Shown: positions 1 to 64,000 of the stretch, in pieces
How positions within the stretch are numbered: the stretch's first letter is position 1
Layout of the letters: each line of letters starts with the position of its first letter
Assembly (NCBI GenBank): GCA_048939625.1
Contig: JBHLPH010000004.1
Coordinates: 57,473 to 121,472 of the forward strand
Source: Promethearchaeota archaeon
GTDB taxonomy: Archaea > Asgardarchaeota > Hermodarchaeia > Hermodarchaeales > Hermodarchaeaceae
DNA length: 64,000 nucleotides
Direction: 5' to 3'
The notes under the pieces: generated by a model
The model's input: only the letters and a program-made list of their open reading frames with translations
Told to the model about the DNA's origin: nothing
The model's database searches: none
Made by a program: the position numbers and the translations under genes

Positions 1-130
1 AGTTCTCACAGTCCATCTTCACGTCACTTGTAAAGAGTTCAACTTCCTCGCCGCATTTCGGGCAGGTTTTGAAGATGATGGTGGGTCGTTTGAGCGGTGC
101 GGCACCAGGGCAGTCATCGATAATCTTCAT
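1..130 (-). CDS. Small Zn-ribbon-like protein (3' end runs off the window)
   Basis: Read by hand: MKIIDDCPGAAPLKRPTIIFKTCPKCGEEVELFTSDVKMDCEN...; CPG and CxxC motifs; not in ORF track. Confidence 0.7.
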   Translation of the reverse strand, partial: MKIIDDCPGAAPLKRPTIIFKTCPKCGEEVELFTSDVKMDCEN

Positions 131-181
131 GGTTACCGACTAAGAGTTAACATCGTTGACCTTAAAACCGGTTTGGTTTTC

Positions 182-484
182 CTACTCTTCGGCCTCATCC
201 TCTTCGCTAGTCTCGTCCGGTTCAGCAAGCGGCTTCTGCTCAGATTTTGATTCACCCATCGCATCCGGAGCATACCCTGCCACCTTCTCGATAGCCGCAA
301 TCAACTGGTCTTTCAATTCTAAGGAGATACGCACACCTTTTTTGGTGGGACGCCAACTCGCTTCTCCAGCCTGATAATAAATCCGAATATCAATTCCAAG
401 GAATCCTTGCCACTCAGAAAGGGATACCCAAATTTTTTCAGTTTCACTCCGCGGTAACGCCACTGGTTCACCAACAGTCGTCAT
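182..484 (-). CDS. PC4/Sub1 (transcriptional coactivator p15)-like ssDNA-binding protein with acidic tail
   Basis: VSLSEWQG..IDIRIYY....WRPTKKGVRI matches the PC4 signature. Confidence 0.8.
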   Translation of the reverse strand: MTTVGEPVALPRSETEKIWVSLSEWQGFLGIDIRIYYQAGEASWRPTKKGVRISLELKDQLIAAIEKVAGYAPDAMGESKSEQKPLAEPDETSEEDEAEE

Positions 485-551
485 AAAATCACCTTACCCC
501 TCAATACTAGAATTCACCCTATAAAGAATCGTATTCGTAGATAAAACAAGG

Positions 552-595
552 AAAAGGCGGATTCGGCACTCCACATACGGGGGCCTACCCCCGCC
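552..595 (-). terminator. GC-rich stem-loop plus U-tract downstream of rubredoxin
   Basis: GGCGG (556-560)/CCGCC (591-595) or CGGGGG/CCCCCG arms, followed on the minus strand by TTTT. Confidence 0.45.
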
Positions 596-611
596 ATAAA
601 TATTCAACAAG

Positions 612-776
612 CTAATCCGTCGGCTCGAACATGTCCTTGCCAACGCCGCATACAGGACATACCCAGTCTTCAGGGATATCTTCGAACGCGGTACCTGGTG
701 CGATACCTCCGTCGGAGTCACCGACAGCGGGATCATAGATGTATCCGCACGCTGTGCAGACATATTTCTGTGCCAT
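612..776 (-). CDS. Rubredoxin (54 aa)
   Basis: Read by hand: [54 protein letters not shown]; canonical CxxCGY...WxCPxCG; below ORF-track cutoff. Confidence 0.97.
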
Positions 777-847
777 GCTAGGTCACCTGATTTTGTTGGC
801 TGGTTTCGTCGTTATTATTGTTTGGGTGTTATGAGTAATGCTGCGAT

Positions 848-1432
848 TCAGTAGGTTTCGCAGAGCACTTGGAAGTATTTTCGTGCATGGAAACAGGAAG
901 GACACTGTTCAGGTGGTTCTTCTCCTTCATGGATGTACCCGCATTCCCGGCACACCCATTTGGTTGGTTGTTTCTTCTTGAAGACAGTTTTCGCTTCGAC
1001 TTCTTTGAGGAGTTGGGTGTAGCGCGTGGCGTGGTGAACTTCTGCGTGGGCGATAGAGCGAACTTGTTTGGCAATTGCTTTGAACCCTTCCGCTTCAGCC
1101 GTGTCTGCGATTTCGGGATACATCTTAGTGTGTTCGTAGGTTTCGCCTTCGATGGCGGCTTTAAGATTGTCGATTGTTGTGCCGACTTTCAAGGGAGCGA
1201 GCGCGTCAACTGTGATTTCAGGCATAGGCTTGCCAGTTTGTTGCATGACAGTATGTGCAGCACGCCAAAAGTTTTTAGCGTGGACACGTTCATTATCGGC
1301 AGTAACATTGAAGATTTCGGAGATTTGTTCGTAACCTTCATTTCGGGCAATTTTTGAATAGATATTGTAGCGATTTCGGGCTTGACTTTCGCCGATAAAG
1401 GCTTGGACGAGTCCGATTAACGTTTTGGACAT
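848..1432 (-). CDS. rbr: Rubrerythrin
   Basis: AFIGESQARNRY, ExxH di-iron motifs (NERVHA, AEVHHA), C-terminal CRECGY...CPSC. Confidence 0.95.
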   Translation of the reverse strand: MSKTLIGLVQAFIGESQARNRYNIYSKIARNEGYEQISEIFNVTADNERVHAKNFWRAAHTVMQQTGKPMPEITVDALAPLKVGTTIDNLKAAIEGETYEHTKMYPEIADTAEAEGFKAIAKQVRSIAHAEVHHATRYTQLLKEVEAKTVFKKKQPTKWVCRECGYIHEGEEPPEQCPSCFHARKYFQVLCETY

Positions 1433-1577
1433 AGGGTTCTAACCTCGTTGTTGTATCAATAGGAGTCTGGTTAAGAATCTTTGTGATTTCTAAGCGTTGG
1501 GATTTTATCTAAGCACATGGGTTTAAGAGGAGTGGCTATAGTAGAGAAACCACCCAGTGTAACTAGGAGATGCAAGT

Positions 1578-3137
1578 ATGCCTTCTGACGTGATAAAAAA
1601 GAAAATGAAGGAGCTCAACAAGCGCCTAGATAAAGCTCACCAAGGTGGCGGAAAAGAGCGGATTGAGAAGCAACATAAAACCGGAAAAATGACTGCCCGG
1701 GAACGGATTGACCGATTGCTGGATTCGGGGAGTTTTATGGAATTCGATGCCCTTGTCGAACATCGGTGCACAGAATTCAAAATGGACAAAAACAAAATCC
1801 CCGGTGATGGCGTCGTTACAGGCTACGGTACAATCGATGACCGTCTAGTGTTTGTTTTTAGCCAGGATTTCACCGTGTTTGGCGGAGCACTTGGCGAGAT
1901 GTTCGGTGAAAAAGTCACCAAGATTATGGATCTCGCCCTTGAGGCAGGTGCACCCGTCATTGGATTGAATGATTCAGGCGGTGCACGGATTCAGGAAGGC
2001 GTAGCTAGCCTTGGGGCATATGGAGAGATCTTTTATCGAAACGTTATTGCTTCTGGTGTTATTCCACAAATAAGCGCCATTATGGGACCCTGTGCGGGAG
2101 GTGCCGTGTATAGCCCTGCGGTCACTGATTTTACGCTGATGGTAAAAAACACAAGCCGCATGTTTATCACAGGACCTAATGTCATCAAAGCCGTAACCGG
2201 TGAAGTCATTTCTTTTGAAGAACTGGGTGGAGCCATGGCACACAACATCAAAAGCGGTGTTGCACAATTTGCCGCAGAAAATGAGGAACATTGTCTCCAA
2301 CTAATTCGCGACCTGCTATCCTATCTACCATCTAACAACGTGGAAGATCCCCCTTATGTTGAACCTACCGATGACCCCCGACGGACGGACCCAGCGTTAA
2401 ATGAACTACTTCCAGATGATACAACCACGCCCTACAATATGAAGCAAGCCATTCTAAGTGTGGCGGATAACCACCAATTCTTGGAGGTCCATGAACACTT
2501 TGCTCAGAACATGGTAGTAGGCTTCATCCGCCTAAATGGTCATCCAGTGGGTGTGGTGGCAAACCAACCAAATTATCTGGCTGGAACCTTAGACATCAAT
2601 GCGTCGGACAAATGTGCACGGTTTGTCCGGTTCTGTGATGCGTTTAATATTCCAGTCCTTACCTTTATGGATGTGCCAGGCTTTCTTCCAGGTGTAGATC
2701 AGGAACATCGCGGAATCATTCGACACGGAGCTAAGATTCTTTTTGCATATGCAGAGGCAACAGTGCCTAAGGTGACAGTGATTACCCGGAAAGCTATTGG
2801 AGGTGCGTATGTTGTGTTAGGATCTAAACATCTTCGAGCAGATGTTGTCTATGCTTGGCCAACTACCGAAATGGCAGTTATGGGTCCTGAAGGCGCAGCG
2901 AATATTATTTTCCGTCGTGAAATCGAAAAATCCAAGGATCCAGAGGCGACCCGCGCTAAACGAATTCAGGAATACCGTGAACGCTTTGCGAATCCCTATT
3001 CGGGTGCAGTACGAGGATTCATCGATGAGGTCATTGAGCCTGCCATTACGCGGTCCCGTGTTATTGCAGCCCTTGAGATGCTGCGGACAAAACGCCAAGT
3101 GTTACCCAGAAAGAAGCATGGGAATTGTCCCCTCTAG
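1578..3137 (+). CDS. Acyl-CoA carboxyltransferase subunit (PccB/MmdA/transcarboxylase 12S family)
   Basis: [47 protein letters not shown]. Confidence 0.95.
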
Positions 3138-3260
3138 CGACAATTAACTAAAATTCAATATATCGCAGAGGATTTCAGACTCTACATAAGCTTATAACTC
3201 AGCCCTATGAAGGGAGTACAATACACCCCCGGCAGAGCTAGGGCGCTTCGGGAGAAATAC

Positions 3261-3821
3261 ATGATGAAATGTCCTCATTGTGGTGCAACTGTTAAAGAAT
3301 TTGATACCTTTTGCTATGCCTGTGGCGCTGCCCTCGATTCAACTGAAAGTGAATTGGGAAAACCAGTAAGCAAAGCTGAGGAATTCAGCCCAGCGCCAAA
3401 GCCACCTCGATATGATTCGATGGATTTTAGTTTTGCAGGATTCTGGAAACGATTTGCCGCGTGGATAATCGATTTCATTCTTTTGTCCATCTTCGCGATT
3501 CCACTTTCCTTTATCTTGGCTTTTGTGCCTTTTCCTTGGGGATCGTTCATTTCGCTTCCGATTTCTATTTTGATTAGCCTCTTGTATTATGGGTTGCAGG
3601 AAAGCTCCGTGCATCAAGCGACCATTGGGAAACGGGCTCTCGGCATTATTGTAACAGATAATTATGGGAACCGTATAACCTTTGGTCGTGCAGCCGCCCG
3701 TGACCTTTCTAAGATTATTTCAGGTCTAACACTTGGTATTGGCTTCTTGATCATTGGATTTACTGAGAAGAAACAAGGGCTTCACGATATGATTGTAGGT
3801 TGTCTAGTAATCAACAAGTAA
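3261..3821 (+). CDS. Zinc-ribbon + RDD family membrane protein
   Basis: CPHCG...FCYACG, then AGFWKRFAAWIID...TIGKR...QGLHD; GGAG upstream of ATG 3261 (ORF track starts at 3207). Confidence 0.88.
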   Translation: MMKCPHCGATVKEFDTFCYACGAALDSTESELGKPVSKAEEFSPAPKPPRYDSMDFSFAGFWKRFAAWIIDFILLSIFAIPLSFILAFVPFPWGSFISLPISILISLLYYGLQESSVHQATIGKRALGIIVTDNYGNRITFGRAAARDLSKIISGLTLGIGFLIIGFTEKKQGLHDMIVGCLVINK

Positions 3822-3972
3822 CCTCTACTTCTTAGTCCTGATAGAAGCAGTGGCAGTTAACAGGGATGAATCCAACTTACGGATCACAGAAGCATGGACA
3901 GACAGAAGACTAAAAACTGGTAGTGATTATTAGCACCTATCGCCCACCATGAGAAGGTGAAGTAATATCACC

Positions 3973-5484
3973 ATGACCACCACGGTTTCAAAACCCATCA
4001 AATTTACCGATACAACCTTTCGGGATGCACATCAATCCTTACTCGCGACTCGTATGCGAACTGAAGATATGCTTCCGATTGCTGAGAAGATGGACAAGGT
4101 GGGCTTTAATTCCATGGAGGTCTGGGGAGGCGCCACTTTTGATGCCCCATTGCGATTCTTGAAGGAGAATCCCTGGGGGCGTCTCCGACAACTGCGAGCG
4201 GTCATCAAGAAGACGAAGCTGCAGATGTTATTAAGGGGACAAAACATTGTGGGGTATCGGCATTATCCCGATGATACCGTTCGTGAATTTGTGGAACTTG
4301 CTGCTCACAACGGCATCGATATCTTTCGCGTCTTTGACGCATTAAACGATCCTCGTAACATGAAAACAGCGTTAAAAGCAATTCACAAGGTTGGAGCACA
4401 TGCCCAGCTTAGTTTTAGTTACACTATTAGCCCTGTGCATAATGTTGAATCTTTTGTAGAGCAGGCCAAGAACCTTGAAGCGATGGGAGCAGATTCAATC
4501 TGTATAAAGGATATGGCGGGTTTACTGAGTCCATTTATTGCCCGAGAACTCGTGATCCGCCTCAAAGAGGAAATCACAGTCCCGATTCAACTCCACTCCC
4601 ATTATACTTCGGGCATGGCCAGTATGAGTTACCTTGAAGCAATCAAAGCTGGTGTGGATGTTGTCGATACCGCGATTTCATCCCTTGCTCAATCCACATC
4701 TCAACCCCCGCTAGAAACAATGGTTGCAGTCTTAGAAGGAACCCCATGGGACTCGCACCTAAATCTTGAGTTGCTGTCAGAAATCGCGGCTTATATCCAT
4801 GATGTCCGGGAACGCTATGAAGCCTATGAATGCGGAATGGTGGGAGTTGACACGAATGTGCTACAATTTCAAGTTCCAGGTGGCATGATGTCCAACCTAA
4901 TAAACCAGTTACGTGAACAAAACGCATTAGACCGTTTGCAAGATGTATTGGATGAAGTACCACGAGTACGAAAGGAAATGGGATATCCCCCGCTGGTAAC
5001 CCCTTCTAGCCAGATTGTGGGCACCCAAGCGACACTGAACGTGTTATTAGGTGAACGCTACAAAACCATCCCTGAGGAAGTGAAACAGTATGTTCGTGGA
5101 TATTATGGTCGCCCACCGGCCCCCATAGATCCGAAAATTCAGAAACTCGTGATAGGTAACGAAGAACCAATTACGTGTCGTCCCGCGGATCTACTTGAAC
5201 CTGCCATTCCCAAGGCACGTAAAGAGCTGAAAGGAATCACTTCCGAAATGGAAGATATCATTGCCTATATCCTATTTCCTCAACCTGCTCTCGAGTTCTT
5301 CGAACACCGTAAATCAAAGGAAGCCTTAGAGAAGCTTACACCAGAGATTTTGGCTGCAATCACGGCTGCACTCCTAGAAAAACAGCCTAACCAACCTCAA
5401 ATGCCAAGTTTCCGTCGTCCAAACACAAATGGAATTAATGCATGGGTTCTGGCAGGGCGACGAGAAGCAATGGGTTATGATTGA
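3973..5484 (+). CDS. Pyruvate/oxaloacetate carboxyltransferase (PycB/OadA/transcarboxylase 5S family) without biotin domain, with epsilon-subunit-like C-tail
   Basis: DTTFRDAHQSLLATRMRT, EVWGGATFD, IKDMAG, LHSH, QVPGGM, PPLVTPSSQIVG. Confidence 0.93.
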   Translation: MTTTVSKPIKFTDTTFRDAHQSLLATRMRTEDMLPIAEKMDKVGFNSMEVWGGATFDAPLRFLKENPWGRLRQLRAVIKKTKLQMLLRGQNIVGYRHYPDDTVREFVELAAHNGIDIFRVFDALNDPRNMKTALKAIHKVGAHAQLSFSYTISPVHNVESFVEQAKNLEAMGADSICIKDMAGLLSPFIARELVIRLKEEITVPIQLHSHYTSGMASMSYLEAIKAGVDVVDTAISSLAQSTSQPPLETMVAVLEGTPWDSHLNLELLSEIAAYIHDVRERYEAYECGMVGVDTNVLQFQVPGGMMSNLINQLREQNALDRLQDVLDEVPRVRKEMGYPPLVTPSSQIVGTQATLNVLLGERYKTIPEEVKQYVRGYYGRPPAPIDPKIQKLVIGNEEPITCRPADLLEPAIPKARKELKGITSEMEDIIAYILFPQPALEFFEHRKSKEALEKLTPEILAAITAALLEKQPNQPQMPSFRRPNTNGINAWVLAGRREAMGYD

Positions 5485-5506
5485 CATTAAACATTGAGGG
5501 AAAGCA

Positions 5507-6088
5507 GTGACACGAAAATACAAACTAACGGTCAACAGCAAAATCGTTGACGTCGAGGTTGAGGGTCCCATCAATGGAATCCTCATTGTTACTATAGGTG
5601 AGACTTCGTTTCCCGTGCAAATTAAAGACGGTGATACTCAATTAGAAAAATTCGATATTAAAGTAGGCAACGTTAAACACACAATTAGCCTTACACCAAA
5701 TCCCAATACCTCAGAATTCACGATTAAAATCAATAAGGAAACCTATACCGCCTTCTTAGCTAGAGAATCTGTAACACCTTCCCGAAGCATTCGAGCACCA
5801 ACAATTACTACTGCTCCAACTAGCTTCACACCCTCCACTCAGCCTTCAACGGAACCACCCCAAGAATCCGCCGAACCAGGCACAGTAACCGCCCCCTTAC
5901 CGGGACGTGTTCTCGAAGTCTGTGTAAAAGAAGCGGATGTCGTCAAACTCGGCGATGTCTTGCTGGTGTTAGAAGCTATGAAAATGGCAAACGAAATTCG
6001 CGCCCCTCAAGACGGAACTGTTAAACATATCCATGTTGAAGCTGGAACAGCTGTAGAAAAAGGACAGCCCATGATAAGCTTCCAGTGA
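5507..6088 (+). CDS. Biotin carboxyl carrier protein
   Basis: EAMKM biotinylation motif, Pro/Thr-rich linker. Confidence 0.93.
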   Translation: MTRKYKLTVNSKIVDVEVEGPINGILIVTIGETSFPVQIKDGDTQLEKFDIKVGNVKHTISLTPNPNTSEFTIKINKETYTAFLARESVTPSRSIRAPTITTAPTSFTPSTQPSTEPPQESAEPGTVTAPLPGRVLEVCVKEADVVKLGDVLLVLEAMKMANEIRAPQDGTVKHIHVEAGTAVEKGQPMISFQ

Positions 6089-6186
6089 ATTGATTGCGAT
6101 TAAAGCAACTCTGACACAATGAATCTGTGATGTGAGAAGCCTTTAAGAATAATCTTTGGGCAAACCAGTCTGGGGTATCGATAGGT

Positions 6187-6321
6187 ATGGCTTGCCCTAT
6201 GTATGATGCCGAAAATAATGTATGCCAGCAACTTCAGCGAAACTTTCCTGAAGGTGCTCGAACTCCCTGTGAGTTCGTTAATGATCCTTCTCAATGTCCC
6301 ATCTGTATGATGTGTTCATAG
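6187..6321 (+). CDS. Small Cys-rich protein (44 aa, 6 Cys)
   Basis: Read by hand: MACPMYDAENNVCQQLQRNFPEGARTPCEFVNDPSQCPICMMCS; TATA-like CTTTAAG at 6141 upstream. Confidence 0.6.
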   Translation: MACPMYDAENNVCQQLQRNFPEGARTPCEFVNDPSQCPICMMCS

Positions 6322-6493
6322 TCTGCAGATGGGATTTATTTCCTTATCAGCTACTCAAGATACTATCTAAGCCTAAGTCCATCAAGTAGAGGTCAGATTG
6401 TCTATTGCCAAAACCATTAAAACCGCAGCATCCTAACTGAAGAAACAAGAGACCATTTCTCACATGGTCAGTTCCTTGTGATGGCGACGTCTG

Positions 6494-8170
6494 ATGGAAA
6501 TAAAAGAGAAGGAAACCGTATCCCAAATGAAACGAGAATGGGAAAAGAAGACACTCAAAAAAACCTTAGACCAATCTCCGGAACGGCGAGAACGGTTTAT
6601 TACCACATCAAGCCGCCCAATCGCTCGCTTATACACTCCGATTGACGTGGCTGATCTCGATTACGAAAAACACCTTGGATTTCCTGGTCAATTCCCCTTT
6701 ACTCGGGGAGTTTATCCCTCTATGTATCGGGGTCGATTTTGGACTATGCGGATGTTCTCTGGGTTTGGAACCGCTGAGCAAACCAATGCACGATACCAGT
6801 ATTTGCTGGAACAGGGGCAAACCGGGTTGAGTGTGGCCTTTCACCTGCCAACCATTCAGGGATTAGATTCAGATGACCCGATGTCAAAAGGTGAAATCGG
6901 CGTTTGTGGTGTCGCTATTGACTCGCTAGCAGATATGGAGATTCTGTTTTCAAAGATTCCACTCGACAAGGTTACTACATCCATGACCATTAATGCCCCA
7001 GCAGCAGTCCTTCTTTGCCTTTATATTGCAGCCGCAGAAAAACAAGGAGTCCCACCCACCAAGATCGGTGGTACAATCCAGAATGATATCCTCAAGGAAT
7101 ATCAAGCCCAAAAAACCTGGATTTTCCCACCGGATCCTTCCATGCGCATCATTACAAATATCCTCGAGTTTTGCACAAAGAAGGTCCCTCGCTGGAATAC
7201 TATTAGCATTAGCGGATATCATATCCGTGAAGCTGGTGCAACAGCAGTACAAGAACTCGCATTTACTCTCGCTAATGGTCTCGCCTATGTGCAGGCGGGT
7301 GTCGAGGCTGGATTAAATGTCGACGATTTTGCGCCTCGTCTTTCCTTTTTCTTTGATAGTCATTTGGACCTTTTTGAAGAAATCGCGAAATTCCGTGCTG
7401 CGCGACGAATCTGGGCTCGGGAAATGCGAGAACGATTCGATGCGAAGAATCCACGGTCCTATCTTCTCCGGTTCCATACTCAAACCGCTGGTGTTAGTCT
7501 AACCGCACAACAGCCTGAAAATAACATCATCCGAACCACCATTCAAGCTCTAGCAGCTGTTCTCGGTGGTACCCAATCATTGCACACGAATTCCATGGAT
7601 GAAGCGTGGGCCCTACCGACTGAGAAAGCTGCAACCATTGCATTACGTACTCAACAAGTCCTTGCATATGAAAGCGGTGTAGCCAACACAATTGATCCAT
7701 TGGGTGGTTCCTATTTCATCGAGGCGTTAACCAACGAAATGGAAGAGGAGACCTACAAATACTTTGACCGCATCGAAAAACTCGGCGGTGTCGTCGATGC
7801 CATCAAGAAAGGCTTTTTCCAACGCGAAATCTCCGATTCCGCCTTTCGATATCAGCGTGAAATCGAAGAAAAAGAACGAATCATAGTTGGGGTCAACGAT
7901 TACATCACCGATGACCGTCTCGAAATACCGGTTCTGAAAATCGATCCTGAAGTCGAACGAACCCAACTAGCCCGCTTGCAAAAGACCCGAAAAACACGAA
8001 ACAACCAGAAAGTCGATGAATTACTCAGTCGCCTTCAACGAGCAGCAGAAGGAACTGATAATCTTCTACCACATATCCTCGCCGCAGTCCGCGAATACGC
8101 TACGATCGGCGAGATTTGTAACGCATTACGAGAAGTATATGGAGAATATCAGGAACCCATCATCTTCTGA
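6494..8170 (+). CDS. B12-dependent acyl-CoA mutase large subunit, isobutyryl-CoA mutase-like specificity (Phe88/Gln206)
   Basis: [49 protein letters not shown]. Confidence 0.93.
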
Positions 8171-8197
8171 TTAAAAAAACATGAAAAGTTGAATTTT

Positions 8198-8599
8198 ATG
8201 ACCGAAACCACAAAGAAAATCCGTGTGTTGATTGCTAAACCAGGTCTTGATGGACATGATCGTGGCGCAAAGGTCGTCGCGCGAGCTTTACGGGATGCGG
8301 GATTTGAAGTTATCTATACAGGACTACGTCAAACCCCAGAACAAGTTGCAGAGACCGCTCTCCAAGAGGATGTGGATGTTGTGGGGTTAAGCATCCTGTC
8401 GGGAGCGCATATGCGACTTTTTCCTGAAATCATGAAGCTCCTCAAGGAAAGGGATATGAATGACGTTCTTGTCATTGCTGGCGGAATCATTCCTGAAGAT
8501 GATGTCAAACCGCTAAAGAAGCTTGGAATCAAAGCTATCTTTGGTCCAGGCACTCCAACGGGTGAAATCGTAGAGTTTATTCGAAAACATACAAAGTAA
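8198..8599 (+). CDS. Acyl-CoA mutase cobalamin-binding small subunit
   Basis: [10 protein letters not shown] (DxHxxG), SILSGAH, GGIIP. Confidence 0.95.
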
Positions 8600-8607
8600 C
8601 CACCGAT

Positions 8608-9582
8608 GTGGGTGTAATGCCTCCAGATAGCACAGATTTGGTCAAACAGCTGCTCAAGGGCAATCGCCGGGCAGCAGCACGTTTAATGACATTGGCTGAA
8701 TCGCTATCCCCGGAAGCTCATGGAGCTATTAAGCAACTCTACGCGCATACTGGAAAGGCACACATTATTGGTGTCACTGGACCACCAGGCTCTGGTAAAA
8801 GCACGCTTGTTGATAAACTCATTGAACACTTTCGCGCCCAGAAACTCACAGTGGGTGTCGTCGCTATAGACCCTAGCAGTCCCTTCTCTGGTGGTGCATT
8901 ATTGGGAGATCGAATCCGAATGAACCGATTTGCTGATGACCATGACGTCTTTATTCGGAGCATGGGTTCTCGAGGCAGCCTAGGCGGATTGGCTTGGGCC
9001 ACTTATGATGTTGTCCATATTCTTGACGCCTTTGGAAAAGACATCATTATAGTCGAGACGGTCGGCGCCGGACAAGCCGAAGTCGACATTATCCGGCTTG
9101 CTGAAACCATCGTTTTACTTACGGTACCAGGGCTAGGCGATGATATCCAAACCATAAAGGCGGGCATAATGGAAATCGGCAGTATCTTTGTGATTAACAA
9201 GTCAGATCTTGATGGCGCGGATCGCCGATATGTGGAACTTCAATCAGCATTGAATTTGGACCAAGAAACCAAAGGATGGCAACCACCAATCATTAAAGTC
9301 ATTGCGACAAGCAGTGAAGGTGTTGAAGAACTTGTTAAGGCAATTCAAGATCACCATACATATCTCGTTGAAAGTGGGGAAATTTCTAAGAACCGTGAAC
9401 AGCGCTGTTGCGCCCAATTGGAAACGATTATGGAACAAAGCTTCATTCGTAAATTGTTCATGGATTCGGACGAACGAGCCATATTCCTTGAGCTCGTAAA
9501 GGAAGTGAATGATCGGAAAACGGATCCGTATACAGCTGCGGAACGGCTAATCCTTCATTTAATCGAGGCACCGAAAAAGTAA
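8608..9582 (+). CDS. meaB: MeaB/ArgK GTPase chaperone of acyl-CoA mutase
   Basis: GPPGSGKST, DPSSPFSGGALLGDRIRM, ETVGAGQ, NKSD. Confidence 0.95.
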   Translation: MGVMPPDSTDLVKQLLKGNRRAAARLMTLAESLSPEAHGAIKQLYAHTGKAHIIGVTGPPGSGKSTLVDKLIEHFRAQKLTVGVVAIDPSSPFSGGALLGDRIRMNRFADDHDVFIRSMGSRGSLGGLAWATYDVVHILDAFGKDIIIVETVGAGQAEVDIIRLAETIVLLTVPGLGDDIQTIKAGIMEIGSIFVINKSDLDGADRRYVELQSALNLDQETKGWQPPIIKVIATSSEGVEELVKAIQDHHTYLVESGEISKNREQRCCAQLETIMEQSFIRKLFMDSDERAIFLELVKEVNDRKTDPYTAAERLILHLIEAPKK

Positions 9583-9590
9583 ATTCAATG

Positions 9591-10481
9591 CTATTTTCTT
9601 TTGGGACTACGACTAGCCTCAAGAGGTGTCCCTAGACCAACGGTGGGAGTTCCAGACCGAATTTGGTATGGAACTTTGAGATAAGTGGTCACTTCATCTG
9701 GTGCCGTGGTTTTCAAGATTTGTACGAATTTGGATGGCTGCTTAAGACCTGGAACATCACCATAGCCCCATCGGAGAACTTGGTCAGCCATGCGCTCGCA
9801 GGCTGTATGGACATCAGGAACGGTCCCTCGCCATCCCATGTGTAAGACAAGAGTGTGTCCGAATTTGCGCATCAAGTTGATAAGACGACGAAGGTAGTTG
9901 AGGGCAGGGGTAGGTCCAACACCATCAATGAAGTCGTCCACATAGGCGAAAATCATGCGAATGGAGCCTTTCCCATGTAGTGAGGAAGTGATGTTGCTAA
10001 TTGCTGCGGGTAATCCATCTACGGATTGTATTTCATCCGGTTTACGAGGAGAAACGAGAAGGTTCGGATTACCTCCCATTTTTTTGATTCGCTCCTGGTA
10101 GGAGGTCTTGATTAATTCTCTTTCATGGTCGCCGAACCCACGGAAGGTAAACATGTCCACCCAATGGAAACGATTGTCTTTACTTACTTCTAAGAAGACA
10201 TTAAAGGACTCAGATAATTTCCGTTCACACCATAATGCGATGGCAACTGGATCAGCATATGTGGTAACTAAAAGAAGGGTCTCAGAGTCTTGCACATCAT
10301 TTGTAAGCCATTGTATGGATAGGCTGATTGGATCAGTGAAGGTCTGATTCTGTACATACATGATGGTCGAAGTACCAGACATAATACCGAAGTATTGGTC
10401 GAAGCTCTTGTTAGCAGTATACAACCGTCTTCGGTCTTCAATTCCCTCAAGTAGAATACGTGAATCCGGTCCTTCACTCAT
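9591..10481 (-). CDS. Degenerate KaiC/RecA-fold protein (no Walker A)
   Basis: FDQYFG N-terminus, LLLVTT, WVDMFT, ERMADQVL resemble KaiC/RAD55 topology; no GxxxxGK[ST]. Confidence 0.5.
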   Translation of the reverse strand: MSEGPDSRILLEGIEDRRRLYTANKSFDQYFGIMSGTSTIMYVQNQTFTDPISLSIQWLTNDVQDSETLLLVTTYADPVAIALWCERKLSESFNVFLEVSKDNRFHWVDMFTFRGFGDHERELIKTSYQERIKKMGGNPNLLVSPRKPDEIQSVDGLPAAISNITSSLHGKGSIRMIFAYVDDFIDGVGPTPALNYLRRLINLMRKFGHTLVLHMGWRGTVPDVHTACERMADQVLRWGYGDVPGLKQPSKFVQILKTTAPDEVTTYLKVPYQIRSGTPTVGLGTPLEASRSPKRK

Positions 10482-10673
10482 CGAAAATAAACTCCCGCCT
10501 GTTTATACGATATCTAATAGGCGGAAAGCATTTAATGGGTTTCCCTCGGCTTTAGCACCTTCTTTTTTTCATCGCGATTTCTGTAATCAGGGCTGAGAAG
10601 ACTTTTAAGCAAAGTAGTTTCGTGTTAGCGCCAGTCATGGCAAATGCCATCGTGAGCCGTGAGGGCAGCTGAC

Positions 10674-11471
10674 ATGAAAATCATTGTTCCCATCAAACAG
10701 GTTCCCGAAATCGCAGAAGTCAAAATTGACCCCGAAACCAAAACGCTCATCCGAGCCGGGGTCCCTTCAATCCTCAATCCTTTCGACGAATTCGCTGTCG
10801 AAGAAGCCGTTCGCATCAAAGAACAATTGGGTGAAAGCGAGGTTGTAATCATTACTATGGGCCCACCACAAGCTGAAGAAGCACTGAAAAAATGCCTTGC
10901 CATGGGAGGAGATCGCGCAGTACACCTCTCCGATCGCGCGTTTGCTGGAGCAGATACCTGGGCAACCGCATACACTATCGCCCAAGCTATCAAAACTGAA
11001 GATCCCTATGATCTCATCATTTGTGGAAAACAAGCCATCGACGGAGATACAGCACAAGTCGGTCCTGAAATTGCCGAGATTCTTGGCATTCCCCAGGTCA
11101 CATATGTAGTAAATGTAGAGATAGCTGAAAGTAAGAAAAGAATCAAGGTGAAACGGGAAACTGATGAGGGATTTGAAATCGTCGAATGTCGACTTCCCGC
11201 CCTTCTCACAGCCACAAAGGGCCTCAACGAGCCCCGATTACCGAGTCTAATGGCAATTATGAAGGCGAGTAAAAAAGAAATCAAGCTCGTTACAGCAGAA
11301 GCCCTCGGTGGTGATACTGACCGGTATGGGCTCCCCGGATCACCAACCCAAGTCGTAGAAGTGTTCACTCCTGAACAGCGAACAGGTGGCGTCAAAATTG
11401 ATGGAATCGAAGATCCAGAAGGTGCAGCTAAACAACTCGTTGAGTGGCTGCTGAAAAAAGGAGTGATTTAG
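10674..11471 (+). CDS. etfB: Electron transfer flavoprotein beta subunit
   Basis: KQVP, NPFDEFAVEEA, GADTWATA, GKQAIDGDTAQVGP. Confidence 0.95.
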   Translation: MKIIVPIKQVPEIAEVKIDPETKTLIRAGVPSILNPFDEFAVEEAVRIKEQLGESEVVIITMGPPQAEEALKKCLAMGGDRAVHLSDRAFAGADTWATAYTIAQAIKTEDPYDLIICGKQAIDGDTAQVGPEIAEILGIPQVTYVVNVEIAESKKRIKVKRETDEGFEIVECRLPALLTATKGLNEPRLPSLMAIMKASKKEIKLVTAEALGGDTDRYGLPGSPTQVVEVFTPEQRTGGVKIDGIEDPEGAAKQLVEWLLKKGVI

Positions 11472-11487
11472 CGGAAGGTGATCTATC

Positions 11488-12681
11488 ATGCTAAATATTG
11501 ACAAAGAAAAATGCACTGGTTGCAGCCTCTGTGTGAAAGTCTGCCCCTTTGATGCTATGCATTTGGTTGATGAGAAAGCAGAAGCTGACGAAAAATGCAC
11601 CCTCTGTGGCGCTTGTGTGAAAGTCTGCCCTGTCAATGCATTATCAATAGAACGTAAACGTGTGGATCCCTCTAAATTCACGGAATATAAAGGAGTCTGG
11701 GTCTGGGCAGAACAAGTCGATGGCCAACTCCGCAATGTCGTCTTAGAGTTGCTCGGGAAAGGGCGTGAACTAGCAGACAAACTTGGTGAACCCCTAGGTG
11801 CAGTTCTCCTTGGGCATAATGTCGGAAGCCTGCCCGAAACCCTCATCCAACATGGAGCAGATATCGTTTATATTAGTGACCAAGAGATGCTAGCACAATA
11901 CACAACGGAAGCTTATACCGATGTGATTGCAGCCTTGATTGTCACCGAGAAACCCAACATTATCTTATATGGTGCAACAGGCAATGGCCGAGACCTTGGT
12001 CCTCGCATCGCAGCAAGGCTCATTCTCGGCTTGACCGCTGATTGTACCGGTCTGGACATCGACGATAAACGCCAGCTCGTCCAAACTCGTCCCGCGTTTG
12101 GCGGTAACATCATGGCCTCCATTCTTAGTCCTTATACTAGACCCCAGATGGCAACAGTCCGCCCTAACGTCTTCAAAGTCCCCGAACTGGATTCTTCCAG
12201 GAAAGGGGAAATCAAACATGTGGATATCAAGGTTAACAAAGCTGCGGTCCGAACAAAGATTGTAAACACTATTATTGAAATGGAAGAAGGCGCTCTGAAA
12301 GTTGATGAAGCTGAAATTGTCGTCACCTGTGGACGTGGAATCAAAGAACCACAAAATATCGAAGTCGTCGCTGAACTCGCTAACGAATTAAACGCCGCCT
12401 TAGGTGGTTCTCGCCCAATTGTTGATCAAGGTTGGATGAAGCACCATCAGCAGGTCGGCCAATCTGGACGCACCATTGCTCCAAAACTCTACATCGCTTG
12501 CGGAATTAGTGGGGCCATACAGCACCTGGTAGGCATGCGAACGAGTGACGTCATCGTCGCCATTAACACAGATCCTGATGCTCCGATTCATACAGTGTCT
12601 GACTTTTCCATTGTTGGTGACATCTTCAAGATCGTCCCTGCAATTGTCAAAGAGTTGAAGCATGTTAAAGCTCAGAAATAG
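11488..12681 (+). CDS. etfA: Electron transfer flavoprotein alpha subunit with N-terminal 2x[4Fe-4S] ferredoxin domain
   Basis: Two CxxCxxCxxxCP motifs; GLTADCT, RPAFGG, QVGQSG, GISGAIQH. Confidence 0.95.
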   Translation: MLNIDKEKCTGCSLCVKVCPFDAMHLVDEKAEADEKCTLCGACVKVCPVNALSIERKRVDPSKFTEYKGVWVWAEQVDGQLRNVVLELLGKGRELADKLGEPLGAVLLGHNVGSLPETLIQHGADIVYISDQEMLAQYTTEAYTDVIAALIVTEKPNIILYGATGNGRDLGPRIAARLILGLTADCTGLDIDDKRQLVQTRPAFGGNIMASILSPYTRPQMATVRPNVFKVPELDSSRKGEIKHVDIKVNKAAVRTKIVNTIIEMEEGALKVDEAEIVVTCGRGIKEPQNIEVVAELANELNAALGGSRPIVDQGWMKHHQQVGQSGRTIAPKLYIACGISGAIQHLVGMRTSDVIVAINTDPDAPIHTVSDFSIVGDIFKIVPAIVKELKHVKAQK

Positions 12682-12757
12682 ATTTTATGCAGGATTGGTA
12701 GTAGTCAATCCTAATGATTCTTGAGTTCTAACTGGCAGAATTAAAACTAGTGGGTCT

Positions 12758-13197
12758 TTGAACCGATCAGTGCTTAATGCCGTTGGTTTGTTAGCTCTCT
12801 GTTGCATTCCACTAGCTCTAATTGGTGTAATCGTATACAGCCGTTCAACTATAACCCCGAATGATCAATTTTTTACGCTACAAATTTCCGAGATTCCACA
12901 TCTGAATATTTCATCATGGCGATTGGTTGTTGATGGACAAGTTACAAATCCCCTTAACTTAACCTATAACGAAGTACTTGTCCTTCATCCTATTTCATTA
13001 ATCGCGACGTTACAGTGCGTGGAAGGAATTGCTGCAACGGCTGAATGGAAGGGTGTAAAACTTGGGGATGTACTTGACCTCGCCCAGAGCAATTCAGCAT
13101 TATTCGACGTCATCTTTATGGATTCGTCCTGTTAACCGTAACTATTGTTACGGGCTTTCTCCTGACTCTGGGAGGTAGTTTTCTTTATATCTACTAA
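12758..13197 (+). pseudogene. Truncated molybdopterin-dependent oxidoreductase (sulfite oxidase/MsrP family)
   Basis: PNDQFF...WRLVVDG.V..PL.LTY...LQCVEG...WKGVKL is only the first half of the domain; stops at 13135; a TM-like tail follows in another frame to TAA 13195-13197. Confidence 0.7.
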
Positions 13198-13214
13198 CGG
13201 ACTGCTTTTGTGGA

Positions 13215-13661
13215 CTATGCTTCGAGTGGTTTTGTAGCGACAATCCCTGCAATGAAGACAAGAAGTCCTGGGAGCCAACTCGAGAGTATGAGGCCTAGCC
13301 AGAAGGGAGGCCAAGTGGTGCCAAAGAGGGTAAAGGCTAGAAAACCAGGGATAAGACCGCAGAGGATCAATGCAAGTAGACCTGTGATGATAAGCCAGAG
13401 TCTACTTCGTCCGGGTATGCTCGCCATGACGAACCAAATAATCATGAAAATAAAGCCCAAGACGACCGTTAGAAACATCCAGGCCATTGTCGTCGTTGCT
13501 AGGTCCAAGAGTGGATCACCGGGTGTAAATATTGAGCCAAGGATAATGACGACAAAGATAATGAAGCCAAAGAAGCCATTGGTGACCAGATAGATGAGTT
13601 GGAGGATTGCGCCGAGGATGATGAAGATCCTGGCGATTGTATTTCTTTCCACCATGATCAC
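13215..13661 (-). CDS. Hypothetical multi-pass membrane protein
   Basis: About four hydrophobic segments; GGAGGTG upstream of the second ATG. Confidence 0.75.
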   Translation of the reverse strand: MIMVERNTIARIFIILGAILQLIYLVTNGFFGFIIFVVIILGSIFTPGDPLLDLATTTMAWMFLTVVLGFIFMIIWFVMASIPGRSRLWLIITGLLALILCGLIPGFLAFTLFGTTWPPFWLGLILSSWLPGLLVFIAGIVATKPLEA

Positions 13662-13749
13662 CTCCCTGAATCGTGATAAGTAATTGCTATTCAGGTCTGT
13701 AAAGTATTAAAATCGAGAGGGTCATGGCGTAGAATTATCTTTTGAAACC

Positions 13750-14520
13750 TTATTTATGGGCAAGAGAAACGAGATTTCGGCTGGTGGAGGGAGAGAAGGG
13801 GGTCTGTTGGTAATCTGCGTAGTATTGGAGCCGTTTAAACTCAACTGTTCTGAGAAGCTGGGTCAGGTGGGCTTGAGTGAGCTGAAGAACGGGCTGTTCA
13901 CGAGTTTTGGTTTTCCAGCCGGTTTCAGTTTTTACAAATGCTGAAAACACCATGGTTGTTGTAATTTCGTTAGATAAATCTTCAAAAAATCGTGCAAAAA
14001 TCACCTCATTCCCTGCAGTTGTGAATCCAGCTTTGAGGGGAAAGAAGCGGAAGTGGGTAGTTCGTATTTCTTCGAAGTTAAGTATCTGAGAAACAAAAAT
14101 GCCATCCTTAGAGAGCAAGGATTTGACTCCTTGAAGGGCTGTTTTCAAAGCATCAATCGAGGGGAGAAGCGCCAGTGAATTACCTAGGCATAATATAAGA
14201 TCAAATGGACTCGTCACGGTTGTTTTCGCATTCTGCATATCGGCAGTGTGGAATTGGACCCTAACTTTGCTTTTCTCGGCATGGCGAGTAGCTGCAGCAA
14301 TCATTTCTGAACTTATATCCAGACCAATTACATCATGGCCTCTCTGAGCTAAAGCAACGGCGTGGCGTCCGCTGCCACAAGCTAAGTCGAGAATTCGGGC
14401 TTTTGTTTGGTCCTTTATGAGGCTATTAATAAAGGGAAGTTCCCGCTGAAGTCGTTGCTCCCAGTCTATGGATTGGTCATAGACGAGTGCGAGTTCATCA
14501 AAGACAGGCATTTTCATCAA
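13750..14520 (-). CDS. Class I SAM-dependent methyltransferase
   Basis: ILDLACGSGRH, GLDISSEM, FDLILCLGNSL. Confidence 0.92.
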   Translation of the reverse strand: MMKMPVFDELALVYDQSIDWEQRLQRELPFINSLIKDQTKARILDLACGSGRHAVALAQRGHDVIGLDISSEMIAAATRHAEKSKVRVQFHTADMQNAKTTVTSPFDLILCLGNSLALLPSIDALKTALQGVKSLLSKDGIFVSQILNFEEIRTTHFRFFPLKAGFTTAGNEVIFARFFEDLSNEITTTMVFSAFVKTETGWKTKTREQPVLQLTQAHLTQLLRTVEFKRLQYYADYQQTPFSPSTSRNLVSLAHK

Positions 14521-15590
14521 CCAGATTTGGAGGAGGTTTTAGTCTCCCAAAACTTGTCGGGATCCAATGGGACATCATTAAAGGTGCGTTTTGTGTAGGG
14601 GCAAACTGCAATACAAGTGGAGCAATCACCGCCATTATCGCACCAGAATTCATAGCAGAGTTCAGCATTGACTGGCCATTTTAAAACGCCCGGATTATTG
14701 GATTTACAGGAGGGAGTAAAGGTAGGTTCATCCTCTTTGGAAATGGCGTCGACTTCGCAGGCTTCTGCACAACATTTACAACTACTACAGAATTCGGTGA
14801 CTCCGAAGTCAATGGGTTGGTCGTAATGGAGGGGGAGGTTCGTGAAGATTTTACAGAGGCGCACACGTGCTCCAAATTTGGGAGTGATGAGGAGACCATG
14901 ACGTCCCAGTTGTCCAAGACCAGCATCAATTGCAAGGGGAATACTAAGTCCTGTGTCGTTGGCACATTGAATTGCTGTGTACCCGAAATTACGGATAAAT
15001 TCACCGAGAAGAGCAAGAACGAAACCCATTCGGGAATAACCAACACCAGTGGCGGCAGCTGCAGGGATAGCTGGAGAGGTGGCAATGCCTTCGGGATCCA
15101 TATGAATAGCCATGACGATGGCTGAAGTACAATCCTCTGGAATATCAGTATTAGCATAAATCCAATTGGAATTAACTTGGCAAATCCCGACGAGAGAAGC
15201 ACCATATAGGAAGGCCGCTCGTTTAACATAAGCACTCATCTTGAGGGGTTCGGGGACTTCGAAGTCAATTTTCGATAAATCATGGTCCAGTTCTGCTGCA
15301 GGTTCACGAAATTTCGAAATTCGAGAGTGTGCAAAGGTGCCCTTGTAGGTATCGTGGAGGGTCCAAGCGGCTTCCTCTAGGGCAAAATCGACGTGGGAAT
15401 AACCCGGTTTCGGGTGTCGAATGAGCTCGGGAACCCGTTCATCGATCATCCGTTGATGACCTGGCCACTGGGAATCCGAATACACGCGGTTGAAAATTAA
15501 GTTATCGAGATTATAACGTGCAAGCTGTTCATCATTAATTGTGTAGGGAGGGTTCTTAACTTGCCTGATATGCTTGATGGGGATTCCCAT
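14517..15590 (-). CDS. Reductive dehalogenase (RdhA) family cobalamin/Fe-S protein, no Tat signal
   Basis: GASLVGI, SIPLAIDAGLGQLGRHGLLITPKFG.RVRL, PIDFGVTEFCSSCKCCAEAC, KWPVNAELC..FW...DCSTCIAVCPY. Confidence 0.85.
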   Translation of the reverse strand: MGIPIKHIRQVKNPPYTINDEQLARYNLDNLIFNRVYSDSQWPGHQRMIDERVPELIRHPKPGYSHVDFALEEAAWTLHDTYKGTFAHSRISKFREPAAELDHDLSKIDFEVPEPLKMSAYVKRAAFLYGASLVGICQVNSNWIYANTDIPEDCTSAIVMAIHMDPEGIATSPAIPAAAATGVGYSRMGFVLALLGEFIRNFGYTAIQCANDTGLSIPLAIDAGLGQLGRHGLLITPKFGARVRLCKIFTNLPLHYDQPIDFGVTEFCSSCKCCAEACEVDAISKEDEPTFTPSCKSNNPGVLKWPVNAELCYEFWCDNGGDCSTCIAVCPYTKRTFNDVPLDPDKFWETKTSSKSG

Positions 15591-15887
15591 GAAGATTCCA
15601 CCTTATGTGTAATTGTGTCTTGAGGCTTTTGAACGTTCACTACTGACCACTCGTGGCCTTGAAGGTTTCAACGAAATGAAACACTTCAGTAGAGGTGTTG
15701 TAGAAAGAACCGGAGCAACACAGATTACATCAGGTTTGCGCCAATCACACAAAATATCAGCTTTTATGAGGTGCCCAAATAGAGCTTTATGGCATAGGAT
15801 GGGCTAGTGCCATATTTTATAATCCAACATCAACTGCAGGTAGTGTCTTCTAAGCGCTACACGGTGAACAGAAGAAGTTCAGGTCTG

Positions 15888-17075
15888 CTAGAAGAAAAAG
15901 GCGTCTTCATCCTCGTCTTCGGATTCCTCAGGAGCAGCTTCTTCAGGGGCAGATTCTTTTGTTGTCTCAGAGGATTCGGCTACATCAAAGATAATGGGAG
16001 TTCGGGTTTCCTTAGAGGAAGAGTCTGTCTCAGGTTCGGGTTCTTCCTTAACGACTTCCTCTGGGACTTCTTCTGGTTCAGGAACCGGAGGAATTGGTGG
16101 AGGCGTATCTTCCGTTTCAGAGGGTTCAGTTGGTGTCTCTTCAGCATCTTCAGTTTCATCCTCTTCTTCAGGAAGCTCTTCAGCTACTGGTTCACGAACT
16201 GATGGTTCGATTTCTGCGGGTTCAAAAGTTTCTGCAATTGACTCCTCTTCCTCCTCTTCCTCCTCTTCCTCCTCTTCCTCCTCTTCCTCCTCTTCCTCCT
16301 CTTCGTCCTCTTCGTCGTCATCTTCAGCTTCTATTTCAGTAAAAGGAGTGAGTGTAATGTCTCCATCCTTGACCTCATACAGGTAGAGTAGAGGATCAAA
16401 GTCGATTCCTCGCATTTTCTCGATTTGACAGGCGCTCTGCCACCCCTCCTCGTCATAAATCTTGTAGAGGGCAATTACTCCATCAACGATGTGTTCAAGG
16501 CGTCGAAGATCTTCTTCATCGTGGGCTTCCCTAGCGATTATGTACAGAAGAATGTTGCCATGATTTTTCTGTGCACTCATCTGGTGATGCAAATAGCTCA
16601 TCACTTCATCGGGTTCACGGGCTGCATAAATAATGGAGGTTAACGAGTCGAAAACACCACGAAGATTATTTTCTGGTTTTAAGGTAAGGACGACTCGACG
16701 AATCACATCATAGACTTGTCGTGAATTCCCGATATCATGCACTGAAAAGTCGCTTTCGGGTTCAAACTCTCGCCACCCGAACGCATCCGTGAACGCATCG
16801 ATTCCAATCAACTGTTGGTTTTTTAATGCATCATCGACATCGATGCCCTTGGAGCGCAAATGCTCGTAGGCAAAGCGGAGGGGATATTCGGTGCAAAGGA
16901 GGTAGGCTAGTTCACTATTGTTAAGTCCGGTGGCCAGAAAGTTCGAGATGAAGGCATCTGGTCGTGTGCCGGGGTCAATTTCAAGTAAGACAACGTATCC
17001 ACGTGGAATACCACCACCGAGGGCGTCGTCGAGGACTGGAATACCGAGGGGTGTTTTGTCTGTCATACTTTCCAC
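15888..17075 (-). CDS. KaiC/RAD55-like RecA-fold protein with degenerate Walker A and long acidic tail
   Basis: LGIPVLDDALGGGIPRG, RGVFDSLT, HIVDGVI, IEKMRG; P-loop reads EIDPGTRP. Confidence 0.8.
   Translation of the reverse strand: MESMTDKTPLGIPVLDDALGGGIPRGYVVLLEIDPGTRPDAFISNFLATGLNNSELAYLLCTEYPLRFAYEHLRSKGIDVDDALKNQQLIGIDAFTDAFGWREFEPESDFSVHDIGNSRQVYDVIRRVVLTLKPENNLRGVFDSLTSIIYAAREPDEVMSYLHHQMSAQKNHGNILLYIIAREAHDEEDLRRLEHIVDGVIALYKIYDEEGWQSACQIEKMRGIDFDPLLYLYEVKDGDITLTPFTEIEAEDDDEEDEEEEEEEEEEEEEEEEEEEEESIAETFEPAEIEPSVREPVAEELPEEEDETEDAEETPTEPSETEDTPPPIPPVPEPEEVPEEVVKEEPEPETDSSSKETRTPIIFDVAESSETTKESAPEEAAPEESEDEDEDAFFF
16242..16304. repeat. Seven perfect 9-nt tandem repeats (CTCCTCTTC) encoding a 21-Glu run
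   Basis: Counted directly; a degenerate eighth copy follows. Confidence 0.9.
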
Positions 17076-17208
17076 TAGAATGCCCGAGACAATTCTCTGT
17101 GAAAAACATTATGGTCTCCTTCGTTTGAGCTTCGTTGAAGTAAGGTTAATTAAGTGACTTTTCTAAGGTCAGAGTGCAGCAAAGGTCTTTGCTGGAGGCT
17201 ACAGAAAC

Positions 17209-17385
17209 ATGTCTAAACAGCAATTAACGTGTCCACTCTGTGGAAACACAACTTTCAGAAAAGAAGAAGGCCGCATGGATAGTAAATGGGGCTTTACCAG
17301 CCACAAAATTACGCTCATGGTCTGTGAACAGTGCAGATTCATCATGCAGTTTTCGAAGGGTCGATCCATCTTCGACTTCGATTAA
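17209..17385 (+). CDS. Small Zn-ribbon protein (58 aa)
   Basis: Read by hand: MSKQQLTCPLCGNTTFRKEEGRMDSKWGFTSHKITLMVCEQCRFIMQFSKGRSIFDFD; GGAGG upstream; two CxxC. Confidence 0.85.
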   Translation: MSKQQLTCPLCGNTTFRKEEGRMDSKWGFTSHKITLMVCEQCRFIMQFSKGRSIFDFD

Positions 17386-17831
17386 GAATAATCTCGAGTA
17401 TAATGCTCAGAATCCTCAACAATATTGTAGCGGTTTCCATCGAGGTCCTCAAACCCAGCCATCATACCCCCCCAGGGCATCTCTTCTGGCAACATGAAAA
17501 ACCGGACCCCCCGCTCTTTCATTTTCTTATAGAAGCCATCGATGTCATGTGTTTCAAATGTAATACCAGTATTGCGTCCAATCTGGTTCAGTTGCCATTC
17601 ATACATGATTGGGTCTGCATCAGGACTTGGTTCGACTAAAGCAATTTTTGCTCGTTCGTCAGCTGGACCCAATTCCACCCACCCAAACCGTGGAGCATCT
17701 AAAATGACTGGGATTTCCAACACGTCATGGAAAAATGCAATCGCTTCTTCTTGGTTTGACACAAAGACACGAACCGTCCAAACTCGATGAATTTCATCCT
17801 TAGACTCTATGTGTTTCGGCATAATGACCAC
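17382..17831 (-). CDS. VOC/glyoxalase family protein
   Basis: VSNQEEAIAFFHDVL, GITFETHDID, PEEMPWGG...FEDLDGN. Confidence 0.9.
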   Translation of the reverse strand: MVIMPKHIESKDEIHRVWTVRVFVSNQEEAIAFFHDVLEIPVILDAPRFGWVELGPADERAKIALVEPSPDADPIMYEWQLNQIGRNTGITFETHDIDGFYKKMKERGVRFFMLPEEMPWGGMMAGFEDLDGNRYNIVEDSEHYTRDYS

Positions 17832-17905
17832 ACTTCATACGCCTCACATTTTCAACGACATAACTTTTACTGTACAGTTACATCCCACAAACACAAAGCA
17901 TCATC

Positions 17906-18355
17906 TTGGCTGAGTATACTGCTCACTTGTTGTTGGAATCGCGAAAGGCTGAAAGTCTCAAGCTAGACAAAGGCTTTAATAGAGCGAGCACCGGAGTGCC
18001 GCTGTCAACCCTCGAATGCGAGGTAGACTGGCAAGAATCACTTGTTTCAGAGGAATTGAAAAACATCATAATTTCTAATTCTCAGCCGTTATTAGAAGAT
18101 GAAATAAAAGTAGCAGGTTCTTTAGGAATCCAATTGATAAAATTCGTAAGTAAAATCTGTCTGTACGAGAAAACGGAGTGTGTTTCAGTAATTTGGACTG
18201 CATCCACTTCGACACGGAAGGACACTATTAGATTTGGTCTATTTGCTCCTCCGAATTGCGACAGAAAATCGAATACGTTCACCAGATGGTTACTCAAACA
18301 ACAGAAAGAAGTTATTCAACTTGCAATTGGTGAATTGATTTCAGAATCTTCTTGA
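17906..18355 (+). CDS. Hypothetical protein
   Basis: 149-aa ORF filling the intergenic gap; no motif recognised. Confidence 0.5.
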   Translation: MAEYTAHLLLESRKAESLKLDKGFNRASTGVPLSTLECEVDWQESLVSEELKNIIISNSQPLLEDEIKVAGSLGIQLIKFVSKICLYEKTECVSVIWTASTSTRKDTIRFGLFAPPNCDRKSNTFTRWLLKQQKEVIQLAIGELISESS

Positions 18356-18444
18356 ATTTGTAAAAAAAATGGGCAACCGTAAAGACTTTTAGACACCACA
18401 ACAGTGAATGCGCTGTATATTTCAAATTCTGAGGATGATAGATA

Positions 18445-19674
18445 ATGGATTTTGAGTTTTCACAGGATGAACAACTTTTCCGAGATACTGTCCGGGACTT
18501 TGCCCAAAAAGAAATCCGTCCTCATACACGGGAAATGGATGAAACGGGCACACTACCCAAGGGCCTCGTCAAAAAGATGGCGGATCTTGGCCTCCTGGGT
18601 ATCACAATTCCAGAAAAATACGGTGGACCTGGTGGAAACTTCATGTTAGCCTGTATTGCCGCTGAGGAACTCGCACGGGGGGATTTAAGCATCGCGATCC
18701 CAGTCTTTTATCTCGTCGAAGCAAGCTGGGCCTGTGTCTTTGCCCGCCACGGTACCGAAGAGGCTAAGCAAGAAATTCTTCCCAAAGTTGCCAAAGGAGA
18801 ATATTTCTTTGGCATAGCCACGACTGAACCCGGTGGAGGGAGTGATATTGTAGGTGCCACCAAAACCACCATTGCTGAAAATGAGGACAAATACGTCGTA
18901 AACGGTGAGAAGGTCTACATCAGTGGAGTTCGCGAATCCACCACCGAAATGCAAGGCCGCTACTTCACTACCGGATACCTCGACAAGCAAGCGTCTCCGA
19001 AGCATCGTGGTATTGCTGCCTTCATCTTACCCGTCGAAAAAGATACCCCCGGTCTCACCCCCACCCTCTTCGAGGATTGGGGCCGGATGGGCATCAGCAC
19101 TGGTGGCTTTGCCATGGACAATGTTGAGATTCCTAAGCATTGGCTAATCGGCGAACCCAACAAGGGATTCGTGTACGCTATGGAAGGCTTCTCCGCGGCC
19201 CGTGTCATCATCGGCGCCACCTGTATTGGTGCCGCCCTCGAAGGACTGGAAATCGGTATGAACTATGTTCGCCAACGCAAAGCCTTCGGCAAAGAACTCG
19301 GTAAATACGAAGGCATCAGCTTCCCCCTCGCCGAATGGTACAGCAAACTCATGGGCGACCGCCTCGTCATGTACAAAGCTGCCTGGCTCATGGACCAAGT
19401 CTATGCCGGCAACACCAAATACAACCACTTCGACGTCGCCCTCTGGACCGCCATGGCCAAACTCCGTGCCCCTATCGACGCCTTCGCAATCCTTAACGAA
19501 GTCGCTGACTGGCACGGCGCATTCGCATACACAAAGGAATCTGAGTTGGATCTGGGCATTCGCGGTGTCCGTAGCTACTCGATTGGCGCTGAAGGCGGCA
19601 TGAATATCATGCGGCTCATTATCGGTCGTGAGCTGCTTGGAAAAGAGTTTGTGCCCTACGATCGTCCGGAATAG
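18445..19674 (+). CDS. Acyl-CoA dehydrogenase
   Basis: GLLGITIPEKYGG, TEPGGGSD, NGEKVYIS, RKAFGK, IGAEGG. Confidence 0.95.
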   Translation: MDFEFSQDEQLFRDTVRDFAQKEIRPHTREMDETGTLPKGLVKKMADLGLLGITIPEKYGGPGGNFMLACIAAEELARGDLSIAIPVFYLVEASWACVFARHGTEEAKQEILPKVAKGEYFFGIATTEPGGGSDIVGATKTTIAENEDKYVVNGEKVYISGVRESTTEMQGRYFTTGYLDKQASPKHRGIAAFILPVEKDTPGLTPTLFEDWGRMGISTGGFAMDNVEIPKHWLIGEPNKGFVYAMEGFSAARVIIGATCIGAALEGLEIGMNYVRQRKAFGKELGKYEGISFPLAEWYSKLMGDRLVMYKAAWLMDQVYAGNTKYNHFDVALWTAMAKLRAPIDAFAILNEVADWHGAFAYTKESELDLGIRGVRSYSIGAEGGMNIMRLIIGRELLGKEFVPYDRPE

Positions 19675-19889
19675 GATTTAGTGAGTGCTGTTTTTGCACT
19701 CCTGCATATCCTCTTGAATGAAAGCCTGAGAAGAGAGTGCCACTGGTTAGTAATATTTCTAAAGGCATTCGGTCGGCTAACAACCTTAATTGATTATTAT
19801 GTAGTGTTGGTCTAATTACTTTACATTTGTCAAAATAACCTAACACTTATTTATTACAAGAGCTGGAGTAGTTCACGGAGGGATGAACA

Positions 19890-20078
19890 ATAGGTTGGCC
19901 AACTTGGACAAATCCGACAACCATTGATGGACCCAGCCAATTCCAGCTTTGGAGTTTGTGGTACTTCGATATTATCGTAATACTGCTCCTTGCGATCCTC
20001 GCCGTTGAAAGTTATCGAGCTTGGAAATGCTTTGAAGCTTGTAAAAGACTAGCGAAAGAGAAAGACAAGAAAGAGTAA
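19890..20078 (+). CDS. Putative single-TM leader peptide A (62 aa from ATA; alternative TTG at 19956)
   Basis: (I)GWPTWTNPTTIDGPSQFQLWSLWYFDIIVILLLAILAVESYRAWKCFEACKRLAKEKDKKE; GGAGGG 7 nt upstream; similar to 24301-24429. Confidence 0.6.
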   Translation: MGWPTWTNPTTIDGPSQFQLWSLWYFDIIVILLLAILAVESYRAWKCFEACKRLAKEKDKKE

Positions 20079-20133
20079 AGACTAGTACAATAATCACCTC
20101 AGAGATTCAAACGAACAGCGATTTTCGATTACG

Positions 20134-20153
20134 CCCTCCAGCTCCCTTTTTTT
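20134..20153 (+). terminator. Anti-SD pyrimidine tract plus T7 terminator/attenuator before the S8 protease
   Basis: CCCTCCAGCTCCC followed by TTTTTTT (20147-20153). Confidence 0.55.
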
Positions 20154-20181
20154 CAGAAGAGAGGGAAGGTGCAACCTGGTA

Positions 20182-21867
20182 ATGAAAAAAACAATCACTC
20201 GTGCAAATAAGGTTCATGTAATTCTCACCCTAAAATCTAAAAGTGGAAAATCTCTGTTTAAAAAGAAAAAACTCCTTCATGAAGATTTCAAAGATTATGA
20301 TCCTCACCCTGATTCAATGAATGCAGTGATTACCTGGCTCAAAAAAGATGATTGCAAGATTACAGCAAAGGGTTATTTTAGCCTAGCTTTCACTGCGTCA
20401 AAATCCTTTGTCGATAAATACTTTGACGGAGGAAAAGCAATTCCCGTCGAGTTGAAAGAACATGTGGAAAAGAGTGTATTGTCACCAATTTGGAAACTGA
20501 GAAACGCAGAACCAACTCCCCCTAGACTTGATCCTGGTGAACTTTCAGTACCGTCCCCAATCGCTGAACTGGTAAATGCAGATAGTAAACATAGAGAAGG
20601 AATTGTTGGAAGAGGAGTGCATGTTGTTGTAGTTGATACAGGCTTTTGGACTCTTAATCACCCCCAATTTCATCCTTATTATAATGCCACACTTAAGGAT
20701 CAAGTGCGGAAGCAAATTGACGTTATACCTTTGAGAACCGAGTGGGACAAAGCAGAAGACTGGCTTTCTCATGGAACAGCTCTCTGTTCTACACTATTTG
20801 CGGTTGCGCCAGGGATTAGACTCACCATGATTAAGACAGCAAGTGTTTCAAGTGTTGTTCCAGCAACAGGAGAACCCATTGATAGCGAGGGGCCGTATAT
20901 TGTTGAGGGGATTTTGAAAGCAATTCAGTTGGAAGACCAGGCGGATATTCTGTTGGTTTGTGCAGGACCAAATGAGAAGGATGTGGATAGGAATGGAGAG
21001 GAGAGAAGAATAGTGGAGCTTGCTTTAATCACACTAATTAATCGAGGAGTTGTTGTTATCTTTCCATCTGGAAATTATGTATGGGAAACCGAGGATGGTC
21101 AAAGAATCGATGAAGGTGTTGTCGTGTGGCCTTCAACTCATCCAGATGTAATTTCTGTTGGTGGGGCTTCTCCCCCAGGAATAGCTGGTCCAGCTAATAA
21201 AGGGTGGTTTGCTTCACCTGTTGCATCGAGTGGTGAATCAGTGTTATACCCTCCTCGCCATGTCCCAGATATTTGCGGCTTGTGTGGAAATCTCATACGA
21301 GTAGCTGTACCAAATGGCCAAGGTGGCACACTTCAGGTTGGTGTAATGAAACCATTCATTGCAGTTCCAGTTCAGTATCAAAGTACTGATGATTTAATGC
21401 GGGTTCGTGATGCAACAGCCTTACCTCCTGTACTTGCTGACGGTTGGACTGTTAGTAACGGAACATCGCTTGCGGCGCCAATGGTTGCTGGCGTCGTTGC
21501 TTTAATGCTGCAAATCATTAATGACGCAGTTGGGTCATTACCGAGTACTTTTCGATCCAGTTATCGAACCCTTTTATCAAGATCTGATAAAAATAAATTA
21601 TCTTGGAACTCGGTTCGGGCATTCTTTCCAGGACTTATAAAGAAGATATTACAGAAGACTGCATATGATGTTAAAGAGGGAATAAGTGCTAATCTTGAAG
21701 CAGCTAGGCAAAATGAAGATCCTGCAACCGGTGTAGGACTCGTTGATGCTAAAAAGGCTTGTAATTTCCTTTCTGTAAATAGTATTTTGAATTTATTAAG
21801 GACTGATCCAACAATAATGCACCCCTATTTAGGAAGTTTTAGGCTTCCTGATGATTTCTTCCACTGA
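20182..21867 (+). CDS. S8 subtilisin-like serine protease with N-terminal prodomain, no obvious signal peptide
   Basis: VVVVDTG (Asp), HGT (His), SGN (oxyanion Asn), GTSLAAPMVAG (Ser). Confidence 0.92.
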   Translation: MKKTITRANKVHVILTLKSKSGKSLFKKKKLLHEDFKDYDPHPDSMNAVITWLKKDDCKITAKGYFSLAFTASKSFVDKYFDGGKAIPVELKEHVEKSVLSPIWKLRNAEPTPPRLDPGELSVPSPIAELVNADSKHREGIVGRGVHVVVVDTGFWTLNHPQFHPYYNATLKDQVRKQIDVIPLRTEWDKAEDWLSHGTALCSTLFAVAPGIRLTMIKTASVSSVVPATGEPIDSEGPYIVEGILKAIQLEDQADILLVCAGPNEKDVDRNGEERRIVELALITLINRGVVVIFPSGNYVWETEDGQRIDEGVVVWPSTHPDVISVGGASPPGIAGPANKGWFASPVASSGESVLYPPRHVPDICGLCGNLIRVAVPNGQGGTLQVGVMKPFIAVPVQYQSTDDLMRVRDATALPPVLADGWTVSNGTSLAAPMVAGVVALMLQIINDAVGSLPSTFRSSYRTLLSRSDKNKLSWNSVRAFFPGLIKKILQKTAYDVKEGISANLEAARQNEDPATGVGLVDAKKACNFLSVNSILNLLRTDPTIMHPYLGSFRLPDDFFH

Positions 21868-22095
21868 AGAACCTAAGCTACAATAGAACAATGGTACTTC
21901 TAGTGACGACCATACTTCAATAGGAAAGGCATTTCCTCCTTAGTCAGATTTCGGTTTTGTCGTATCAATATCTTTTGATGGAATTATTAGGTCGTTTTTC
22001 GTGGGAAAATTATCTTGGTTAAAGTCTAAAAGAATTGATGAGCAGGTGAGTAAACTTGATAATCCAGAAAAAGCCCTTAATTACAGGAGAAGGCT

Positions 22096-23067
22096 ATGGA
22101 CCTCATCGACAAACAAATTATTTTCGAGCTTCTGATTAGTTATCGCGCCTCGTACCAAGCTATCGCAGAAAAACTCAATTTATCTGTCAATGCTGTTAAA
22201 AAACGATTTGAGAAGTTAAAAAATGTTGGGATAATCCGCGGTGGAGTTTTAGTTCCAATGCCAGTGATGAAAGGAACTGAAGATTGGCTGGCATTATTAC
22301 GAATGGATGAAGCTACAGCTTCAGATGACAGTCTAGAAAAAATTGGGTCTCACGTACTAGTTCAATCGGGAAGCCTTCTGACAGATGGAAGCATCCTCTG
22401 TTTCGGGTTCTATGGCGGAGCACAAGATCTTCAGGAGATAGGGGCTTTTCTCCGCCAAGTTCAAGGTGTCAAATCTGTGGAATTTCATACAATTCTAGCA
22501 CCACAAGGAAAGAAGACTGATTTGGCGAAGAACGATGTAAAGGTACTCCGATGTCTTCGGGAAGCCCCCCGAATCCCGATTAGCAAAATTACTGAAAAAA
22601 CAGGTATAAATTCAAGACGAGTTCGGAATATTCTGCAAAAATTAATTGGAGAAAACGGAGTCGAACCGATCTATTATATTAATTGGAAATCTCAAGGAAA
22701 AACTCATCCGAATGATGTTAGTTTCTTAGTGAGAGTTCATTGGAACCTAAATGCGGGTGGTTATACTGCCTTTATGATTCAGATTCGACACAAGGAAGGT
22801 GTGGAAGAAAGGAAAAAAATTACTGATATTCTGACAGATAATTATTCTTTCGAGTTTTGGTATGCCTATGCTTCTGCATTTGAGCCCGTGATATTCTGTG
22901 TGTTCTTGGTTGAGCACATGAGGGATTCGATAGAAATTGTAAAAACAGTAGAGCAGATTCCTCAAGCAGTTGAGGTGTATCCGATTTTCGGGTATCCTAC
23001 GAAGGTTTTTCGTAGTCAGGTTGATGATTATTTTGAAGGAATTTTCGAGAATATTGATCAGTACTGA
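22096..23067 (+). CDS. Tandem (double) Lrp/AsnC-type transcriptional regulator, paralog 1
   Basis: N-terminal AsnC HTH (DKQII.EL...RASYQAIAEKLNLSVNAVKKR) and second HTH (DVKVLRCLREAPRIPISKI). Confidence 0.85.
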   Translation: MDLIDKQIIFELLISYRASYQAIAEKLNLSVNAVKKRFEKLKNVGIIRGGVLVPMPVMKGTEDWLALLRMDEATASDDSLEKIGSHVLVQSGSLLTDGSILCFGFYGGAQDLQEIGAFLRQVQGVKSVEFHTILAPQGKKTDLAKNDVKVLRCLREAPRIPISKITEKTGINSRRVRNILQKLIGENGVEPIYYINWKSQGKTHPNDVSFLVRVHWNLNAGGYTAFMIQIRHKEGVEERKKITDILTDNYSFEFWYAYASAFEPVIFCVFLVEHMRDSIEIVKTVEQIPQAVEVYPIFGYPTKVFRSQVDDYFEGIFENIDQY

Positions 23068-23163
23068 TGTATTTTGGAGTGATAATTGTAATTTCCGAAT
23101 ATGAAGTGCCTAGTAATTAGAGCTCTGTCCCTGGCTTCAAGGTATATGGGGTTTACAATTGTG

Positions 23164-23253
23164 TAAGAGGAAAGCCGGGCCCTGGTTGTCCACCGGTGCC
23201 CCAGAGGCCCGACACGCCGTTTGTCGAACCTCAGGTCCGGTTTCCACCCATCC
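23164..23253 (-). other. Structured 3' RNA of peptide unit U1
   Basis: Arms GCCGGGCCCTGG (23174-23185) and CCAGAGGCCCGAC (23201-23213), then a pyrimidine tract on the minus strand. Confidence 0.55.
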
Positions 23254-23397
23254 TCAGCGAATCATAAGCGGAAGTGCCTGTTCGAGACGTGGACCTGCTC
23301 GGGGATTGGTTCGACATCCAGCAAATAATCGCTCTGCACAGGTCATGCGAGCGACGTGAGCGTGATGATGAAGTTTCCGAGCGGTTTTCTTCTTCAT
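23254..23397 (-). CDS. Basic peptide U1 (47 aa), novel family
   Basis: MKKKTARKLHHHAHVARMTCAERLFAGCRTNPRAGPRLEQALPLMIR; GGAGGT SD; homologous to U2 and U3. Confidence 0.8.
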   Translation of the reverse strand: MKKKTARKLHHHAHVARMTCAERLFAGCRTNPRAGPRLEQALPLMIR

Positions 23398-23446
23398 GTT
23401 GCGTGTACCTCCAAGGTTGTGTTTAACGAAACAGGGATACGGAAAA

Positions 23447-23534
23447 TTAGATATGAATCGATGGGAGCCAATGAGTGCAAGAACAAGCAAAATGAGCAGT
23501 ATTAATGCCTCATTTTGCACAATGTAGTGTAAAG
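23447..23534 (-). promoter_or_regulatory. Shared promoter/operator, copy 1
   Basis: TCGATGGGAGC 23458, AGTGCAAGA 23474, TTTTGCAC-N6-GTGTAAAG 23513-23534. Confidence 0.75.
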
Positions 23535-23581
23535 TTCGAAAAATACTGCTTCAGAATATGAATAGAGGTATCTTGTAGTTG

Positions 23582-23926
23582 TTAGATCCAGCCACGGAAT
23601 TTGGCCAGAATCCACAGAATAGCAAAAGGAGCGATAACCATAAGTTCAATTTGTAAAACAATAATGAAATCCCCTACAGAGGTAGAACCATAGATACTAG
23701 AAGTGGCCACCCCACAGAAGAACGCATTATACCAAACGAAACACATATCAACTATTGTGAAAAGCGCGGCGAGTGTTCCACCCAGATCAAAAAGCCGACA
23801 CCCTTTATTCTTCAGGATACTGAAAATTTGATAAAGTCTTAAGCGAGAATCCTGTGCTTTTCGGGTCGCATTCTGTAAAGTAACAGGTTTGGAACCATTT
23901 GGTTTCTGATTATTAGGGAAAGCCAT
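23582..23926 (-). CDS. Small membrane protein U4 (114 aa, two C-terminal hydrophobic segments)
   Basis: MAFPNNQKP...; GGAG SD; start region identical over 14 nt to U2; shared promoter upstream (ORF track starts at 23983). Confidence 0.7.
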   Translation of the reverse strand: MAFPNNQKPNGSKPVTLQNATRKAQDSRLRLYQIFSILKNKGCRLFDLGGTLAALFTIVDMCFVWYNAFFCGVATSSIYGSTSVGDFIIVLQIELMVIAPFAILWILAKFRGWI

Positions 23927-24000
23927 TTTTGTTCTCCATCCAATTTCGTTGAATTCACCCGAAGACCCGTTCGGGCGTTTCATGCCATTAAAGGTTGATT

Positions 24001-24089
24001 TTACATATCAATCAATGGGAATTAAATCATGCAAAAAAATCGAAGCTACTTAAGGAAAAACTCCTTTTTTTGCGATAGGGGGTTCAAAA
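24001..24089 (-). promoter_or_regulatory. Shared promoter/operator, copy 4
   Basis: TCAATGGGAAT 24012, CATGCAAAA 24028, TTTTGCGA-N6-GTTCAAAA 24068-24089. Confidence 0.65.
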
Positions 24090-24300
24090 AAAGAATCTAT
24101 CTGCTATTAATTTCCATTTGATTAATCTAAGAGGTTCAAAAGTACTAACCATCTTCTTTTTGGAGCAGTTTAATAAAATGTGAATACTGCTTCTTCTTTA
24201 GGCAATTGCAGGAAAAAAAGTCGCTTATCTTGAATTTCAGAATCTAATGTGTTAAGGCTTATAAGGGATTAGAGAGGTTTAGCAGTCGGAGGGTTAAACC

Positions 24301-24429
24301 CTGTCATCAACGTGGTTAAACAATCCTTGGCTGATTGTTCAAGACCCCGGATTTCCCATAATGACGACTATCCTGATTCTCGTGATTATTATCTTAATCA
24401 TTGAAATCTATAAAGTCAGGAAGGATTAG
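24301..24429 (+). CDS. Putative single-TM leader peptide B (42 aa from CTG; internal ATG at 24361 gives 22 aa)
   Basis: (L)SSTWLNNPWLIVQDPGFPIMTTILILVIIILIIEIYKVRKD; GGAGGG 7 nt upstream; TATA-like CTTATAAG at 24258. Confidence 0.6.
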   Translation: MSSTWLNNPWLIVQDPGFPIMTTILILVIIILIIEIYKVRKD

Positions 24430-24471
24430 GTATTCGGGATTCTGATTCGAATTAGTCATATAGGGAACCAC

Positions 24472-24506
24472 GGGAGTTTTATCAACTCCCTCTCCCTCCT
24501 TTTTTT
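24472..24506 (+). terminator. Hairpin + anti-SD tract + T7 terminator/attenuator before the gingipain
   Basis: GGGAGTT/AACTCCC stem, TCTCCCTCC, TTTTTTT (24500-24506). Confidence 0.65.
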
Positions 24507-24643
24507 CAATAGGTTCGAGGTTTTTTCAAACTAAAATTGCCTTTGAATCCAGAGAAGCGAAGATAGTGAGTTTTCCCATATGAAAATAAATAGAATAAAG
24601 ATTACCAATATCAGGATTTGAATTTAGACCTTGAGGGAGAATC

Positions 24644-27600
24644 ATGAGTAGATTTCCTTTGGGCTTAAGTTACGTATTTATTATCATTTTAATTTGCCCT
24701 TCAATCCTAATGCAACCATATTCACCATTGCTTCTTGAAGACTATCCCTATAGTACTCCGAAAGACGCGGAATTTTGTACAGAACCACTAGCTTCCGCAC
24801 ATTTATCTACCTCTAAGCGAGCTTTGCCTATTCAGGGTGGTTCTTGGGTACAATTTCATTCTGAAGCAGAAATCGGGGGAGAGCCAGAGATAACACTTCT
24901 TTCGTCAGATACGATCCGATTAGTAGTCTTACTAGAGTGCCCAGGAATGTGGCGAGATGACATTATATTAAATCATACTGTGTATGACAGACTTGAAATC
25001 ATTTCAGCAGAGTCAACCGCCGATGTTGGTAATCCGAACATCCCTGTTCTGACAAAGATGCTAGAAGTTCCTTATGACATTGATGTTTCAGTCGAACTTC
25101 TCGATTCAGAATATCAGGATTTATCGGATTACCATATTGCACCTAGGCAAGAGTTAGTTTATCCTACTCCATCAATAACGTACCCAAGATTCTTCATTAA
25201 CACAACAGTCTATAACCAGAATTCGTTTTATCCAACCTCACTGACTTGGATTGAAGGAAGTCTAGCAGCGAATCCCATTGTAATCCGTGGCCATCGAATA
25301 ATCACATTGCACTTAGCTCCACTCCAATTTAACCCAGATAGACATATTTGTCGAGTATTTTCAAAGATCAAAGTGGCTGTACGATTTGCCCGACCAGCAG
25401 CAATTGAACCAATAAGTTCTCGGCTTCAGAGCTCGGCTTTTGAGGGAATATTAGAGAATTATCTTCTGAATTATCCTCATGGATTTTACAGCGGACTCTC
25501 AACATTACAGAATACTACTCCTTGGATTCCTCCGATTTGGACAATTCTCCCACCGTCAAAACAGATGCCCACGAGCGGATGCGAGTATCTTATTATTTCC
25601 CATGATGATTTTGTCGAGAAAGTTAGACCATTAGCAAACTGGAAGATTCAGAAAGGCATAACGACAAAACTCATTTCGATTACTGGGGTTTTTAATGAGT
25701 TAAACTGGGTAGTAACGTCTGATCCAGATACTATTAGGAGTGCAGTTTCAGAATACATTCAGTGGGCATACAATAGCTGGGATTTAGTACCAACTTATGC
25801 CCTCCTTGTTGGAGATGAAGCACATATTCCTCCACATTATATGACAATTCATCCACAGTATCTTACATTGAGTCCAACGGACTTAGGATACTTTCAGCTC
25901 GATGGACCCGATTATCTCCCGGAAATGCTGCATGGGCGACTTTCCGTTGACTCTGATACTCAAGCTGAAACCTTTGTCAATAAAATTCTTCAATACGAAC
26001 AGAATGGCGTAACTGATCCAACGGGTAATTTTTATAACAGAATCTGCGCTAGCGCATACTTCCAAGATAGAGATAATAATGGACAAGAAGATCCTGCATT
26101 TCGTCTAACTCAAACTGCTGAAAAGTTTCGAGAGTATGTAACCTCACGTTCGAATCCTTATGATGTGGACTATTTCTATGTTGCAGGAGCGTACAACTTG
26201 GACCCCTTTGCCATTACTCCCTCAACCTATGAAGATGGAACACCCCTTGATTCAAGTTTAGCAGGCCATGATTGGTTCCATCATTTTACACAAGCACAGA
26301 ATGTCATCGATACAATCAACCTTGGATCGTTTTTGCTATTCAATCTTGGCCATGGAGAATCGCGGAATTTTTACCGTCAATCGAATGGCACTTTTGGTCC
26401 ATTTGATGGTTGGCAGTATCCACCCTTTGTAACAGACCAGTTTCACCTGTTGACAAACGGAGACAAACTACCCGTAGTTCTGAGTTTAGATTGTAATACA
26501 GGCTGGTTTGATGAAGCCTACGATTATAGTCCAGCAAATTACGAATCCTTCTCCGAAGAGATTACCAGAAAGGCTGGCGGTGGTGCTGTTGCAGCACTTG
26601 GGGCTTCACGGCCCGTTCAGGCACCCGTGAGCGCGTTAATGCTGGAGGGAATTGCTGATGCAATTTGGGCTGATTATGATGGAAATATCGCCACAGGTGG
26701 TTTGAATAATTTGGGACAGATCATCCACTATAGCAAGATGCTAGTTATGGAACAATGGGGATATTTGGGTGAAGAATTGTGTTCTGTAAATACATTTGAA
26801 CTCTACCACCTTTTTGGAGATCCAGAGATGCCATTATGGACGCAAGAGCCTGAGGATCTGGAGGTTTATTATCCAACACATATTGGCATGGAGGGAGAGC
26901 AACGCTTTGTTGTCCAAGTGACTCGGAGCGGATTTCCTATTGGTTCAGCAAGAGTCTGTCTTCAAAAAGGCGGAGAGTTATATGCAGTGAATTTCACGGA
27001 TTCTAGAGGTTATGCGTATTTTTCAGTTAATCCCATAACAAGTGGATCTATGAATTTGACCGTGACAGCTAAGAACCATCTTCCATATACCACAGTAATT
27101 TTCGTTACCAGTGGTGGAGGAGTTCAGTTAAGTCGAGCCTCTGGGGCTGGAGAAACCACGATTACTATCACTGGAACAAAATTTACAAGTGCTAATATGG
27201 TCCATCTCTTCATAGGAAACCCATGGGAAGAAGAGGGAAGTGGTCAGGTACCTGTGGATGGGAGAGTTGAATTCACCTATACAATTCCAAGTGAACAAAC
27301 AGAACCACTGAATTTTTGGCTCCGTGAAATCCAAGTTATAAGTATTGATCCTCCGATTATTTTCACAGTCCGTGCCGGCGTTTCCTATTACTCACCGTAT
27401 TTTGAAGCTCCAGATTTGTATACCTATTGTCAATGGAATGAAGAAACATGGCATTTGAATCCTAAAGGATCATCTGCCAATGAGAATCCCTGTTGGGATA
27501 ATCCTTCGATAGAGGTGAAAGATGATCAGGGAAATGTAGTTACATCAGGAAACTTACAAATTGGTTCTATCTATACTATTCATGCTGATATACACAACGC

Positions 27601-28243
27601 AGGACCAATTCATGCAAATAACGTCAAAGTGTTCTTCAACTGGTCTAGATGGGGAATTGGCCAAGTGACTTGGCATGCGATAGGAAATGACACAATTGAT
27701 GTCCTGCCTTGGGGTCAGTCGATGGCTGTAATGGTCTTTGTGCCAACTGTTGAAGACATGATTTGTATTCGAGTAGCAGTATCACATCCTGAAGATAGCA
27801 ATCCTTACAATGATTGGGGTGTTGAAAACACCTTAGCACTCTTCACTCCGGACCGCATCGGCATCGAATTGCCAGTCTTCAACCCAACTTCCAGAGAAAG
27901 CCATATGTTTATCCAATTGACTCAAGATAACATATTAGGTGCTTTGTGGACAGCATCAGTTGATCATATTTCAGATTCACAACTAGGACCAAGTGAATCA
28001 ACTAATATCATAATCAGTTTCGTTATCCCAGACGATGTTAGAGAAGGTGATATGCACAATTTCACAATAAACGCCTTTATCGAACAATATATCACAGGGG
28101 GAGTCAGTATTTGTCTAACGAAAAGACCGCCTCAATTAGTGATACCATGGCACCTAATCCTCCCGCTAATTGTTTTAGTGATTATCAGTATTATCATCGT
28201 ATTCGTTTTTAAGAAGCGCTTTCGAGAAAGTGATGAAAATTAG
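24644..28243 (+). CDS. C25 (gingipain) family cysteine peptidase, secreted, C-terminally membrane-anchored
   Basis: Signal-like N-terminus; propeptide (G.P..P); EYLII, YALLVGD, GRL, LGHG (His), SLDCNTG (Cys), LFGDP; Ig/CARDB-like domains; TM + KKR. Confidence 0.9.
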   Translation: MSRFPLGLSYVFIIILICPSILMQPYSPLLLEDYPYSTPKDAEFCTEPLASAHLSTSKRALPIQGGSWVQFHSEAEIGGEPEITLLSSDTIRLVVLLECPGMWRDDIILNHTVYDRLEIISAESTADVGNPNIPVLTKMLEVPYDIDVSVELLDSEYQDLSDYHIAPRQELVYPTPSITYPRFFINTTVYNQNSFYPTSLTWIEGSLAANPIVIRGHRIITLHLAPLQFNPDRHICRVFSKIKVAVRFARPAAIEPISSRLQSSAFEGILENYLLNYPHGFYSGLSTLQNTTPWIPPIWTILPPSKQMPTSGCEYLIISHDDFVEKVRPLANWKIQKGITTKLISITGVFNELNWVVTSDPDTIRSAVSEYIQWAYNSWDLVPTYALLVGDEAHIPPHYMTIHPQYLTLSPTDLGYFQLDGPDYLPEMLHGRLSVDSDTQAETFVNKILQYEQNGVTDPTGNFYNRICASAYFQDRDNNGQEDPAFRLTQTAEKFREYVTSRSNPYDVDYFYVAGAYNLDPFAITPSTYEDGTPLDSSLAGHDWFHHFTQAQNVIDTINLGSFLLFNLGHGESRNFYRQSNGTFGPFDGWQYPPFVTDQFHLLTNGDKLPVVLSLDCNTGWFDEAYDYSPANYESFSEEITRKAGGGAVAALGASRPVQAPVSALMLEGIADAIWADYDGNIATGGLNNLGQIIHYSKMLVMEQWGYLGEELCSVNTFELYHLFGDPEMPLWTQEPEDLEVYYPTHIGMEGEQRFVVQVTRSGFPIGSARVCLQKGGELYAVNFTDSRGYAYFSVNPITSGSMNLTVTAKNHLPYTTVIFVTSGGGVQLSRASGAGETTITITGTKFTSANMVHLFIGNPWEEEGSGQVPVDGRVEFTYTIPSEQTEPLNFWLREIQVISIDPPIIFTVRAGVSYYSPYFEAPDLYTYCQWNEETWHLNPKGSSANENPCWDNPSIEVKDDQGNVVTSGNLQIGSIYTIHADIHNAGPIHANNVKVFFNWSRWGIGQVTWHAIGNDTIDVLPWGQSMAVMVFVPTVEDMICIRVAVSHPEDSNPYNDWGVENTLALFTPDRIGIELPVFNPTSRESHMFIQLTQDNILGALWTASVDHISDSQLGPSESTNIIISFVIPDDVREGDMHNFTINAFIEQYITGGVSICLTKRPPQLVIPWHLILPLIVLVIISIIIVFVFKKRFRESDEN

Positions 28244-28311
28244 GATTTTTCAATAAGTGGAAAGAAAACAAATGTGCCATACTCTATTTATAGTCGTGAA
28301 GACCACAGAGT

Positions 28312-28327
28312 GTGGATTCGGACCTTT
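28312..28327 (+). promoter_or_regulatory. 16-nt element GTGGATTCGGACCTTT upstream of Lrp paralog 2
   Basis: Identical copy at 29510-29525; both lie 25 nt after a TTTAT box. Confidence 0.65.
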
Positions 28328-28409
28328 AGGGCGTTCTACAAGCAGAATGGAGTAAATTAGTGATTTAAGTTCTCCATATGACCTCAACATATACCTTAAC
28401 GTGATTGTT

Positions 28410-29378
28410 ATGGATCTGGTTGACAAGAACATTGTGTTCGAGCTTTCCGTCAATTATCGTGCTTCATATCAGACGATTGCCAAGAAACTAAATCTTTCTG
28501 TGAATGCTGTCAAGAAACGTATTGAGAAACTAAAGGAGAGTGGAATAATTCGGGGAGGTTTATTACTTCCAATGAATGCAATGTTGGGGATGGAAGATTG
28601 GATAGCCATTTTGCATACTAAAAACCCCACCCCTTCAAGTAATTTTCTTGACACATTGGGAAAACATCCATTGATGACTGCCGCAAGTATTCTTACAGAT
28701 GGAAGTATTTTGTGCCATGGGAGTTACTCAGGAGCATATGGTCTTCGAGATATTGGATCGTTTTTACGGCAGATACCTGAAGTGGACTCTGTAGATTTTC
28801 ATACACTTCTCTCTGTGCCAGGGAAACGTTGTGAATTATCAACTGCTGACTTGAAAGTCCTGAGATGTCTCTACGAAGAGCCTCGAATTTCTATTATAGA
28901 TATTTCTAAAAAAACTGGCCTTAGTCCTCGCCGGATTCGAATGAGCATACACGAATTAATAGGTGAAAACGGCTCCGAACCGGCTCTATACTTGGAGTGG
29001 GAGCCGAGGGGTGGTTCTCGTCCTGAAGAGGTTAGTTTTAAGGTTTCAATTCACTGGGATTTGAATGCTGGTGGATATACGGCATTCATTATGATGATTC
29101 GACACGAAGAGGGGAGTGTGTCACAGTCTAAGATTGTTAGAATGTTAAAAGAACAGTATCCAATGGATTTTTGGTATGCATATGCCTCGGCGTTTGAGCC
29201 TGTGATTTTTTGTATTTTTGTCGTTGAACACTTACGAGACGCTACAAACATTGCAAATACGATTCGGAAAATCCCTGAAGCGATTACTGCAAATACGATT
29301 TTTGGTTATCCAACTAAACGATATCGAAGTCCTATTGATGACTATTTTGAAGAACTTTTCAAGCAGATCGACGACTAA
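28410..29378 (+). CDS. Tandem Lrp/AsnC-type regulator, paralog 2
   Basis: Same two-HTH architecture; shared LTDGSILC, LNAGG, FWYAYASAFEPVIF. Confidence 0.87.
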   Translation: MDLVDKNIVFELSVNYRASYQTIAKKLNLSVNAVKKRIEKLKESGIIRGGLLLPMNAMLGMEDWIAILHTKNPTPSSNFLDTLGKHPLMTAASILTDGSILCHGSYSGAYGLRDIGSFLRQIPEVDSVDFHTLLSVPGKRCELSTADLKVLRCLYEEPRISIIDISKKTGLSPRRIRMSIHELIGENGSEPALYLEWEPRGGSRPEEVSFKVSIHWDLNAGGYTAFIMMIRHEEGSVSQSKIVRMLKEQYPMDFWYAYASAFEPVIFCIFVVEHLRDATNIANTIRKIPEAITANTIFGYPTKRYRSPIDDYFEELFKQIDD

Positions 29379-29509
29379 TTAGGGTTTTCACAACCTAATC
29401 GCTTTCCCTTCATTTTGCTTTACGTCTAATTTGATACTGATGTCATCAGTAGTTAGGGGGTCCTTTTAGGTGAGCCGAACAAATTTTATGCTTTAAAATA
29501 GTGGTGTAA

Positions 29510-29525
29510 GTGGATTCGGACCTTT
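29510..29525 (+). promoter_or_regulatory. 16-nt element GTGGATTCGGACCTTT upstream of Lrp paralog 3
   Basis: Identical to 28312-28327. Confidence 0.65.
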
Positions 29526-29610
29526 GAGACAGCATTGGGTGGTTTTGTTAAGACAATACAGTCTTCAAGCTACTATCCTGCTAGCTGCAAAAAGGCATTA
29601 AGTGGTGGCA

Positions 29611-30582
29611 ATGGACGCCGTGGACAAGAACATCATTTTCGAGCTATCGACAAACTATCGTGCTTCATATCAGGCTATTGCTAAGAAAATGGATCTTTCA
29701 GTGAATGCTGTTAAGAAGCGAATTGAGAAACTCAAAGAAAGTGGAGTAATTCGGGGTGGGTTATTACTTCCTATGAGGGCAATGTTGGAGATGGATGATT
29801 GGGTTGCCTTATTACGCACTGAAGATCCAATTCCTTCTGATCAGTTTCTTGATGTTATTGGGGCACATCGGTTAGTGGGATCTGCGAGTATTCTTACGGA
29901 TGGTAGTATTTTGTGTTTTGGGTGGTACCCTGGCTCTTCAGGGCTTGAGGAAATTGGTACATTCTTGCGTTCAACTCCTGGTGTTGAGTCGGTGGAATTT
30001 CATACGATTCTTGCGGATCCTGGGAAGCGCTGCGAGTTGTCTGTATCTGACGTGAAGGTGCTTCGATGTTTGCATAAAGAGCCACGGATGTCAATTAGTG
30101 ATATTTCTAATGAAACGCGCCTTACGCCCCGCCGTATTCGGAAAATCATTGATGCGTTAATTGGTGAAAATGGTTCAGAGTCCAATATCTATTTGAATCA
30201 CCCGTCCAGAGGGGGGAAGCGACCAGAAGAGGTATGCTTTCAACTAAGTTTGCGTTGGAATTTGAATGCTGGGGGACATACCGCATTTGTAATTATAATT
30301 CGCCATGAAGAGGGGGCCCAACCCCGTTCAAAGATTGTGGATATTCTCAAGGAGAACTTTCCGGTGAAATTTTGGTATGCGTATGCATCAGCCTTTGAGC
30401 CGGTGATTTTTTCTGTGTTCGTGGTTGAGCATATGCGCGAAGCCAGTGAAATCATTGAGACAATTCGTAAGACGCCTGAAGCGATTTCAGCGAATGCAAT
30501 CTATGGATATCCTTCACGAATATTTCACAGTCCCATAGATGATTACTTCGAAAAGCTCTTCAAACGACTAGAAAGAGACTAA
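29611..30582 (+). CDS. Tandem Lrp/AsnC-type regulator, paralog 3
   Basis: Close paralog of 28410-29378. Confidence 0.87.
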   Translation: MDAVDKNIIFELSTNYRASYQAIAKKMDLSVNAVKKRIEKLKESGVIRGGLLLPMRAMLEMDDWVALLRTEDPIPSDQFLDVIGAHRLVGSASILTDGSILCFGWYPGSSGLEEIGTFLRSTPGVESVEFHTILADPGKRCELSVSDVKVLRCLHKEPRMSISDISNETRLTPRRIRKIIDALIGENGSESNIYLNHPSRGGKRPEEVCFQLSLRWNLNAGGHTAFVIIIRHEEGAQPRSKIVDILKENFPVKFWYAYASAFEPVIFSVFVVEHMREASEIIETIRKTPEAISANAIYGYPSRIFHSPIDDYFEKLFKRLERD

Positions 30583-30616
30583 AGCAGTGAAAGTTTTGAC
30601 ATAAGGAAAAGGTCTG

Positions 30617-31393
30617 TTAGAGGTCCCAATCATATTTTGTGAAGAAGAAAGGATAACAGTCATCAGGTTTGAGTTCTTCAAGAGTTTCAGCAGGTAATAA
30701 CCAGATATCAGTCTGAGAAGTGTAAGCAGCTGTTGTGACTTCGAGAACTGGGATTTCATGAATTGGATCATCGAGGGACTTGTTGAGTTTAAGCTCACCG
30801 GGTCCGATTTCAATTGGCCCGTAATTGATTTTGTTAAGTAAACGGAGTAGTCGAGGATGGTTATCGACGGAAATGCCATCTATACCGGGGAAAGCTTTGA
30901 GCAGAAACCAAGGAGTTGCACTAAAGGCTTCTGGGAAGGGAGTCTGCATGATTGCTTTAATTTCGATTATAGGGATACCATGGCGGGTACACACACCATG
31001 TACAGCATTTCCTTTGCGTGTGAGCGTGATTGAATCTGCGATTTTTTTGGGAAATCCATATAATTCACGTCCTGCGGCCATAGCGAGATCATTATCAACG
31101 GGCATGGCGAGGCAATAGCTTCCCTGTTCATTATTATATTGGACTTGCACGGAGAGTGCGGCTTCGTTGTAGGGAGCAATGAAGTTAGGTTCGAGAAATT
31201 CCGCGACATATGCTGTTCCTAGCGCTTCGGGGGAGGGTTCCAGTGGAGGGGGAATTATGCGTTTAATGACTTGGAGGTCAGTTTTGAAAATTACCATTAA
31301 CATGTTGACCTTACCGAGGAGGAAGCCCTGTGCAAATTTCTTGCTTCGCTTTTTGAGGTCGTCTCGGGAGTGGACTAAACTCATTATAGACAC
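30617..31393 (-). CDS. Acetoacetate decarboxylase (ADC) family protein
   Basis: IPPPLEP, PYNEAAL, AAGRELYGFPKK with the Schiff-base Lys. Confidence 0.88.
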   Translation of the reverse strand: MSIMSLVHSRDDLKKRSKKFAQGFLLGKVNMLMVIFKTDLQVIKRIIPPPLEPSPEALGTAYVAEFLEPNFIAPYNEAALSVQVQYNNEQGSYCLAMPVDNDLAMAAGRELYGFPKKIADSITLTRKGNAVHGVCTRHGIPIIEIKAIMQTPFPEAFSATPWFLLKAFPGIDGISVDNHPRLLRLLNKINYGPIEIGPGELKLNKSLDDPIHEIPVLEVTTAAYTSQTDIWLLPAETLEELKPDDCYPFFFTKYDWDL

Positions 31394-31404
31394 CGGTTTG
31401 TATT

Positions 31405-32169
31405 CTAAGCTGGCTTTGTATTAAAGCGCTTAGTGTGTCGGTGTCGAAAAACAAAAGTAATTCCGAAAAGGATGACTAGCAATAAAACTCCAAGTCCTAG
31501 CCAAAACAGTGTTGTGTAGTTTTGTTCTTCGAGAGAAAGAATTCCTAAGGTATGGAAGTTGCTGGCTGTTAGTTCACGTGTGACGCGATATGTGTAGATT
31601 GCGTGTTGAGAGGCGAGGAGCTCGTAGGTATACTTGAGAAGAATTCCCTCCGTGTAGTGGAAGTACCAGTTTTCGCTACATTGTTGAAAATCGTCATCAA
31701 TCGAAAACCATGCAACTGATTGGACTCGCCAACAGAGAAAGGTTCCGAATTCAAGAGAGATGTAGCTTGATGTGAGAGGGTAATTCCCTGTATACGGGGA
31801 GAAAGCCACAGAATGCCCATGGTGCCATCTGGAAGTATTGACCCAAAGTGGAGGTTGGAGAGGTCTTTCAAGCAAAGTTCCATTTAATAATATGATTCGC
31901 CATGTTGAACTATTGAGGAACATTTCCCCCTGCAATATATCCTCGTTAGTGGACGAGATATTGATGAGGAAAAGCGAGTTACGTTGCACTGATGTTGCCG
32001 ATTGGATTGTGAACTGTTCATCCCATTCACCCTGCAGGTCATCAGTTACATGGTAGTTGAGAAAAAGCCCAGTGGGTAAAGATGCAAGCCTAGTCGGGAT
32101 AGAAATTAAGAATGACAGTAATATGACGAATAACACAAACCGAATTCGTTTCTTTCTTAAAATCCTCAT
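31405..32169 (-). CDS. Secreted, C-terminally membrane-anchored hypothetical protein
   Basis: MRILRKKR + hydrophobic signal; C-terminal TM + basic tail (ORF track starts at 32205). Confidence 0.75.
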   Translation of the reverse strand: MRILRKKRIRFVLFVILLSFLISIPTRLASLPTGLFLNYHVTDDLQGEWDEQFTIQSATSVQRNSLFLINISSTNEDILQGEMFLNSSTWRIILLNGTLLERPLQPPLWVNTSRWHHGHSVAFSPYTGNYPLTSSYISLEFGTFLCWRVQSVAWFSIDDDFQQCSENWYFHYTEGILLKYTYELLASQHAIYTYRVTRELTASNFHTLGILSLEEQNYTTLFWLGLGVLLLVILFGITFVFRHRHTKRFNTKPA

Positions 32170-32185
32170 CGTGAACCCTTCAGTG

Positions 32186-33163
32186 TCAAAGATTGGCATG
32201 GGCAATCATTTCATCAATCATTGATTCGCGTAATCCAACATATTTTCGGAGAGGAAAGCTGACCCAAATCTCAACCTTCGAGATATTAGGTGCTTTTCGT
32301 ATCACGGGAAGGATTTTTTCGGATTCACGAATGTGGTTTACAATGAAGACACAATAGATAATCGGTTCAGTGGCAGCAACAAAGGAAAACCAGAATTCGA
32401 AGGGGAAGTGGCTTTTGAAGTATTGGACAACTCCTTCAGGAGATCCTTTGCCTTCTTCCCAGTTAGTTCGAACAACAAACGCATTACCGCCTCCTGCATT
32501 AAGGTCCCAGTAGATGCGAAAATGTAAGGCAGCTTTGGATTGGCTAATTTCCGGTTTGTATTCTTTATCAACAAGAGTTTCGATGGGAGTTCCAACCTTG
32601 CCATGAAAGTCTTGGATGACGCTGCGAATGCGTCGAGGTGTTAAACCAGTTTGCTCTGAAATTTGTGAGATAGGCATCCGTGCATCCTCTCGTAGAGATC
32701 GGAGGACTTTCAAATGTCCGTCTGTCATAGGAATTTTTTGACCACGATCTGCAATGAGAGTGTGAATTTCAACGTTCGCGACGCCTGGCAGTTGGCGAAG
32801 AAATCCACCGAGTTCAGATAGACCTTGTGCTCCGATATATTCTGCGAAGACGAGGATGGATCCATCAGAAAGATAACCAGCACTGAAAACGGATGGATGT
32901 GCACCTATGCGGTCTAGAAATTCTGGACTGAAATGGGTGTCGCTAAGAGTGATTCGGGCAAGGAACCATTCAGCGTCCATCATGGCTAGACTGAGATACA
33001 CATAATATCGTTGGATAACTCCTTCTTCTTCCAGTTTCAATATTCTTTTCTTCACAGCGTTCACTGTAAGGTCTAGCCGAGTTGCGATTGTTTGATAAGT
33101 GACTCGACAGTTGGTTGCGAGTTCGAGAAGAATGCTTTTGTCTACAATATCCAATGGAGGCAC
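32186..33163 (-). CDS. Tandem Lrp/AsnC-type regulator, paralog 4 (more diverged)
   Basis: LDIVDKSILLEL..NCRVTYQ, LSDGSIL, WDLNAGG, FWFSFVAATEP. Confidence 0.85.
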   Translation of the reverse strand: MPPLDIVDKSILLELATNCRVTYQTIATRLDLTVNAVKKRILKLEEEGVIQRYYVYLSLAMMDAEWFLARITLSDTHFSPEFLDRIGAHPSVFSAGYLSDGSILVFAEYIGAQGLSELGGFLRQLPGVANVEIHTLIADRGQKIPMTDGHLKVLRSLREDARMPISQISEQTGLTPRRIRSVIQDFHGKVGTPIETLVDKEYKPEISQSKAALHFRIYWDLNAGGGNAFVVRTNWEEGKGSPEGVVQYFKSHFPFEFWFSFVAATEPIIYCVFIVNHIRESEKILPVIRKAPNISKVEIWVSFPLRKYVGLRESMIDEMIAHANL

Positions 33164-33324
33164 CTTATCTTGGGGGTTGACCTGAATTGGCTGTTCTCGG
33201 ATATATTTACGAGGAATGGCGAAGCTAGTCTTTGGATTCTCCGTTGTCAGGAATTCAGCGAGATATAATTCGTAAGCACTCCGGTTTAATCCTTTTGAAA
33301 TGTAGCATGCCTTTTGAATGCCCT

Positions 33325-33528
33325 AATAAAAAATAAATAAAAAAGCCGGGTCTTCAGGGTATCCTTCCCCTCCATTTCGGCACTTCCCGGTCCGTGCGCA
33401 TGGGTGGCAATGGACCATTTTGGACAACGGATTCGGAGTTTTCGTCCGGTTACCGAGAAGACCCGGCTAAGGTCAGCGTCCAAGGTCCGTGTCACTGGTG
33501 TGTCAGTGTCGATCCCTAGTAATCATGA
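33325..33528 (-). other. Structured 3' RNA and U-rich terminator of peptide unit U2
   Basis: Perfect 12-bp inverted repeat AGCCGGGTCTTC (33344-33355)/GAAGACCCGGCT (33457-33468) enclosing ~100 nt; A-rich tract 33325-33344. Confidence 0.7.
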
Positions 33529-33651
33529 TTAGCGTCGTGAAGTTACGACAGCAAAGGTGATTCGGTCTCGTGGAGTGCCTTTGGGGTTTTTCGCACCGGT
33601 AACAGCGCGTTCTGCAAGGGCCATTTTGGCAATTTTCTTTTTCGGAGCCAT
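33529..33651 (-). CDS. Basic peptide U2 (40 aa), novel family
   Basis: MAPKKKIAKMALAERAVTGAKNPKGTPRDRITFAVVTSRR; GGTGA SD; not in ORF track. Confidence 0.82.
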   Translation of the reverse strand: MAPKKKIAKMALAERAVTGAKNPKGTPRDRITFAVVTSRR

Positions 33652-33700
33652 TTTTGTTCACCGTCCCGCCGATGCGAGACAATGATACCTAACCCGAAAA

Positions 33701-33788
33701 TTGCATATTATTCGATGGGAGCTTGTCAGTGCAAAAATCCGACAAAAAGAGAGAGAGTGTGCCAACTTTTGCACTAAGTGGTGCAAAA
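33701..33788 (-). promoter_or_regulatory. Shared promoter/operator, copy 2
   Basis: TCGATGGGAGC 33712, AGTGCAAAA 33728, perfect TTTTGCAC-N6-GTGCAAAA 33767-33788. Confidence 0.8.
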
Positions 33789-33825
33789 ATCAGGAACGCA
33801 CCCTGAAAAGGACTTGGGTGGGAGT

Positions 33826-34009
33826 AAACCGGGCCTACGAAAGCTCCCGACCACAAGAACCACGAAATTAGATCACCCGTTGCTGAATCGCTACTGCGCC
33901 GATTCCCCAGCAACAGGAAGAGGAACAAGTGGCGGTTGTGTAGGCCCGATTGACGTGGCTGCAAGGGGTTTTTGGTGATCGTTTCTTCACCATAGGGATT
34001 CCTCACAGC
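33826..34009 (-). other. Structured 3' RNA of peptide unit U3
   Basis: CGGGCCTAC (33830-33838)/GTAGGCCCG (33940-33948) closing stem; inner GTTGCTG/CAGCAAC and GAATCG/CGATTC; second stem 33957-33966/34001-34010. Confidence 0.7.
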
Positions 34010-34150
34010 CTAGCGTCGGCTAAGGACCAGCATGACTGCATATCGAGTCCGAGGTTTTGCTACCGGATGGGGGTTACGGCAGCCGGCTACGGCACGTTCA
34101 GTCGCCGACATATCTGCTAGTTTCTTATGTTTATGTTCGGATTTGGCCAT
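34010..34150 (-). CDS. Basic peptide U3 (46 aa), novel family
   Basis: MAKSEHKHKKLADMSATERAVAGCRNPHPVAKPRTRYAVMLVLSRR; GGAGGG SD; not in ORF track. Confidence 0.82.
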   Translation of the reverse strand: MAKSEHKHKKLADMSATERAVAGCRNPHPVAKPRTRYAVMLVLSRR

Positions 34151-34222
34151 CTCAAATCCCTCCAATTGTGTGTCACCAGGATCCCTGTTGGGAATCCCAG
34201 AGCAAATACGAATCGGCGTCCG

Positions 34223-34310
34223 TTTGATAAGAATCGATGGGAGCAGCCGAGTTCAAAATCCCGCAATTTCCACTTTTGGATTCAGAAATCTTGAACTTCG
34301 CAATGCAAAA
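34223..34310 (-). promoter_or_regulatory. Shared promoter/operator, copy 3
   Basis: TCGATGGGAGC 34234, AGTTCAAAA 34250, TCTTGAAC-N6-ATGCAAAA 34289-34310. Confidence 0.75.
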
Positions 34311-34522
34311 CCGAGTAAGAGGATTTGCCTTTTTGCGAATTGTTGAACTCTCAAGTGTAAAATTCCGTTCTTCGAGGGATTTTTGATGTGTTAGACCCGA
34401 GAGCATTTTAGCCAAGGAGATGTATTTCTAACAGTGAAACGTCGTTAATATAGTAGTGAATGGAAAGCCCTTTTCTAACGAATTGGTTTGTCTGGGAAAA
34501 GAGAGTTGGAGTTGATGGCTGT

Positions 34523-34960
34523 ATGAATCCGTTACATGTGTTTCCTTTCAAGTATATGCAGATTATTGTCGCTTTGCTAGCTGAGGGTGAGGTAGACCTT
34601 TCGGAGATTCGGTCCTCCACTGGCATGTGTAGCTTTGATTCCACAGAAGTATCGGATATGCTAGCGTACTTGACAGGATTTGGTCGAGTTGAAGCCCAAG
34701 ATGATGGTTGGGTTATACATAAAACGGAAACAAAAGCGGTCTATGAGCGATTTCGCAAGGCATTCCTCGATGATGCTGTGGCGATCCTCACGAATTTATC
34801 AACCAAGGCCAAACCGATTGAACAGTTACAACAGAAAACTGGTCTTAGTGCAGAGAAAATAAATCTGTATTTGCCGTTCCTTGCAGACATCACTCGATTG
34901 GGTGTTATTGGACGGTGTTCAACCGAGCACCCAACCATTTGGTGTGTCCAGTCAGAGTAG
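34523..34960 (+). CDS. Hypothetical protein, probably tandem winged-helix
   Basis: Two helix-turn-helix-like repeats (LSEIRSSTG..., IEQLQQKTGLS...), each ending G.V/I...W; ORF track starts at 34460. Confidence 0.6.
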   Translation: MNPLHVFPFKYMQIIVALLAEGEVDLSEIRSSTGMCSFDSTEVSDMLAYLTGFGRVEAQDDGWVIHKTETKAVYERFRKAFLDDAVAILTNLSTKAKPIEQLQQKTGLSAEKINLYLPFLADITRLGVIGRCSTEHPTIWCVQSE

Positions 34961-35674
34961 TTGATTGAGTTGGGGTAGAAGTTCACCAGCTTTACCAGCG
35001 AGATGCACATCAACGAGAGGAGTCAAAGGTGTATCTTCGACGTTTATCTCCAAAATTTTTCCATTGTGCCGTTTGACGATAAGAGGAAAGGAGGCAGCAG
35101 GTTGAATCAGAGCAGAAGTACCAATGACGAAAATCGTGTCTGCTTTGTTCAATTCAACGATTACCTGATCCATGACTCTTTGTGGAAGTGATTCGCCAAA
35201 CCAGACAACATTGGGACGAAGATTAGCTGAACAATCGGGACAGGTAGGAACACCAGAGGCGGGTGTTGTGAGGCGGGACTGGTAGGAGCATTGTGTACAT
35301 TTGACAGCCCATAGGTTTCCATGGACTTCGAGGACGTTTGTTGAACCAGCGTGGCGATGGAGCCCGTCGACATTTTGTGTAATCAAAGCTTTGAGTAAGC
35401 CCGTTTTTTCCCAGGCCGCTAGCGTTTCATGGGCAGGGTTAGGTGTGCACTGAGCGATAAGGTTCTGACGCCAACTATACCAATCCCAGACGAGTTGAGG
35501 ATTCTGTTTGAAAGCGTTTGACGTGGCAAGCTCCATAGCATTATATTGTTTCCAGAGCCCATCTTTTCCGCGGAAGGTGGGAACGTTCGATTCTTTGGAG
35601 ATCCCAGCCCCTGTGAGAGCCACCATGTAGTGTGTGCTTCTAATGATGTCTACAGCCTGATTAGTTGGGTTCAT
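34952..35674 (-). CDS. cobB: Sir2/CobB NAD-dependent deacylase
   Basis: TGAGISKES.VPTFRG, TQNVDGLH, HG..CxxC..CxxC, RPNVVWFGE, IGTS. Confidence 0.95.
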   Translation of the reverse strand: MNPTNQAVDIIRSTHYMVALTGAGISKESNVPTFRGKDGLWKQYNAMELATSNAFKQNPQLVWDWYSWRQNLIAQCTPNPAHETLAAWEKTGLLKALITQNVDGLHRHAGSTNVLEVHGNLWAVKCTQCSYQSRLTTPASGVPTCPDCSANLRPNVVWFGESLPQRVMDQVIVELNKADTIFVIGTSALIQPAASFPLIVKRHNGKILEINVEDTPLTPLVDVHLAGKAGELLPQLNQLL

Positions 35675-35804
35675 GGAAGGTTTTGCCCCGTTGAGTGATA
35701 ATTGAATAAAAACGTGCTATTTAGCTTATACGTCCTTGAATGGATGATAAGAGGACAGCTTTTATAGGAGAACGGCGGGAAGGCGGCAAGAGAGCTGATT
35801 CGCT

Positions 35805-36350
35805 ATGACTGAAGTTAGGTTACCATCTTGGCTTCGTTGGTTGAACTTCTTTATGGGTATCATTGCCTTCATTGTTGGTGTCTCAGTGATCTTCTATCCT
35901 GATGTGTGGGTCGCCTGGGGCATTGTCATCTTAGGAATGATCTATCTTTTGAAAGTGATCATTCGAATGTATGGTGGAGTCACTTATGCCCAGTTCCCGT
36001 TGTGGCAACAGGCATTAAGCATCATCATCGGACTCGCCCTGATCTTCCTTGGTCTTCCAGTAATTCTAGTTCCCGGATTTGGTGATGCCTGGCTAAGCAT
36101 CCTCATCTTAGCTGCCCTTCTATTGGTTGGCGTTGACCAAATCATGAATGGTCTATTTGTGAAGACGAATACTTCGACCCGTCGAATCATTCACATCATC
36201 TTCGGTTTCATCTTGATTATCCTGGGCATAGTAAACTTCCTGTACTTTGGCTTGGGAATCTGGATAACACTTTATATCATTGCCTTTGCTCTAGTAATCA
36301 TTGGACTCGATTCTCTGATCCAAGGACTCACTGGATACCGTTCCATATAA
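35805..36350 (+). CDS. HdeD/DUF308-like membrane protein
   Basis: Three repeats of paired TM helices (G..L/I..G...I..P). Confidence 0.75.
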   Translation: MTEVRLPSWLRWLNFFMGIIAFIVGVSVIFYPDVWVAWGIVILGMIYLLKVIIRMYGGVTYAQFPLWQQALSIIIGLALIFLGLPVILVPGFGDAWLSILILAALLLVGVDQIMNGLFVKTNTSTRRIIHIIFGFILIILGIVNFLYFGLGIWITLYIIAFALVIIGLDSLIQGLTGYRSI

Positions 36351-36466
36351 CAGCTAAAGATGCAAGAGATGCATGAAAATTCTCAGCCACGCCGATTGGA
36401 GTGGCTGAAGTTCTATCTTTCATTTAACCCTGAATTAGAGGTACGTGCGTAATTCGTCATTCGGAT

Positions 36467-36682
36467 ATGGAATACTCGCTATGGTTTTTCATCCTCATCA
36501 CTACAACCGTCATTATACATCTTTATCGGGCCGTTGAATTCTTTTTTCCGATTTTGACTAAGTTCCTCTTCAATGATGCATTATTTCTGATGAATAGTCT
36601 CAAATTAGAATTTACTCTTCTTGCCCTTTTTATTGGTCTCTATCTCTTCTTCCAATCAAAGATAAAGATCGATTCATTGTAG
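36467..36682 (+). CDS. Possible small membrane protein
   Basis: 71-aa hydrophobic ORF in an intergenic gap; no motif. Confidence 0.35.
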   Translation: MEYSLWFFILITTTVIIHLYRAVEFFFPILTKFLFNDALFLMNSLKLEFTLLALFIGLYLFFQSKIKIDSL

Positions 36683-38272
36683 ACGTCTACGGCGAATGTA
36701 GATGTACAGGAGTAATGCAGCCAAGATTAGGGATCCAAGGAGGAGGACCATAGGAGCTAGCCAGGGATTGAAGAGTGTTGGCGGGACGAGTGATATCGTT
36801 ACCGTGATGATATTACTCCAAGGCCCAAGTAGGTTTAAGTTATCACGTGCACGAACGCGAAAATAATAGGTCCCCAAAGGATGATTAGAGAGGAGTTGAC
36901 TTGTGGCGTTTACATTCCATGTTCGGTCAGGGATATCAAAGAGGGGGGTTATATCCATTTGGAGCTCATACCCATCGATTGTTGCATCTCCATCAAAGGC
37001 TTGGGTCCATGAAAGAATAAGAGTGCCATAGGGATTCAGGATTGTTGGAGGAAGCAATTCTACTGGTCCTGGACTCGTTTCCCCATCAAACCCGAACTTG
37101 ACGAGGAAACCAGTAGTTGTGTCATCAAGCCAACCACTGGTTGTTCCGGCGAAATAATGAGTGTTGACACCGGTGGTAAACCCGAAGGGTTGACAGGGAC
37201 CAGCACCACCCCATGATCGTTCCCAATTGAACTCACCTGTGGTATTGAAATTGAGAAGATTCGCCCGATATCCTGCTACAGGATCTTCATAATGAGCTCC
37301 AACAAACACTGTATCTTCTGTCGCAAAAATACCAAGCCCTTCATGATTTGATCCGGTATTTTTAATCGTCTCCCAAAGCAGAGTTTTGGTGCTGTTGTAT
37401 TTGAGTAGGAAAAGTGCACCTGTTGTTGTAGTGCTAAAAGACTGGGTAGAACCGGTCACATAGACACTTTCGTTACATACATTTACTGCGCGTGCAAGAT
37501 CCTTCTGTCCGCCACCCCATGTTGTATTCCATACTTGAATACCGGTGAATGAGTATTTTGCGAGGAAGGCATTATTGCTGAGTCCATCCCAAAGCCCACC
37601 ATAATCACCTACTAGATACACCCCATCTGTCCCCACTGCAATACCGAAACCCCGATCAACATTGGTTAAATCCCATGCTTCGGACCAGAGTTCTGTTCCG
37701 TCAAAATTAAATTTAGCGATGAGGGCATCAGCATCATCAGAACTTGATCGCTGCAGAATTCCAGCGACATAGACTCCATCCACACCAATTGCAACACTAG
37801 TAAACCATTCCGCAGGGAAATTTCCAAAGGAAACGTTCCAAATTTCGTTCCCCTCAAAATCGAGTTTGACGAGGAGTCCATTTATTCCATGAGTTCCATT
37901 TGTGGTTTTTCCAGCCAAATATAGGGCATCGTTTGAGGTTGCTAAGGCATAGGCAGCTTCATCAACTGGTGTATTCCAAGTTTGATTCCAAAGTTGTTCT
38001 CCTTCTGTCGAGTATTTTACTAGAAGAATATTTTCGTTGATGTCATCAACGAAAATTTGGCTAGTGCCAGCGACAAAGACTGCACCGGTTGTGAAAGCTG
38101 TCGCAGCAAAGCCATCATTTTGGGGGCGCATCCAAAGTACACCCCACGGATCACCAAGTGCTAATGTGTCTGCTTCTAAGAGGATTGGCTGCTGTGCTGA
38201 GAAGATTGTTGAAGCTAATAAACCAGTTAGAAGAAGTGAAAGGATAATGAACGCTTTTCGGTGGAGTTTCAT
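36674..38272 (-). CDS. Cell-surface beta-propeller (SBBP-like repeats) + FN3-like domain, C-terminal TM anchor
   Basis: Repeats VY.AG...LL.K....G...WN.TW; LSW...GYELQ...YYFRVRA.D...GPWS; TM + RRRR. Confidence 0.85.
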   Translation of the reverse strand: MKLHRKAFIILSLLLTGLLASTIFSAQQPILLEADTLALGDPWGVLWMRPQNDGFAATAFTTGAVFVAGTSQIFVDDINENILLVKYSTEGEQLWNQTWNTPVDEAAYALATSNDALYLAGKTTNGTHGINGLLVKLDFEGNEIWNVSFGNFPAEWFTSVAIGVDGVYVAGILQRSSSDDADALIAKFNFDGTELWSEAWDLTNVDRGFGIAVGTDGVYLVGDYGGLWDGLSNNAFLAKYSFTGIQVWNTTWGGGQKDLARAVNVCNESVYVTGSTQSFSTTTTGALFLLKYNSTKTLLWETIKNTGSNHEGLGIFATEDTVFVGAHYEDPVAGYRANLLNFNTTGEFNWERSWGGAGPCQPFGFTTGVNTHYFAGTTSGWLDDTTTGFLVKFGFDGETSPGPVELLPPTILNPYGTLILSWTQAFDGDATIDGYELQMDITPLFDIPDRTWNVNATSQLLSNHPLGTYYFRVRARDNLNLLGPWSNIITVTISLVPPTLFNPWLAPMVLLLGSLILAALLLYIYIRRRRLQ

Positions 38273-38352
38273 GGTTCATTGGACCTCTTTTGTCGATGTT
38301 TTATCCGGTGATTCAAGTATTTGAGGCTTCGTTTCAGGGCAGAGCATTGGGG

Positions 38353-38796
38353 CTAGAGGCTTTTAAGGGCTTGGCGGATTTTCTCAGCTTGTTGTTGCAG
38401 CTTGTCATCAGGTGGTGTCTTTCCATAATGGGGGCCGACCTGAATCCGTAATCCGTCCCCTTTGAATCGTGGAATTACGTGGATATGAATGTGAGGGACT
38501 TCTTGAAATGCAGCTTTTCCATCTGCTAGCCAGACATTGATTCCCTCACAGCGGAGCCCCGATTTACGAATCGCTGCTGCTATTTGTCCTGCAACTTGGA
38601 AGAGTCGTCCACCTAGTTTAGAGTCAAGGTCTTTCAAGCTGGCAGCATGATTCTTGGGGATGACGAGAGTGTGTCCAGGATTGATTGGTCGGATGTCTAA
38701 GAAGGCAATGATTTTGTTGTCCTCATAGACCACATTTGCTGGAACTTTTTTTGCCACAATTTTACAGAAGACACAACCAGTAGATAATTCACTCAT
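38353..38796 (-). CDS. HIT family nucleotide hydrolase
   Basis: CVFCKI, FLDIRPINPGHTLVIPK, HIHIHVIPR. Confidence 0.95.
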   Translation of the reverse strand: MSELSTGCVFCKIVAKKVPANVVYEDNKIIAFLDIRPINPGHTLVIPKNHAASLKDLDSKLGGRLFQVAGQIAAAIRKSGLRCEGINVWLADGKAAFQEVPHIHIHVIPRFKGDGLRIQVGPHYGKTPPDDKLQQQAEKIRQALKSL

Positions 38797-38854
38797 AACT
38801 GTGACTTGGTCTTTCCCGTTGATAAATGCCTATGTTTCACCATCAGAGGATAGG

Positions 38855-41440
38855 CTACTTGTCAGAGCGCCCTTGGTTCAGGATGTCATATATTTGTTCA
38901 GCGTTGGCGATGTTCTTACCAGCGAATTTGATATCTTTGGGATGCAAGAGAATCGCATGGGTTTGATTACCACCCACGCCTCCGTGATTGCCGATAAGCT
39001 CTTCATAAGCCGCCACTGAGCCATCTGTGTATACAGGGCTGACAACAGTAAGATCACCAGCACTGGGGAACTCGGCGAGTCGAAGCAGCTGTTTCACACG
39101 TACGTCTTCTCGGCCATAGGGGATGAGCGGGTTTGTGCCATCAACTTTACCCGTTCCCAGTTCAACTGCCCCTTCCTTTCCAAGGAGTATAGGACCACGA
39201 TTGGCATCGAGCACAATAACAAAGCCAACACCTTCGTGTGCAACTAATTTGGATACAAATCCAGAATGGATCTGTTCTAAATCTTGCAGGGTAAGGCGTT
39301 CTTTTTGTGTTTTGAAGTAAATTTGAGCGAGGTTTCCAGAAGCACACACGATCACATCATCGGATTTAAGGTGCTCTCCAGTATCGACTTTATCTTGCTG
39401 TGTTTTATCTCGATAGAAATGGCGTAAGGGATTCTTTGTTTCCTTACCTTCGACTTCATCTTGTCCTTTGTTTAGGTCATCGACAAGCCCGCCGACATAG
39501 CCGACGTGTGCGTCAATGGCTTCGATTTCTCCTACGGAGAGTTTGCCTTCGAGAAGATTGGCAATGAGCTCCTTGAGGGGCATGTCATATCGTTGTTTGA
39601 AGGTCCAACCTGAGGATTGTCCATGATCTGAAAGGACAAAAAGGTTGTATGGTCGCGGAGCGACATTTTCAATGGCGTGTAACACCCGACGGATTTGTTT
39701 ATCGAGCCCCCGAAGGGCTTTGAGAGCATCTGTAGTCATAGGTCCTGAGTGATGAGCAATTTCGTCATAACCGAGGAACGTTACATAGATGCCAGGAACG
39801 CCTCGAGTGATATTAGTAATAACCATCGAGGTGGAAATATCGCGCATGAAGATATTGGTGGCAGCTCGGACTCCAGGATAGAACTTGTGAAGCCTGTTCA
39901 TGCGGGGTTTCCGTCGAGTGATGGTTTGTTTGATGATTTGCCCAATTTCAACGATGAGATCCCAGATGGTATAGATGATGCTTCGATTCATGGCCCAGGG
40001 ATTCACGAGGTAAAAGTAAAGATCTTCACTGCGTCGTTTGGCCGCAACGACATCCGGTTCGGAGAGTGTTGACATGGTGAAGAATGAGTATGTAGCATCT
40101 CCACTGACCAAGTTACTAACACTAGAGCCTCCATTACGAAGAATGCCTTTTCCATCTGAAGCGCGTTTATCGATGTATTGGGCATCCGGTTGATGGTTGG
40201 AGGTGAGCATGCGATCATCTTTTTTAACATACCAACGAAAGGCAGGGATGTCGTTGTTGTTGCCGTGAAGGATTCCGGCTTGGCAGGAGGAGGTCATTGA
40301 GGGGATACCACAATCCCAGCTATCGAGTTGGTGACTTCCACGGTCTAGCAGGTATTGTATTGTGGGCATGTATTCTCGTTTCAGTGCTTCCTGAAGCACT
40401 TCGATGCTTAATCCATCGATTTCTAAGGCTACTAATCCAGGAGTTTGAGGAACATCTTTAATGTCACCGACTCGCTGGATTTGTTTGGCGACGTATTGAC
40501 TGAAGAAACTGCTATCGTCATCAAGACCTACTAAATTGACAATGACTGCATTAATTCCAGCAAGTATAAGTCCGGCAAGTATTGCGGCCCAGATATTGAC
40601 CACAACGAATCCAGGCATAAAGGTACCTAAAATCCAAAGTAAGAAGCCGTTAACTATGAACATAAGGATAAAGGAAATGGCAAATCCTATCCACCATCGT
40701 GCAACCCAAGAAACAATTCGAGTAAAAACGGGACGAATGAGGACATTTAGAATAGCGATTACAGCCACAACGATATAGGCAATACCTAATCCACTCAGGA
40801 AATCACCTGTTAGGAAGCCTGCGATTGCGATACCTGGATAGAAGACTGCCGTAAGAAGTAAGCTGAGAGTGTTGAGATTCCAGATAAGGATGACGCGTCC
40901 TATCCGAATAGTCGAGTATGGTTGTTGATCCATTTGCCATATGAGGAAAGCGCCTACAAAAAAGACGTTGATAGCCAAAACACCAAAGAACAGACCTAGA
41001 GCAAGATTTAGTATGATTAGGGGACCACTTGGAGTGAAAGGAAAGAGGAGTTTGAAAAAGTAGCTGACGATCCCTCCTGTGATGGCAAGAATTGATACAC
41101 CCACACCCAGAGGAATTGCCCAAGGCTTTTTGTAGGCTGTTCCAAGTGCAACAATCATTCCGATAATAGATACGAAGATGAGTGTAGTTCCGAAAACGAA
41201 GAAGAAATTCACAATGAAAGGGATGGTAAGTCCAGCATTGGTTATCTCGGTTAAGATTTGATTGTAAAGAACGGGATCATTGATTGCCAGAAAATTTAGG
41301 AGATCTATGAGGTTGACGGGAAGGAGACTAACAAGGGCTCCGATTATCGTGAAAGCAAACATCAACACGAAATCAATACCTGCAATAATTCGGACAATGC
41401 GAGGAGCAAAAACTACCTCTTTGCTGTTTGATTCACTCAT
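38855..41440 (-). CDS. Membrane protein: extra TM region + 4-TMS holin-like (DUF360) domain + alkaline phosphatase superfamily domain
   Basis: LNVLIRPV...IVNGFLLW...PGF; EIDGL, SMTSSCQAGILHG, YDEIAHHSGP, LSDHGQ, HGGVGG. Confidence 0.85.
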   Translation of the reverse strand: MSESNSKEVVFAPRIVRIIAGIDFVLMFAFTIIGALVSLLPVNLIDLLNFLAINDPVLYNQILTEITNAGLTIPFIVNFFFVFGTTLIFVSIIGMIVALGTAYKKPWAIPLGVGVSILAITGGIVSYFFKLLFPFTPSGPLIILNLALGLFFGVLAINVFFVGAFLIWQMDQQPYSTIRIGRVILIWNLNTLSLLLTAVFYPGIAIAGFLTGDFLSGLGIAYIVVAVIAILNVLIRPVFTRIVSWVARWWIGFAISFILMFIVNGFLLWILGTFMPGFVVVNIWAAILAGLILAGINAVIVNLVGLDDDSSFFSQYVAKQIQRVGDIKDVPQTPGLVALEIDGLSIEVLQEALKREYMPTIQYLLDRGSHQLDSWDCGIPSMTSSCQAGILHGNNNDIPAFRWYVKKDDRMLTSNHQPDAQYIDKRASDGKGILRNGGSSVSNLVSGDATYSFFTMSTLSEPDVVAAKRRSEDLYFYLVNPWAMNRSIIYTIWDLIVEIGQIIKQTITRRKPRMNRLHKFYPGVRAATNIFMRDISTSMVITNITRGVPGIYVTFLGYDEIAHHSGPMTTDALKALRGLDKQIRRVLHAIENVAPRPYNLFVLSDHGQSSGWTFKQRYDMPLKELIANLLEGKLSVGEIEAIDAHVGYVGGLVDDLNKGQDEVEGKETKNPLRHFYRDKTQQDKVDTGEHLKSDDVIVCASGNLAQIYFKTQKERLTLQDLEQIHSGFVSKLVAHEGVGFVIVLDANRGPILLGKEGAVELGTGKVDGTNPLIPYGREDVRVKQLLRLAEFPSAGDLTVVSPVYTDGSVAAYEELIGNHGGVGGNQTHAILLHPKDIKFAGKNIANAEQIYDILNQGRSDK

Positions 41441-41597
41441 AATATAACGCCTCTGAACAGATGAAGGCTATCAGGTGGTTTGAAGCCTTTTATCTTATTG
41501 TTTTTCTGAGTTTCGAATGAACTTGTGTGTGGCTGCGAAAGCTATTTGTGGCATCTATATAGACGGATTGCAAGATTTAGCGATTGGTGTGTTGACT

Positions 41598-43430
41598 ATG
41601 AAAGGTTGGACTGGCCAGCTTTTACGAGTAAATTTAACGACTAAAGAAACCGCTACAGAAGCATATCCGAAAGACCTTGCTCTACAGTTTGTTGGCGGTC
41701 GCGGATTTGCAGCAAAAATTCTTTGGGAGGAGGTCCCGCGAGGGACTGATCCCCTGTCACCTGCTAATAAATTCATTGCGGCCGTAGGACCGCTTTCGGG
41801 GCTACCGATGCCAAACGTTGGAAAAACTGTTGTTGCATCAAAAAGCCCATTAACAGGAATCTATGGAGATGGAAATCTGGGCTCTCATTTTGGTGCTCAA
41901 TTACGTCGATCTGGCTATGATCTGGTTGTAGTTGAAGGAAAAGCTGAGAAGCCTGTTTATATCTTCATTGAAGATGCAGATGTTAGTATTTTGGATGCGG
42001 ATAAGCTATGGGGTAAGGGAGCGTTTGAAGCTGAACAAAAATTGGAGGACCTCCATGGCAAGAATATTGGGACGTTAATGATTGGACAGGGTGGCGAGAA
42101 TCTTGTGAAATATGCAGTTGTTCGCTCCATGATGGGACGAGCGGGAGGTCGACCAGGCATGGGAACAGTCATGGGTTCTAAACGCCTAAAGGCGCTGATA
42201 GCTAAAGGCAGTAAGAGCCCGGAGATTGCTGATCCTGAAGCGTTTCGACAATTGGGTCGGGATGGTTTCAAAGACATTCGGGAGAAGCCAGGTTATAATC
42301 AGTGGATGACTCAAGGAACTATGCTAATTCATGCATGGTGCCAAGAATTCAGTGTCTTGCCCAGTTACAATTTCAAGGAGGGGCAATTTGAACATGCAGA
42401 GGCATTGAATGGGGATACTATGGAAGCGATGAAGGAAAAGACCCATGGCTGTCCCAGTTGTACAATGCAATGTGGTCACTGTATTAAAGACGCTGAAGGC
42501 AAGTCCGCCGAACTCGATTACGAGAATGTTGCCCTCTTAGGTTCAAATATCGGGATGCGGGATTTACGTGAAGTCGCAACGTTGAATCGATTAGCTGATG
42601 AATTTGGGCTCGATACAATTTCTCTTGGGAACACAATTGGATTTGCCATGGAAGCATCAGAGAGAGGACTTCTCAAAGATAAGCTTGATTGGGGAGATTA
42701 TCAAGCAGTCAAGCAACTCATTTCCGATATCGCCTTCCGACGAGGAACCTTCGGTTCAGCGCTTGCAGAAGGAACTCGCAGTTTTGCCCAAACACTCGGA
42801 AAAGATGCTTTGGATTATGCTATGCAAATCAAGGGGCTTGAAATCTCAGGCTATGATTGTCATGCAGCTCCAGGTATGGCCTTAGCATTTGGTGTCTGTT
42901 CAATTGGTGCGCACCACAAAGAGAGCTGGATAATCACCTATGAAGTAGACGTGGGTCGAGAATCCTATGATGAGAGCAAAGTGGAAAAAGTCATAGAACT
43001 CCAACGCATTCGAGGAGGCATGTTCGAACAACTTGTTGGTTGTAGGTTCCCATGGATTGAGGTGGGCTTTGACCTCGAATGGTATCCCAAATACTTTGCT
43101 GCTGCGACTGGACTGAAGTGGTCGCTAGATGACTTTTGGACTGTTGCTGATCGTGTTTATTCGCTTGTTCGATCCTATGGAGTTCGCGAATTGAATGGTG
43201 AGTGGGATCAGACCATGGATTATCCACCCGCTCGCTGGTTCAAGGAACCCTTGTCCTGCGGACCACTGACCGGTTCAAAACTTGACAAGGTCGGTTATGA
43301 GAAGATGTTATCTTGGTATTATCAAAAACGAGGATGGGATAACCGCGGAATCCCTACAAAGAAACGTCTTAAAGAACAGGATCTTGACTGGCTTATTCCT
43401 GGCCTTGAAGAGGTAGTTTGCTTAACTTGA
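41598..43430 (+). CDS. aor: Aldehyde:ferredoxin oxidoreductase (tungsten/molybdopterin AOR family)
   Basis: GGRG, KSPLTG, GRAGGRPGMG.VMGSK, CPSCTMQC, DEFGLDTIS; ORF track starts at 41517. Confidence 0.93.
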   Translation: MKGWTGQLLRVNLTTKETATEAYPKDLALQFVGGRGFAAKILWEEVPRGTDPLSPANKFIAAVGPLSGLPMPNVGKTVVASKSPLTGIYGDGNLGSHFGAQLRRSGYDLVVVEGKAEKPVYIFIEDADVSILDADKLWGKGAFEAEQKLEDLHGKNIGTLMIGQGGENLVKYAVVRSMMGRAGGRPGMGTVMGSKRLKALIAKGSKSPEIADPEAFRQLGRDGFKDIREKPGYNQWMTQGTMLIHAWCQEFSVLPSYNFKEGQFEHAEALNGDTMEAMKEKTHGCPSCTMQCGHCIKDAEGKSAELDYENVALLGSNIGMRDLREVATLNRLADEFGLDTISLGNTIGFAMEASERGLLKDKLDWGDYQAVKQLISDIAFRRGTFGSALAEGTRSFAQTLGKDALDYAMQIKGLEISGYDCHAAPGMALAFGVCSIGAHHKESWIITYEVDVGRESYDESKVEKVIELQRIRGGMFEQLVGCRFPWIEVGFDLEWYPKYFAAATGLKWSLDDFWTVADRVYSLVRSYGVRELNGEWDQTMDYPPARWFKEPLSCGPLTGSKLDKVGYEKMLSWYYQKRGWDNRGIPTKKRLKEQDLDWLIPGLEEVVCLT

Positions 43431-43454
43431 ACCAGTGCTTCTCAGAATCGATTC

Positions 43455-44012
43455 CTAATCGGTTTTATCAGTGAAACTGATGCGAAAAACACAATGAGAT
43501 GCTCCTTGGAGGCGTCCTTCAATTTGGGTGACGCGGGCAATGTAAGGAACCTGAAGATTATCAATCCAATGCTGAAGAAGCCCTTCAAGCAGTCCTGAGA
43601 CAAGCTCGCAGTAGCGGAGATCCATTTCTGCTTCGAAGGTATCCTGGGAACAAATCGGACAAGATTTTGTTCGGAGTAGAAGTGTTCGATCGTCGGTAAA
43701 CTCCATGGAATCCGGTGGACTACCTGTGGCTAATTTCCAGTTGCGTGATAGATACTCATCAACTCGATTCAAAAAAAGATCAGCAGAATTAGGATAGAAA
43801 TCTTCTTGAGGTTCTCCATAACGAGCCACCAGTCCGAGTAAGAGGGGAGTAGTCATGGTCTTTCCTAGCGCATGAAGGGCCCGTTCGATAGCGGTAGGAT
43901 TGCCTGCATGCTCAACAGAAAGAGCTTCAACCAATCGAAGATAAAAGATCGGCATTAACGGGCCAGAAAATAATGGTGGTTTTGCTTCTGTGGTTCCTTC
44001 ATTGGTTGTCAT
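43455..44012 (-). CDS. V4R domain protein (Bet3/TRAPP-related fold)
   Basis: ALHALGK..., SCPIC...YCELVSGLLEG...G.SHCVFRI. Confidence 0.75.
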   Translation of the reverse strand: MTTNEGTTEAKPPLFSGPLMPIFYLRLVEALSVEHAGNPTAIERALHALGKTMTTPLLLGLVARYGEPQEDFYPNSADLFLNRVDEYLSRNWKLATGSPPDSMEFTDDRTLLLRTKSCPICSQDTFEAEMDLRYCELVSGLLEGLLQHWIDNLQVPYIARVTQIEGRLQGASHCVFRISFTDKTD

Positions 44013-44054
44013 TCGTTATTAATCCTCCTTCAGTTGACCGCATTGATGCTGTGG

Positions 44055-45302
44055 TTAGCCTTTCTTTTCAGATGCTTCGTTTTTTCCTTCCGTGGCTTTT
44101 TCAGGTTTCTCAGGGATTGTATCCTTCGCCTTTTCCTTTCGGGTTGTTCTAGCAGGAGCACGATCCCGAAGTTGACGTTCTGCTTCGGCTAGCGGACCAG
44201 TCGGAATTGTTGCAGGCAATGTAGGAGCTTGTCCAGTTTTTTCAGCAATTTCTACTGATTTCTCAGCCCAAAGCACTTGTGCTGGATGCACCCCAGCTAC
44301 ACGCCAATAGAAGAAACGATCCCAGAGCTTCTCTTCAATGGACAGTACACCGGCTGAAAGAGAAACGAGGTTGAGGCCCAGTCGTTGAAAGGCCTTCGCC
44401 ACGATTTTCCGGACTTCATCTCGAATTTCTGCTTCATCTCTTAAAGCGCTCATGAATTCGTGCTCAGAGAATTTATCTCGCATCACATTATCGATTAGCG
44501 TCTTGAGATATTCGACTAGCTCTTGGGAATTCATAGGAATCCTTTGCTCATGGAGGTTTGAAATGAGTTCTCGAGCGTCATCAACAACAAAGGCGAAAAG
44601 AAGCCCATACGGCTCTTGGAGCCGAACCGACCGCTGATAAATGGTTTTTGTCTCTTTTCCTTCTCCCGTGGTTACGGGTATATCGAATTCTTCTCGGCGC
44701 CAAGACTTACCCGTCCATGTGAGCCGTGCTAGATCAGAGGTTTGGGTTACACCGGTATTTGCATAGACGTGAACACGCCCAGTGTAAATGTAGACGATGT
44801 TAGATTTGAACCCTTGACCCCTCCAGCCTGTTTTAATCAAGGGAGACGGAAAAGTTTCAATAGCGTATGGGGTTTCGCTGGGTTCCCAGACTTCATAGAC
44901 TTTGAATTCACGATCGCCATTGTTGAATTCCTCACCATAAGCGCAGCAAAGCCAATCGGGAGGAACATAGATTTTTGCGTCTTTTTCGAGGATTTCAATT
45001 TGCTCCATATCCCGCTCCAAATCTGGAGGATGGTAGATAAAGAGAGGTAGCCGCGAATCTGATTCTTGGATTTCGGTCCCGGTCGGGAGCATGCGAGCTA
45101 TAGTTTTGCCGGTAGAAAAACCGCCAAAAGCTGCAAGCCGAGTGAGTCGCCGAAAAGCGCGGATTGCTTGAGCACCACGATCCTTATGGGGAGCTTGGAT
45201 CATTTGTGTCCAGTATGTTTGTCCTCCAACATCACCGATTGGGATGGTGGGGTGGGGACCAAGGTGTGGATCTGGTGCCATTAGACATACAGTTTTTGCC
45301 AC
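44055..45302 (-). CDS. SPFH/band-7-like domain protein with extended N-terminus
   Basis: YGLL.F.VDD..LI..L...ELVEYLK.LI..VMRD...EIRDEV....FQRLGLNLVSL resembles the SPFH core (YdjI-like); no clear TM. Confidence 0.6.
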   Translation of the reverse strand: MAKTVCLMAPDPHLGPHPTIPIGDVGGQTYWTQMIQAPHKDRGAQAIRAFRRLTRLAAFGGFSTGKTIARMLPTGTEIQESDSRLPLFIYHPPDLERDMEQIEILEKDAKIYVPPDWLCCAYGEEFNNGDREFKVYEVWEPSETPYAIETFPSPLIKTGWRGQGFKSNIVYIYTGRVHVYANTGVTQTSDLARLTWTGKSWRREEFDIPVTTGEGKETKTIYQRSVRLQEPYGLLFAFVVDDARELISNLHEQRIPMNSQELVEYLKTLIDNVMRDKFSEHEFMSALRDEAEIRDEVRKIVAKAFQRLGLNLVSLSAGVLSIEEKLWDRFFYWRVAGVHPAQVLWAEKSVEIAEKTGQAPTLPATIPTGPLAEAERQLRDRAPARTTRKEKAKDTIPEKPEKATEGKNEASEKKG

Positions 45303-45364
45303 AGTGAAAGCCTCCTTCTCATATTTGCGAATACTTCTAACTTCAAATAACTATTGGTGCCTAG

Positions 45365-46213
45365 TTAAAAGCCAGTGATTTCATATCGATCTCCAAGTCG
45401 TTCTGCTTTTGCGTCCTCCTTACTGCGCCATTCTTGGATGAATTGTTGGGTTTTTTGTTGAATGGCAGAATTTGTGGATTGGGCAATCCAATCCATGGAG
45501 ATGTGGACATGATCTCCACGGAGTACAATTGTCCTCGCCACTGCATCATAATACCCCCCTTGACCCTTTTTTGCAAGGTAGGAGACAAACGTCGTGAATA
45601 GCTTTTGAGCCTTATTTTTATAACTTTGCAGCATACTCTCAGGAACTGCGGTCATTTGCCTAATGATGCGCTTCCCAATAAGATCATAGATTGCTGTTTC
45701 TGTTGTGGTTTCGTGTTTAACTCCGCTTTCTAAGAGTTTGTAGAAGTCAATCGGTCCGGTGAAGCAACTCTTGAAAAAGCCATGGCTAGTTCGCTGAAAA
45801 TCAAGTAACTCTCCTGTAGCTTTAATATAGACAACTTCTTGCACACCATCAGAGCGCTCCACAGCGAGGTTGATATGTTTCTTCCACTTACTGTAACTCT
45901 CCGGATTTTCTTGGAGTTCGGAGAGAAACACGAGAGGCACATTGAAGAATACCTTACTATGTTTTAATGCTCTTTCTAATTCGCCCTTGTATGGTTCAGT
46001 GGGTGGGAGTCTTTCAACTTCTGCGACGAATGCAGTCCGGTAACTCGTCAGGATGAAATGACCATCCTGTCCCTTCACCATCAAAGGCTCACTCCCTGCT
46101 CGAACGCCTTTGGCGATCTTAGCTTTTGCGACGAGGAGCAACGTTTCATCAGCTTTGGGGAGAATGCTTTTAGCAATGGTTAGTTTTTCAGTTGGTTCCA
46201 GTTCCCAAGTCAA
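45365..46213 (-). CDS. PH/GRAM-like domain protein
   Basis: E.LLLVA...G..GHFILTSYRTAF...VPL..LSEL....WKKHI.L pattern. Confidence 0.5.
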   Translation of the reverse strand: MTWELEPTEKLTIAKSILPKADETLLLVAKAKIAKGVRAGSEPLMVKGQDGHFILTSYRTAFVAEVERLPPTEPYKGELERALKHSKVFFNVPLVFLSELQENPESYSKWKKHINLAVERSDGVQEVVYIKATGELLDFQRTSHGFFKSCFTGPIDFYKLLESGVKHETTTETAIYDLIGKRIIRQMTAVPESMLQSYKNKAQKLFTTFVSYLAKKGQGGYYDAVARTIVLRGDHVHISMDWIAQSTNSAIQQKTQQFIQEWRSKEDAKAERLGDRYEITGF

Positions 46214-46258
46214 TGAGATTTACCTTCCTTTCTTTTCTATAGAATTTGTGTTATTTCA

Positions 46259-48409
46259 TTATTGTCCTAGAAAACGAGCCGCGAATTGAGTGAATTGATC
46301 CATTGTGTCCTGGGTTATGCTTGGTCTTGTAGATTTAATGGCTTCGTGGAAATGTGCCATATTAACGCGTTTAGCTTCTAGATTGGTGCGTAGAACGGCA
46401 AGGACCGCCTTGCGACAGACGTTTTGGATATCAGCCCCTGAGAAACCCTCTGTGACTGAAGCGAGTTGTTCGACCTTTACATCCTCAGCGAGTGGCATAT
46501 TTCGAGTATGGACTTCAAAGATAGCTTGCCGCGCTGCTTGGTTGGGAGGTGGTGTGAAGATGAAAATATCGAACCGCCCAGGACGTAGGAGAGCGGTATC
46601 AATCATATCAGGACGATTGGTGGCTGCAAGCACGACTACACTTTCGAGTTGTTCCATTCCGTCCATTTCTACCAAGAGCTGGTTGACAATGCGTTCACTT
46701 ACACGGCTATCAAATCCAGATCCACGGCGGGGTGCAATATTATCGAGTTCATCAATAAAAAGAACTGAGGGAGCGGCTTGTCTAGCGCGACGAAAGATTT
46801 CTGCGATGATTTTTTCAGATTCGCCAACCCATTTGCTCATTACTTCGGCGCCTCGAATGCTGATGAAATTCGCTTGACTTTCAGTAGCCACTGCTTTTGC
46901 CAGTAGTGTTTTACCAGTGCCTGGAGGACCAAAGAGTAAGACACCTTTTGGAGGAGTGATATTGAATCGTTGAAAGATATCAGGGCGACTGATAGGTAAT
47001 TCAACTGCTTCTCGTATAGCCTGCTTGGCGGATTCCATTCCGCCCACGTCTTCCCAACGGACCATAGGAACCTCGATAGCAATTTCTCGAAGAGCAGAGG
47101 GTTCAACTATTTGACGAGCCGTTTTGAAATCATCAGCGCTAACTACAATTTGATTTATCATATTTGGAGGAACTTGCATCTGCGATTCTTCAATTTGGGG
47201 TAACACACGGCGGAGGGCACCTAGAGCCGCTTCCTTCACCAGAAAGGCTAAATCGGAACCGACGAAGCCATGAGTTCCTTGGGCGATGCTGTGGAGGTCA
47301 ACTGAGTCATCGAGGGGGACACCCCGTGTGTGGACTCGAAGAATATCATAGCGACCGTGTTGATCAGGAACGGAAATATGAATTTCTCGATCAAACCGTC
47401 CTGGGCGGCGCAGTGCTGGGTCAACTGCGTCTAATCGGTTCGTTGCAGCGAGGACGAAGACTTGATCCCGGTCTTGGAGACCATCCATGAGGGTGAGTAG
47501 TTGGGCTACAATCCGGCTTTCCATGCCTCCCGATTCTCGTCGGCTAGCAATGGCATCGATTTCGTCAATAAAGATTATCGCAGGTTTATTTTTTTCAGCT
47601 TCTTGAAAGGCATCTCGAAGAAATTTCTCGGATTCACCATAATATTGACTCACTATTTCGGGACCATTGATTGCCCGAAAGAAAGCTTCACTTTCAGTAG
47701 CCACCGTTTTGGCGAGAAGTGTTTTGCCACAGCCGGGGGGTCCGTGCAGAAGTACCCCTCGAGGTGGTTGTATTTTCAATCGTGCAAAAAGCTCAGGGTG
47801 GCGTATTGGTAGTTCGACGATTTCTCTGATTCGGGAAATTGCGTCATCTAAACCGCCGACATCATCGTAGGTTGCGGTAGCAATCGGAGTGACTTCATCT
47901 GGAGCTTCCTTCTGCAATATGAGGTCAGTATTGGTATTGACGATCACATTTCCAGCTGGAACTGTTTTGGCAACATAAAACTTAGCTTCTGCCAAGGCGA
48001 ATGCGGCTCGTCCGACTGCAATAATAATATCTTTCCTAACTGGTTTATCAAGAAGATTGCTTTTCAATAGAGAAGTGGCTAGTTCCTGACGATATTCGAT
48101 TTCTTCCCCCTTGAGTGGAGTCAATATGACGCTCCGCGCTGGTTGACCCTCGGTCTTTTGCACTGTTACAACGTCTCCAATCCGAACACCCGCATTCAGT
48201 CGAGTTAGACCATCCATTTTTATGACATTCTGGTTCTGCAGGGTGACATCGCGGATTGCCTTAGCGCACACACTTTTCTTTCCAACAATCTCAAGGAGAG
48301 AGTCATCTGCGAGTTGGAGTTGGTCAAACACGTTAGGATCTAAGCGGACCGTGAACCGTCCAACATCAACCGCACTAGCTTCTGCCACACGTACTGATGC
48401 TACACTCAT
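46259..48409 (-). CDS. cdc48: Cdc48/p97/VAT AAA+ ATPase
   Basis: N-domain (DVGR, MDGLTRLNAG); two AAA modules (GPPGCGKT/DEID, GPPGTGKT/DELD) with RPGRFD; ORF track starts at 48562. Confidence 0.96.
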   Translation of the reverse strand: MSVASVRVAEASAVDVGRFTVRLDPNVFDQLQLADDSLLEIVGKKSVCAKAIRDVTLQNQNVIKMDGLTRLNAGVRIGDVVTVQKTEGQPARSVILTPLKGEEIEYRQELATSLLKSNLLDKPVRKDIIIAVGRAAFALAEAKFYVAKTVPAGNVIVNTNTDLILQKEAPDEVTPIATATYDDVGGLDDAISRIREIVELPIRHPELFARLKIQPPRGVLLHGPPGCGKTLLAKTVATESEAFFRAINGPEIVSQYYGESEKFLRDAFQEAEKNKPAIIFIDEIDAIASRRESGGMESRIVAQLLTLMDGLQDRDQVFVLAATNRLDAVDPALRRPGRFDREIHISVPDQHGRYDILRVHTRGVPLDDSVDLHSIAQGTHGFVGSDLAFLVKEAALGALRRVLPQIEESQMQVPPNMINQIVVSADDFKTARQIVEPSALREIAIEVPMVRWEDVGGMESAKQAIREAVELPISRPDIFQRFNITPPKGVLLFGPPGTGKTLLAKAVATESQANFISIRGAEVMSKWVGESEKIIAEIFRRARQAAPSVLFIDELDNIAPRRGSGFDSRVSERIVNQLLVEMDGMEQLESVVVLAATNRPDMIDTALLRPGRFDIFIFTPPPNQAARQAIFEVHTRNMPLAEDVKVEQLASVTEGFSGADIQNVCRKAVLAVLRTNLEAKRVNMAHFHEAIKSTRPSITQDTMDQFTQFAARFLGQ

Positions 48410-48517
48410 CTTTAGCCACACACCAATTAGAACATGGCTACAAGGTTTCTTGGTATTACCCACGCGAGTAGCATATTTAACTCCGGCGCCTGATAGTGGA
48501 ATATGGGTCGAAATACT

Positions 48518-49393
48518 ATGTCTCCCCCAAAACCGCCTGCAATCCTCTTTGATGCAAGTCATAATGAGGAATTAACGCTTGAGGAACCAGAATTAACAAT
48601 GCTAGCTAAGCTTCTGGACGCGAATGGTTTCGCACCTTCCACAAACATTTCGCCTTTTACAAGCGAAAAGCTGGCCCAATATCAAGTCGTGGTCTTAGGC
48701 AACCCCTATGAATCTAAACTGACTTCTGACGAAATCTCAACCTTAGTTTCCTTTGTTAAATCAGGCAAGGGTTTGCTCTTGATAAGTGGAGCAACAATTT
48801 TTGGTAAAGGAGGTGACAATGCACGGAATACAAATCTCAACGAGCTAGCAAAGCAGTTTGGATTTGAGTTTTCAAAGAAAGCTCTAGAGAAGCCACCAGA
48901 TGTAGAAGAAGATATTTTTAGTGCAATCCCAGCAGGAACCCATCATATCCTTACAGGCATTGGTTCTTTGACAGTCTCTTCAGGGACAAAACTTGTAGCG
49001 GAGAATACAGAAACTCATCTCTTCCGAGTTCCAGCTAGCCCAGGAACCCCCACAATCGCCATCGCAATGGAATTCAAGAAAGGACGAATTGCAGCCTTCG
49101 GTGGAGGGACTTTCTTTTTCAACGACTATATTACAGCAGGAGACCACGAAAAATTCATTGTGCAACTCTTTCGGTGGTTGGCTGGTGAACCGACGGATTT
49201 ACCGATCCAGAAGGTTACCAGAGCATCAGCTACAATGAATCAGCTGACGGCAACTGAAGCAATCGCGGACCTTCAACAACAACTTGATACAATCGAAGAA
49301 GAATTGGCTAACCTGAAAGACGTCATAAATTCGAGCCTTAGAGAAATGGAAAAAATGATCCGAGAACTTCAGAAACAAGATAAAGGCAATTAA
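48518..49393 (+). CDS. GIFT (GldG/IFT52)/DUF4350-like domain protein with C-terminal coiled coil
   Basis: ILFDASHNE, TSEKL..Y.VVVLGNP, DEI..L..FV..G.GLL, TNLNEL, KGRI, LFRWL; heptad-like tail. Confidence 0.75.
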   Translation: MSPPKPPAILFDASHNEELTLEEPELTMLAKLLDANGFAPSTNISPFTSEKLAQYQVVVLGNPYESKLTSDEISTLVSFVKSGKGLLLISGATIFGKGGDNARNTNLNELAKQFGFEFSKKALEKPPDVEEDIFSAIPAGTHHILTGIGSLTVSSGTKLVAENTETHLFRVPASPGTPTIAIAMEFKKGRIAAFGGGTFFFNDYITAGDHEKFIVQLFRWLAGEPTDLPIQKVTRASATMNQLTATEAIADLQQQLDTIEEELANLKDVINSSLREMEKMIRELQKQDKGN

Positions 49394-50049
49394 GTTGGCA
49401 AAACGAGCTGTTCAATTTTTAAGTGACGTTCAAGTTCCACAGCACCATGATTTTGAAGTGTAAAGTAGTCAAGCATGACTTGGAACACCGGTTGATGTAA
49501 CTGCAGTGCAAGGTCTCGAATGGATTTTGTACCATCAATCGCATCTAAAAGCGGATGATACTTCTCAGGCACCTGAGATTTGGGAACGGTATGTACACGA
49601 ACAGGAACGTAGCGCTCCGTGACTGCAAATGGACGAAAGAGTAAATCTATCTGTGGTAAGATGTTCCGAAAATGGCTTAGATCACCCAGCCAATTTTCTA
49701 ATAATTCACCGTGCTCTCGCTCCATAATCGTAATGAGAGTACGCATGCGTTCACGAATAGCAGCTAGATCATGGGTGGAGAAAACCGCGACGTAGATGTT
49801 TTTTCCGTATTCTAAGAGGATTTTTACATCTTCTCGGTCGATAATGCGGAGTCGTCCATCCTCGCGTTCTAGGGTCCGTAGCTGTTGTCCACCCACTGAA
49901 ATGCGACCAACCAAATCTGAGAGAAACATACTCACGGCTGAAAGGAATCCAGTGACAAGGTCAGGTTCCATATTTTCGATTTGAAAGTCCTTTTGGAGAA
50001 GAGTTCGACCATCGCGATACACGACATAGAGACTATAAAGTTGGGCCAT
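49390..50049 (-). CDS. Longin-domain + winged-helix protein
   Basis: LYVV.RDGR.L...DLVTGFLSAV..F...LLENW.GD..F, then VPV...LL..IDG.KSI.DLA....L...G.V. Confidence 0.75.
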   Translation of the reverse strand: MAQLYSLYVVYRDGRTLLQKDFQIENMEPDLVTGFLSAVSMFLSDLVGRISVGGQQLRTLEREDGRLRIIDREDVKILLEYGKNIYVAVFSTHDLAAIRERMRTLITIMEREHGELLENWLGDLSHFRNILPQIDLLFRPFAVTERYVPVRVHTVPKSQVPEKYHPLLDAIDGTKSIRDLALQLHQPVFQVMLDYFTLQNHGAVELERHLKIEQLVLPT

Positions 50050-50111
50050 TCAAACTCGACCTTTCGTAATACTTTCTTGATGGTTTAAAGAGAGAAAAGC
50101 TTTCCGAGACC

Positions 50112-52754
50112 TTACCCAACTCGTTGAGCAATTCTATGGATTTCACTAATGATTTCAGTTGGAGAAGCTAATTCAGTCCCAAGATAAGTTCGACCACCTG
50201 TAATGTAAGCCATATAGAAGGCTAAAAAGGGAATGAGTTTGTCATCCCGAATTCCGATCTCAATGTAATTCGGAATCTCGAGTTCTTTTGCTCGTTTTCG
50301 GGCCCAATCTATGAAGACATCATGGTGCCTTTTCTGTTTCACTGGAAAAAATTCGTGGTGCAAGTTAATCGTAACTAAAGGAATTCGATCATTGCGCATA
50401 AGATGGCACTGGTGAAGAACATCTGCAATAGCTTCAGGTAACCCGATATCGGGAGTATCAGAATTTCTCAGTTGAATGTTAGGTAAAAAATCACTGAATA
50501 CAACGACAATTGGGAGTGCCCCAGAGTTTCGGCGGCGTTCTCGTTTGATCGTTTCATGCGCACGTTTTAATCCTGCGGCTAATGGCGTATATCCAGATAA
50601 ACGAAGGGTCATAAATTTAGCTACAAGGCGTGTCCAATTGGTTGTGGGAGCTTGAACTTCCACCGCCCCCCAGTCCTTTAACGCAATGAGACCCACTCGG
50701 TCGCGCGTGCCCTCCAAACATGTCTTGAATGCAATCAAAGAGAGTTGAAGTTTATCGATGTTTTTGAGCATTGAGACACTCAGATCAACGACAAAGATGA
50801 TGGTCAGAGGTGTCCAACTTTGAAATCGTTTTTCTCGGACATCAGGCGAATGAATACGAACACGAGGAATACGCTGGATTGTTGGATCTGTATGGAGTGC
50901 TGCCGCCTTGATTGTGGCAGGTAAGTGAATATTGCGAGGAGATCCTTGAGGAATTGCAGATCCCAATAAGACACCCCCTTCGGATTGGCGAGAAAACAGT
51001 GAACCTGCGCGACGACCAACTTGCCGTATTGACCATTTAGGAGCTCGCTGGCGTCCGAAATATCGAGGTTCAAGAAAATCTTTGAAATCAAAGAGTGGCT
51101 TCCCTTCTTCCATTCGAATGAGAGAGGATCCTGACACCGGTTTTCCAGAGACAGACGGTTGAGAAGAACTTCGAACGGCTTTGGGCGGAGTAGTACTTGT
51201 GGTTGGAGGAGCTGTGGAATCTCCCCGGTGTTTTGCTCGTTTATACTGACCCTTAGTGTCTGGGGGTCGTTCTCCCTGCGAGAGGGCTGGCATTACAGAG
51301 CCTGGTCGTCGTTGATATCGGTAGACCCTTTCGAGCAGAATTACCAAGCCTGCTGCAATCAACCCACCTACAACAAAGTTGAAGGGTGGGAGAATTGGAA
51401 TGATAAGTCCTAGAGCAGCTGCAATGACCATGAAGAAACATACAAATCCGGTGTACGAACAGCGTCCGGCAGCGCCTTTTCTAGGAGGGGTTCCGAAAAA
51501 ACGTTCGCCATCCTGACTACTGTCCAAGGGATGATATTGTTTGAATTTTCGGGTAAGTTTTTGGTGCTCATCCTTTGTAAAAGGGTCTTTATCCTTGGAA
51601 CGGGGATTCTGAGTCTTGACTTTCTTCTTGGCTTCCTTCATGATATCTTGAATCTCATCATCTGATGGCGGTTCGAGTATACCACGTTGGCGCGTTCGAT
51701 GGCTGAGAGCAAGAGGAGCAACCATTTCCACATCTTCAGGGGCTACGCTGTTACGACCATCAAAAGCAGCAAAAGCCATAGCCGTTTTTGCAATTACAAT
51801 ATCAGGACGCGCGCCATCAACTTGGAGTTGTGTGGTTAACTGCGCAATAAGCTCCATTATCCCCTCAGAAATCTCTACAGTCTTCATTCGTTCTCGTGCA
51901 GCAGCAATTTCGTTCCGGAGTTTCTCCTCTTGCGACGCCCACTTCTTTAGGAGGCTTTCGGGATCCCGTTCAAAATCAATGTTTAGTTGAATAATTTCGA
52001 CTCGTTCAGCTGTGGAGAATGGTCGTTGGATTGCCACATGAAGAGGAAATCTATCCAAGAGTTGGGGACGGAGTTCTCCTTCTTCCGGGTTCATGGAACC
52101 AATGAAAATGAATCGCGAAGGATGGCTAACAGAGATTCCTTCCCTTTCGACAACATTAATCCCCGTTGCTGCAGCGTCGAGGAGTGAATCAACAATATGA
52201 TCAGGAAGCAAATTCACTTCATCGACATAAAGGATATTCTGATTCGCATCTGCAAGAATACCCGGTTTCAGAGCCGCTTCACCCTCCCGGATAGCACGCT
52301 CAACATCTAAACTACCGACAACACGGTCTTCGGTGGCACTTAATGGGAGATTGACCACTCGCATTTTTTGTTTGACAGTTGTCAGTCTCTTATTCTTCTC
52401 AAGTTTTTCCTTGCAAGACGAACAGAGCCCCATGGCATCATCGGGAGCACACCGAAATTGGCACCCTTTGACAATCGGAATTTCGGGAAGAAGGGCTGCA
52501 AGGGATCGAACAACAGTGGTTTTTCCTGTCCCTTTGGGACCCGTTATCAGAAGTCCACCAATACCAGGATTGATCGCGTTAAGTAGTAGCGCTAGCTTCA
52601 ATTCATCATGATTGACGAAAGCCGTGAATGGGAGAACGCTGCGTAGAGCAGTATTTACTTCTGGTACCAAACGGGGAACCTCAACCACTCCTGCCCGCCT
52701 TTCGCTTATAGAATTTTGGGAAGATGCACCAAGAACATGAAAATCAAAATCCAC
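50112..52754 (-). CDS. ChlI/ChlD-like AAA+ ATPase fused to vWA, with internal TM hairpin (true start probably near 52688)
   Basis: [44 protein letters not shown]; MIDAS DLSVS, TPLAAG, FSD. Confidence 0.88.
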
Positions 52755-52807
52755 CGATTTTCCAAGTTAGGCAAAAGCTTTAGTTACTGGGATTCCTCTT
52801 TGTAGCC

Positions 52808-53326
52808 ATGACCACCAAAACCCCGAAGGACTTACGAACCGGTCTGGCTGCAGCCTACGAAGCAGCTCGTGACCATCTTCGATATATCGTGTCTGATCTA
52901 ACACCGGAACAAGCAGGAAAGGAACCAGCACCCGAATCACGGACGATTCTCTATTATCTGACTCACATAGCGAATTCGGAATTGTACTGGTTATCCGCTT
53001 CAGGACGTAAGGTGGTCGTATATGCAAAAACTGTTCCACTCAATATTGCTCTCGATTTATTAGAGGATGTCCGTAAACGCATCATAAGGGAACTCAAGGA
53101 TTGCCCTGAAGAAGAATTGGTGTTTCAGCCTCCCACCGAGAAAAAGAAACCAAGTTTGGGTTGGGTCATATCACATATTACACTTCACACGCTGTATCAC
53201 AGCGGAGAAATCATCTACGCACGCTATGCAGTTGGAGGATCCGATCTACCAAACGATGAACTCGAGGAATATTGGAGCCAGATGATGGAGGCAGTTGCAC
53301 AACTCATCTTTTTTGTCAAACAGTAA
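52808..53326 (+). CDS. DinB/DUF664 family protein
   Basis: LTHIANSE..W, HITLHTLYHSGEI. Confidence 0.8.
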   Translation: MTTKTPKDLRTGLAAAYEAARDHLRYIVSDLTPEQAGKEPAPESRTILYYLTHIANSELYWLSASGRKVVVYAKTVPLNIALDLLEDVRKRIIRELKDCPEEELVFQPPTEKKKPSLGWVISHITLHTLYHSGEIIYARYAVGGSDLPNDELEEYWSQMMEAVAQLIFFVKQ

Positions 53327-53363
53327 CAATTCCCACTCTTTGACCTACCTTCAAATTAACTTC

Positions 53364-53897
53364 TTATGTTGCAGATAGTGCCGCAAAGGTTTCTTCAAAA
53401 ATCGCATACGAAGTAGGATCAAACAAGCTGAATACAATGCGACGAAGAGTGGAATCGACTTCTCGCACAAAAGCGAGGATAGTAGTGAGAATGATTTGAG
53501 CAGCTTGTTTTTTAGGGAATCCGAAAATTCCAGTGCTGATAGCAGGGAAGGCTATACTGCGTAAACGCTTTCCAACAGCAATTTTGAGCGCACTTCTCAC
53601 AGCACTTGCAAGTTTCTGAGCTTCATTCCCTTCCCCCCAACGAGGTCCGACTGCATGAATAACATACCGAGCTTTTAGGTTCCCTCCATTTGTAAGAACC
53701 GCAGTTCCAACGGGTGTCCCTCCAATTTCATCACACTCGCGTTGTATTGCTGGTCCTCCGCGTCGGCGAATTGCACCTGCAACCCCGCCTCCCATTTGGA
53801 GTGATTCATTTGCTGCATTTACAATTGCGTCGGTTGCTAAGTCAGTAATATCGCCCTGTACAAGTTCGATTGTGACTTTGTTGACGACACGACGCAT
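53364..53897 (-). CDS. Macrodomain ADP-ribose hydrolase (YmdB/MacroD type)
   Basis: GDIT, DAIVNAAN, GGGVAGAI, IHAVGP, ISTGIFGFP. Confidence 0.95.
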   Translation of the reverse strand: MRRVVNKVTIELVQGDITDLATDAIVNAANESLQMGGGVAGAIRRRGGPAIQRECDEIGGTPVGTAVLTNGGNLKARYVIHAVGPRWGEGNEAQKLASAVRSALKIAVGKRLRSIAFPAISTGIFGFPKKQAAQIILTTILAFVREVDSTLRRIVFSLFDPTSYAIFEETFAALSAT

Positions 53898-53998
53898 ACT
53901 CCAACACCATTCGACCAACCACTACCAGCAAAAAGCCCTATATCTAGGCTTAAAGGTTTCCCCTAACACGGACTTGCGTGGCGACACGATTGTGTGGA

Positions 53999-54670
53999 CT
54001 ATAAACTAGGAAATACAGGAAGTAAGCCCCAACCTGTTATTCCAGAAATGAGAATAAATATCCAGCAAAGAAGAATGAATAGAGAACCAGTAATCATGAA
54101 ACCGCGTTTTGCTCGAGGATCAACTAAACCTAGATGCTTGTCGAGGTATTCGGTTTTGAAAGTCAATCGAACATAGTAGAGTGCCGCAATTCCTACTGGT
54201 ACCCAAATAACATCGATAAAAGTGAAAATTACCCCAATAGCACCTGCAATCCCAAAGAGCCAGAAATCCGCAATAACAAATGCCACTGTTTCCCAAACTA
54301 CTCCTATCCCCATCGCAAGGGGCTCACGAAATCGTCCAAAAGATTTAGAGCGACCGATATATCCGACGATGAAGGCTTCAGGACCACGAACCGCTACAAT
54401 TCCGGGAATGAAAATTGCCGGCCAACCCACAGAAGAGATAAGCACACCTTTTCCGATAAGTTGCCCAATGATTGTAATAATGAGCCCGAATGAGGGACCA
54501 TAAAGAATGGCAGTTGCGAAAATGAGAATTGACGAGGTGTCAATTGAACCAAGTGGAGGAGGGAGAACAACAGCAAACATTGCCATAAACGCCATTAAAG
54601 CACTTAGAACCCCAATCGTGGCAACGTATAAGGACCGCGGAGCAGATTTTTCTTTTAGAAACTCATTCAC
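53999..54670 (-). CDS. ECF transporter S-component
   Basis: VA.IGVLSAL...PPP.G.I......AILYGP..G pattern, 6-7 TM. Confidence 0.75.
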   Translation of the reverse strand: MNEFLKEKSAPRSLYVATIGVLSALMAFMAMFAVVLPPPLGSIDTSSILIFATAILYGPSFGLIITIIGQLIGKGVLISSVGWPAIFIPGIVAVRGPEAFIVGYIGRSKSFGRFREPLAMGIGVVWETVAFVIADFWLFGIAGAIGVIFTFIDVIWVPVGIAALYYVRLTFKTEYLDKHLGLVDPRAKRGFMITGSLFILLCWIFILISGITGWGLLPVFPSL

Positions 54671-54792
54671 CTTGATCGACTCCCGAACGAATACGGGTTT
54701 TCATACGGGATGTATAAAAGGGTTGCGTAAAATCCCTAGACTCAAAAGGAAGAATTATCAAGAACATTAAAGGTTCAACTCAGTGAGGGTAT

Positions 54793-55341
54793 GTGATGGT
54801 CGACGATTCTACTAAGTTGATTCGACAGCTTAAAACCAACATAAGGACGCTCACTCGCACTCCCCATTTTGCCCAGCTTGTTCCAGAAGTTGGAGGGAAT
54901 TTTGTAGCCTGTGTTTCAGGAGCCACAGAACTTTCACAGGTAGCAGGATTGACGGGTCGAATTATCTTAGTTAGAGGGAAACCCGAAGCTATAGGAGAGG
55001 TCGAGTTTGGTTGGGCACCGTATATGGGACGCGTAATCCTCAAAGCCCACACCTTGAACGAGTCGATTCACGCGGCAATCTCACTACGCCATTCGAATGA
55101 AATCACCGAGGCTGCAAGACGAGCTGGCTTACAAGTTATAGGATTTCGGCTTGGAGAACGCACCCAGATTCCAGATTGTATGACACTAGCAGGATTAACG
55201 AAATTTGGTTTCGTTCCTGAAGTGCTGTTTGATTGGGGAGCTCACGGCGTTGAACCACTTGTGGTCATATTTGGACCTTCTCCGAGCATAGTTACCGAAA
55301 GAGTGCGATCGGTTTTGGACCAATTGCTAGTTGATGAGTGA
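54793..55341 (+). CDS. ThiN-family (thiamine-phosphate synthase) domain protein
   Basis: LVPEVG.N, VAGLTGRI, EFG...MGR.IL, D.G.HG.EP...FG. Confidence 0.8.
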   Translation: MMVDDSTKLIRQLKTNIRTLTRTPHFAQLVPEVGGNFVACVSGATELSQVAGLTGRIILVRGKPEAIGEVEFGWAPYMGRVILKAHTLNESIHAAISLRHSNEITEAARRAGLQVIGFRLGERTQIPDCMTLAGLTKFGFVPEVLFDWGAHGVEPLVVIFGPSPSIVTERVRSVLDQLLVDE

Positions 55342-56113
55342 AAAAAGCTTGACAAATACGAAAACAAAGAACATCCAACACAAACGAGCAGTAAGTCAAG
55401 CGTTTGGATCAATGGCAAAAGGATATGATTTCTGGTACCAATCAGCAATGGGGAACTATGTCTGGTTAGTAGAAACACAAGCAATTCAAAATCTATTCCC
55501 CGCCACTGTTCCCAAAGTTGCGCTTGAGATAGGTGTTGGTACGGGCAAAGCCATCTCCTTGTTAGGTAATGACCATACTCAACTCATTGGAATTGACTTT
55601 GCTTGGCAAATGCTTGCCGTCGCTCGTCAGAAATTTACGAAATCGGACAATGTGCATCTCGTGCTCTCGGATGGAACAAGCCTACCGTTTCGTACCGAAT
55701 GCAGTGACCTCACTTTCAGTATGACCGTATTGGAATTTGTACCTGATCGCGATGAGCTCTTCAAAGAAATCTATCGATGCCTCCATGCTTCAGGAAATTT
55801 CTTGTTGGGCGTGCTCACATCAGTCAATTTATGGGCATTAGAACGAAGAATTCGAAATTTAGCTCAATGCGATGTGTTTGGACTTGCTAGCTTTCCAAGT
55901 CCTTGGCAGGTTATTCGAAGATTGTATCGGAATGGTTTTACTCAGATTCAGTACCGTGGATCAGTCTATGCTCCTCCCTTTGCTCCAGAAAAATGCTTGC
56001 CCGTCGTTTCCATGCTTGAAGTAACACTAAGTAACCGGTGGCTAAGCCGTGCACTTGGCGCATTTACGGTTTTCAGTGCAAAACGGTGTGGGGCTAAAGA
56101 AGGCGGGTTGTGA
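55331..56113 (+). CDS. Class I SAM-dependent methyltransferase
   Basis: YDFWY, LEIGVGTG, GIDFAWQML, LPF...D, VLEFV. Confidence 0.88.
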   Translation: MMSEKSLTNTKTKNIQHKRAVSQAFGSMAKGYDFWYQSAMGNYVWLVETQAIQNLFPATVPKVALEIGVGTGKAISLLGNDHTQLIGIDFAWQMLAVARQKFTKSDNVHLVLSDGTSLPFRTECSDLTFSMTVLEFVPDRDELFKEIYRCLHASGNFLLGVLTSVNLWALERRIRNLAQCDVFGLASFPSPWQVIRRLYRNGFTQIQYRGSVYAPPFAPEKCLPVVSMLEVTLSNRWLSRALGAFTVFSAKRCGAKEGGL

Positions 56114-57080
56114 AGCGCTTATATGGATCTTCACCAGGTTCAAGGCGACTGGTTTTCCCGTCTGCTTCGATTCGAATTTGCTTCTTCTTCATGAATGTTC
56201 CAATGATTGCTGCTTGACGCCCATGTTCTTGAATAGATTTGATTATCACAGGCGATTCCTCATTTTTAGTGACAATGAGGAAGCTCCCAAAGGACGAGCA
56301 ATAAAAGGGATTCCAATTCAGGTAATTGAAGAGTTGGATTGCGGGCTCATCCCAGGGAATTGCACTACTTTGGACGGTGATTCCCAACCGCGTGGCTTGC
56401 TGGAGTTCCAATAACGCGGTTGCCAATCCTCCTTCAGCTAAATCATGGAGTAAGGTGATTTGTTCTCGGGGAAGAGTTTGAACTAGGGGAACTACCCTGA
56501 AAGGGCTTAAGTCATTGGCCAACGCTTGACGCAGTGATCGGGAGAGAATGGTATCGACTGTTGATTCTTCGACGTTGGCAAGAAACCACAGGGTTTCTCG
56601 AGCAATCGGACCAACTGCAATGATGACGTCTCCAGGTTTCACTTGAGATTCACGTTGAGATGACTCAGGGATTATTCCAAAACACGTTGTGGCGATAAGA
56701 GGAGTGTGGAGCCCATCATAACCCCCCGTATGTCCACCAATGACTTTGAGGTTTAGTTGTTGAGCTTCCTGTCCAAGCTGTTTCATGGTTGAAATGAGCC
56801 ATTTCTCCTCAGTATTAGGTGGATAATAGATACCTAAGGAAAGGTATTGGGGAATAGCCCAGGCCATTGCGACATCGGTTGTTGAATAATGAACCGCAAA
56901 GAATCCATAGAAATGAAGTGGTATCCCCACCACAGGATCGGAGGCAACAACCACATTTCCAGCAATGGGAGTTGAACCGTAATCAAGAAGGACAGAACGC
57001 GCATCCTCTACTCGAGGAAGGTGAGGGAACACGAGACGTTCCAATTCAGCTAGTGTGAGTTTGCCCATGGGAAGAGACAT
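56094..57080 (-). CDS. AIR synthase (PurM/HypE/ThiL) family protein
   Basis: MGKL, SDP, D.AM, IGGHT, KPGD.II, HDLAEGGL. Confidence 0.85.
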   Translation of the reverse strand: MSLPMGKLTLAELERLVFPHLPRVEDARSVLLDYGSTPIAGNVVVASDPVVGIPLHFYGFFAVHYSTTDVAMAWAIPQYLSLGIYYPPNTEEKWLISTMKQLGQEAQQLNLKVIGGHTGGYDGLHTPLIATTCFGIIPESSQRESQVKPGDVIIAVGPIARETLWFLANVEESTVDTILSRSLRQALANDLSPFRVVPLVQTLPREQITLLHDLAEGGLATALLELQQATRLGITVQSSAIPWDEPAIQLFNYLNWNPFYCSSFGSFLIVTKNEESPVIIKSIQEHGRQAAIIGTFMKKKQIRIEADGKTSRLEPGEDPYKRFTTRLL

Positions 57081-57148
57081 TGTGGTTACCTTAGATGAAA
57101 GAGCAACGTTGCAGGTTATAATGGATACGGTTCACAATGCCAAATTCT

Positions 57149-58117
57149 TTATTCCTTTTTTTCTGATTCTTTCTTGCGGAATCGTGGTTCTAGGGCAATA
57201 AGAATGGTCGCGAGAAAGATTAAAGCAGCTCCGACCGCTTGCCAAAGAGCGACCGGTTGTCCAAGGAACATGAAACCAAAAATCACGGCACTAATAGGAT
57301 CCAAGAGAAGAATAATGGAAGCAGCTGAAGCGTCCACCTTTTTCACTCCAATATTAGTTAATAGGTAGGGGATGGTTGTAGCGATTAATGCAAACCCTAT
57401 AAGGAGTAACCAAGCGGGAACTGGAAGAATCAATTGGATTCCAACGATTCGTGGATCACTAATGAAGAGACTGATTATGAGAATAATCGGGATCATCCAT
57501 AGCAAGGCAAAGAAATAGCCCCAAAAGGTTGCCACTGAAGGGCGGTATCCCTCATGTCCGCTCCATTTTCTTCCTAGAACCATATAGATTGCTGCGAAGA
57601 CTGCATTTGACAAGGCTAGAATTATTCCAGCTAAGGGAGCTACAACAACCAAGGGGAAGATTGGAAGCGAAACTACTATTGCCCCTGCAATTGACAGAGG
57701 CACAGCGATGAGGCGAATGGGTGTTATCAGTTCTTGAAGCATAATTCGTCCAAGGATTAGCGTGATGGCGGGGTAAAGGTAGGTTAAAGAAACAGCGACG
57801 ACCACGGGCGTCCCAATCGCGATTGCAGTGATGTATACGATGAGGCCAAGGGCGACTCCAATTAGTCCATAGATGATAAAATGCATGAGATGTTTGCGTT
57901 TAATTGTAATATTATGGAATGAATAAGCAATTCCAAGACCGATGAAGATATACAGAACTGTAAATGCTGTGCGAAAGAGGGCTTGCTGGAGAGATGAAAC
58001 GCCAAAGAAGGTCAGATAGGATGAGAAGACAGGGATCGTGCCAAAACAGATAGCGGCGATAATTAAGCTGAGATAGCTGCTTTTTTGTGAATTCATCTTA
58101 TGATTCCGCTCAACCAT
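57149..58117 (-). CDS. DMT/EamA family transporter
   Basis: Two EamA repeats, ~10 TM (YLYP...E; AS..ILLLDP). Confidence 0.9.
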   Translation of the reverse strand: MVERNHKMNSQKSSYLSLIIAAICFGTIPVFSSYLTFFGVSSLQQALFRTAFTVLYIFIGLGIAYSFHNITIKRKHLMHFIIYGLIGVALGLIVYITAIAIGTPVVVAVSLTYLYPAITLILGRIMLQELITPIRLIAVPLSIAGAIVVSLPIFPLVVVAPLAGIILALSNAVFAAIYMVLGRKWSGHEGYRPSVATFWGYFFALLWMIPIILIISLFISDPRIVGIQLILPVPAWLLLIGFALIATTIPYLLTNIGVKKVDASAASIILLLDPISAVIFGFMFLGQPVALWQAVGAALIFLATILIALEPRFRKKESEKKE

Positions 58118-58149
58118 CTGCGTCGTCTTTAATATTAGACACTTTCTGT

Positions 58150-58725
58150 TTATGCCTTGTGTACTGCAATAGCTTTAGCTCCTTCATGAAGAGCTTGGAG
58201 GTTTTGTGTTTCAAAACGTCTGAGTTTATTATCAAGTGCTATTGTCTTTTCAATTAGTTTCATGTCAATACGGTCATCGATGGCGGCAAGGGCACCCAGC
58301 GAAGCGATGCCCATATATCTGACGTGTCCAAGGGTATCTGCGAGATTTCGTATTCTCGCATGATAGATTCTAGTTCCATTCTCTTGGGGAAGTTCAGCTA
58401 TTCCCATTTGCACAATTGGATCATTCAGAATCTCGGTTTCAATTATTAAAAGTTCACTACTCAAATCTGGTGTGATTGAACAGCATTTCCGAAATGCGGG
58501 TGTTGAGAGAACAATAAGGACATTTGGTTTTTCAAACCGTAGTTCATTAATTGGGCTAGACGAAATCGTCAAGTCTGCAGTACAGGCACCACCACGTGCA
58601 GCTGCACCATGGGATTCCGTTTGTAGAACATGAAAGCCTTTTTGAGTGAATGCAAGACCCAAAATTCGACTGGCTGTGACAACGCCATAACCGCCATACC
58701 CAGCGAAGCGAATAGTTAGATGCAT
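58150..58725 (-). CDS. korC: 2-oxoacid:ferredoxin oxidoreductase gamma subunit
   Basis: IRFAGYGGYGV, SHGAAARGG. Confidence 0.85.
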   Translation of the reverse strand: MHLTIRFAGYGGYGVVTASRILGLAFTQKGFHVLQTESHGAAARGGACTADLTISSSPINELRFEKPNVLIVLSTPAFRKCCSITPDLSSELLIIETEILNDPIVQMGIAELPQENGTRIYHARIRNLADTLGHVRYMGIASLGALAAIDDRIDMKLIEKTIALDNKLRRFETQNLQALHEGAKAIAVHKA

Positions 58726-58744
58726 TGCATTTATTCCTCCACGA

Positions 58745-59632
58745 TTAGCCCCATAGCTCTTGGAGATACTTAATAAGAGTTGGTCGAAGTTCTCGTCGGA
58801 AAAGACCTAATTCAATATCCTTGTCTTTCAATTTCAGTTGAAATTGTGGCTGCCCCAAATGTTCCCCAGATTTCTTTCCCTTCAGCGCTTTCAACATCCA
58901 TGCACCGGGATGTCGTCGATATTGATCTAATTCAGCTGGTGAGAGAGTGGACTGGAATTCTGAAAAAAATCGAGCTGCATATGTGGGACATTGAGAGATG
59001 ACTTCAATGAAGGAGAAGCCCGGATGTATCAGGGCTTCCTTAATAGTGGCAATCAGCTCATTCACATAGAAGGTGGTCCAGCGGGCAACATAGCTTGCTC
59101 CAGCTCCCAGGACGAGTTGGGTGAGGTCAAAGGGGGCCTCTGGGTGTTGGGGGTAGGTTGATGTTTGGACATGAAGCGGAGTCGTTGGAGCCGACTGCCC
59201 CCCGGTCATCCCATAGTTGAGATTGTTAACCAAAATAACGGTCATTGGGATATTACGGCGAGCAGCGTGGATTAGGTGATTTCCGCCTATGGCAGCACCA
59301 TCACCATCGCCTGTGAATACGACGATCTTGAGCTGCGGATTCATTACTTTAGCACCGGTGGCAAATGCAATTGCACGACCATGAGTAGTATGCAAGGTGT
59401 CACCTTTGAAATGGGGACTGGGAATCCATGCGGAGCATCCGATGCCAGAAACCCCAAGAAGATCTTTGTGCCGAATTTGTTTAGTCATTATCAACTCGTC
59501 AACGGCACGCACAAATGAATTGAGAATCGTCCCATTTCCACAACCAGCACAGAAAGCACTAGGGAGGTTTCGGAGATAATTCTCACGATAGTATGCCTGA
59601 GGTTTACCCAGTCTTTGGCTTTCCTTTGTCAT
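58745..59632 (-). CDS. korB: 2-oxoacid:ferredoxin oxidoreductase beta subunit (TPP-binding)
   Basis: FCAGCG, SGIGCS, HGR, GDGD..AIGGNH, NN..YGMTGGQ.APT. Confidence 0.93.
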   Translation of the reverse strand: MTKESQRLGKPQAYYRENYLRNLPSAFCAGCGNGTILNSFVRAVDELIMTKQIRHKDLLGVSGIGCSAWIPSPHFKGDTLHTTHGRAIAFATGAKVMNPQLKIVVFTGDGDGAAIGGNHLIHAARRNIPMTVILVNNLNYGMTGGQSAPTTPLHVQTSTYPQHPEAPFDLTQLVLGAGASYVARWTTFYVNELIATIKEALIHPGFSFIEVISQCPTYAARFFSEFQSTLSPAELDQYRRHPGAWMLKALKGKKSGEHLGQPQFQLKLKDKDIELGLFRRELRPTLIKYLQELWG

Positions 59633-60765
59633 GCAACATCCCCCCCTAATATTTGGTCGAGAATCTCATCAGACTGGTGAACCTCTCCTGCCACCTTTGG
59701 CACACTAATAACCGAAGCATTCCGTGCAAGCCGAGTGATTTCATGGACCATCATACCCATGTTCATCTCTACAACCAAAACTCGTTGCACATCTTTGAGC
59801 ACCTCAAGAAGATGGGTTTCTGGTAGCGGCCAGAGCGTTTTTAACCGGATAAAGCCCACCTTGCGACCTCTTTTCCTTGCTCTTTGGACGGCGTGGTAAG
59901 CGGGTCGAGCTGCTGCTCCAAAACTTAACACCGCCGTAGATGCTGATTCGAGATCGGTCACCTCTAAATCCAGTCTTTCTTTCCGTAATGCATTTCCTGC
60001 CTGTTGATTCTTTTCAAAGAGCCATTCAATGGTTGCCCGATGGAAACGCGGCGTATAATCTCGTACACCTGTTGGTCGATGCGCAGAACCTGTGACAAGC
60101 AGATTCATACCATCACCAAACCGGGGCATTTCATACCGGAGAAAGATATCGCGTGGACTGGAATGATTCGGAGTAAGTCGTTCCCGGTTAATAACGGGGA
60201 ACTCCTGGGATTTGGGAATCGTGAGGGGTTCACGCATATAACTGATTTCGCCATCCGACATAACTAGCGTGGGTGTTCGGAACCGCTCAGCATAATTGAA
60301 GGCGTAGATAGTAAAATCAAACATTTCTTGCACTGACCAAGGACAGAAGGCGATGGGTGGAATATCTCCATGTGAGCCATAACGAGCCTGCATGATATCT
60401 TGCTGACCTGGCATAGTGGCTTGACCAGTGCTAGGTCCTGATCGCTGGGCATCAACAATGACAATAGGCGTTTCAGTAAGATAGGCATAACCCAGATTCT
60501 CTTGCATCAAACTGAAACCCGGTCCTGATGTAGCCGTCATTGCCTTCCCCCCTGCCCAAGAAGCCCCAATGATCGCCGCAATCGAAGCGATTTCATCTTC
60601 CATTTGCAAATAATACCCTTTAACTTCAGGAAGCCGCTTTGCCATCCACTCAACAATACTTGTTGCGGGCGTAATAGGATATCCCGCAAAAAACCTGCAA
60701 CCAGCATAAATCGCCCCCTCGGCACAGGCGGTTCCACCATCAACAAAATACAACCCAGGTTTCAT
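59629..60765 (-). CDS. korA: 2-oxoacid:ferredoxin oxidoreductase alpha subunit
   Basis: YPITP, QMEDEIAS, TATSGPGFSLM, QRSGPSTG. Confidence 0.94.
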   Translation of the reverse strand: MKPGLYFVDGGTACAEGAIYAGCRFFAGYPITPATSIVEWMAKRLPEVKGYYLQMEDEIASIAAIIGASWAGGKAMTATSGPGFSLMQENLGYAYLTETPIVIVDAQRSGPSTGQATMPGQQDIMQARYGSHGDIPPIAFCPWSVQEMFDFTIYAFNYAERFRTPTLVMSDGEISYMREPLTIPKSQEFPVINRERLTPNHSSPRDIFLRYEMPRFGDGMNLLVTGSAHRPTGVRDYTPRFHRATIEWLFEKNQQAGNALRKERLDLEVTDLESASTAVLSFGAAARPAYHAVQRARKRGRKVGFIRLKTLWPLPETHLLEVLKDVQRVLVVEMNMGMMVHEITRLARNASVISVPKVAGEVHQSDEILDQILGGDVA

Positions 60766-60986
60766 TCTTCTTCGACCTCAATCATGATTGCAGCATCCGG
60801 ACACCGTTTTTCACATAGGCGGCAAGCGACCCCCTCTTTTCCACGAACGAGCATGCATTTTGTATCACCATTTTTAATGAGACGTGGACTATGACCACCC
60901 CAGGCTGTGGAGGTGTCTTCTTCCAAGATCCTTGTGGGGCAGAAGAGAATACAAATACCACAGCCTTTGCAAAGGTTTTCGTTCAC
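60762..60986 (-). CDS. korD: 2-oxoacid:ferredoxin oxidoreductase delta (ferredoxin) subunit; start may lie further upstream
   Basis: CKGCGICILFCP and C...CRLCEKRCPD. Confidence 0.85.
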   Translation of the reverse strand: MNENLCKGCGICILFCPTRILEEDTSTAWGGHSPRLIKNGDTKCMLVRGKEGVACRLCEKRCPDAAIMIEVEEE

Positions 60987-61108
60987 TGTGAGTTTAATTC
61001 GTCGAGGAATTCTAAATGCCCCCCAGGGTCGTGTGGGTGTTTGCCATCGTCGGTGAGTTTGTCTGATTACCTAAAGCTTTATGGAAAGACGAGTCTAACT
61101 GTGGCGTT

Positions 61109-62464
61109 ATGTCACAGCCAGCTAATGACCGATTTCCACGATGGCTAACCGCCATTTTCATGTTCGTCATTTCCTTCGTTCTTGTCATCTTAACATACTT
61201 CATTGATATTGTGGGTGCCCTCTACTATTTTATTACCATCCTGATTGCCTTTCTGCTCTGGACCTATGTCGATAAACAACCTATTGAGGGAGTGGGATTC
61301 AATCGAACCTCTCTATGGTGGCTTCAACTCATCTTGGGAATTATCCTTACAAGCACAGTCCTTGGGTTGATTATCTGGCTGGAAGTGCTGATAGGCTGGC
61401 TCATCCTAACCCCCGTGTTCCTTAGTGTGCCATTGTGGACGAGTGCAGGGCTTCTCGCATACTATGCGATATGGCAGGCACTGGTTGCAGCAGCAGAAGA
61501 ATTTGTCAACCGAGGATACATCCAGCAAAACCTAGCAGCCCGCTTACCCATGCACCTTGCCATTTTAGCCGCTTCAATTCTCTTCGCTGCTTTACATATC
61601 CCAAGCATCCTATTTCACCTGCTACCATTACCTCTTGCAATTATCATGTTCATGAATCTAATTCTTGGAGGAATTATGTTGGGCTTAGCGTTTACCCGAA
61701 CTGGGCATCTGTGGTTGCCCATCGGATTGCATTTTGGCTGGAACTATATGCTCTATCATATTGCTGGTTTTGGTGGAAATGGAATTTTCGAAGCTCAAAA
61801 CTTAGGTTTATCATTACTTACTGGCGGCTCAATGGGACCTGAAGCGGGATTGTTAGGTACCGCTGCCTTCCTGTTTCTAATTGCCATTATCTGGTTAGGA
61901 ACTCAGTCATCAAGGGGGCAGCTTATGCGAAGCTTCGAACGTAAACCACTGCTAATGTTTGTTTTTGGGTTTCTTGTCATTGCAATTCCAGTTGTGCTGG
62001 GGATGATTTTCGCTGGACTCTGGCTATTTCTCGCCCTCTGGATTTTATATTCGATTTTTTTCCTGCAAATTTGGGAAAATCGAATTCTATGTAGTCACTG
62101 CCCCCATTACGCGGCTGAAGGACGCACCTTGCGGTGTCATGCGAATTACGGAATCTATAAACTTTGGACGTATAATCCTGCTCCGATAAGCCGTTCTGAA
62201 CAAGCCCAAATTGTGATTGGAGTTGTTATTATGATCGGTTTTCCCTTTCCTTTTCTGGTTTGGGCTCAGCAATGGTTGATGTTAAATATCGCCTTATTTG
62301 GAGTAATTATCCTTGGAACTATCCTATTTGGTTGGCTCTGCCTACGTTGCATCAACTTTTCGTGCCCCTTTAATCGTGTACCTAAGAACGAAGTTGATAC
62401 TTTTTTAAAAGAGCATCCAAAGATGCTGAAAGCTTGGGAAAAAAAGGGTCATGAACTAGGTTGA
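61109..62464 (+). CDS. CPBP (Abi/CAAX type II) intramembrane protease fused to a Cys-rich membrane domain
   Basis: EEFVNRG, FAALH, IGLHFGWN, TGG..GPE; C-terminal CSHCPHY...C...CLRCINFSCPFN. Confidence 0.88.
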   Translation: MSQPANDRFPRWLTAIFMFVISFVLVILTYFIDIVGALYYFITILIAFLLWTYVDKQPIEGVGFNRTSLWWLQLILGIILTSTVLGLIIWLEVLIGWLILTPVFLSVPLWTSAGLLAYYAIWQALVAAAEEFVNRGYIQQNLAARLPMHLAILAASILFAALHIPSILFHLLPLPLAIIMFMNLILGGIMLGLAFTRTGHLWLPIGLHFGWNYMLYHIAGFGGNGIFEAQNLGLSLLTGGSMGPEAGLLGTAAFLFLIAIIWLGTQSSRGQLMRSFERKPLLMFVFGFLVIAIPVVLGMIFAGLWLFLALWILYSIFFLQIWENRILCSHCPHYAAEGRTLRCHANYGIYKLWTYNPAPISRSEQAQIVIGVVIMIGFPFPFLVWAQQWLMLNIALFGVIILGTILFGWLCLRCINFSCPFNRVPKNEVDTFLKEHPKMLKAWEKKGHELG

Positions 62465-62475
62465 ACACCTGTGTT

Positions 62476-63099
62476 CTAGTCACGATGAAATATCTTTGCA
62501 AGCGAAGCGACGCGTTCACCAACGAGCTGGCTGTTTCGAATAGCGATTTCATCTTTAGGAGTTCCTCGCCATAAAAATCCCTCAGTTTGAAGACCAGTCA
62601 TCCCAGCCCAAGCTTCTTTTACAGGATCGCCAAGCCCACCAGCGACAATCATCCCTTGTCCGAGTGCATAATTGATGAGCGTCCCAGCAGTGGATTCCTG
62701 CCCTCCATGTCTGAGCCCTGCGGCAACGATGATTCCGACGATTTTGTTACGAAGCCGATGGTCAAGCATTTTTCGAGTTCGTGACCTATCGATGAGATTC
62801 TTAAGGAGACCAGGTACCATCCCAAAGTAAGACGGGCTGGCAAAGATGATGGCATGAGCCGCCTCCATTTTATCTAGAACTTTAGGGACATCATCTTTCG
62901 CATCCTCTGGGCAGGGCTTTTGACGAACGCAGTTGTCACACCCAGTACACGGAAGAATAGAATAGTCAGCCAGACGAAGAAGCTCGGTTTCGACTTTAGC
63001 CACTGAACGTGCTGCTTCAAGTGCTTGTGTTAAGAGGAATTCCGAACTGGATTTTTCTTTCTTTGGAGACCCGCAGAGACCTAATACTTTGGTTGTCAT
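62476..63099 (-). CDS. Iron-sulfur flavoprotein / flavodoxin family
   Basis: GSPKK, CTGCDNC....C, SPSYFG, RHGGQE. Confidence 0.9.
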   Translation of the reverse strand: MTTKVLGLCGSPKKEKSSSEFLLTQALEAARSVAKVETELLRLADYSILPCTGCDNCVRQKPCPEDAKDDVPKVLDKMEAAHAIIFASPSYFGMVPGLLKNLIDRSRTRKMLDHRLRNKIVGIIVAAGLRHGGQESTAGTLINYALGQGMIVAGGLGDPVKEAWAGMTGLQTEGFLWRGTPKDEIAIRNSQLVGERVASLAKIFHRD

Positions 63100-63279
63100 A
63101 TTAGCACACTTCAGCGAAGTGTTATGTTGGACTTCCCCAATAGCGTTCCGGTGTTAGTCAAGAGGTTTGTGATTGTTGAAAAAGAAACGATTAGAAAGAA
63201 CTAGATTGCCAGTATTATATTGGACATCAAGTCGCTAAATAAAGACATCTCGTTTCTGCGTTTTTCTTTTTCATAGAAA

Positions 63280-63909
63280 TCAGCAGCGATGCTGGTGCCG
63301 AAGAGCATTTTCAATGCGATGGAGGTCTGTTGGCGTATTCACATTGGTGAATGTGAGTAGTTTCTTATCGAAGCGTTCGAGAGCATTGGTTGAGAGGTAG
63401 ATAACTCGACCTATGTTGTCGATTAAACATTGCATGCGGTATTGTTTTGTTTCCAGACAGCCATTGGCCACATCGCGAGCCACCTCTGTTGCATAGACTG
63501 AGTGAAGCGGTTCAACCCAACCATTTGGCCATCGTGGAACTGCAGCATTATGGTTCTCGACCATACTCCATAAAATTTCGAAAAACATTTCGTGAATCAA
63601 TGGTGAATCACAGGGAAGGAGTTGGGTATAAGGAGATTTGGCATGCTGAAAAGCTGTAAGTGCACCAACTAATGGACACCGTGTTTCATTGCTTTCGTCC
63701 GTGAGGATCTGAGTTCTTGATATGTGTTCGGAAAATTGGTCTCGATCAGCCTCTGAATGGACAATGATTAGGATTTCACTAGCATAAGCTTCACAGGCAT
63801 CTACTACATGGAGGAATAGGGGTTTGCCAGCAACTTGAGCAAGGGCCTTAGTCGGTTTAAAGCGATCACTACGCCCCCCAGCCAATATCGCAACTGTAAC
63901 AGAGTCCAT
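63280..63909 (-). CDS. mobA: Molybdenum cofactor guanylyltransferase
   Basis: ILAGGRS.RF...KA, PL.G, PCDSP, EPLHSVY, NVNTP.DL. Confidence 0.92.
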   Translation of the reverse strand: MDSVTVAILAGGRSDRFKPTKALAQVAGKPLFLHVVDACEAYASEILIIVHSEADRDQFSEHISRTQILTDESNETRCPLVGALTAFQHAKSPYTQLLPCDSPLIHEMFFEILWSMVENHNAAVPRWPNGWVEPLHSVYATEVARDVANGCLETKQYRMQCLIDNIGRVIYLSTNALERFDKKLLTFTNVNTPTDLHRIENALRHQHRC

Positions 63910-64000
63910 GGTTGGTTTCACGCAATTTTGATTTATCTTTCTTCACGCCGCCAGAGCTAGCATTTGGACTAAAAAGTTATTGATGAAGTAAATCATGAAA

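Follow-up and report, generated by a model that had tools for sequence, protein, structure and literature searches.

A membrane micro-gene with a candidate AUA start and complementary predicted transcript ends upstream of a subtilase gene in an Asgard archaeon

Immediately upstream of a gene for an S8 subtilase, the DNA examined here carries a short reading frame for a membrane peptide, equipped with a TATA-like box, a Shine-Dalgarno (SD) motif and a terminal T-run. The frame opens on ATA, and its predicted RNA would begin with GGAGGG and end shortly after the complement of that hexamer, CCCTCC. The locus raises the question of whether this is a gene in its own right and, if so, whether its odd start and matching ends have to do with its own translation, with the formation or stability of its 3' end, with control of the protease behind it, or with a toxin kept silent. 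We refer to this gene as unit A and to a sister gene farther along as unit B. By the window we mean the whole stretch of DNA analysed, 64,000 nucleotides at G000:C53:57473-121472, G000 being a 2.3-Mb MAG of 83 contigs; positions are those of the window unless a contig or locus is named.

A first-pass annotation of this DNA had described unit A as a single-TM peptide gene with its own promoter and a T-run end. All of the features that it listed for unit A were found in place on reading the sequence (Table 1), and homologues in three genomes together with a fixed TATA-SD spacing support a gene of this kind, presumably translated. Our main reading, to which we give about an even chance, is that of a separately transcribed membrane micro-gene with an AUA start and closed RNA ends, acting with the neighbouring protease.

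Table 1. Positions of unit A, its sequence signals and its neighbours in the window
Feature	Position	Strand	Basis or remark
BRE-like AAC-AC and TATA box of the unit A micro-gene	19842-19856	+	Read in sequence
TATA-like box of unit A, TTATTTATTA	19847-19856	+	Read in sequence
GAGCTGGAG	19860-19868		Exact reverse complement of CTCCAGCTC
GGAGGGAT, SD of unit A and predicted 5' end of the transcript	19877-19884	+	(G/A/T)GAGGG[AT] kept in 11/11 units
GGAGGG hexamer of unit A	19877-19882	+	Read in sequence
Out-of-frame ATG frame of 14 codons abutting the unit A SD	19883-19927	+	Read in sequence; no ATG here in G001
In-frame TGA bounding the unit A frame	19884-19886	+	Read in sequence
Unit A coding sequence, 62-residue membrane peptide	19890-20078	+	Candidate start AUA 19890 (ATA 19890-19892, 7 nt past GGAGGG), stop TAA 20076-20078; homologues in L010, L008 and L009
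Alternative 40-residue form of unit A from the first canonical start (TTG)	19956-20078	+	ORF list
AATCACCTC in the unit A 3' UTR, like the archaeal 16S rRNA 3' tail	20092-20100	+	Read in sequence
CCCTCC, SD complement of unit A	20134-20139	+	Predicted pairing with RNA nt 1-6, P 0.97
CTCCAGCTC	20136-20144		Exact reverse complement of GAGCTGGAG
T7 run, predicted archaeal terminator and 3' end of unit A	20147-20153	+	Read in sequence; a run of at least 5 T at the unit end
Hairpin of pyrimidine/T tract with purine tract before the protease SD	20142-20165 (about)	+	Read-through RNA only
S8 subtilase without signal peptide, conserved neighbour	20182-21867	+	Pfam PF00082, E 9e-16
Tandem-HTH Lrp/AsnC-type regulator, 323 residues, third of the conserved trio	22096-23067	+	Pfam HTH_24 and HTH_AsnC-type
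Unit B, sister micro-gene before a C25 peptidase	24288-24506	+	SD 24288, CTG 24301, ATG 24361, end of CCCTCC and T7

A peptide family in front of two kinds of protease

Translated from ATA, the unit A frame yields a product with the motif WTNP, one hydrophobic helix, the motif ESYR and a basic tail. The S8 subfamily encoded next to it was found in only four genomes among 41 relatives (G000, G001, G014 and G017), and in all three of the others (3/3) the protease orthologue has a unit A-like small frame 155-300 nt upstream. The S8-linked homologous peptides of these three other Hermodarchaeota genomes are 43-57 residues long and single-pass, and the common build has a W/P-rich N-terminus followed by a helix, then E-x-Y-R-x-W-K/R-C or one of its variants, then a basic tail. 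Comparing unit A with its G001 counterpart codon by codon, we found 6 identical codons among the first 19, along with 5 synonymous changes, which include a Ser AGC/TCA switch, and 8 non-synonymous ones; the neighbouring S8 proteases of the two genomes are only 38% identical. The synonymous changes, at such a distance between the proteases, argue that the first 19 codons are kept as protein. Unit A is a real gene whose N-terminal part is conserved at the protein level.

In a six-frame profile search of 400 Asgard genomes, the peptide turned up only where this protease is present, and the search recovered the same copies and unit B. The weaker matches were traced to proteins of about 1170 aa, within which they are generic TM segments, and were rejected as relatives. 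The G017 copy was the only match among 5.8 billion proteins (word-indexed search) and 1.84 billion representatives (exhaustive profile search), and one in four (1/4) of the S8-linked copies has entered collections that number billions of proteins. No family in Pfam, NCBIfam or PADLOC matched the peptide, a search of the ESM Atlas with it gave no meaningful match, and Rfam over 19000-25000 returned one match, at chance level. A locus search with the single S8 protease as query found nothing, and a metagenome scan with the protease alignment found only contigs identical to G014 and distant proteases lacking such a peptide. As far as these sequence collections go, the family of the unit A peptide is undescribed and confined to a few Hermodarchaeota; it is itself new, and very narrow.

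The subtilase that follows unit A carries the Asp-His-Ser triad of the subtilase fold, with D152, H197 and S429 invariant in the alignment of four orthologues, and it shows no N-terminal hydrophobic signal. Unit B is followed by a 1199-residue C25 peptidase (24644-28243) and then by two more tandem-HTH Lrp/AsnC-type regulators. In six other genomes (G003, G007, G010, G011, G012 and G013), the C25 orthologue is likewise preceded by a small gene for a W/P-rich peptide with a single or double helix. Unit A, unit B, the three S8-type copies and these six C25-type units of other genomes make up the 11 units that are compared below. The order peptide, protease, regulator is repeated in G001 and G014, where the ORFs in the regulator position encode 326 and 330 aa, and the tandem-HTH regulator takes part in the trio in three of the four S8-type genomes. 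Protease units are patchily distributed, with S8 in 4/19 and C25 in 8/19 genomes of the family, and the protease/regulator region looks like an accessory island. Two unrelated families of protease take part in such trios, which points to a membrane-linked proteolytic module as yet undescribed.

Cysteines recur in both partners. The protease has an invariant PD-[IV]-CG-[LI]-CG motif (residues ~362-369, with C365 and C368), and the tail of the peptide (20030-20050) holds a conserved cytoplasmic Cys, present as WKC in three copies and as C-x3-C in G000 and G014. A metal or thiol contact shared by the two is conceivable.

Scanning G000 for the whole architecture returned units A and B and one doubtful extra at C37:10612-10754 (minus strand), where a small TM-peptide frame comes with a TATA-like box, GAGGGAT, an ATG and an end of CCCTC and T5. 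At C3, around 80150-80400 (plus strand), the same genome has a frame for a 28-residue hydrophobic peptide with its own TATA-like box and an end of CCCTCCC and T6, and with no 5' GGAGGG. In G003 and G012, TCGATGGGAGC stands 170-190 nt upstream of the C25-type peptide promoters (L068, about 880-895; reverse strand of L067, about 920-935).

Promoter, terminator and pairing of the transcript ends

Just past the stop of the preceding acyl-CoA dehydrogenase gene (19674), the string GAGTGC-TGTTTTT-GCACTC (19676-19715) looks like the terminator hairpin of that gene; in that case the two would be transcribed separately. A motif scan of eight units placed a TATA-like box, with its centre 25-28 nt ahead of the first G in (G/A/T)GAGGG[AT], in seven of them (7/8), and an equivalent box about 26 nt before (G)GAGGGAT could be read by eye upstream of all 11. 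Ordinary SD-ATG genes of G000, 191 of which were examined, have no preferred TATA-SD distance, so the fixed spacing is, at the level of sequence, particular to the micro-gene family. With the usual archaeal spacing from TATA box to transcription start, a box about 26 nt before the SD places the 5' end of the transcript at the SD, where it should therefore begin. At the other end, 10 of the 11 units finish in T5 or longer (G010 ends TTTATTT), and termination at the T7 of unit A is predicted by the presence of such an oligo-T run. We infer that unit A is transcribed from its own promoter, starting at the first G of GGAGGG and ending in the U-run.

A CCCTC tract lies no more than 25 nt from the terminal T-run in 11/11 units, as against 123 of the 7916 runs of T5 or longer in G000 (1.55%), and the full hexamer CCCTCC is found at 0.42% of T6+ runs of that genome. 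These frequencies led us to reject CCCTCC plus a T-run as a general rule for how G000 terminates its transcripts. Nearby in the 3' UTR of unit A, AATCACCTC resembles the 3' tail of archaeal 16S rRNA, the MAG itself having no 16S gene; strings of the form AATCAC...CCCTC, similar to that of unit A, also occur in G001 and G014.

That GGAGGG and CCCTCC could pair had been pointed out in the first-pass annotation, and this complementarity turned out to be kept across the 11-unit family. In partition-function folding of the 11 predicted transcripts, RNA nt 1-6 paired with the last 34 nt in every case (P 0.6-1.0), and in unit A with a probability of about 0.97 or more. A candidate compensatory pair, the sole one, is formed by G011, with AGAGG and a CCUCU tail, and G012, with GGAGG and a CCUCC tail. 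As a whole, however, the unit A RNA is no more stable than its shuffles (z -0.47), and in RNAs deprived of their 3' 40 nt the SD is still predicted to pair, with other pyrimidine stretches (0.6-0.98), so that the energy model cannot show the 3' tract to be the mask of the SD. The long-range helix of six base pairs is a weak prediction, and the case for a fold-back lies in the conservation of the tract, not in the folding. A second pairing proposed earlier, between GAGCTGGAG and CTCCAGCTC, is not supported: GAGCTGGAG lies downstream of the TATA box and ahead of the predicted start, so it is probably not part of the RNA, no homologue has it, and one 9-nt inverted repeat in a stretch of about 335 nt does not exceed chance, the expectation being about 0.2 by our own arithmetic.

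The conserved tract has a competing explanation, which we consider unlikely but a serious candidate: the gene would be real, and CCCTCC would be only part of a signal that forms the 3' end or stabilises the RNA, its complementarity to the SD having no role in translation. CCCTCC and T6 are found after ordinary genes of G000 as well (C53:8978, C18:5139, C27:5900 and C58:74891), and the combination of CCCTCC with a T-run possibly marks a small class of terminators, an explanation that survives as a rival. The continued pairing of the SD in tail-less RNAs fits it too. The rarity of the combination in the genome, set against its presence in 11/11 units, speaks the other way. Local structure bears on both sides. 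In the six C25-type units of other genomes, the tract is paired with a copy of GGAGGG in the 3' UTR, forming a terminator-like hairpin, and a second CCUCC-like tail is present in addition; the four S8-type units, in contrast, offer the CCCTC tract no local partner, and the arms of the C25-type hairpins are copies of the SD and not arbitrary stems. A hairpin made of GGAGGG and CCCTCC suggests that its sequence matters and not just the presence of a stem, and the alternative pairings of the C25-type units may amount to a toggle. Unit B has a different local hairpin at its 3' tract.

The C25-type units with the SD-copy hairpin are located at L068:1066-1288, L069:1069-1384 and L071:1146-1358 and on the reverse strands of L067, L072 and L070; G011 shows CCCTC, GGAGGG, CCCTCC and CCTCTC in a row.

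Toxin and attenuator readings

Type I toxin mRNAs such as those of hok/sok (plasmid R1) and aapA1/IsoA1 (Helicobacter pylori) have 5' and 3' ends predicted to pair, which hides their ribosome-binding region. Unit A shares with them a short single-helix membrane peptide and a full-length mRNA whose ends pair, in its case by prediction. It has no sequence relation to them, and it differs in its archaeal promoter and oligo-U end, in the bare pairing of an SD with an anti-SD hexamer, and in its synteny with a protease.

By analogy, unit A could be an archaeal type I toxin-antitoxin locus, with a membrane toxin, an mRNA locked by 5'-3' fold-back and an undetected antisense RNA as antitoxin, a reading that we regard as quite improbable. 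As a small hydrophobic membrane peptide of 62 residues, with one helix and a charged, basic tail, the product has the build of type I toxins; the complementary RNA ends are kept, and a weak start codon would fit tight repression. The patchy distribution of the units agrees with it, as does the base composition, since GC is about 0.39-0.43 at 20001-30000, a span that takes in the protease/regulator region, compared with 0.44-0.48 elsewhere in the window. No antisense TATA-like box, however, was found in or beside the eight units scanned for one, and the searches of Pfam, NCBIfam and PADLOC placed the peptide in no described toxin family, the 1.84 billion representatives adding only the G017 copy. 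The gene is moreover single-copy and, atypically for a type I toxin, stays in strict synteny with one protease subfamily across 38% protease identity; its ectodomain motif is kept, which is unusual for such toxins too.

Just as doubtful is a leader or attenuator, in which the peptide gene and the T7 would set the level of read-through into the S8 gene and a hairpin of the T-tract with a purine tract would hide part of the protease RBS. The T7 and the protease ATG are only 28 nt apart, too close for a classic promoter to fit between them, and a 10-bp hairpin appears in both the MFE and the centroid structure of the read-through RNA. The pairing with the protease RBS region that had been proposed from the sequence stands to the extent of this 10-bp stem, but it belongs to G000 alone, with its 28-nt spacing. 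In G001, G014 and G017 the protease starts about 155-190 nt after the T-run, behind TATA-like boxes of its own, and the layout is not conserved. The peptide sequence is under protein-level selection, no alternative antiterminator was found, and T7/CAGAAG might instead supply the TATA box for a near-leaderless protease mRNA.

T7/CAGAAG (within 20147-20182) is similar to the TATA box found in the peptide promoter of G001 and lies about 26 nt before 20177. The element might serve as both the terminator of the micro-gene and the promoter of a near-leaderless protease mRNA.

Start codon and proposed action

In the systems tested to date, AUA serves very poorly as a start codon. To our knowledge no archaeal gene has been documented to start at AUA or CUG, and a search of the literature on near-cognate starts in archaea found nothing specific. 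Among the S8-type units, those of G014 and G017 open with ATG-ATG and ATG, at 10 and 6 nt after GGAGGG respectively. Neither G000 nor G001 offers an ATG, GTG or TTG ahead of the conserved WPTWT motif, and in both an ATA follows GGAGGG at exactly 7 nt. A start further upstream is ruled out in G000 by the in-frame TGA, which precedes this ATA by two codons. The spacing from SD to start is 6-10 nt in 11/11 units, and unit A, at 7 nt, has the layout of an SD-led gene (a GGAGG-type motif 5-10 nt before the start).

The first-pass annotation had taken ATA as the opening of the frame, with a 1-nt indel behind the out-of-frame ATG as the alternative, and had proposed a read check at 19883-19892. Contigs from four runs, belonging to three studies, are identical to the window over 19700-20048, with no insertion or deletion, and three of them extend to 20400; their word depths range from 7 to 32, and contigs of this kind can hide rare variants. 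G001 has no ATG in any frame at the site and keeps ATA at the same spacing, which makes an assembly error at 19883-19892 unlikely. With no indel in the contigs and the same ATA in G001, initiation at AUA 19890 is the best reading of the sequence and fits better than a 1-nt indel.

Unit B presents a similar picture. An in-frame TAA comes right after its GGAGGG, and at 7 nt stands CTG 24301, the counterpart in the alignment of the ATG in the G003 and G012 homologues; from the internal ATG at 24361 only a helix plus tail of 22 residues would be made. A genome-wide scan for near-cognate starts behind GGAGGG returned mostly sites inside genes.

We think it very improbable that unit A starts other than at AUA. 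Translation might begin at ATG 19883 and undergo a +1 shift near AAT-AGG; this ATG abuts the SD, as one does in frame in G010 and G013, and a rare-looking AGG codon is present at the site where the shift is needed, but a zero spacing between SD and ATG is unfavourable, and G001 has its ATA in the same place with no ATG to shift from. Alternatively, only the 40-residue form might be made, from TTG 19956, the first canonical start in the frame; this form lacks the WPTWTN...DGPS part and so cannot explain its conservation, leaving that of the 22 upstream codons unaccounted for. Scarcely credible is a decaying gene, in which the frames would be relics whose start codon, once ATG, has been lost, to ATA in unit A and to CTG in unit B: both units do lack a canonical start at the aligned position, but the frames are intact, the ATA is common to G001 despite the divergence of the proteases and with synonymous change in the intervening codons, and the promoter, SD and 3' tract are all retained.

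Returning to the micro-gene with an AUA start and closed RNA ends, we propose that its action would run as follows. The RNA would extend from the first G of GGAGGG to the U-run. Translation would start at AUA, 7 nt behind the SD, which by itself should give a low output. Once the RNA is finished, GGAGGG would close with CCCUCC, so that the ends are protected and the SD is hidden, and the peptide would be made sparingly, mainly during RNA synthesis or after 3' trimming. The protein would sit with its N-terminus outside and its C-terminus inside, and its predicted layout runs from a W/P-rich ectodomain (WPTWTN...DGPS) through one helix and a juxtamembrane E-x-Y-R-x-W-K-C motif to the basic tail. 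The family of unit A is always found directly upstream of one subfamily of S8 subtilases, probably cytoplasmic, and the sister family that includes unit B before C25 peptidases. From this adjacency, the peptide may be a membrane tether, a modulator or a substrate of the neighbouring protease and not a free-standing toxin.

A bolder form of the proposal, which we hold to be rather unlikely, would make unit A a hok-style 'locked' messenger, the first in archaea: an SD-first, anti-SD-last mRNA with a near-cognate AUA (or CUG) start that doses a membrane partner or conditional toxin of protease-regulator modules, with near-cognate initiation conserved in Asgard genes.

Several described systems share single aspects of this scheme. 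In reporters of Haloferax volcanii, the interplay of 5' UTR and 3' UTR means that both transcript ends together decide translation; those mRNAs differ from unit A in having no defined SD/anti-SD end pairing and in not being micro-genes. Near-cognate starts keep expression low in the case of the AUU of bacterial infC and of CUG and AUA starts in eukaryotes. Units A and B have in common with these a conserved codon other than AUG, GUG or UUG at a normal SD distance (AUA in two genomes, CUG in unit B), whereas no autoregulatory loop is known for them. Several small membrane proteins of bacteria are modulators of a larger partner (MgrB-PhoQ, MgtS-MgtA and AcrZ-AcrB); they are single-pass, of ~30-60 residues and tied in their role to one partner, and this is a candidate likeness for unit A, whose possible partner differs in being a soluble subtilase encoded next door. 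Gram-positive quorum sensing, lastly, uses peptide-protease-regulator cassettes (AgrD-AgrB, RRNPP), which resemble the unit A trio of small peptide, protease and DNA-binding regulator; unit A differs from them in its protein families and in having a stable-looking membrane anchor with no recognisable motif for export or processing.

Asgard micro-proteins remain almost unexplored, and unit A escapes gene callers because it has no canonical start. The main points of interest are the candidate start at conserved AUA (and CUG) codons, found here in an Asgard archaeon, and the messenger that would place the SD first and the anti-SD last. Should both the AUA start and the SD/anti-SD pairing of the ends prove real, the locus would offer a compact, testable case of start-codon choice and of control of translation by transcript ends in the closest prokaryotic relatives of eukaryotes. 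If the 'locked' messenger were true, near-cognate initiation, a eukaryote-like trait, would be a conserved feature of Asgard genes.

Follow-up and report, generated by a model that had tools for sequence, protein, structure and literature searches.

In the 64,000-nucleotide stretch of DNA analysed here (hereafter the window), three paralogous microprotein genes, U1, U2 and U3, each have a GC-rich structured RNA 3' of them on the sense strand; the stems lie where an earlier note on this DNA had placed them. Sequence comparison indicates that these elements are conserved structured RNAs and more than stability stems, because their interior helices covary and their single-stranded blocks are conserved at least as strongly as the coding sequence. 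We consider, with a probability of about 55%, that they are genuine conserved multi-helix domains at the 3' ends of the sense transcripts, constituting an autonomous RNA module of an order-specific family. Among the readings proposed in the earlier note, a dual-function RNA or a processed non-coding RNA would remain the best class, since the comparison points to conserved RNA structure beyond that of stability stems.

Microprotein genes and their 3' RNAs

SD boxes (GGAGGG lies 7 nt ahead of the start ATG of U3) and a strong third-codon-position bias (codon-position counts of 57/30/215 in the A orthologues) confirm, at the level of sequence, that U1, U2 and U3 are genuine coding genes (table 1). 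A total of 61 peptide units was found across the 19 genomes of the host's Asgard order. The peptides are highly basic and are predicted to form two short helices; AlphaFold2 returns just these two helices at a pLDDT of 69 and is uninformative. Searches with the U1-U3 peptides found no Pfam family at E <= 0.1 and no match in NCBIfam.

Table 1. Positions of the three microprotein genes and their 3' RNA features in the window
Feature	Position	Strand	Details
U1 microprotein gene	23254..23397	minus	C type, 47 aa
U1 3' RNA	23165..23253	minus	
U2 microprotein gene	33529..33651	minus	B type, 40 aa, ORF 123 nt
U2 3' RNA domain	33344..33468	minus	B type, 125 nt; P1 = 33468-33457 with 33355-33344
U-tract 3' of U2 domain	33322..33344	minus	U6, more U-runs after
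U3 microprotein gene	34010..34150	minus	A type, 46 aa, ORF 141 nt
U3 linker hairpin	33957..34010	minus	10-bp stem plus inner GGUGA/UCACC hairpin
U3 3' RNA domain	33828..33950	minus	A type, 123 nt; P1 = 33950-33940 with 33838-33828

The 3' RNAs of U2 and U3 are indeed longer than the reading frames that they follow (~185-190 nt compared with 123 nt for U2 and 141 nt for U3), and contain closed domains of ~123-125 nt with closing stems of 11-12 bp. The closing helix P1 of U2 pairs AGCCGGGUCUUC with GAAGACCCGGCU in 12 perfect bp and encloses 101 nt; RNAfold gives this domain -68.5 kcal/mol (z -3.2), equalled by none of 200 shuffles, and its interior contains the near-invariant blocks AUCCGUUGUCC, GGUCCAUUGCCACCCAU, GGACCGGGAAGUGCC and AUGGAGGGGAAGG. 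The U-tract downstream is likely the transcript end of U2. P1 of U3 also encloses 101 nt, with nested helices inside; the domain contains the long hairpin P2 (33917-33876, CCUGUUGCUG.../...CAGCAACGGG) and the hairpin P4, and its folding has a z of -4.0, with 0 of 200 shuffles as good. The additional linker hairpin of U3 begins within the TAG stop codon, at its G, and is kept in orthologues. U-runs are found 3' of P1 in most B orthologues (U6-8 in B-type stems), whereas A-type stems are followed by just U2-3 in all five orthologues listed. A strong stem and a U-tract at the transcript end would also be expected of a stabiliser or a terminator.

U1 carries a shorter, ambiguous version of the element, because GUCGGGCCUC (23213-23204) has a competing upstream partner when the whole 3'UTR is folded. 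The hairpin described in the earlier note (23213-23201 with 23185-23174) does exist, with -24.5 kcal/mol alone, but it is not part of the MFE fold of the whole 3'UTR, in which GUCGGGCCUC pairs upstream with GAGGUUCGAC (23232-23223); the downstream option is that hairpin followed by UUUCCUCUU. Either pairing could form in both U1 orthologues examined, and the folding z of U1 is -2.0.

Covariation and limits of the RNA family

Comparison of the elements reveals a common plan, as deduced from their sequences: P1, a long closing helix that usually reads CGGGYCUUC/GAAGRCCCG; P2, a helix with the conserved CCGUUG as its 5' strand; and additional helices that appear to display conserved single-stranded blocks, with a U-tract usually a few bases past P1. 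About 36 of the 61 peptide units have a domain with this closing helix, and an element is a single multi-helix domain of ~100-165 nt. A contiguous long-range stem of at least 12 bp is present in 34% of the 61 units vs 1.3% of 300 ordinary ORFs of the same genome, and the median folding z over the 190 nt past the stop is -2.45 in peptide units vs -0.40 in controls.

The stems vary in sequence and retain their pairing, as had been noted from the three copies of the window: across 26 elements of seven subfamilies, 90.7% of P1 is paired and 32 cells are compensatory. In the A type (that of U3), 10 of the 34 pairs show compensatory change, a count which, like the others given here, derives from related rows and not from independent events; 93.4% of cells are paired, compared with 29-48% when partners are slid, and 0 of 500 shuffles match the score. 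In P3 of the D1 type, UGCUGG/CCAGCA is replaced by AGCCGA/UCGGCU. The covariation thus exceeds that of a simple terminator stem and extends to the interior helices. G·U pairs outnumber A·C mismatches (44:5, 23:3, 15:5 and 20:8), an excess which argues for reading as a single (sense) strand, with a bias from the choice of structures by RNAalifold on the same strand. In the B type, pairwise identity is 0.82-0.93 for the interior, 0.70-0.86 for the coding sequence and 0.15-0.35 downstream; the interiors of B and H types vary too little for their helices to be proved. The SD boxes, the strand test and the U-tracts together suggest that the elements are transcribed, with 3' ends and processing as proposed here.

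The family is well supported, previously uncatalogued and so far confined to one order of Asgard archaea, represented by metagenome-assembled genomes (MAGs) that are 72-91% complete and belong to two genera only. A strict pattern finds 15 loci in 12 of the 19 genomes of the order, every one 3' of a peptide gene, with 0 loci for the reversed control; elsewhere in the phylum it has hits in only 3 of 381 genomes. The covariance model R1 has 45 matches in 17 of the 19 genomes, of which ~36 sit 3' of a peptide gene. The Rfam scan that the earlier note had proposed gives 0 matches at gathering level in the window, and around the three units Rfam 15 at E <= 10 returns chance-level matches only (E 1.3-7, 8-16 bits); a scan for tRNA and tmRNA found none.

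Independence from the coding sequence and rival explanations

The H-type domain is homologous to that of D1 type, has no peptide gene and lies 5 nt past the stop of a gene for a 406-aa serine hydrolase. In two genomes (G010 and G013) the 1.2-kb hydrolase coding sequence is absent and the RNA persists with an identity of 83-84% (flank 65%), a natural deletion that reveals, as far as sequence can, the independence of the RNA from the upstream coding sequence. D1 and D2 have near-identical peptides (~80% identical in the core, judged by eye) with unrelated 3' RNAs, E and D1 have differing peptides with a P3 module in common, and RNA types do not follow peptide subfamilies. H-type persistence and the D1/D2 mismatch favour an autonomous RNA module embedded in the 3'UTR. 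Such a module would ride in the 3'UTR, and its closing helix would provide an exonuclease-resistant end, so that the domain could persist with or after the mRNA; its conserved loops would either base-pair with other RNAs or serve as a protein platform, with the microproteins possibly acting in trans as the protein partner.

The same observations weaken another proposal of the earlier note, that the RNA serves to bind its own peptide. A cognate RNP or autoregulatory circuit, in which the basic microprotein binds the 3' domain of its own gene to form a particle or mRNA feedback, is a possibility that we consider less likely. It would account for the location of most model matches next to peptide genes, for the restriction of RNA and peptide families to the same order and for the very basic peptides with their two predicted short helices, and the bacterial CcaF1 does bind CcsR RNAs from its own 3'UTR (PMC8034643); it sits poorly with an RNA that outlives the loss of upstream coding sequence, with near-identical peptides next to unrelated RNAs and with unlike peptides next to a common P3 module.

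A plain role in stability or termination, in which GC-rich stems would only shield short mRNAs against 3' exonucleases or help them end, seems unlikely. The elements do lie at predicted transcript ends, U-tracts follow B, H and many D1 elements, and the small 3' stem that the earlier note had seen on rubredoxin (612-782, minus strand) exists, although it is merely a plain 7-bp hairpin. Archaeal termination, however, is established to require a U-tract and no hairpin (cf. PMC8716108). Against this role also stand the mere U2-3 after A-type stems, the interior single-stranded blocks conserved above the coding sequence, the covarying interior helices, the rarity of such stems 3' of other genes (1.3%) and the retention of the RNA without a coding sequence. 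An intrinsic terminator was rejected on the ~100 nt of conserved helices inside the stem and the short U-run of the A type; B-type stems do have U6-8.

We regard as improbable a conditional 3' switch whose alternative folds choose between termination and read-through, for example antisense from U1 into the convergent regulator gene, or from U3 into U2. The segment of U1 and of its two orthologues that can pair upstream or downstream, and the location of an A domain without strong U-tract between two tandem genes, would fit such a switch; yet no conservation resembling a ligand pocket is seen in U1 and the downstream genes are not conserved. A DNA-level feature, such as the inverted repeats of a miniature transposon or a protein-binding palindrome, is scarcely credible despite perfect 12-bp inverted repeats ~100 bp apart in several copies per genome, given the fixed orthologous positions ~60 nt past stop codons, the compensatory changes in arms whose sequence itself is not conserved, the excess of G·U over A·C that marks reading as a single strand and a copy number of merely ~5-6 per genome.

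Other candidates were rejected on anatomy. By inspection, P1 of U2 and U3 is uninterrupted for 11-12 bp and lacks the two 3-nt bulges around a 4-bp helix of a bulge-helix-bulge motif or circular RNA; the C-box-like GAUGAUGUCAC that precedes P1 in elements of types D1 and E is not accompanied past P1 by the CUGA D box that a C/D box sRNA would have besides its RUGAUGA C box; and H/ACA and type III toxin-antitoxin RNAs were dismissed by eye. A coding reading of the domains was rejected on indels of 1, 2 and 4 nt, not multiples of three, and a 5' leader of the next gene on the lack of conservation of the gene that follows the B domain.

Known systems and loop motifs

The closest analogue seems to be the bacterial system of CcaF1 (DUF1127) and the CcsR 'cuckoo' RNAs, found in Rhodobacter and relatives, the loops of which contain CCUCCUCCC (PMC8034643). 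Both systems place structured RNAs in the 3'UTR of a small basic protein's gene, and both have duplicated paralogous loci, with some RNA copies weakly linked to the protein gene (PMC8034643). Anti-SD-like C-rich loops may be another likeness, with CCUCCUCCC on the bacterial side and CCCCUCC and ACCUCUUGG in our D1 and H types. The Asgard elements differ in belonging to another domain of life, in peptides without DUF1127 or any Pfam match, in having no Rfam match to the cuckoo/ar14 models and in architecture, the bacterial sRNAs being tandem two-hairpin molecules whereas a single multi-helix domain with a long closing helix is predicted here.

Bacteria also have 3'UTR-derived sRNAs such as CpxQ, SroC and DapZ and dual-function RNAs such as RNAIII/hld and SgrS/SgrT. 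These resemble the present elements in joining a coding part to a structured regulatory RNA with a common mRNA 3' end; unlike them, they have Hfq/RNase E partners or are experimentally defined, and no homology was found. To our knowledge, Archaea do not have the Hfq/RNase E factors used by those RNAs. The B type shares with intrinsic terminators a GC-rich stem followed by a U-run, but the stem here holds at least 100 nt of conserved multi-helix RNA and the A type is without U-run.

Asgard archaea are the closest prokaryotic relatives of eukaryotes, and we know of very few regulatory RNAs described in them; our literature search turned up no account of RNAs of this kind in these archaea. The structured RNA family reported here, with at least 45 instances of clear architecture paired with an equally uncatalogued microprotein family, and with a natural case of RNA retention after deletion of the coding sequence, offers an entry point to post-transcriptional control in Asgard archaea and may be the archaeal equivalent of bacterial pairs of small proteins and 3'UTR sRNAs, its reach being limited by the narrow spread (one order, 19 MAGs) and by a functional role that is presumptive. 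A more speculative scheme, which we hold as a tentative conjecture, is an Asgard-specific RNP or riboregulatory system in which a paralogous set of stable RNA modules freed from mRNA 3' ends would work with lineage-specific basic microproteins, for example through SD-like and anti-SD-like loops that pair mutually and also bind the ribosome-binding sites on the family's own mRNAs; if true, it would control the translation of a small regulon.

The conserved loops of the family are ACCUCUUGG, CCCCUCC, UGCCACCCAU and UGGAGGGGA. CCCCUCC and ACCUCUUGG lie within a large loop in D1, H and E types, and are replaced by GGAGGG in B, F and C29 types. The C/U-rich loops of D1 and H types resemble anti-SD sequences; the count of anti-SD-like 5-mers (62 vs 44.7 ± 8) is a weak enrichment from orthologues that are not independent. 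The 16S 3' end is missing from the assembly. RNAduplex, applied to whole B against whole H elements, gave no clear signal among long duplexes that were spurious, so that the 9-nt complementarity is taken as a lead only. Metagenomes scanned for the invariant block of the B type yielded no evidence of a transcript and just three contigs.

Peptide genes and the RNAs behind them

On sequence grounds, U1, U2 and U3, the three peptide genes of the window (see table), are judged to be genuine genes, since the differences among orthologues are concentrated at the third codon position (counts at positions 1/2/3 of 57/30/215 in the U3 type, 113/70/268 in the U2 type, and 166/128/536 and 81/48/373 in two other subfamilies). 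The peptides match no family in Pfam or NCBIfam, and a profile of 21 members, searched against 1.84 billion proteins, retrieved only 22 representative proteins of 40-88 aa. The genome itself has six paralogues; within its taxonomic family, 17 of the 18 remaining genomes have a match to the profile, and of 22 genomes drawn from the phylum's other families none has. We gathered 61 distinct peptide units from an order represented by only 19 genomes of two genera; they fall into subfamilies A (U3-like), B (U2-like, mostly in tandem with A), C (U1-like), C29-like, E, F, D1 and D2, plus the types of the second genus. Of note, a box GCUCCCAUCGA(U/A)U..UAU lies ~100 nt upstream of each of the three peptide starts of the window ( ~23447-23470, ~33712-33740 and ~34230-34250, minus), with TTTTGCAC-type repeats farther upstream that are present also before second-genus peptide genes (L047, L048). 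In D1 units (L006:1614-1800 (+), L022, L079) the peptide gene and the RNA are separated by a second conserved small ORF of ~26-28 aa, ending in ..NGSNKDYFVYSLIL(A/S)RR or ..HSKNNFVYTLVLVRR, the -RR end being as in the peptide family.

Features of the peptide and RNA loci (window positions unless another locus is named)
Feature	Position	Strand	Description
U1	23254-23397	minus	47 aa; Shine-Dalgarno box
U2	33529-33651	minus	40 aa; Shine-Dalgarno box
U3	34010-34150	minus	46 aa if the start is the ATG behind GGAGGG; Shine-Dalgarno box
~325-aa regulator paralogue	22096-23067	+	two AsnC/HTH_24 winged-helix domains
~325-aa regulator paralogue	28401-29378	+	two AsnC/HTH_24 winged-helix domains
~325-aa regulator paralogue	29602-30582	+	two AsnC/HTH_24 winged-helix domains
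~325-aa regulator paralogue	32186-33163	minus	two AsnC/HTH_24 winged-helix domains
H domain, copy in the same genome	G000:C9:32196-32362 = L072:497-663	minus	

An earlier note had described structured RNAs behind these genes, and for U2 this is borne out by a perfect closing helix of 12 bp that encloses 101 nt and is followed by U-runs (folding z -3.2). The nested stems claimed for U3 were likewise recovered, within a closing helix of 11-12 bp around 101 nt (z -4.0), together with the extra 10-bp hairpin, the first base of which lies within the stop codon. Genes of this genome are not generally followed by such structures: long-range stems of at least 12 bp lie behind 34% of peptide units versus 1.3% of 300 ordinary ORFs, the median folding z being -2.45 versus -0.40 in controls and the GC content 48% versus 42%.

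About 36 of the 61 units bear a domain of 100-140 nt closed by CGGGYCUUC/GAAGRCCCG. A strict search pattern occurs at 15 loci in 12 of the 19 genomes of the order, always downstream of a peptide gene (15/15), while its reversed control has no match in the same 19 genomes; outside the order, 381 genomes of the phylum gave three matches, which have unrelated interiors. A covariance model combining the long closing helix, P1, with a sequence profile detects 45 elements in 17 of the 19 genomes, the peptide-unlinked class H among them.

RNA domains with and without peptides

We conclude that these structured RNA domains make up a lineage-specific family, the members of which are embedded in predicted mRNA 3' ends. 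An autonomous RNA function of these domains is the most likely reading, in which a stable module would act via its conserved loops on a target that may be RNA or protein. Among described systems, the bacterial CcaF1/CcsR locus comes closest; it has no homology to the elements.

Several subfamilies have in common the P2 5' strand AUCCGUUGYC (partner CAACGG, CAUUGG or AAUGG) and the motifs (A/U)AGGUCCA, UGCCACCYAU and GGGAAGUGCC, and types D1, E and H present a large loop with invariant ACCUCUUGG at its end. The H domain (~165 nt) has an interior homologous to D1 within a different closing helix, ACGGCUCCC/GGGAGCCGU, and starts 5 nt past the stop codon of the gene for a secreted, membrane-anchored protein of 406 aa, a putative serine hydrolase so labelled from an SxxK motif (FSCTKS) read by eye. 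Two other genomes of the order, G010 and G013, have lost the 1.2-kb coding sequence of the hydrolase or never had it, and retain the H RNA, with 83-84% identity versus 65% for the upstream DNA. By a sequence model of the D1/H core, 11 of the 15 first-genus genomes searched have exactly two copies each, and there are no copies elsewhere in the order.

A particle formed by each RNA with its cognate peptide ranks second. A strict peptide-RNA code is further weakened by D1 and D2, the peptide cores of which are ~80% identical (by eye) although D2 carries two unrelated hairpins; by E and D1, which have different peptides and a P3 helix module in common; and by the B domain, whose downstream gene is not conserved, so that the domain is no leader for that gene.

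By inspection, the H loop UCCCCUCCA (AAUCCCCUCCAACC in L072) is the exact complement of invariant UGGAGGGGA in the B domain (window 33376-33364) and nearly that of UUGGAGGG, the ribosome-binding site in front of A and C29 genes, the U3-type site being UUGGAGGGAU (window 34172-34160). Such pairing is a possible lead, for which statistical checks were weak or uninformative. D1 and E units (for example L006 ~1790, L024) also carry a conserved, C-box-like box GAUGAUGUCAC(A/G)AAC 5-6 nt upstream of P1, which may serve in processing or in the binding of a protein; B units have GCUGACC in its place. In other genomes, relatives of the ~325-aa regulators adjoin loci of peptides or RNAs; they also adjoin the hydrolase locus, where a paralogue lies just upstream in the genome studied here.

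Covariation beyond a terminator stem

Covariation past a simple terminator stem, the test that the earlier note had proposed, is present. In A-type domains, RNAalifold with eight orthologues gave 34 pairs, distributed over P1, the long hairpin P2 and one more hairpin, with compensatory change in 10 of the 34, 93.4% of cells paired versus 29-48% with slid partners, and a covariation score reached by 0 of 500 shuffles; as every genome compared in this work is an incomplete MAG of one of two genera, orthologues do not count as independent observations. Helix P3 of D1 changes from UGCUGG/CCAGCA to AGCCGA/UCGGCU, and P1 is 90.7% paired over 26 elements of seven subfamilies, with 32 compensatory cells. 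The B interior is near invariant (pairwise identity 0.82-0.93 versus 0.70-0.86 for the coding sequence and 0.15-0.35 for the downstream spacer) and, like that of H, too conserved for its helices to be proven; indels of 1, 2 and 4 nt exclude a coding reading. The excess of G·U over A·C pairs (44:5, 23:3, 15:5 and 20:8) argues that the structure is read as RNA on the peptide-sense strand, a caveat being that this was also the strand used for structure prediction.

The elements thus exceed a plain terminator stem on four counts, namely A-type covariation, D1 P3, P1 across subfamilies and the B interior, and a plain stabiliser or terminator ranks third. The rubredoxin gene, previously compared with these loci, does have a 3' hairpin, but a plain one of 7 bp only.

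A conditional switch at the 3' end is a lesser possibility, chiefly for U1, whose 3' RNA is shorter (window 23165-23253, minus). The hairpin formerly proposed there is stable alone (-24.5 kcal/mol), but its GUCGGGCCUC has an alternative upstream partner, GAGGUUCGAC, exclusive of the hairpin, and the minimum-energy fold of the full length adopts this upstream pairing; both pairings are feasible in 2/2 U1 orthologues examined. U1 is convergent with the first regulator gene of the table (323 aa), so that read-through would yield RNA antisense to the regulator. Second-genus peptide genes (L019, L021, L034) are followed by another conserved 3' hairpin, with interior CUGAAYCCGARAGNGGGU..CGGGA, whose closing stems covary (GGCUGGGGG/CUCCUAGCC versus GGCGGCGGG/CACGCCGCC).

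Follow-up and report, generated by a model that had tools for sequence, protein, structure and literature searches.

Background

Asgard archaea are the closest prokaryotic relatives of eukaryotes, yet to our knowledge almost nothing is known of their microproteins, promoters and regulatory RNAs, and small proteins in general are routinely missed or mis-annotated. The 64,000-nucleotide stretch of Promethearchaeota DNA analysed here (the window) raises this problem in a concrete form: it contains three very short, mutually similar open reading frames, U1, U2 and U3. Are these genuine genes, how are they controlled, and what might peptides of 40 to 47 residues do? A sequence-only reading of the window had proposed that they form a novel family and had offered several possible roles for it, which we weigh below against comparative evidence.

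Results

Three genes for short, basic peptides

The three ORFs are present on the minus strand with the coordinates and sequences originally quoted:

23254..23397, minus strand: U1 microprotein gene (coordinates include the stop codon); 47 aa, pI 11.6, Shine-Dalgarno (SD) sequence GGAGGT
33529..33651, minus strand: U2 microprotein gene; 40 aa, pI 11.9, SD GGTGA
34010..34150, minus strand: U3 microprotein gene; 46 aa, pI 11.0, SD GGAGGG

As the earlier reading had stated, each ATG is preceded by an SD, at a distance of 6-9 nt, and each frame ends in CGC followed by a different stop codon (TGA in U1, TAA in U2, TAG in U3). Pairwise identity is 44-50% for amino acids and 48-51% for nucleotides, falling to 28-44% at third codon positions. 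The peptides have pI values of 11-12, with 11 Lys and Arg within 40-47 residues, and are hydrophilic (GRAVY -0.53 to -0.68). The hydrophobic stretch attributed to them is weak: the highest 15-residue Kyte-Doolittle mean lies at 0.42-0.56 (0.4-0.6 when rounded), and it is therefore not a membrane segment. A check of U1-U3 for a signal peptide, a transmembrane segment, or a hydrophobic core or N-terminus found none of these. AlphaFold2 gave pLDDT values of 63.6 and 61.2 despite alignments of 35 and 48 sequences, so that the models suggest microproteins that do not fold confidently on their own (pLDDT 61-64). Neither a low pLDDT nor a basic charge is a specific trait.

That the similarity of the three peptides reflects selection on coding sequence was borne out by the analysis of nine orthologs, from nine species, each for U2 and U3. 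We obtained dN/dS values of 0.09 for U2 and 0.105 for U3, in a comparison in which dS exceeds 1, with variable columns clustered at third codon positions (counts at positions 1/2/3: 11/6/29 in U2, where 29 of 33 codons vary at the third position, and 15/14/33 in U3). Insertions and deletions in the N-terminal tails of orthologs are multiples of three, and the SD is conserved among them. The conserved core, which comprises 33-36 residues as a whole, is nearly invariant within each of five orthologous subfamilies; since dN/dS is about 0.1 across all of it, selection acts on the amino-acid sequence itself. U1-U3 are thus genuine protein-coding genes under purifying selection.

An orphan family confined to one lineage

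A profile built from U1-U3 alone, the search that the earlier reading had recommended, recovered three further ORFs in the same genome (E = 2e-9, 5e-9 and 2e-6), making a six-member orphan family, and found relatives in 17 of the 18 genomes of the organism's own GTDB family, with 2-7 matches per genome, figures that are not exact copy numbers. The 282 genomes sampled from 29 further families in the phylum contain no member, and the family is so far confined to one family-level Asgard lineage, whose genomes NCBI labels Thorarchaeota, Promethearchaeota or Hermodarchaeota. Of the originally proposed consensus, the part that shows complete or near-complete invariance across the family is limited to (E/D)R..G..NP...P. 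U1 orthologs (P0019, P0021, P0032, P0034 and P0041) retain ..HVARMTCAERLFAGCRTNPRAGPRLEQAL.L.IR, and 8 further genomes of the genus preserve the tandem of U3 followed by U2. At other loci the paralogs stand alone amid unrelated housekeeping genes; one of them, A45, has a second micro-ORF between the peptide gene and its RNA.

The statement that the peptides belong to no known family held in every collection searched. Pfam, NCBIfam and PHROGs have no family for U1-U3, and 35 members gave chance-level matches only (E at least 0.02); the best profile match among PDB sequences had E 1.3; the ESM Atlas returned no usable match; and 1.84 billion protein representatives, searched exhaustively by HMM, yielded 21 matches, none of them characterised, of which all but two are 40-88 aa and the two very long ones look spurious. 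These very basic proteins of 40-50 residues therefore constitute a previously undescribed family. One database entry (P0018) lists U1 as 88 aa and, because the extension covers U1's own promoter box, is over-extended, an example of how such genes are mis-annotated.

A shared promoter cassette beside tandem-wHTH regulators

Upstream of all three genes lies a common cassette, in which a distal palindrome, TTTTGCAC-N6-GTGCAAAA, is followed 52 nt downstream by a half-site and then by a GCTCCCATCGA box abutting a TATA element:

23446..23489, minus strand: U1 promoter cassette; half-site TCTTGCAC, GCTCCCATCGA box and A/T-rich TATA-like box; PWM score 54.8
23513..23534, minus strand: U1 distal palindromic operator, CTTTACAC-N6-GTGCAAAA; begins 52 nt upstream of the proximal half-site
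33700..33743, minus strand: U2 promoter cassette; TTTTGCAC half-site, GCTCCCATCGA and AATAATAT; PWM score 59.8
33767..33788, minus strand: U2 distal operator, a perfect TTTTGCAC-N6-GTGCAAAA palindrome; 52 nt to the half-site
34222..34265, minus strand: U3 promoter cassette; TTTTGAAC half-site, GCTCCCATCGA and TATA-like box; PWM score 47.5
34289..34310, minus strand: U3 distal operator variant, TTTTGCAT-N6-GTTCAAGA; 52 nt to the half-site

The U1 cassette can be aligned with those of U2 and U3, and the U3 cassette is conserved among orthologs. In U2 both arms of the distal operator and the GCTCCCATCGAATAATA core of the cassette are invariant in 9 species, and the perfect palindrome is the single such site in the window, with 0 expected in shuffled sequence. 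At the four sites for which spacing was determined, operator and half-site are 52-53 nt apart; 52 nt corresponds to about 5 helical turns. We know of no description of a bipartite operator with 52-nt phasing and a GCTCCCATCGA box. A PWM scan of the 2.3-Mb genome returned only 6 good cassette sites, all preceding small genes, namely U1-U3 and three others. One of the latter lies upstream of U1:

23582..23926, minus strand: small membrane-protein gene orf133; 114 aa from the probable start MAFPNN; cassette at 24000-24043, distal operator at 24068-24089

This gene, which has no Pfam match, is a candidate for co-regulation with U1, and its ortholog adjoins a U1-type gene in another locus (L032). 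Upstream of the A45 paralog lies a strong BRE/TATA promoter of ordinary type, with no operator.

All six good sites adjoin genes for paralogous tandem-wHTH regulators of the Lrp/AsnC type, four of which lie in the window:

22096..23067, plus strand: regulator paralog convergent with U1; HTH_24 matched twice; syntenic in relatives
28401-29378 and 29602-30582, plus strand: two further regulator paralogs
32186..33163, minus strand: regulator directly downstream of U2; two HTH_24/HTH_AsnC domains

The paralogs show 35-67% identity. Relatives of the 32186..33163 regulator are named "Lrp family transcriptional regulator" in their sources, and the regulator genes are syntenic with the U genes in related genomes. 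Cassette sites occur beside tandem-wHTH genes at two independent loci, the second being on contig C61, where two sites flank another such gene. This co-location makes the 32186..33163 protein a candidate regulator of the cassette. The same island encodes two proteases, a subtilase (20182-21867) and a gingipain-like C25 peptidase (24644-28243); neither gene carries a cassette.

Structured RNAs downstream of the coding sequences

Each microprotein gene is an autonomous monocistronic module, in which promoter, hairpin-containing leader with the SD, ORF and GC-rich structured RNA follow one another. Set against 1228 control genes, the 3' regions rank at the 94th-99th percentile for GC content, and in U2 and U3 the structured RNA starts about 60 nt past the stop codon:

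33336..33468, minus strand: U2 3' structured RNA, 133 nt; closing stem GCCGGGUCUUC/GAAGACCCGGC, then a U-run
33827..33951, minus strand: U3 3' structured RNA, about 125 nt; closing stem CGGGCCUAC/GUAGGCCCG and an inner long hairpin
23167..23253, minus strand: GC-rich U1 3' region; two overlapping hairpins, the second terminator-like (GUCGGGCCUCUGG..CCAGGGCCCGGC-UUU)

The U2 element (MFE -53.6 kcal/mol, z -2.95) has 74 of its 133 columns invariant in 9 species and a consensus fold of 29 pairs, 3 of them compensatory; its invariant blocks of 9-15 nt, set against an adjacent ORF in which 29 of 33 third positions vary, indicate sequence-specific constraint on the RNA. In the U3 element (z -3.9) 10 of 34 pairs show compensatory change, and 93% of cells are paired, as opposed to 29-48% in a control with partners slid by 1-3 columns. 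The U1 element is less well supported than these two (MFE z -2.1; 6 pairs with compensatory change in 5 orthologs, the covariation of the terminator-like hairpin being judged by eye).

Most paralogs' 3' RNAs terminate in a U-run. Paralogs at other loci and copies from a second genus likewise have stem-closed 3' RNAs with U-runs, some sharing a CCGGGUCUUC/GAAGACCCGG stem. Searching the window against Rfam gave no match at gathering score, and permissive filters produced chance matches only (E 1.7 or more). Genome-wide, a covariance model (R1) and nhmmer recovered the U2 element alone, and no homology between the RNA elements of different paralogs is statistically detectable. By eye only, GGGUCUUC, CCGUUG, GCCACC and GGAGGG are common to them. 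A long GC stem with a U-run could be a simple terminator or an mRNA-stabilising structure.

Discussion

What the microproteins may do

A pI of 11-12, the lack of a confident autonomous fold and a linked, conserved structured RNA make nucleic-acid binding the best-fitting guess. Our tentative preference, which we rate somewhat short of an even chance, is for RNA-binding microproteins that stay unfolded until bound and possibly bind their own 3' RNA. The cassette would serve as the operator of the neighbouring paralogous tandem-wHTH regulators, and the microproteins would then belong to a small regulon, for which amino acids or feast and famine would be plausible signals. Without a stable fold of their own, the Arg/Lys-rich peptides would fold on a target RNA. 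The most economical candidate would be the conserved structured RNA made from the 3' region of the peptide's own gene, and the two would then form a small cognate RNP or an autoregulatory loop; rRNA would be an alternative target. The fuller version of this scheme, in which cognate peptide-RNA pairs have co-diversified into five or six specific small RNPs induced by the tandem-wHTH regulators through the shared phased operator, we consider unlikely.

The same genes might instead encode regulatory microproteins that dock onto enzymes, transporters or Lrp-type regulators, their 3' RNA being merely a terminator or stabiliser. A dedicated small-gene regulon beside regulators, peptides with no autonomous fold, and four regulator paralogs in the window, with which several microprotein paralogs could pair as partners, would all suit such a role; the high pI, more typical of nucleic-acid binders, and U2 RNA loop sequences conserved well beyond the needs of a terminator do not, and we give docking a minor share of the probability. 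A comparable arrangement is known from Methanosarcina mazei, in which nitrogen-regulated small proteins modulate glutamine synthetase or GlnK/AmtB. These too are stand-alone genes of fewer than 50 aa, joined in a regulon by a shared promoter-adjacent operator; they are NrpR-regulated, not notably basic and devoid of a conserved 3' RNA, whereas the U genes accompany a tandem-wHTH Lrp/AsnC-like regulator and share no sequence similarity with them.

Slightly less probable is a ribosomal role, as lineage-specific ribosomal proteins or as rRNA-binding stress or hibernation factors. In size (near 40-60 aa), charge (pI above 11) and disorder the peptides resemble proteins such as eL39, eL40 and eS30, and the operator-free BRE/TATA promoter of A45 is what a constitutive housekeeping gene would have. 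However, they match no ribosomal-protein model, lie outside ribosomal operons, occur as several paralogs per genome in a single family-level lineage, and in three copies are placed under an operator-controlled promoter. Identity with eL39, eL40 or eS30 themselves was rejected: there is no match to PF00832, PF01020 or PF04758, and since canonical eL39 (C35:15213-15338, 66.7 bits) and eS30 (C12:71753-71899, 45.9 bits) and an eL40-like match just below the cut-off (C42:7207-7326, 22.3 bits) are encoded elsewhere in the genome, the family is not a displaced copy. A faint resemblance can be seen by eye between ..AYKVMTSRR and the eL39 segment ..AWVMLKTDR.

Two roles raised by the earlier reading, taken here in a broader sense, fare poorly. 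Export or processing, whether as signals, as leaderless bacteriocin-like peptides or as substrates of the adjacent S8 and C25 proteases, gains some appeal from the location of both proteases in the island, from the tandem paralogs and from the richness of the peptides in Arg and Lys, after which gingipains cleave. It is nevertheless very improbable: the peptides have neither a signal peptide nor a transmembrane or hydrophobic segment; no transporter, immunity, modification or export gene recurs beside the paralogs; the proteases, which occur only in the U-gene island, stand outside the cassette regulon, and at other loci the neighbours are housekeeping genes. A RiPP or other exported precursor was discarded on the same evidence. 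We give still less credence, next to none, to the notion that the ORFs matter only by being translated, as leader or arrest peptides, or are a by-product of an RNA gene whose structured RNA is what functions. Conservation of the 3' RNAs does equal or exceed that of the ORFs, but a dN/dS near 0.1 over the whole 33-36-residue core largely refutes it, and paralogs can still be assigned to one protein family even though their RNAs are too diverged to be recognised as related. Nor is there a downstream gene in the same transcript for an arrest peptide to control: the U2 unit closes with its stem and U-run 170 nt before the next gene, U1 is convergent with its neighbour, and other paralogs are stand-alone genes at unrelated loci.

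Comparison with other small-gene systems

The proposed RNA-binding role has its nearest parallel in arginine-rich-motif peptides such as phage lambda N with boxB, HIV Tat with TAR, and Rev with RRE. Like these, the U peptides are short, strongly basic and probably unfolded alone, have an RNA hairpin encoded in cis and, by analogy, would be expected to fold on structured RNA. Those peptides are viral antitermination or export factors, whereas the U genes are chromosomal, multi-paralog and archaeal, bear no sequence relationship to them and have their RNA 3' of the ORF, binding by the U peptides being a proposal. Type I toxin-antitoxin systems likewise combine small ORFs with heavily structured mRNAs, but there the toxin is a hydrophobic membrane peptide accompanied by an antisense RNA, and this assignment was rejected for the U peptides, which have no hydrophobic transmembrane helix (Kyte-Doolittle maximum as above) and a GRAVY of -0.5 to -0.7. 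The putative control circuit recalls archaeal Lrp/AsnC (feast/famine) regulons, with palindromic A/T-rich operators at or overlapping BRE/TATA, regulators beside their targets and HTH_24/HTH_AsnC domains; the regulators here, unlike Lrp/AsnC, are about 320 aa long and join two wHTH domains in a tandem fusion, their Pfam matches do not include the model of the AsnC ligand-binding domain, and their operator binding is putative.

Implications

The locus provides a clean, selection-verified example of microproteins from Asgard archaea, an orphan basic family accompanied by conserved 3' RNA structures missing from Rfam. Its operator/promoter cassette predicts the targets of a specific group of Lrp-type regulators and, even if the peptides do not bind their own RNAs, would remain a rare sequence-level handle on transcription regulation in Asgard archaea. 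If they do bind them, they would represent a new kind of modular RNP; and if the pairing of peptide and RNA proved to be cognate, this one Asgard lineage would harbour a type of archaeal micro-RNP or regulatory module that has not been known before.

Results and discussion

Three small basic proteins under purifying selection

All three ORFs lie on the minus strand, at exactly the positions given by a sequence-only reading. Two details of that reading held as well: a Shine-Dalgarno sequence (SD) lies 6-9 nt 5' of the ATG in each of the three, and each ORF ends in CGC followed by a stop codon that is different in every case.

Microprotein genes U1-U3
23254-23397, minus, U1, 47 aa, SD GGAGGT
33529-33651, minus, U2, 40 aa, SD GGTGA
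34010-34150, minus, U3, 46 aa, SD GGAGGG

The encoded proteins can be aligned end to end, with identity at 44-50% of residues compared with 28-44% of third codon positions. They are strongly basic (pI 11.0-11.9; K+R = 11, D+E = 2-3), and a hydrophobic segment is absent from all three (maximum 15-residue Kyte-Doolittle mean 0.4-0.6; GRAVY -0.5 to -0.7). For U2 and U3, compared across nine orthologs apiece with synonymous sites near saturation, dN/dS was 0.09 and 0.105, respectively, variable columns at codon positions 1/2/3 numbered 11/6/29 (U2) and 15/14/33 (U3), and length differences in the Lys-rich N-terminal tail were in-frame. The amino-acid sequence is thus under selection, in agreement with the coding selection proposed earlier, and selection acting at this level excludes both chance ORFs and 'translation-only' leader peptides.

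A new family confined to one archaeal lineage

The U genes belong to a family of conserved, translated, lineage-restricted microproteins. A profile built from U1-U3 only yielded three further ORFs when run on the organism's own 2.3-Mb assembly, each with an SD.

Additional paralogs in the same assembly (contig:positions)
C59:10482-10634, 50 aa
C3:38846-38983, 45 aa (the A45 paralog)
C29:53352-53489, 45 aa

The six-sequence profile in turn retrieved 32 database proteins from MAGs labelled Thorarchaeota, Promethearchaeota or Hermodarchaeota; their source names are 'hypothetical protein' or none, and a function is assigned to none of them. Within the window's GTDB family (two genera), six-frame searches of whole genomes turned up the microproteins in 17 genomes out of 18, at 1-7 matches apiece; the 282 genomes sampled from 29 further families of the phylum yielded none. 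Exhaustive searching of 1.84 billion representative proteins with a profile gave 21 matches, 19 of which are 40-88 aa long while the two very long ones look spurious, so that no fused forms or distant known relatives emerged from this search. Five orthologous subfamilies can be distinguished, each with an almost invariant core of 33-36 residues; across the whole family, complete or near-complete invariance is limited to (E/D)R..G..NP...P. One family copy (G014:C6:44748-44882, minus) is broken by three stop codons (TGA, TAG, TAA) and is probably a decayed paralog.

The initial impression that no known family was involved was borne out by the databases. Pfam gave no match for U1-U3 and one chance match among 35 family members, NCBIfam and PHROGs matched the family at chance level only, the best match among PDB sequences had E = 1.3, and the ESM Atlas search returned no usable match; a literature search on Asgard or Thorarchaeota small proteins found nothing relevant. 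Depositors have called its members nothing but hypothetical proteins, and on that ground the family itself counts as new. Arginine-rich RNA-binding peptides and small ribosomal proteins offer the closest working likeness, but the units appear to belong to neither, and none of the tests run for membership in a known class succeeded. A by-eye likeness to eL39 failed on testing, and displaced eL39, eL40 or eS30 were rejected, canonical copies of both eL39 (66.7 bits) and of eS30 (45.9 bits) being encoded elsewhere in the genome together with an eL40-like match slightly below cut-off. AlphaFold2 models of U3 (35-sequence alignment) and of a GSKW-type paralog (48 sequences) reached pLDDT values of only 63.6 and 61.2 and disagree in secondary structure, which is what one would predict for a peptide whose folding depends on a partner.

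A phased promoter cassette beside tandem winged-helix regulators

The DNA upstream of U1, U2 and U3 aligns in fixed register. From 5' to 3', the proximal cassette consists of a half-site TTTTGCAC, ~7 nt, the box GCTCCCATCGA and an A/T-rich TATA-like box; a distal palindrome, TTTTGCAC-N6-GTGCAAAA, begins exactly 52 nt 5' of the half-site (~five helical turns). A comparison of nine species showed no variation at U2 in either arm of the palindrome or in the GCTCCCATCGAATAATA core. Scanning the whole genome with a position-weight matrix built on the 44-nt proximal part revealed six good sites.

Good cassette sites in the genome
Before U1, U2 and U3: three of the six
24000-24043, distal operator 24068-24089: before a small membrane-protein gene (23582-23926, minus) directly upstream of U1
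Contig C61: before an 80-aa membrane/signal-type ORF (locus L036:4359-4601, minus)
Contig C61: before a 93-aa ORF (L036:5954-6235, plus)

The small membrane protein measures ~114 aa counted from an SD-preceded ATG, and the pairing of its gene with U1 is kept in one relative (locus L032). Neither C61 ORF has a Pfam match; between their cassettes lies a regulator gene (L036:4795-5748, minus) encoding 317 aa with two HTH_24/HTH_AsnC domains. The C3 and C29 paralogs gave no match to the cassette matrix and are preceded by ordinary promoter-like sequence.

In the window, too, the common cassette is co-located with such tandem-wHTH regulators, four paralogs of which lie within 11 kb.

Tandem-wHTH regulator genes of the window
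22096-23067, plus, convergent with U1
28401-29378, plus
29602-30582, plus
32186-33163, minus, directly downstream of U2

These proteins are ~325 aa long, carry two HTH_24/HTH_AsnC winged-helix domains each and are 35-67% identical; additional copies are found on contig C61. Members of this tandem Lrp/AsnC-like fusion family occur widely in MAGs with Thor-, Hermod- and Odin- labels, and the neighbourhood of regulator and U gene is syntenic in relatives. Judging from this co-location, the regulators would bind the cassette and control its genes. Variant half-sites (TTGAAC/GTTCAA) at U3 and the C59 paralog would fit paralog-specific recognition.

The same island also holds two peptidase genes; neither has the cassette, and both are missing from the neighbourhoods of other paralogs.

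Peptidase genes of the island
20182-21867, plus, S8 subtilase
24644-28243, plus, C25 (gingipain-like) peptidase, 1199 aa, with propeptide

Several relatives keep two further genes in synteny with the U3-U2 tandem: one for a 166-aa protein whose wHTH-like match is weak (34460-34960, plus) and one for a Sir2-family deacetylase (34952-35674, minus).

Conserved RNA structures around the ORFs

In the U2 leader, the SD is immediately preceded by a 7-bp hairpin whose pairing is kept among orthologs by compensatory changes (GTCTCGC/GCGGGAC vs GTCCTG/CAGGAC). Conserved RNA structures also occur 3' of the ORFs, where GC content is 51-57% against 44.6% for the genome (94th-99th percentile when ranked against the corresponding regions of 1228 long ORFs).

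RNA structures 3' of U1-U3
33336-33468, minus, U2 element: closing stem GCCGGGUCUUC/GAAGACCCGGC, then a U-run
33827-33951, minus, U3 element: compensatory change in 10 of 34 consensus pairs
23167-23253, minus, U1 region: two overlapping hairpins, the second terminator-like; weaker support than U2 and U3

In nine species, 74 of the 133 columns of the U2 element (MFE z -2.95) are invariant, including blocks of 9-15 nt; in the adjacent ORF, by contrast, the third codon position is variable in 29 of 33. For the U3 element, 93% of cells are paired compared with 29-48% when partners are slid, and its covariation score was higher than that of every shuffle. The two U1 hairpins have the segment GUCGGGCCU in common and so would be mutually exclusive, like antiterminator and terminator; no gene lies 3' of them on the same strand.

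Other paralogs and the second-genus copies are likewise followed by a stem-closed RNA and, in most cases, a U-run, and one copy in the second genus shares its closing stem, GGGUCUUC/GAAGACCC, with the C3 paralog. Rfam gave no match for the 3' elements; a covariance model of the U2 RNA matched only the U2 element itself in the genome; nhmmer with the U2 RNA alignment found nothing significant at other paralogs (best E = 12, C29 copy); and a pattern search for a generic closing stem plus T-run returned only the U2 and A45 elements, besides unrelated sites. That the 3' RNAs of different paralogs are homologous is thus an impression gained from short common motifs, without statistical support.

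The A45 paralog is followed by a second micro-ORF of ~27 aa with its own SD (G000:C3 ~39020-39105; ~1657-1742 in locus L006), which reads M.NKK....GS.KDYFVYSLIL.RR and is discernible in most of six aligned species. A 124-nt RNA with closing stem GGGUCUUCCGG/CCGGAAGACCC lies 3' of it (C3:39171-39294). In several members from the second genus (loci L043-L048), a different conserved terminator-hairpin motif, GGGCUGAAYCC...GGGUGUCGGGA within a long GC stem and then a U-run, stands ~70-130 nt past the peptide stops.

Three other interpretations of these regions were discarded. A hammerhead or other self-cleaving ribozyme, suggested by eye from CUGAAGA and GUC in the U2 RNA, would place its core positions within the closing stem and has no Rfam match; the motifs AUGAUG/CUGA, which lie close to the A45 and U2 elements and were read as C/D boxes, are unconserved; and a coding role for the GC-rich 3' regions, such as a 34-aa ORF at 33323-33427, fails on ortholog indels that break the frame.

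Possible functions

We tentatively favour RNA binding, at somewhat short of an even chance: the microproteins would bind RNA, their own 3' RNA or rRNA being the candidate targets. The partner on which such a peptide may fold could instead be a protein, and a protein-binding regulatory microprotein is unlikely but deserves some weight. A ribosome-associated factor, which the likeness to small ribosomal proteins brings to mind, appears rather doubtful; the genome has its eL39 and eS30 elsewhere. That the products are exported or processed peptides, in an island that also encodes two peptidases lacking the cassette, seems highly improbable, and to a translation-only or incidental ORF, given the selection on the protein sequence, we attach next to no credence. 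The remaining probability belongs to an explanation that nobody has considered.

Considered as a kind, small basic microproteins controlled by an HTH regulator nearby have precedent. To our knowledge, neither the lasting association of microprotein and conserved 3' RNA nor the phased bipartite operator has been described before. We regard the microprotein finding as real and of moderate interest.

Follow-up and report, generated by a model that had tools for sequence, protein, structure and literature searches.

Activators of the Lrp type bind as dimers to a site that lies in a constrained position, a few bp ahead of the BRE, with extra phased sites further upstream; characterised sites measure 13-15 bp (about 13-17 bp in the wider definition), have an A/T centre and lie two to three helical turns apart (PMC2995911). 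The closest described systems are those of Ptr2 (Methanocaldococcus jannaschii, fdxA/rb2), LysM (lysW) and Ss-LrpB (porDAB), each controlled by an Lrp-type regulator (PMC2995911). The box of Ss-LrpB is TTGCAA-AAT/ATT-TTGCAA, with a 3-bp AAT/ATT centre (PMC2715240).

The promoters described here lie in a window of 64,000 nucleotides (the whole stretch of DNA that was analysed) from a genome whose proteins have their relatives in Asgard archaea (Hermodarchaeia-type). Asgard archaea are the closest prokaryotic relatives of eukaryotes and, to our knowledge, almost nothing is known about their gene regulation. Four small genes of the window share a composite upstream element, hereafter called the cassette. 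These genes, their cassettes and the neighbouring regulator genes are as follows.

22096-23067, plus strand: R1, tandem Lrp (HTH-RAM-HTH-RAM) regulator paralog, convergent with g1
23254-23397, minus strand: g1, 47-aa basic micro-protein (..CAERLFAGCRTNP..), divergent member of peptide family A; no Pfam family found
23450-23534, minus strand: cassette 1 (of g1); TATA-like 23450-23457, box 23458-23468, N6, half-site 23475-23482, palindrome 23513-23534; 54.3 bits
23582-23926, minus strand: g4, 114-aa membrane protein, unrelated to the peptides; in-frame alternative ATG at 23983 giving 133 aa
24004-24089, minus strand: cassette 2 (of g4); TATA-like 24004-24011, variant box TCAATGGGAAT 24012-24022, half-site 24029-24036, imperfect palindrome 24068-24089; 42.7 bits
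28401-29378, plus strand: R2, tandem Lrp paralog
29602-30582, plus strand: R3, tandem Lrp paralog
32186-33163, minus strand: R4, tandem Lrp paralog, with its own TATA upstream
33529-33651, minus strand: g2, 40-aa basic peptide, family A
33704-33788, minus strand: cassette 3 (of g2); TATA-like 33704-33711, box 33712-33722, half-site 33729-33736, perfect palindrome 33767-33788; 51.3 bits
34010-34150, minus strand: g3, 46-aa basic peptide, family A; in tandem with g2, likewise in other species
34226-34310, minus strand: cassette 4 (of g3); TATA-like 34226-34233, box 34234-34244, half-site 34251-34258, imperfect palindrome 34289-34310; 43.1 bits
34460-34960, plus strand: p166, called product 145 aa, weakly ArsR-like winged-helix, divergent from cassette 4

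Read along the minus strand, the cassette starts with a distal operator, the 22-bp palindrome TTTTGCAC-N6-GTGCAAAA, followed by a proximal half-site TTGCAC, a variable N6, the invariant box GCTCCCnTYGA and a weak TATA-like octamer (TTGATATG, TTCATATC, ATAATATG or TTCTTATC). The palindrome has a 6-N6-6 form, or 8-N6-8 when the T/A tracts are counted. TTGCAC is the same as its left half-site and lies 52-53 bp downstream of it, centre to centre, i.e. five helical turns. The proximal site is asymmetric, combining half a palindrome with a non-palindromic box that reaches into the BRE position and abuts the octamer. TCGATGGGAGC was found exactly at 23458, 33712 and 34234 with no other copy in the window, and its variant TCAATGGGAAT at 24012; for one given 11-mer, about 0.03 copies are expected by chance in 128 kb (both strands), against the three exact copies seen. 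An earlier sequence-only reading had located these four minus-strand cassettes at the same coordinates, with palindromes starting at 23513, 24068, 33767 (a perfect 8-N6-8) and 34289 and box starts 61, 86, 61 and 84 nt from the respective ATGs. It had also recognised the GTGCAAAA-like half-site in all four, but one nucleotide off: the offset of +16 is in fact +17 from the box start (23475, 24029, 33729 and 34251).

Like the promoters of Ptr2, LysM and Ss-LrpB, the cassette displays a palindromic dimer site constrained just upstream of BRE/TATA (PMC2995911), a second upstream site whose helical phasing may correspond to theirs, a core promoter that is probably activator-dependent, and a regulator gene beside its targets, the candidate regulator being again an Lrp. 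TTGCAC matches the TTGCAA of Ss-LrpB at five of six positions and both sites are palindromic (PMC2715240). In contrast to these systems, the site is 8-N6-8 (22 bp) with an unconserved centre (0-0.4 bits across 26 sites) instead of short and A/T-centred, the sites are in phase over five turns instead of two or three, the proximal site pairs a half palindrome with the box, and the candidate readers are tandem-fused Lrps. Half-sites 6 bp apart, versus 3 in the Ss-LrpB box, would set the DNA-reading heads about 3 bp further from each other. The likeness to Lrp activators drawn beforehand fits the general layout (PMC2995911); the site is wider than the Ss-LrpB 15-mer, and five turns are more than the two to three known for Lrp sites.

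A 42-column matrix built from the sites and run over the whole 2.31-Mb genome returned exactly six places, at 43-54 bits, the next best reaching 16 bits. Both cassettes beyond the four are on another contig, where they flank a regulator gene. The cassette initially proposed as the mark of a shared regulon was borne out as selected and conserved, and the membership grew from four to six and includes non-paralogous genes. A relaxed matrix scan revealed no intermediate forms of the cassette. Scanning the genome for the palindrome only gave 381 loose matches versus 266 in a reversed control, and the few near-perfect extras all fell inside apparent coding sequence, so that no further regulon members came to light. 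A generic search for the same layout in any letters was flat (13 matches versus 13 in the control). Of the 14 other species of the genus, 11 had the cassette, as against none of 26 genomes from elsewhere; the pattern read backwards, as a control, had 0 matches in 41 genomes. In the sister genus, the same peptide family is preceded by different letters, GTCAC-N5-GTGAC.

Conservation was profiled over 26 sites from 12 species. Motif columns carried 1.5-2 bits versus 0-0.4 bits for the spacers, and the box was the most invariant part. TTGCAC preceded the TATA-like octamer by 18 nt at 26/26 sites, a spacing that the search pattern itself fixed. The distal palindrome did not belong to that pattern and was still present at every site; it preceded the proximal half-site by 52 bp in 19 cases and by 53 bp in 7, the interval of about five turns first noticed in the window. 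Four unrelated gene families are found downstream: A, the peptides; B, an 80-aa membrane protein; C, an 87-aa protein, for which all seven genes found had a cassette; and D, a 114-aa membrane protein.

These data bear directly on the possibility that the cassettes are neutral leftovers of genes duplicated together with their promoters, or a mobile repeat that carries a promoter. The peptides g1-g3 are paralogous and g2 and g3 stand in tandem, as duplication would have it. Yet a residue of this kind should have spacers as conserved as its motifs, a point already raised in the sequence-only reading; the spacers drift while the motifs are nearly invariant, three unrelated gene families also carry the cassette, and no flanking repeat structure was seen. 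We regard this explanation as scarcely tenable. A switch kept in related species while the DNA between its parts drifts points to a real regulon of ordinary type, and by this measure the cassette is its selected and conserved signature.

The most likely readers of the cassettes, judging from domain content and neighbourhood, belong to the family of tandem Lrp regulators encoded next to them. R1-R5 are organised as HTH-RAM-HTH-RAM, with Pfam HTH_AsnC recognised twice (HTH_AsnC/HTH_24). They display the AsnC-type HTH followed by RAM (beta-alpha-beta-beta-alpha-beta) that characterises Lrp/AsnC (FFRP) proteins, and depart from the family norm by two modules fused in one chain. The R4 model (pLDDT 93) showed HTH plus RAM twice; a profile of its N-terminal half (residues 1-130) matched LrpA, FL11, AsnC and Lrp in the PDB at E 1e-16 to 1e-10, and LysM was the closest NCBIfam model for the tandem Lrps. 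About ten such genes occur in the genome. The "four Lrp paralogs" named at the outset are tandem double-Lrp proteins and part of this larger set. The only solved fused double Lrp-like fold we know of is that of siroheme decarboxylase NirDL (PDB 4ch7); over the whole chain, no structure matched the tandem regulator better (TM 0.57), at 12% sequence identity. An assignment as siroheme decarboxylase AhbA/AhbB was rejected on NCBIfam scores of 15-27 bits versus cut-offs of 125-140, only the fold being alike; about ten paralogs per genome with an Lrp-type HTH argue for DNA-binding regulators rather than enzymes.

All six cassettes of this genome, at three separate loci, are within about 1.1 kb of a tandem-Lrp gene. 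In the other species, 18 cassettes had contig ends far enough away for this to be assessed, and 13 of them had a tandem Lrp no more than 2.5 kb off; two species had a family-C cassette without such a neighbour, and tandem Lrps are also present in genomes where no cassette was found. In five species R5 is flanked by B and C cassettes; the palindrome of the C cassette precedes the start of R5 by about 80 bp, which suggests that R5 may be autoregulated. Recognition helices were uninformative on specificity: the N-terminal helix of R1-R4, SVNAVKKR, equals the Asgard-wide family consensus, and that of R5 differs, so no given paralog is tied to TTGCAC. A second candidate reader is p166, which was found only in this genus and which, in about 7 of 10 genomes, is retained in divergent orientation beside the tandem peptide cassettes. 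It is missing from four cassette-bearing genomes and present in two without cassettes, and no cassettes were found near p166 in genomes G005 and G008. Its model (pLDDT 55) was too poor for a fold search.

The archaeal (Asgard) nature of the genome, which encodes one TBP and six TFB paralogs, makes the TATA/BRE frame adopted from the start appropriate. A bacterial sigma-70 promoter (TTGCAC as -35, 17-bp spacer, -10) was rejected on the same grounds, TBP and TFB being encoded and the relatives being Asgard, and a sigma-70 scan gave nothing at the cassettes. tRNA promoters of the same genome read cGAAAg + TTTTAAA; the cassette core differs from them and is non-canonical. The box and odd TATA might define an alternative-TFB promoter class, for which one of the six TFB paralogs would be specific, TTGCAC being accessory or read by a separate factor. 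The position of the box, exactly where a BRE is expected, its invariance, and a TFB gene adjoining a tandem-Lrp paralog (contig C45) are in keeping with this. Haloarchaeal promoters specific to TFB/TBP paralogs (e.g. hsp5, PMC2396416) likewise combine multiple TFB paralogs with a distinctive sequence at the BRE position. Yet, contrary to the latter, the box was inseparable from the Lrp-like half-site instead of being shared independently of it: box plus TATA never occurred in the genome without TTGCAC 6 nt upstream, the five strict matches all being cassettes (the sixth escaped this search by its variant box; the control search gave none). Such a class would then serve only six promoters. Moreover, 11 nt is long for a BRE of 6-7 nt, and the sister genus, which has no cassette, does not differ in its number of TFB genes (5-8 copies). 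We find this reading rather improbable.

Repression is another way of reading the same architecture, Lrp proteins being able to act either way (PMC2995911): a tandem Lrp or p166 would loop or wrap the 52-bp interval and occlude BRE/TATA, so that the micro-genes stay silent until a signal comes. Both the box and the proximal site do overlap the BRE position, two helically phased sites suit looping or wrapping, and the frequent divergent p166 beside the peptide cassettes would provide a repressor. We nevertheless hold it unlikely: the core promoter is poor by itself, as activator-dependent promoters look, repressors in archaea mostly bind sites that cover the TATA or the transcription start or lie beyond them (PMC2995911), and p166, as said, is lacking in four genomes with cassettes and occurs in two without. 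Our preferred reading, to which we give a probability of about 0.55, is that tandem Lrp paralogs read the cassette, which would be a pair of activating operators of the Lrp type placed on a non-canonical core promoter. The identity of the binding protein, activation over repression and the transcription start are the parts that we infer in it. The proximal site is asymmetric, and its invariant box may be the target of a different protein, e.g. a TFB paralog or p166.

Under the activating operator pair, each cassette would be the composite archaeal promoter of one monocistronic micro-gene. Tandem Lrps from the adjoining genes would sit on the two operators, on the same side of the helix, and the proximal one would allow them to assist TBP/TFB in engaging an intrinsically poor core promoter, after the model of Ptr2, LysM and Ss-LrpB. 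Transcription would start about 23 nt past the TATA-like octamer, leaving 5' leaders of some 30-65 nt with Shine-Dalgarno-like sites, and the six genes would switch together.

The element is clean, conserved in the genus and defined to the single base, with six targets and few candidate readers (R1-R5, p166, a TFB paralog). It thereby offers a directly testable regulator-and-site pair, which can be assayed with recombinant proteins although the organism is uncultured. Half-sites separated by N6, five-turn phasing and an invariant box on the BRE position would add to the known ways in which Lrp-type factors act on TBP/TFB, and the cassette would mark out the peptides of 40-47 aa, together with the other micro-genes, as one functional unit under common control. 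A bolder version, in our opinion a long shot, sees an activator-specified Asgard promoter class: a tandem, pseudo-dimeric Lrp with two unlike heads, one on TTGCAC and the other on the GCTCCC/ATCGA box, would stand in for the BRE, and the controlled peptides and small proteins, encoded beside S8 and C25 proteases, would make up a self-contained circuit of peptide signalling that acts back on the RAM domains of the regulators.

No Rfam family matched in the window, and the protein atlas returned no usable match for the family-C protein or peptide g3. A 69-aa ORF (33286-33495) was rejected as an operon member, overlapping the stem-plus-T-run element that ends the g2 unit. Orthologues of g2 occur in nine other species of the genus at 70-88% identity, with cassettes upstream at the loci examined. 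S8 and C25 proteases are encoded beside the basic peptides and small membrane or secreted proteins that the cassettes would control.

All motifs on which the sequence-only reading had based its proposal of a common promoter-operator were recovered in the window, displaced by at most 1 nt. Exact copies of the 11-mer TCGATGGGAGC numbered three in the window, at 23458, 33712 and 34234, all of them at cassettes; the fourth box copy, at 24012, was the variant TCAATGGGAAT. An alignment oriented with the genes that follow (minus strand) revealed a single architecture for all four regions, given here 5' to 3':

Part 1: distal palindrome, TTTTGCAC-N6-GTGCAAAA
Part 2: interval of about 28 nt, unconserved
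Part 3: proximal half-site, TTGCAC
Part 4: N6 spacer, unconserved
Part 5: box, GCTCCCnTYGA
Part 6: TATA-like octamer, WTnWTAT(G)
Part 7: predicted start about 23 nt further; GGAGG- or GGTGA-type ribosome site in the leader; ATG

A 42-column matrix run over the entire assembly (2.31 Mb, 83 contigs, 44.6% GC, 87.6% complete) returned six places at 43-54 bits, the next best scoring 16 bits. The two cassettes found beyond those of the window lie on contig C61, oriented away from each other with a regulator gene between them. The cassette is real, well defined and testable, and it stands before four unrelated gene families:

Family A: 40-47-aa basic peptides with ..(A/T)ER.(V/A).G(A/C)(K/R)NP..; g1 (23254-23397), g2 (33529-33651) and g3 (34010-34150), minus strand
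Family B: protein of 80 aa that carries a signal or transmembrane segment, contig C61
Family C: 87-aa soluble protein, contig C61
Family D: 114-aa membrane protein; g4 (23582-23926), minus strand

Pfam gave no match for any protein of these families, and two protein atlas queries returned nothing for the family-C protein or peptide g3. Seven family-C genes were found in the class, every one of them carrying the cassette. Family A peptides also occurred in the sister genus (loci L052, L053 and L055 of genomes G015, G018 and G017) behind a different conserved control region, composed of TAGTCAC-N5-GTGACCAC, GCGACC and GTGAGCC repeats at 13-nt steps and a canonical TTATATA; the gene family therefore predates the cassette, and the control letters changed between genera. 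About 60-190 nt after the g2 stop (33345-33470, minus strand) lies a roughly 125-nt structured element, with a closing 12-bp stem (AGCCGGGTCTTC ... GAAGACCCGGCT) followed by a long T-run, which is probably a terminator plus 3' RNA structure. Since stem and T-run would end it, the g2 unit appears monocistronic; regulator gene R4, downstream, has its own TATA. No Rfam family matched the element, and a 69-aa ORF overlapping it (33286-33495) was set aside as probably spurious. For g4, the transcription start that the TATA-like octamer predicts nearly coincides with an upstream in-frame ATG (23981-23983); a leaderless mRNA could therefore encode the 133-aa form that this ATG would yield. The island of peptides and regulators also holds a 1199-aa gingipain-type C25 peptidase (24644-28243) and a 561-aa ORF (20182-21867). 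R4 is followed by a 266-aa membrane protein gene (31405-32205), a conserved neighbour of peptide loci in at least five species, and by an acetoacetate-decarboxylase-family gene.

Within the genus, the pattern TTGMAY-N8-TCCCNTYGAWTNNTAT was present in 11 of 14 other species; none of four sister-genus genomes or 22 genomes of other families displayed it, and a reversed-pattern control gave 0 matches. Under relaxed scoring, more copies emerged that carry one or two changes; these typically come as tandem pairs spaced by about 520 bp, as g3 and g2 do in this genome. Among 26 distinct sites profiled, columns forced by the search pattern are of course invariant, and the informative ones are those left unsearched: the GC before TCCC reached 1.6-1.8 bits and the entire distal palindrome, present in all 26 sites, 1-2 bits. 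The sequence-only reading had held that spacers as conserved as motifs would reduce the similarity to a residue of duplication; this does not hold, as the N6 spacers and the 28-nt interval retained 0-0.4 bits. Such a motif-high, spacer-low profile is the pattern that selection on protein-contact positions would leave. The distance between the left halves of both operators was 52 bp at 19 sites and 53 bp at seven, and centre-to-centre spacing was five helical turns. A hybrid cassette was recorded at locus L057 (genome G006, contig C7, upstream of the peptide at 46520-46636): its GAATTGATAT core and its distal palindrome, here TTTTTGCAC-N6-GTGCA, are retained, and another sequence takes the place of the GCTCCC box. 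A tandem-Lrp gene lies 1.5 kb off.

TTGCAC, a 17-bp spacer and an AT-rich hexamer had initially suggested a sigma-70 promoter of the bacterial kind; this was dropped because the genome is archaeal, encoding one TBP, six TFB paralogs and an Ssb-like OB-fold protein that bears an RGG tail. As the named relatives of the regulators also came from Hermodarchaeota/Hermodarchaeia, Promethearchaeota, Thorarchaeota and Odinarchaeota assemblies, the element was read against the archaeal BRE/TATA promoter. The tRNA genes of this genome display cGAAAg then TTTTAAA about 30-40 nt upstream; at the corresponding place the cassette carries CCATCGA then TTGATATG (or TTCATATC, ATAATATG, TTCTTATC), by its letters a poor BRE and a weak putative TATA. 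One TFB paralog directly adjoins a tandem-Lrp paralog (contig C45, 38039-40008), and two other TFB genes adjoin each other on contig C9 (129888-131689).

The archaeal Lrp activators Ptr2, LysM and Ss-LrpB use a dimer site whose position, a few bp upstream of the BRE, is tightly constrained; accessory sites are found upstream on the same helix face, and activation proceeds via basal factors (PMC2995911). The cassette layout matches this description (PMC2995911), and on that basis we favour, at a probability of roughly 0.55, an activator-dependent promoter that tandem Lrps would read. The same cassette sites could instead serve as repressor operators, which we consider less likely. That one of the six TFB paralogs recognises the box as its BRE is improbable, since box and TATA were never found without the half-site and TFB multiplicity is equal in the sister genus. 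Compared with known Lrp sites, the half-sites are parted by an unconserved N6 instead of a 3-bp A/T centre (PMC2715240), and the spacing is five turns instead of two or three. Furthermore, the proximal site is asymmetric, its right half being the invariant box over the BRE position, and the candidate regulators are fused and pseudo-dimeric. The cassette is a variation on the known Lrp-type operator-promoter and mechanistically no new category; our literature search found no paper on Lrp operators or promoter classes in Asgard archaea.

The candidate readers are tandem Lrp proteins. The window encodes four (R1-R4), each 323-326 aa long and bearing a pair of AsnC-type HTH domains, and a fifth, R5, lies between the two C61 cassettes; the genome encodes about ten. 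Over residues 1-130 their family profile matched full-length Lrp/AsnC regulators of known structure (LrpA, PH1519/FL11, AsnC, Lrp; E 1e-16 to 1e-10), and the predicted structure was HTH-RAM-HTH-RAM (pLDDT 93). Fused, Lrp-like NirDL was the best whole-chain structural match (TM 0.57, 12% identity); siroheme decarboxylase sequence models scored far under cut-off, and the closest NCBIfam model was the activator LysM. All six cassettes of this genome, at three separate loci, lay within about 1.1 kb of a tandem-Lrp gene, ten such genes with these margins covering roughly 1.4% of the genome. In other species, 13 of 18 cassettes with enough contig context were within 2.5 kb of one and 15 within 6 kb, counts that, given the synteny of these loci, are not independent. 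In five species R5 has a B cassette on one side and a C cassette on the other, with the C palindrome about 80 bp upstream of its start, as divergent pairs under autoregulation typically are arranged. Other observations limit the case for these readers. R1-R4 carry simply the family consensus in their recognition helix, and that of R5 differs. Family-C cassettes lacked a neighbouring tandem Lrp in two species, and tandem Lrps also occurred in genomes where no cassette was detected.

A second candidate is p166 (34460-34960, plus strand), divergent from the cassette at 34226-34310. It occurs only in this genus, is weakly ArsR-like with winged-helix-type secondary structure (its structure model being unreliable). 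In about seven of ten genomes it is oriented divergently from the tandem peptide cassettes; its occurrence across genomes tracks the cassette less closely. The genes of R2 and R3 further have a separate element in common, the 16-mer GTGGATTCGGACCTTT (at 28312-28327 and 29510-29525 on the plus strand), which follows their canonical TATA boxes (TTTATAG, TTTAAAATA) by about 20-25 nt and lies near their predicted transcription starts.
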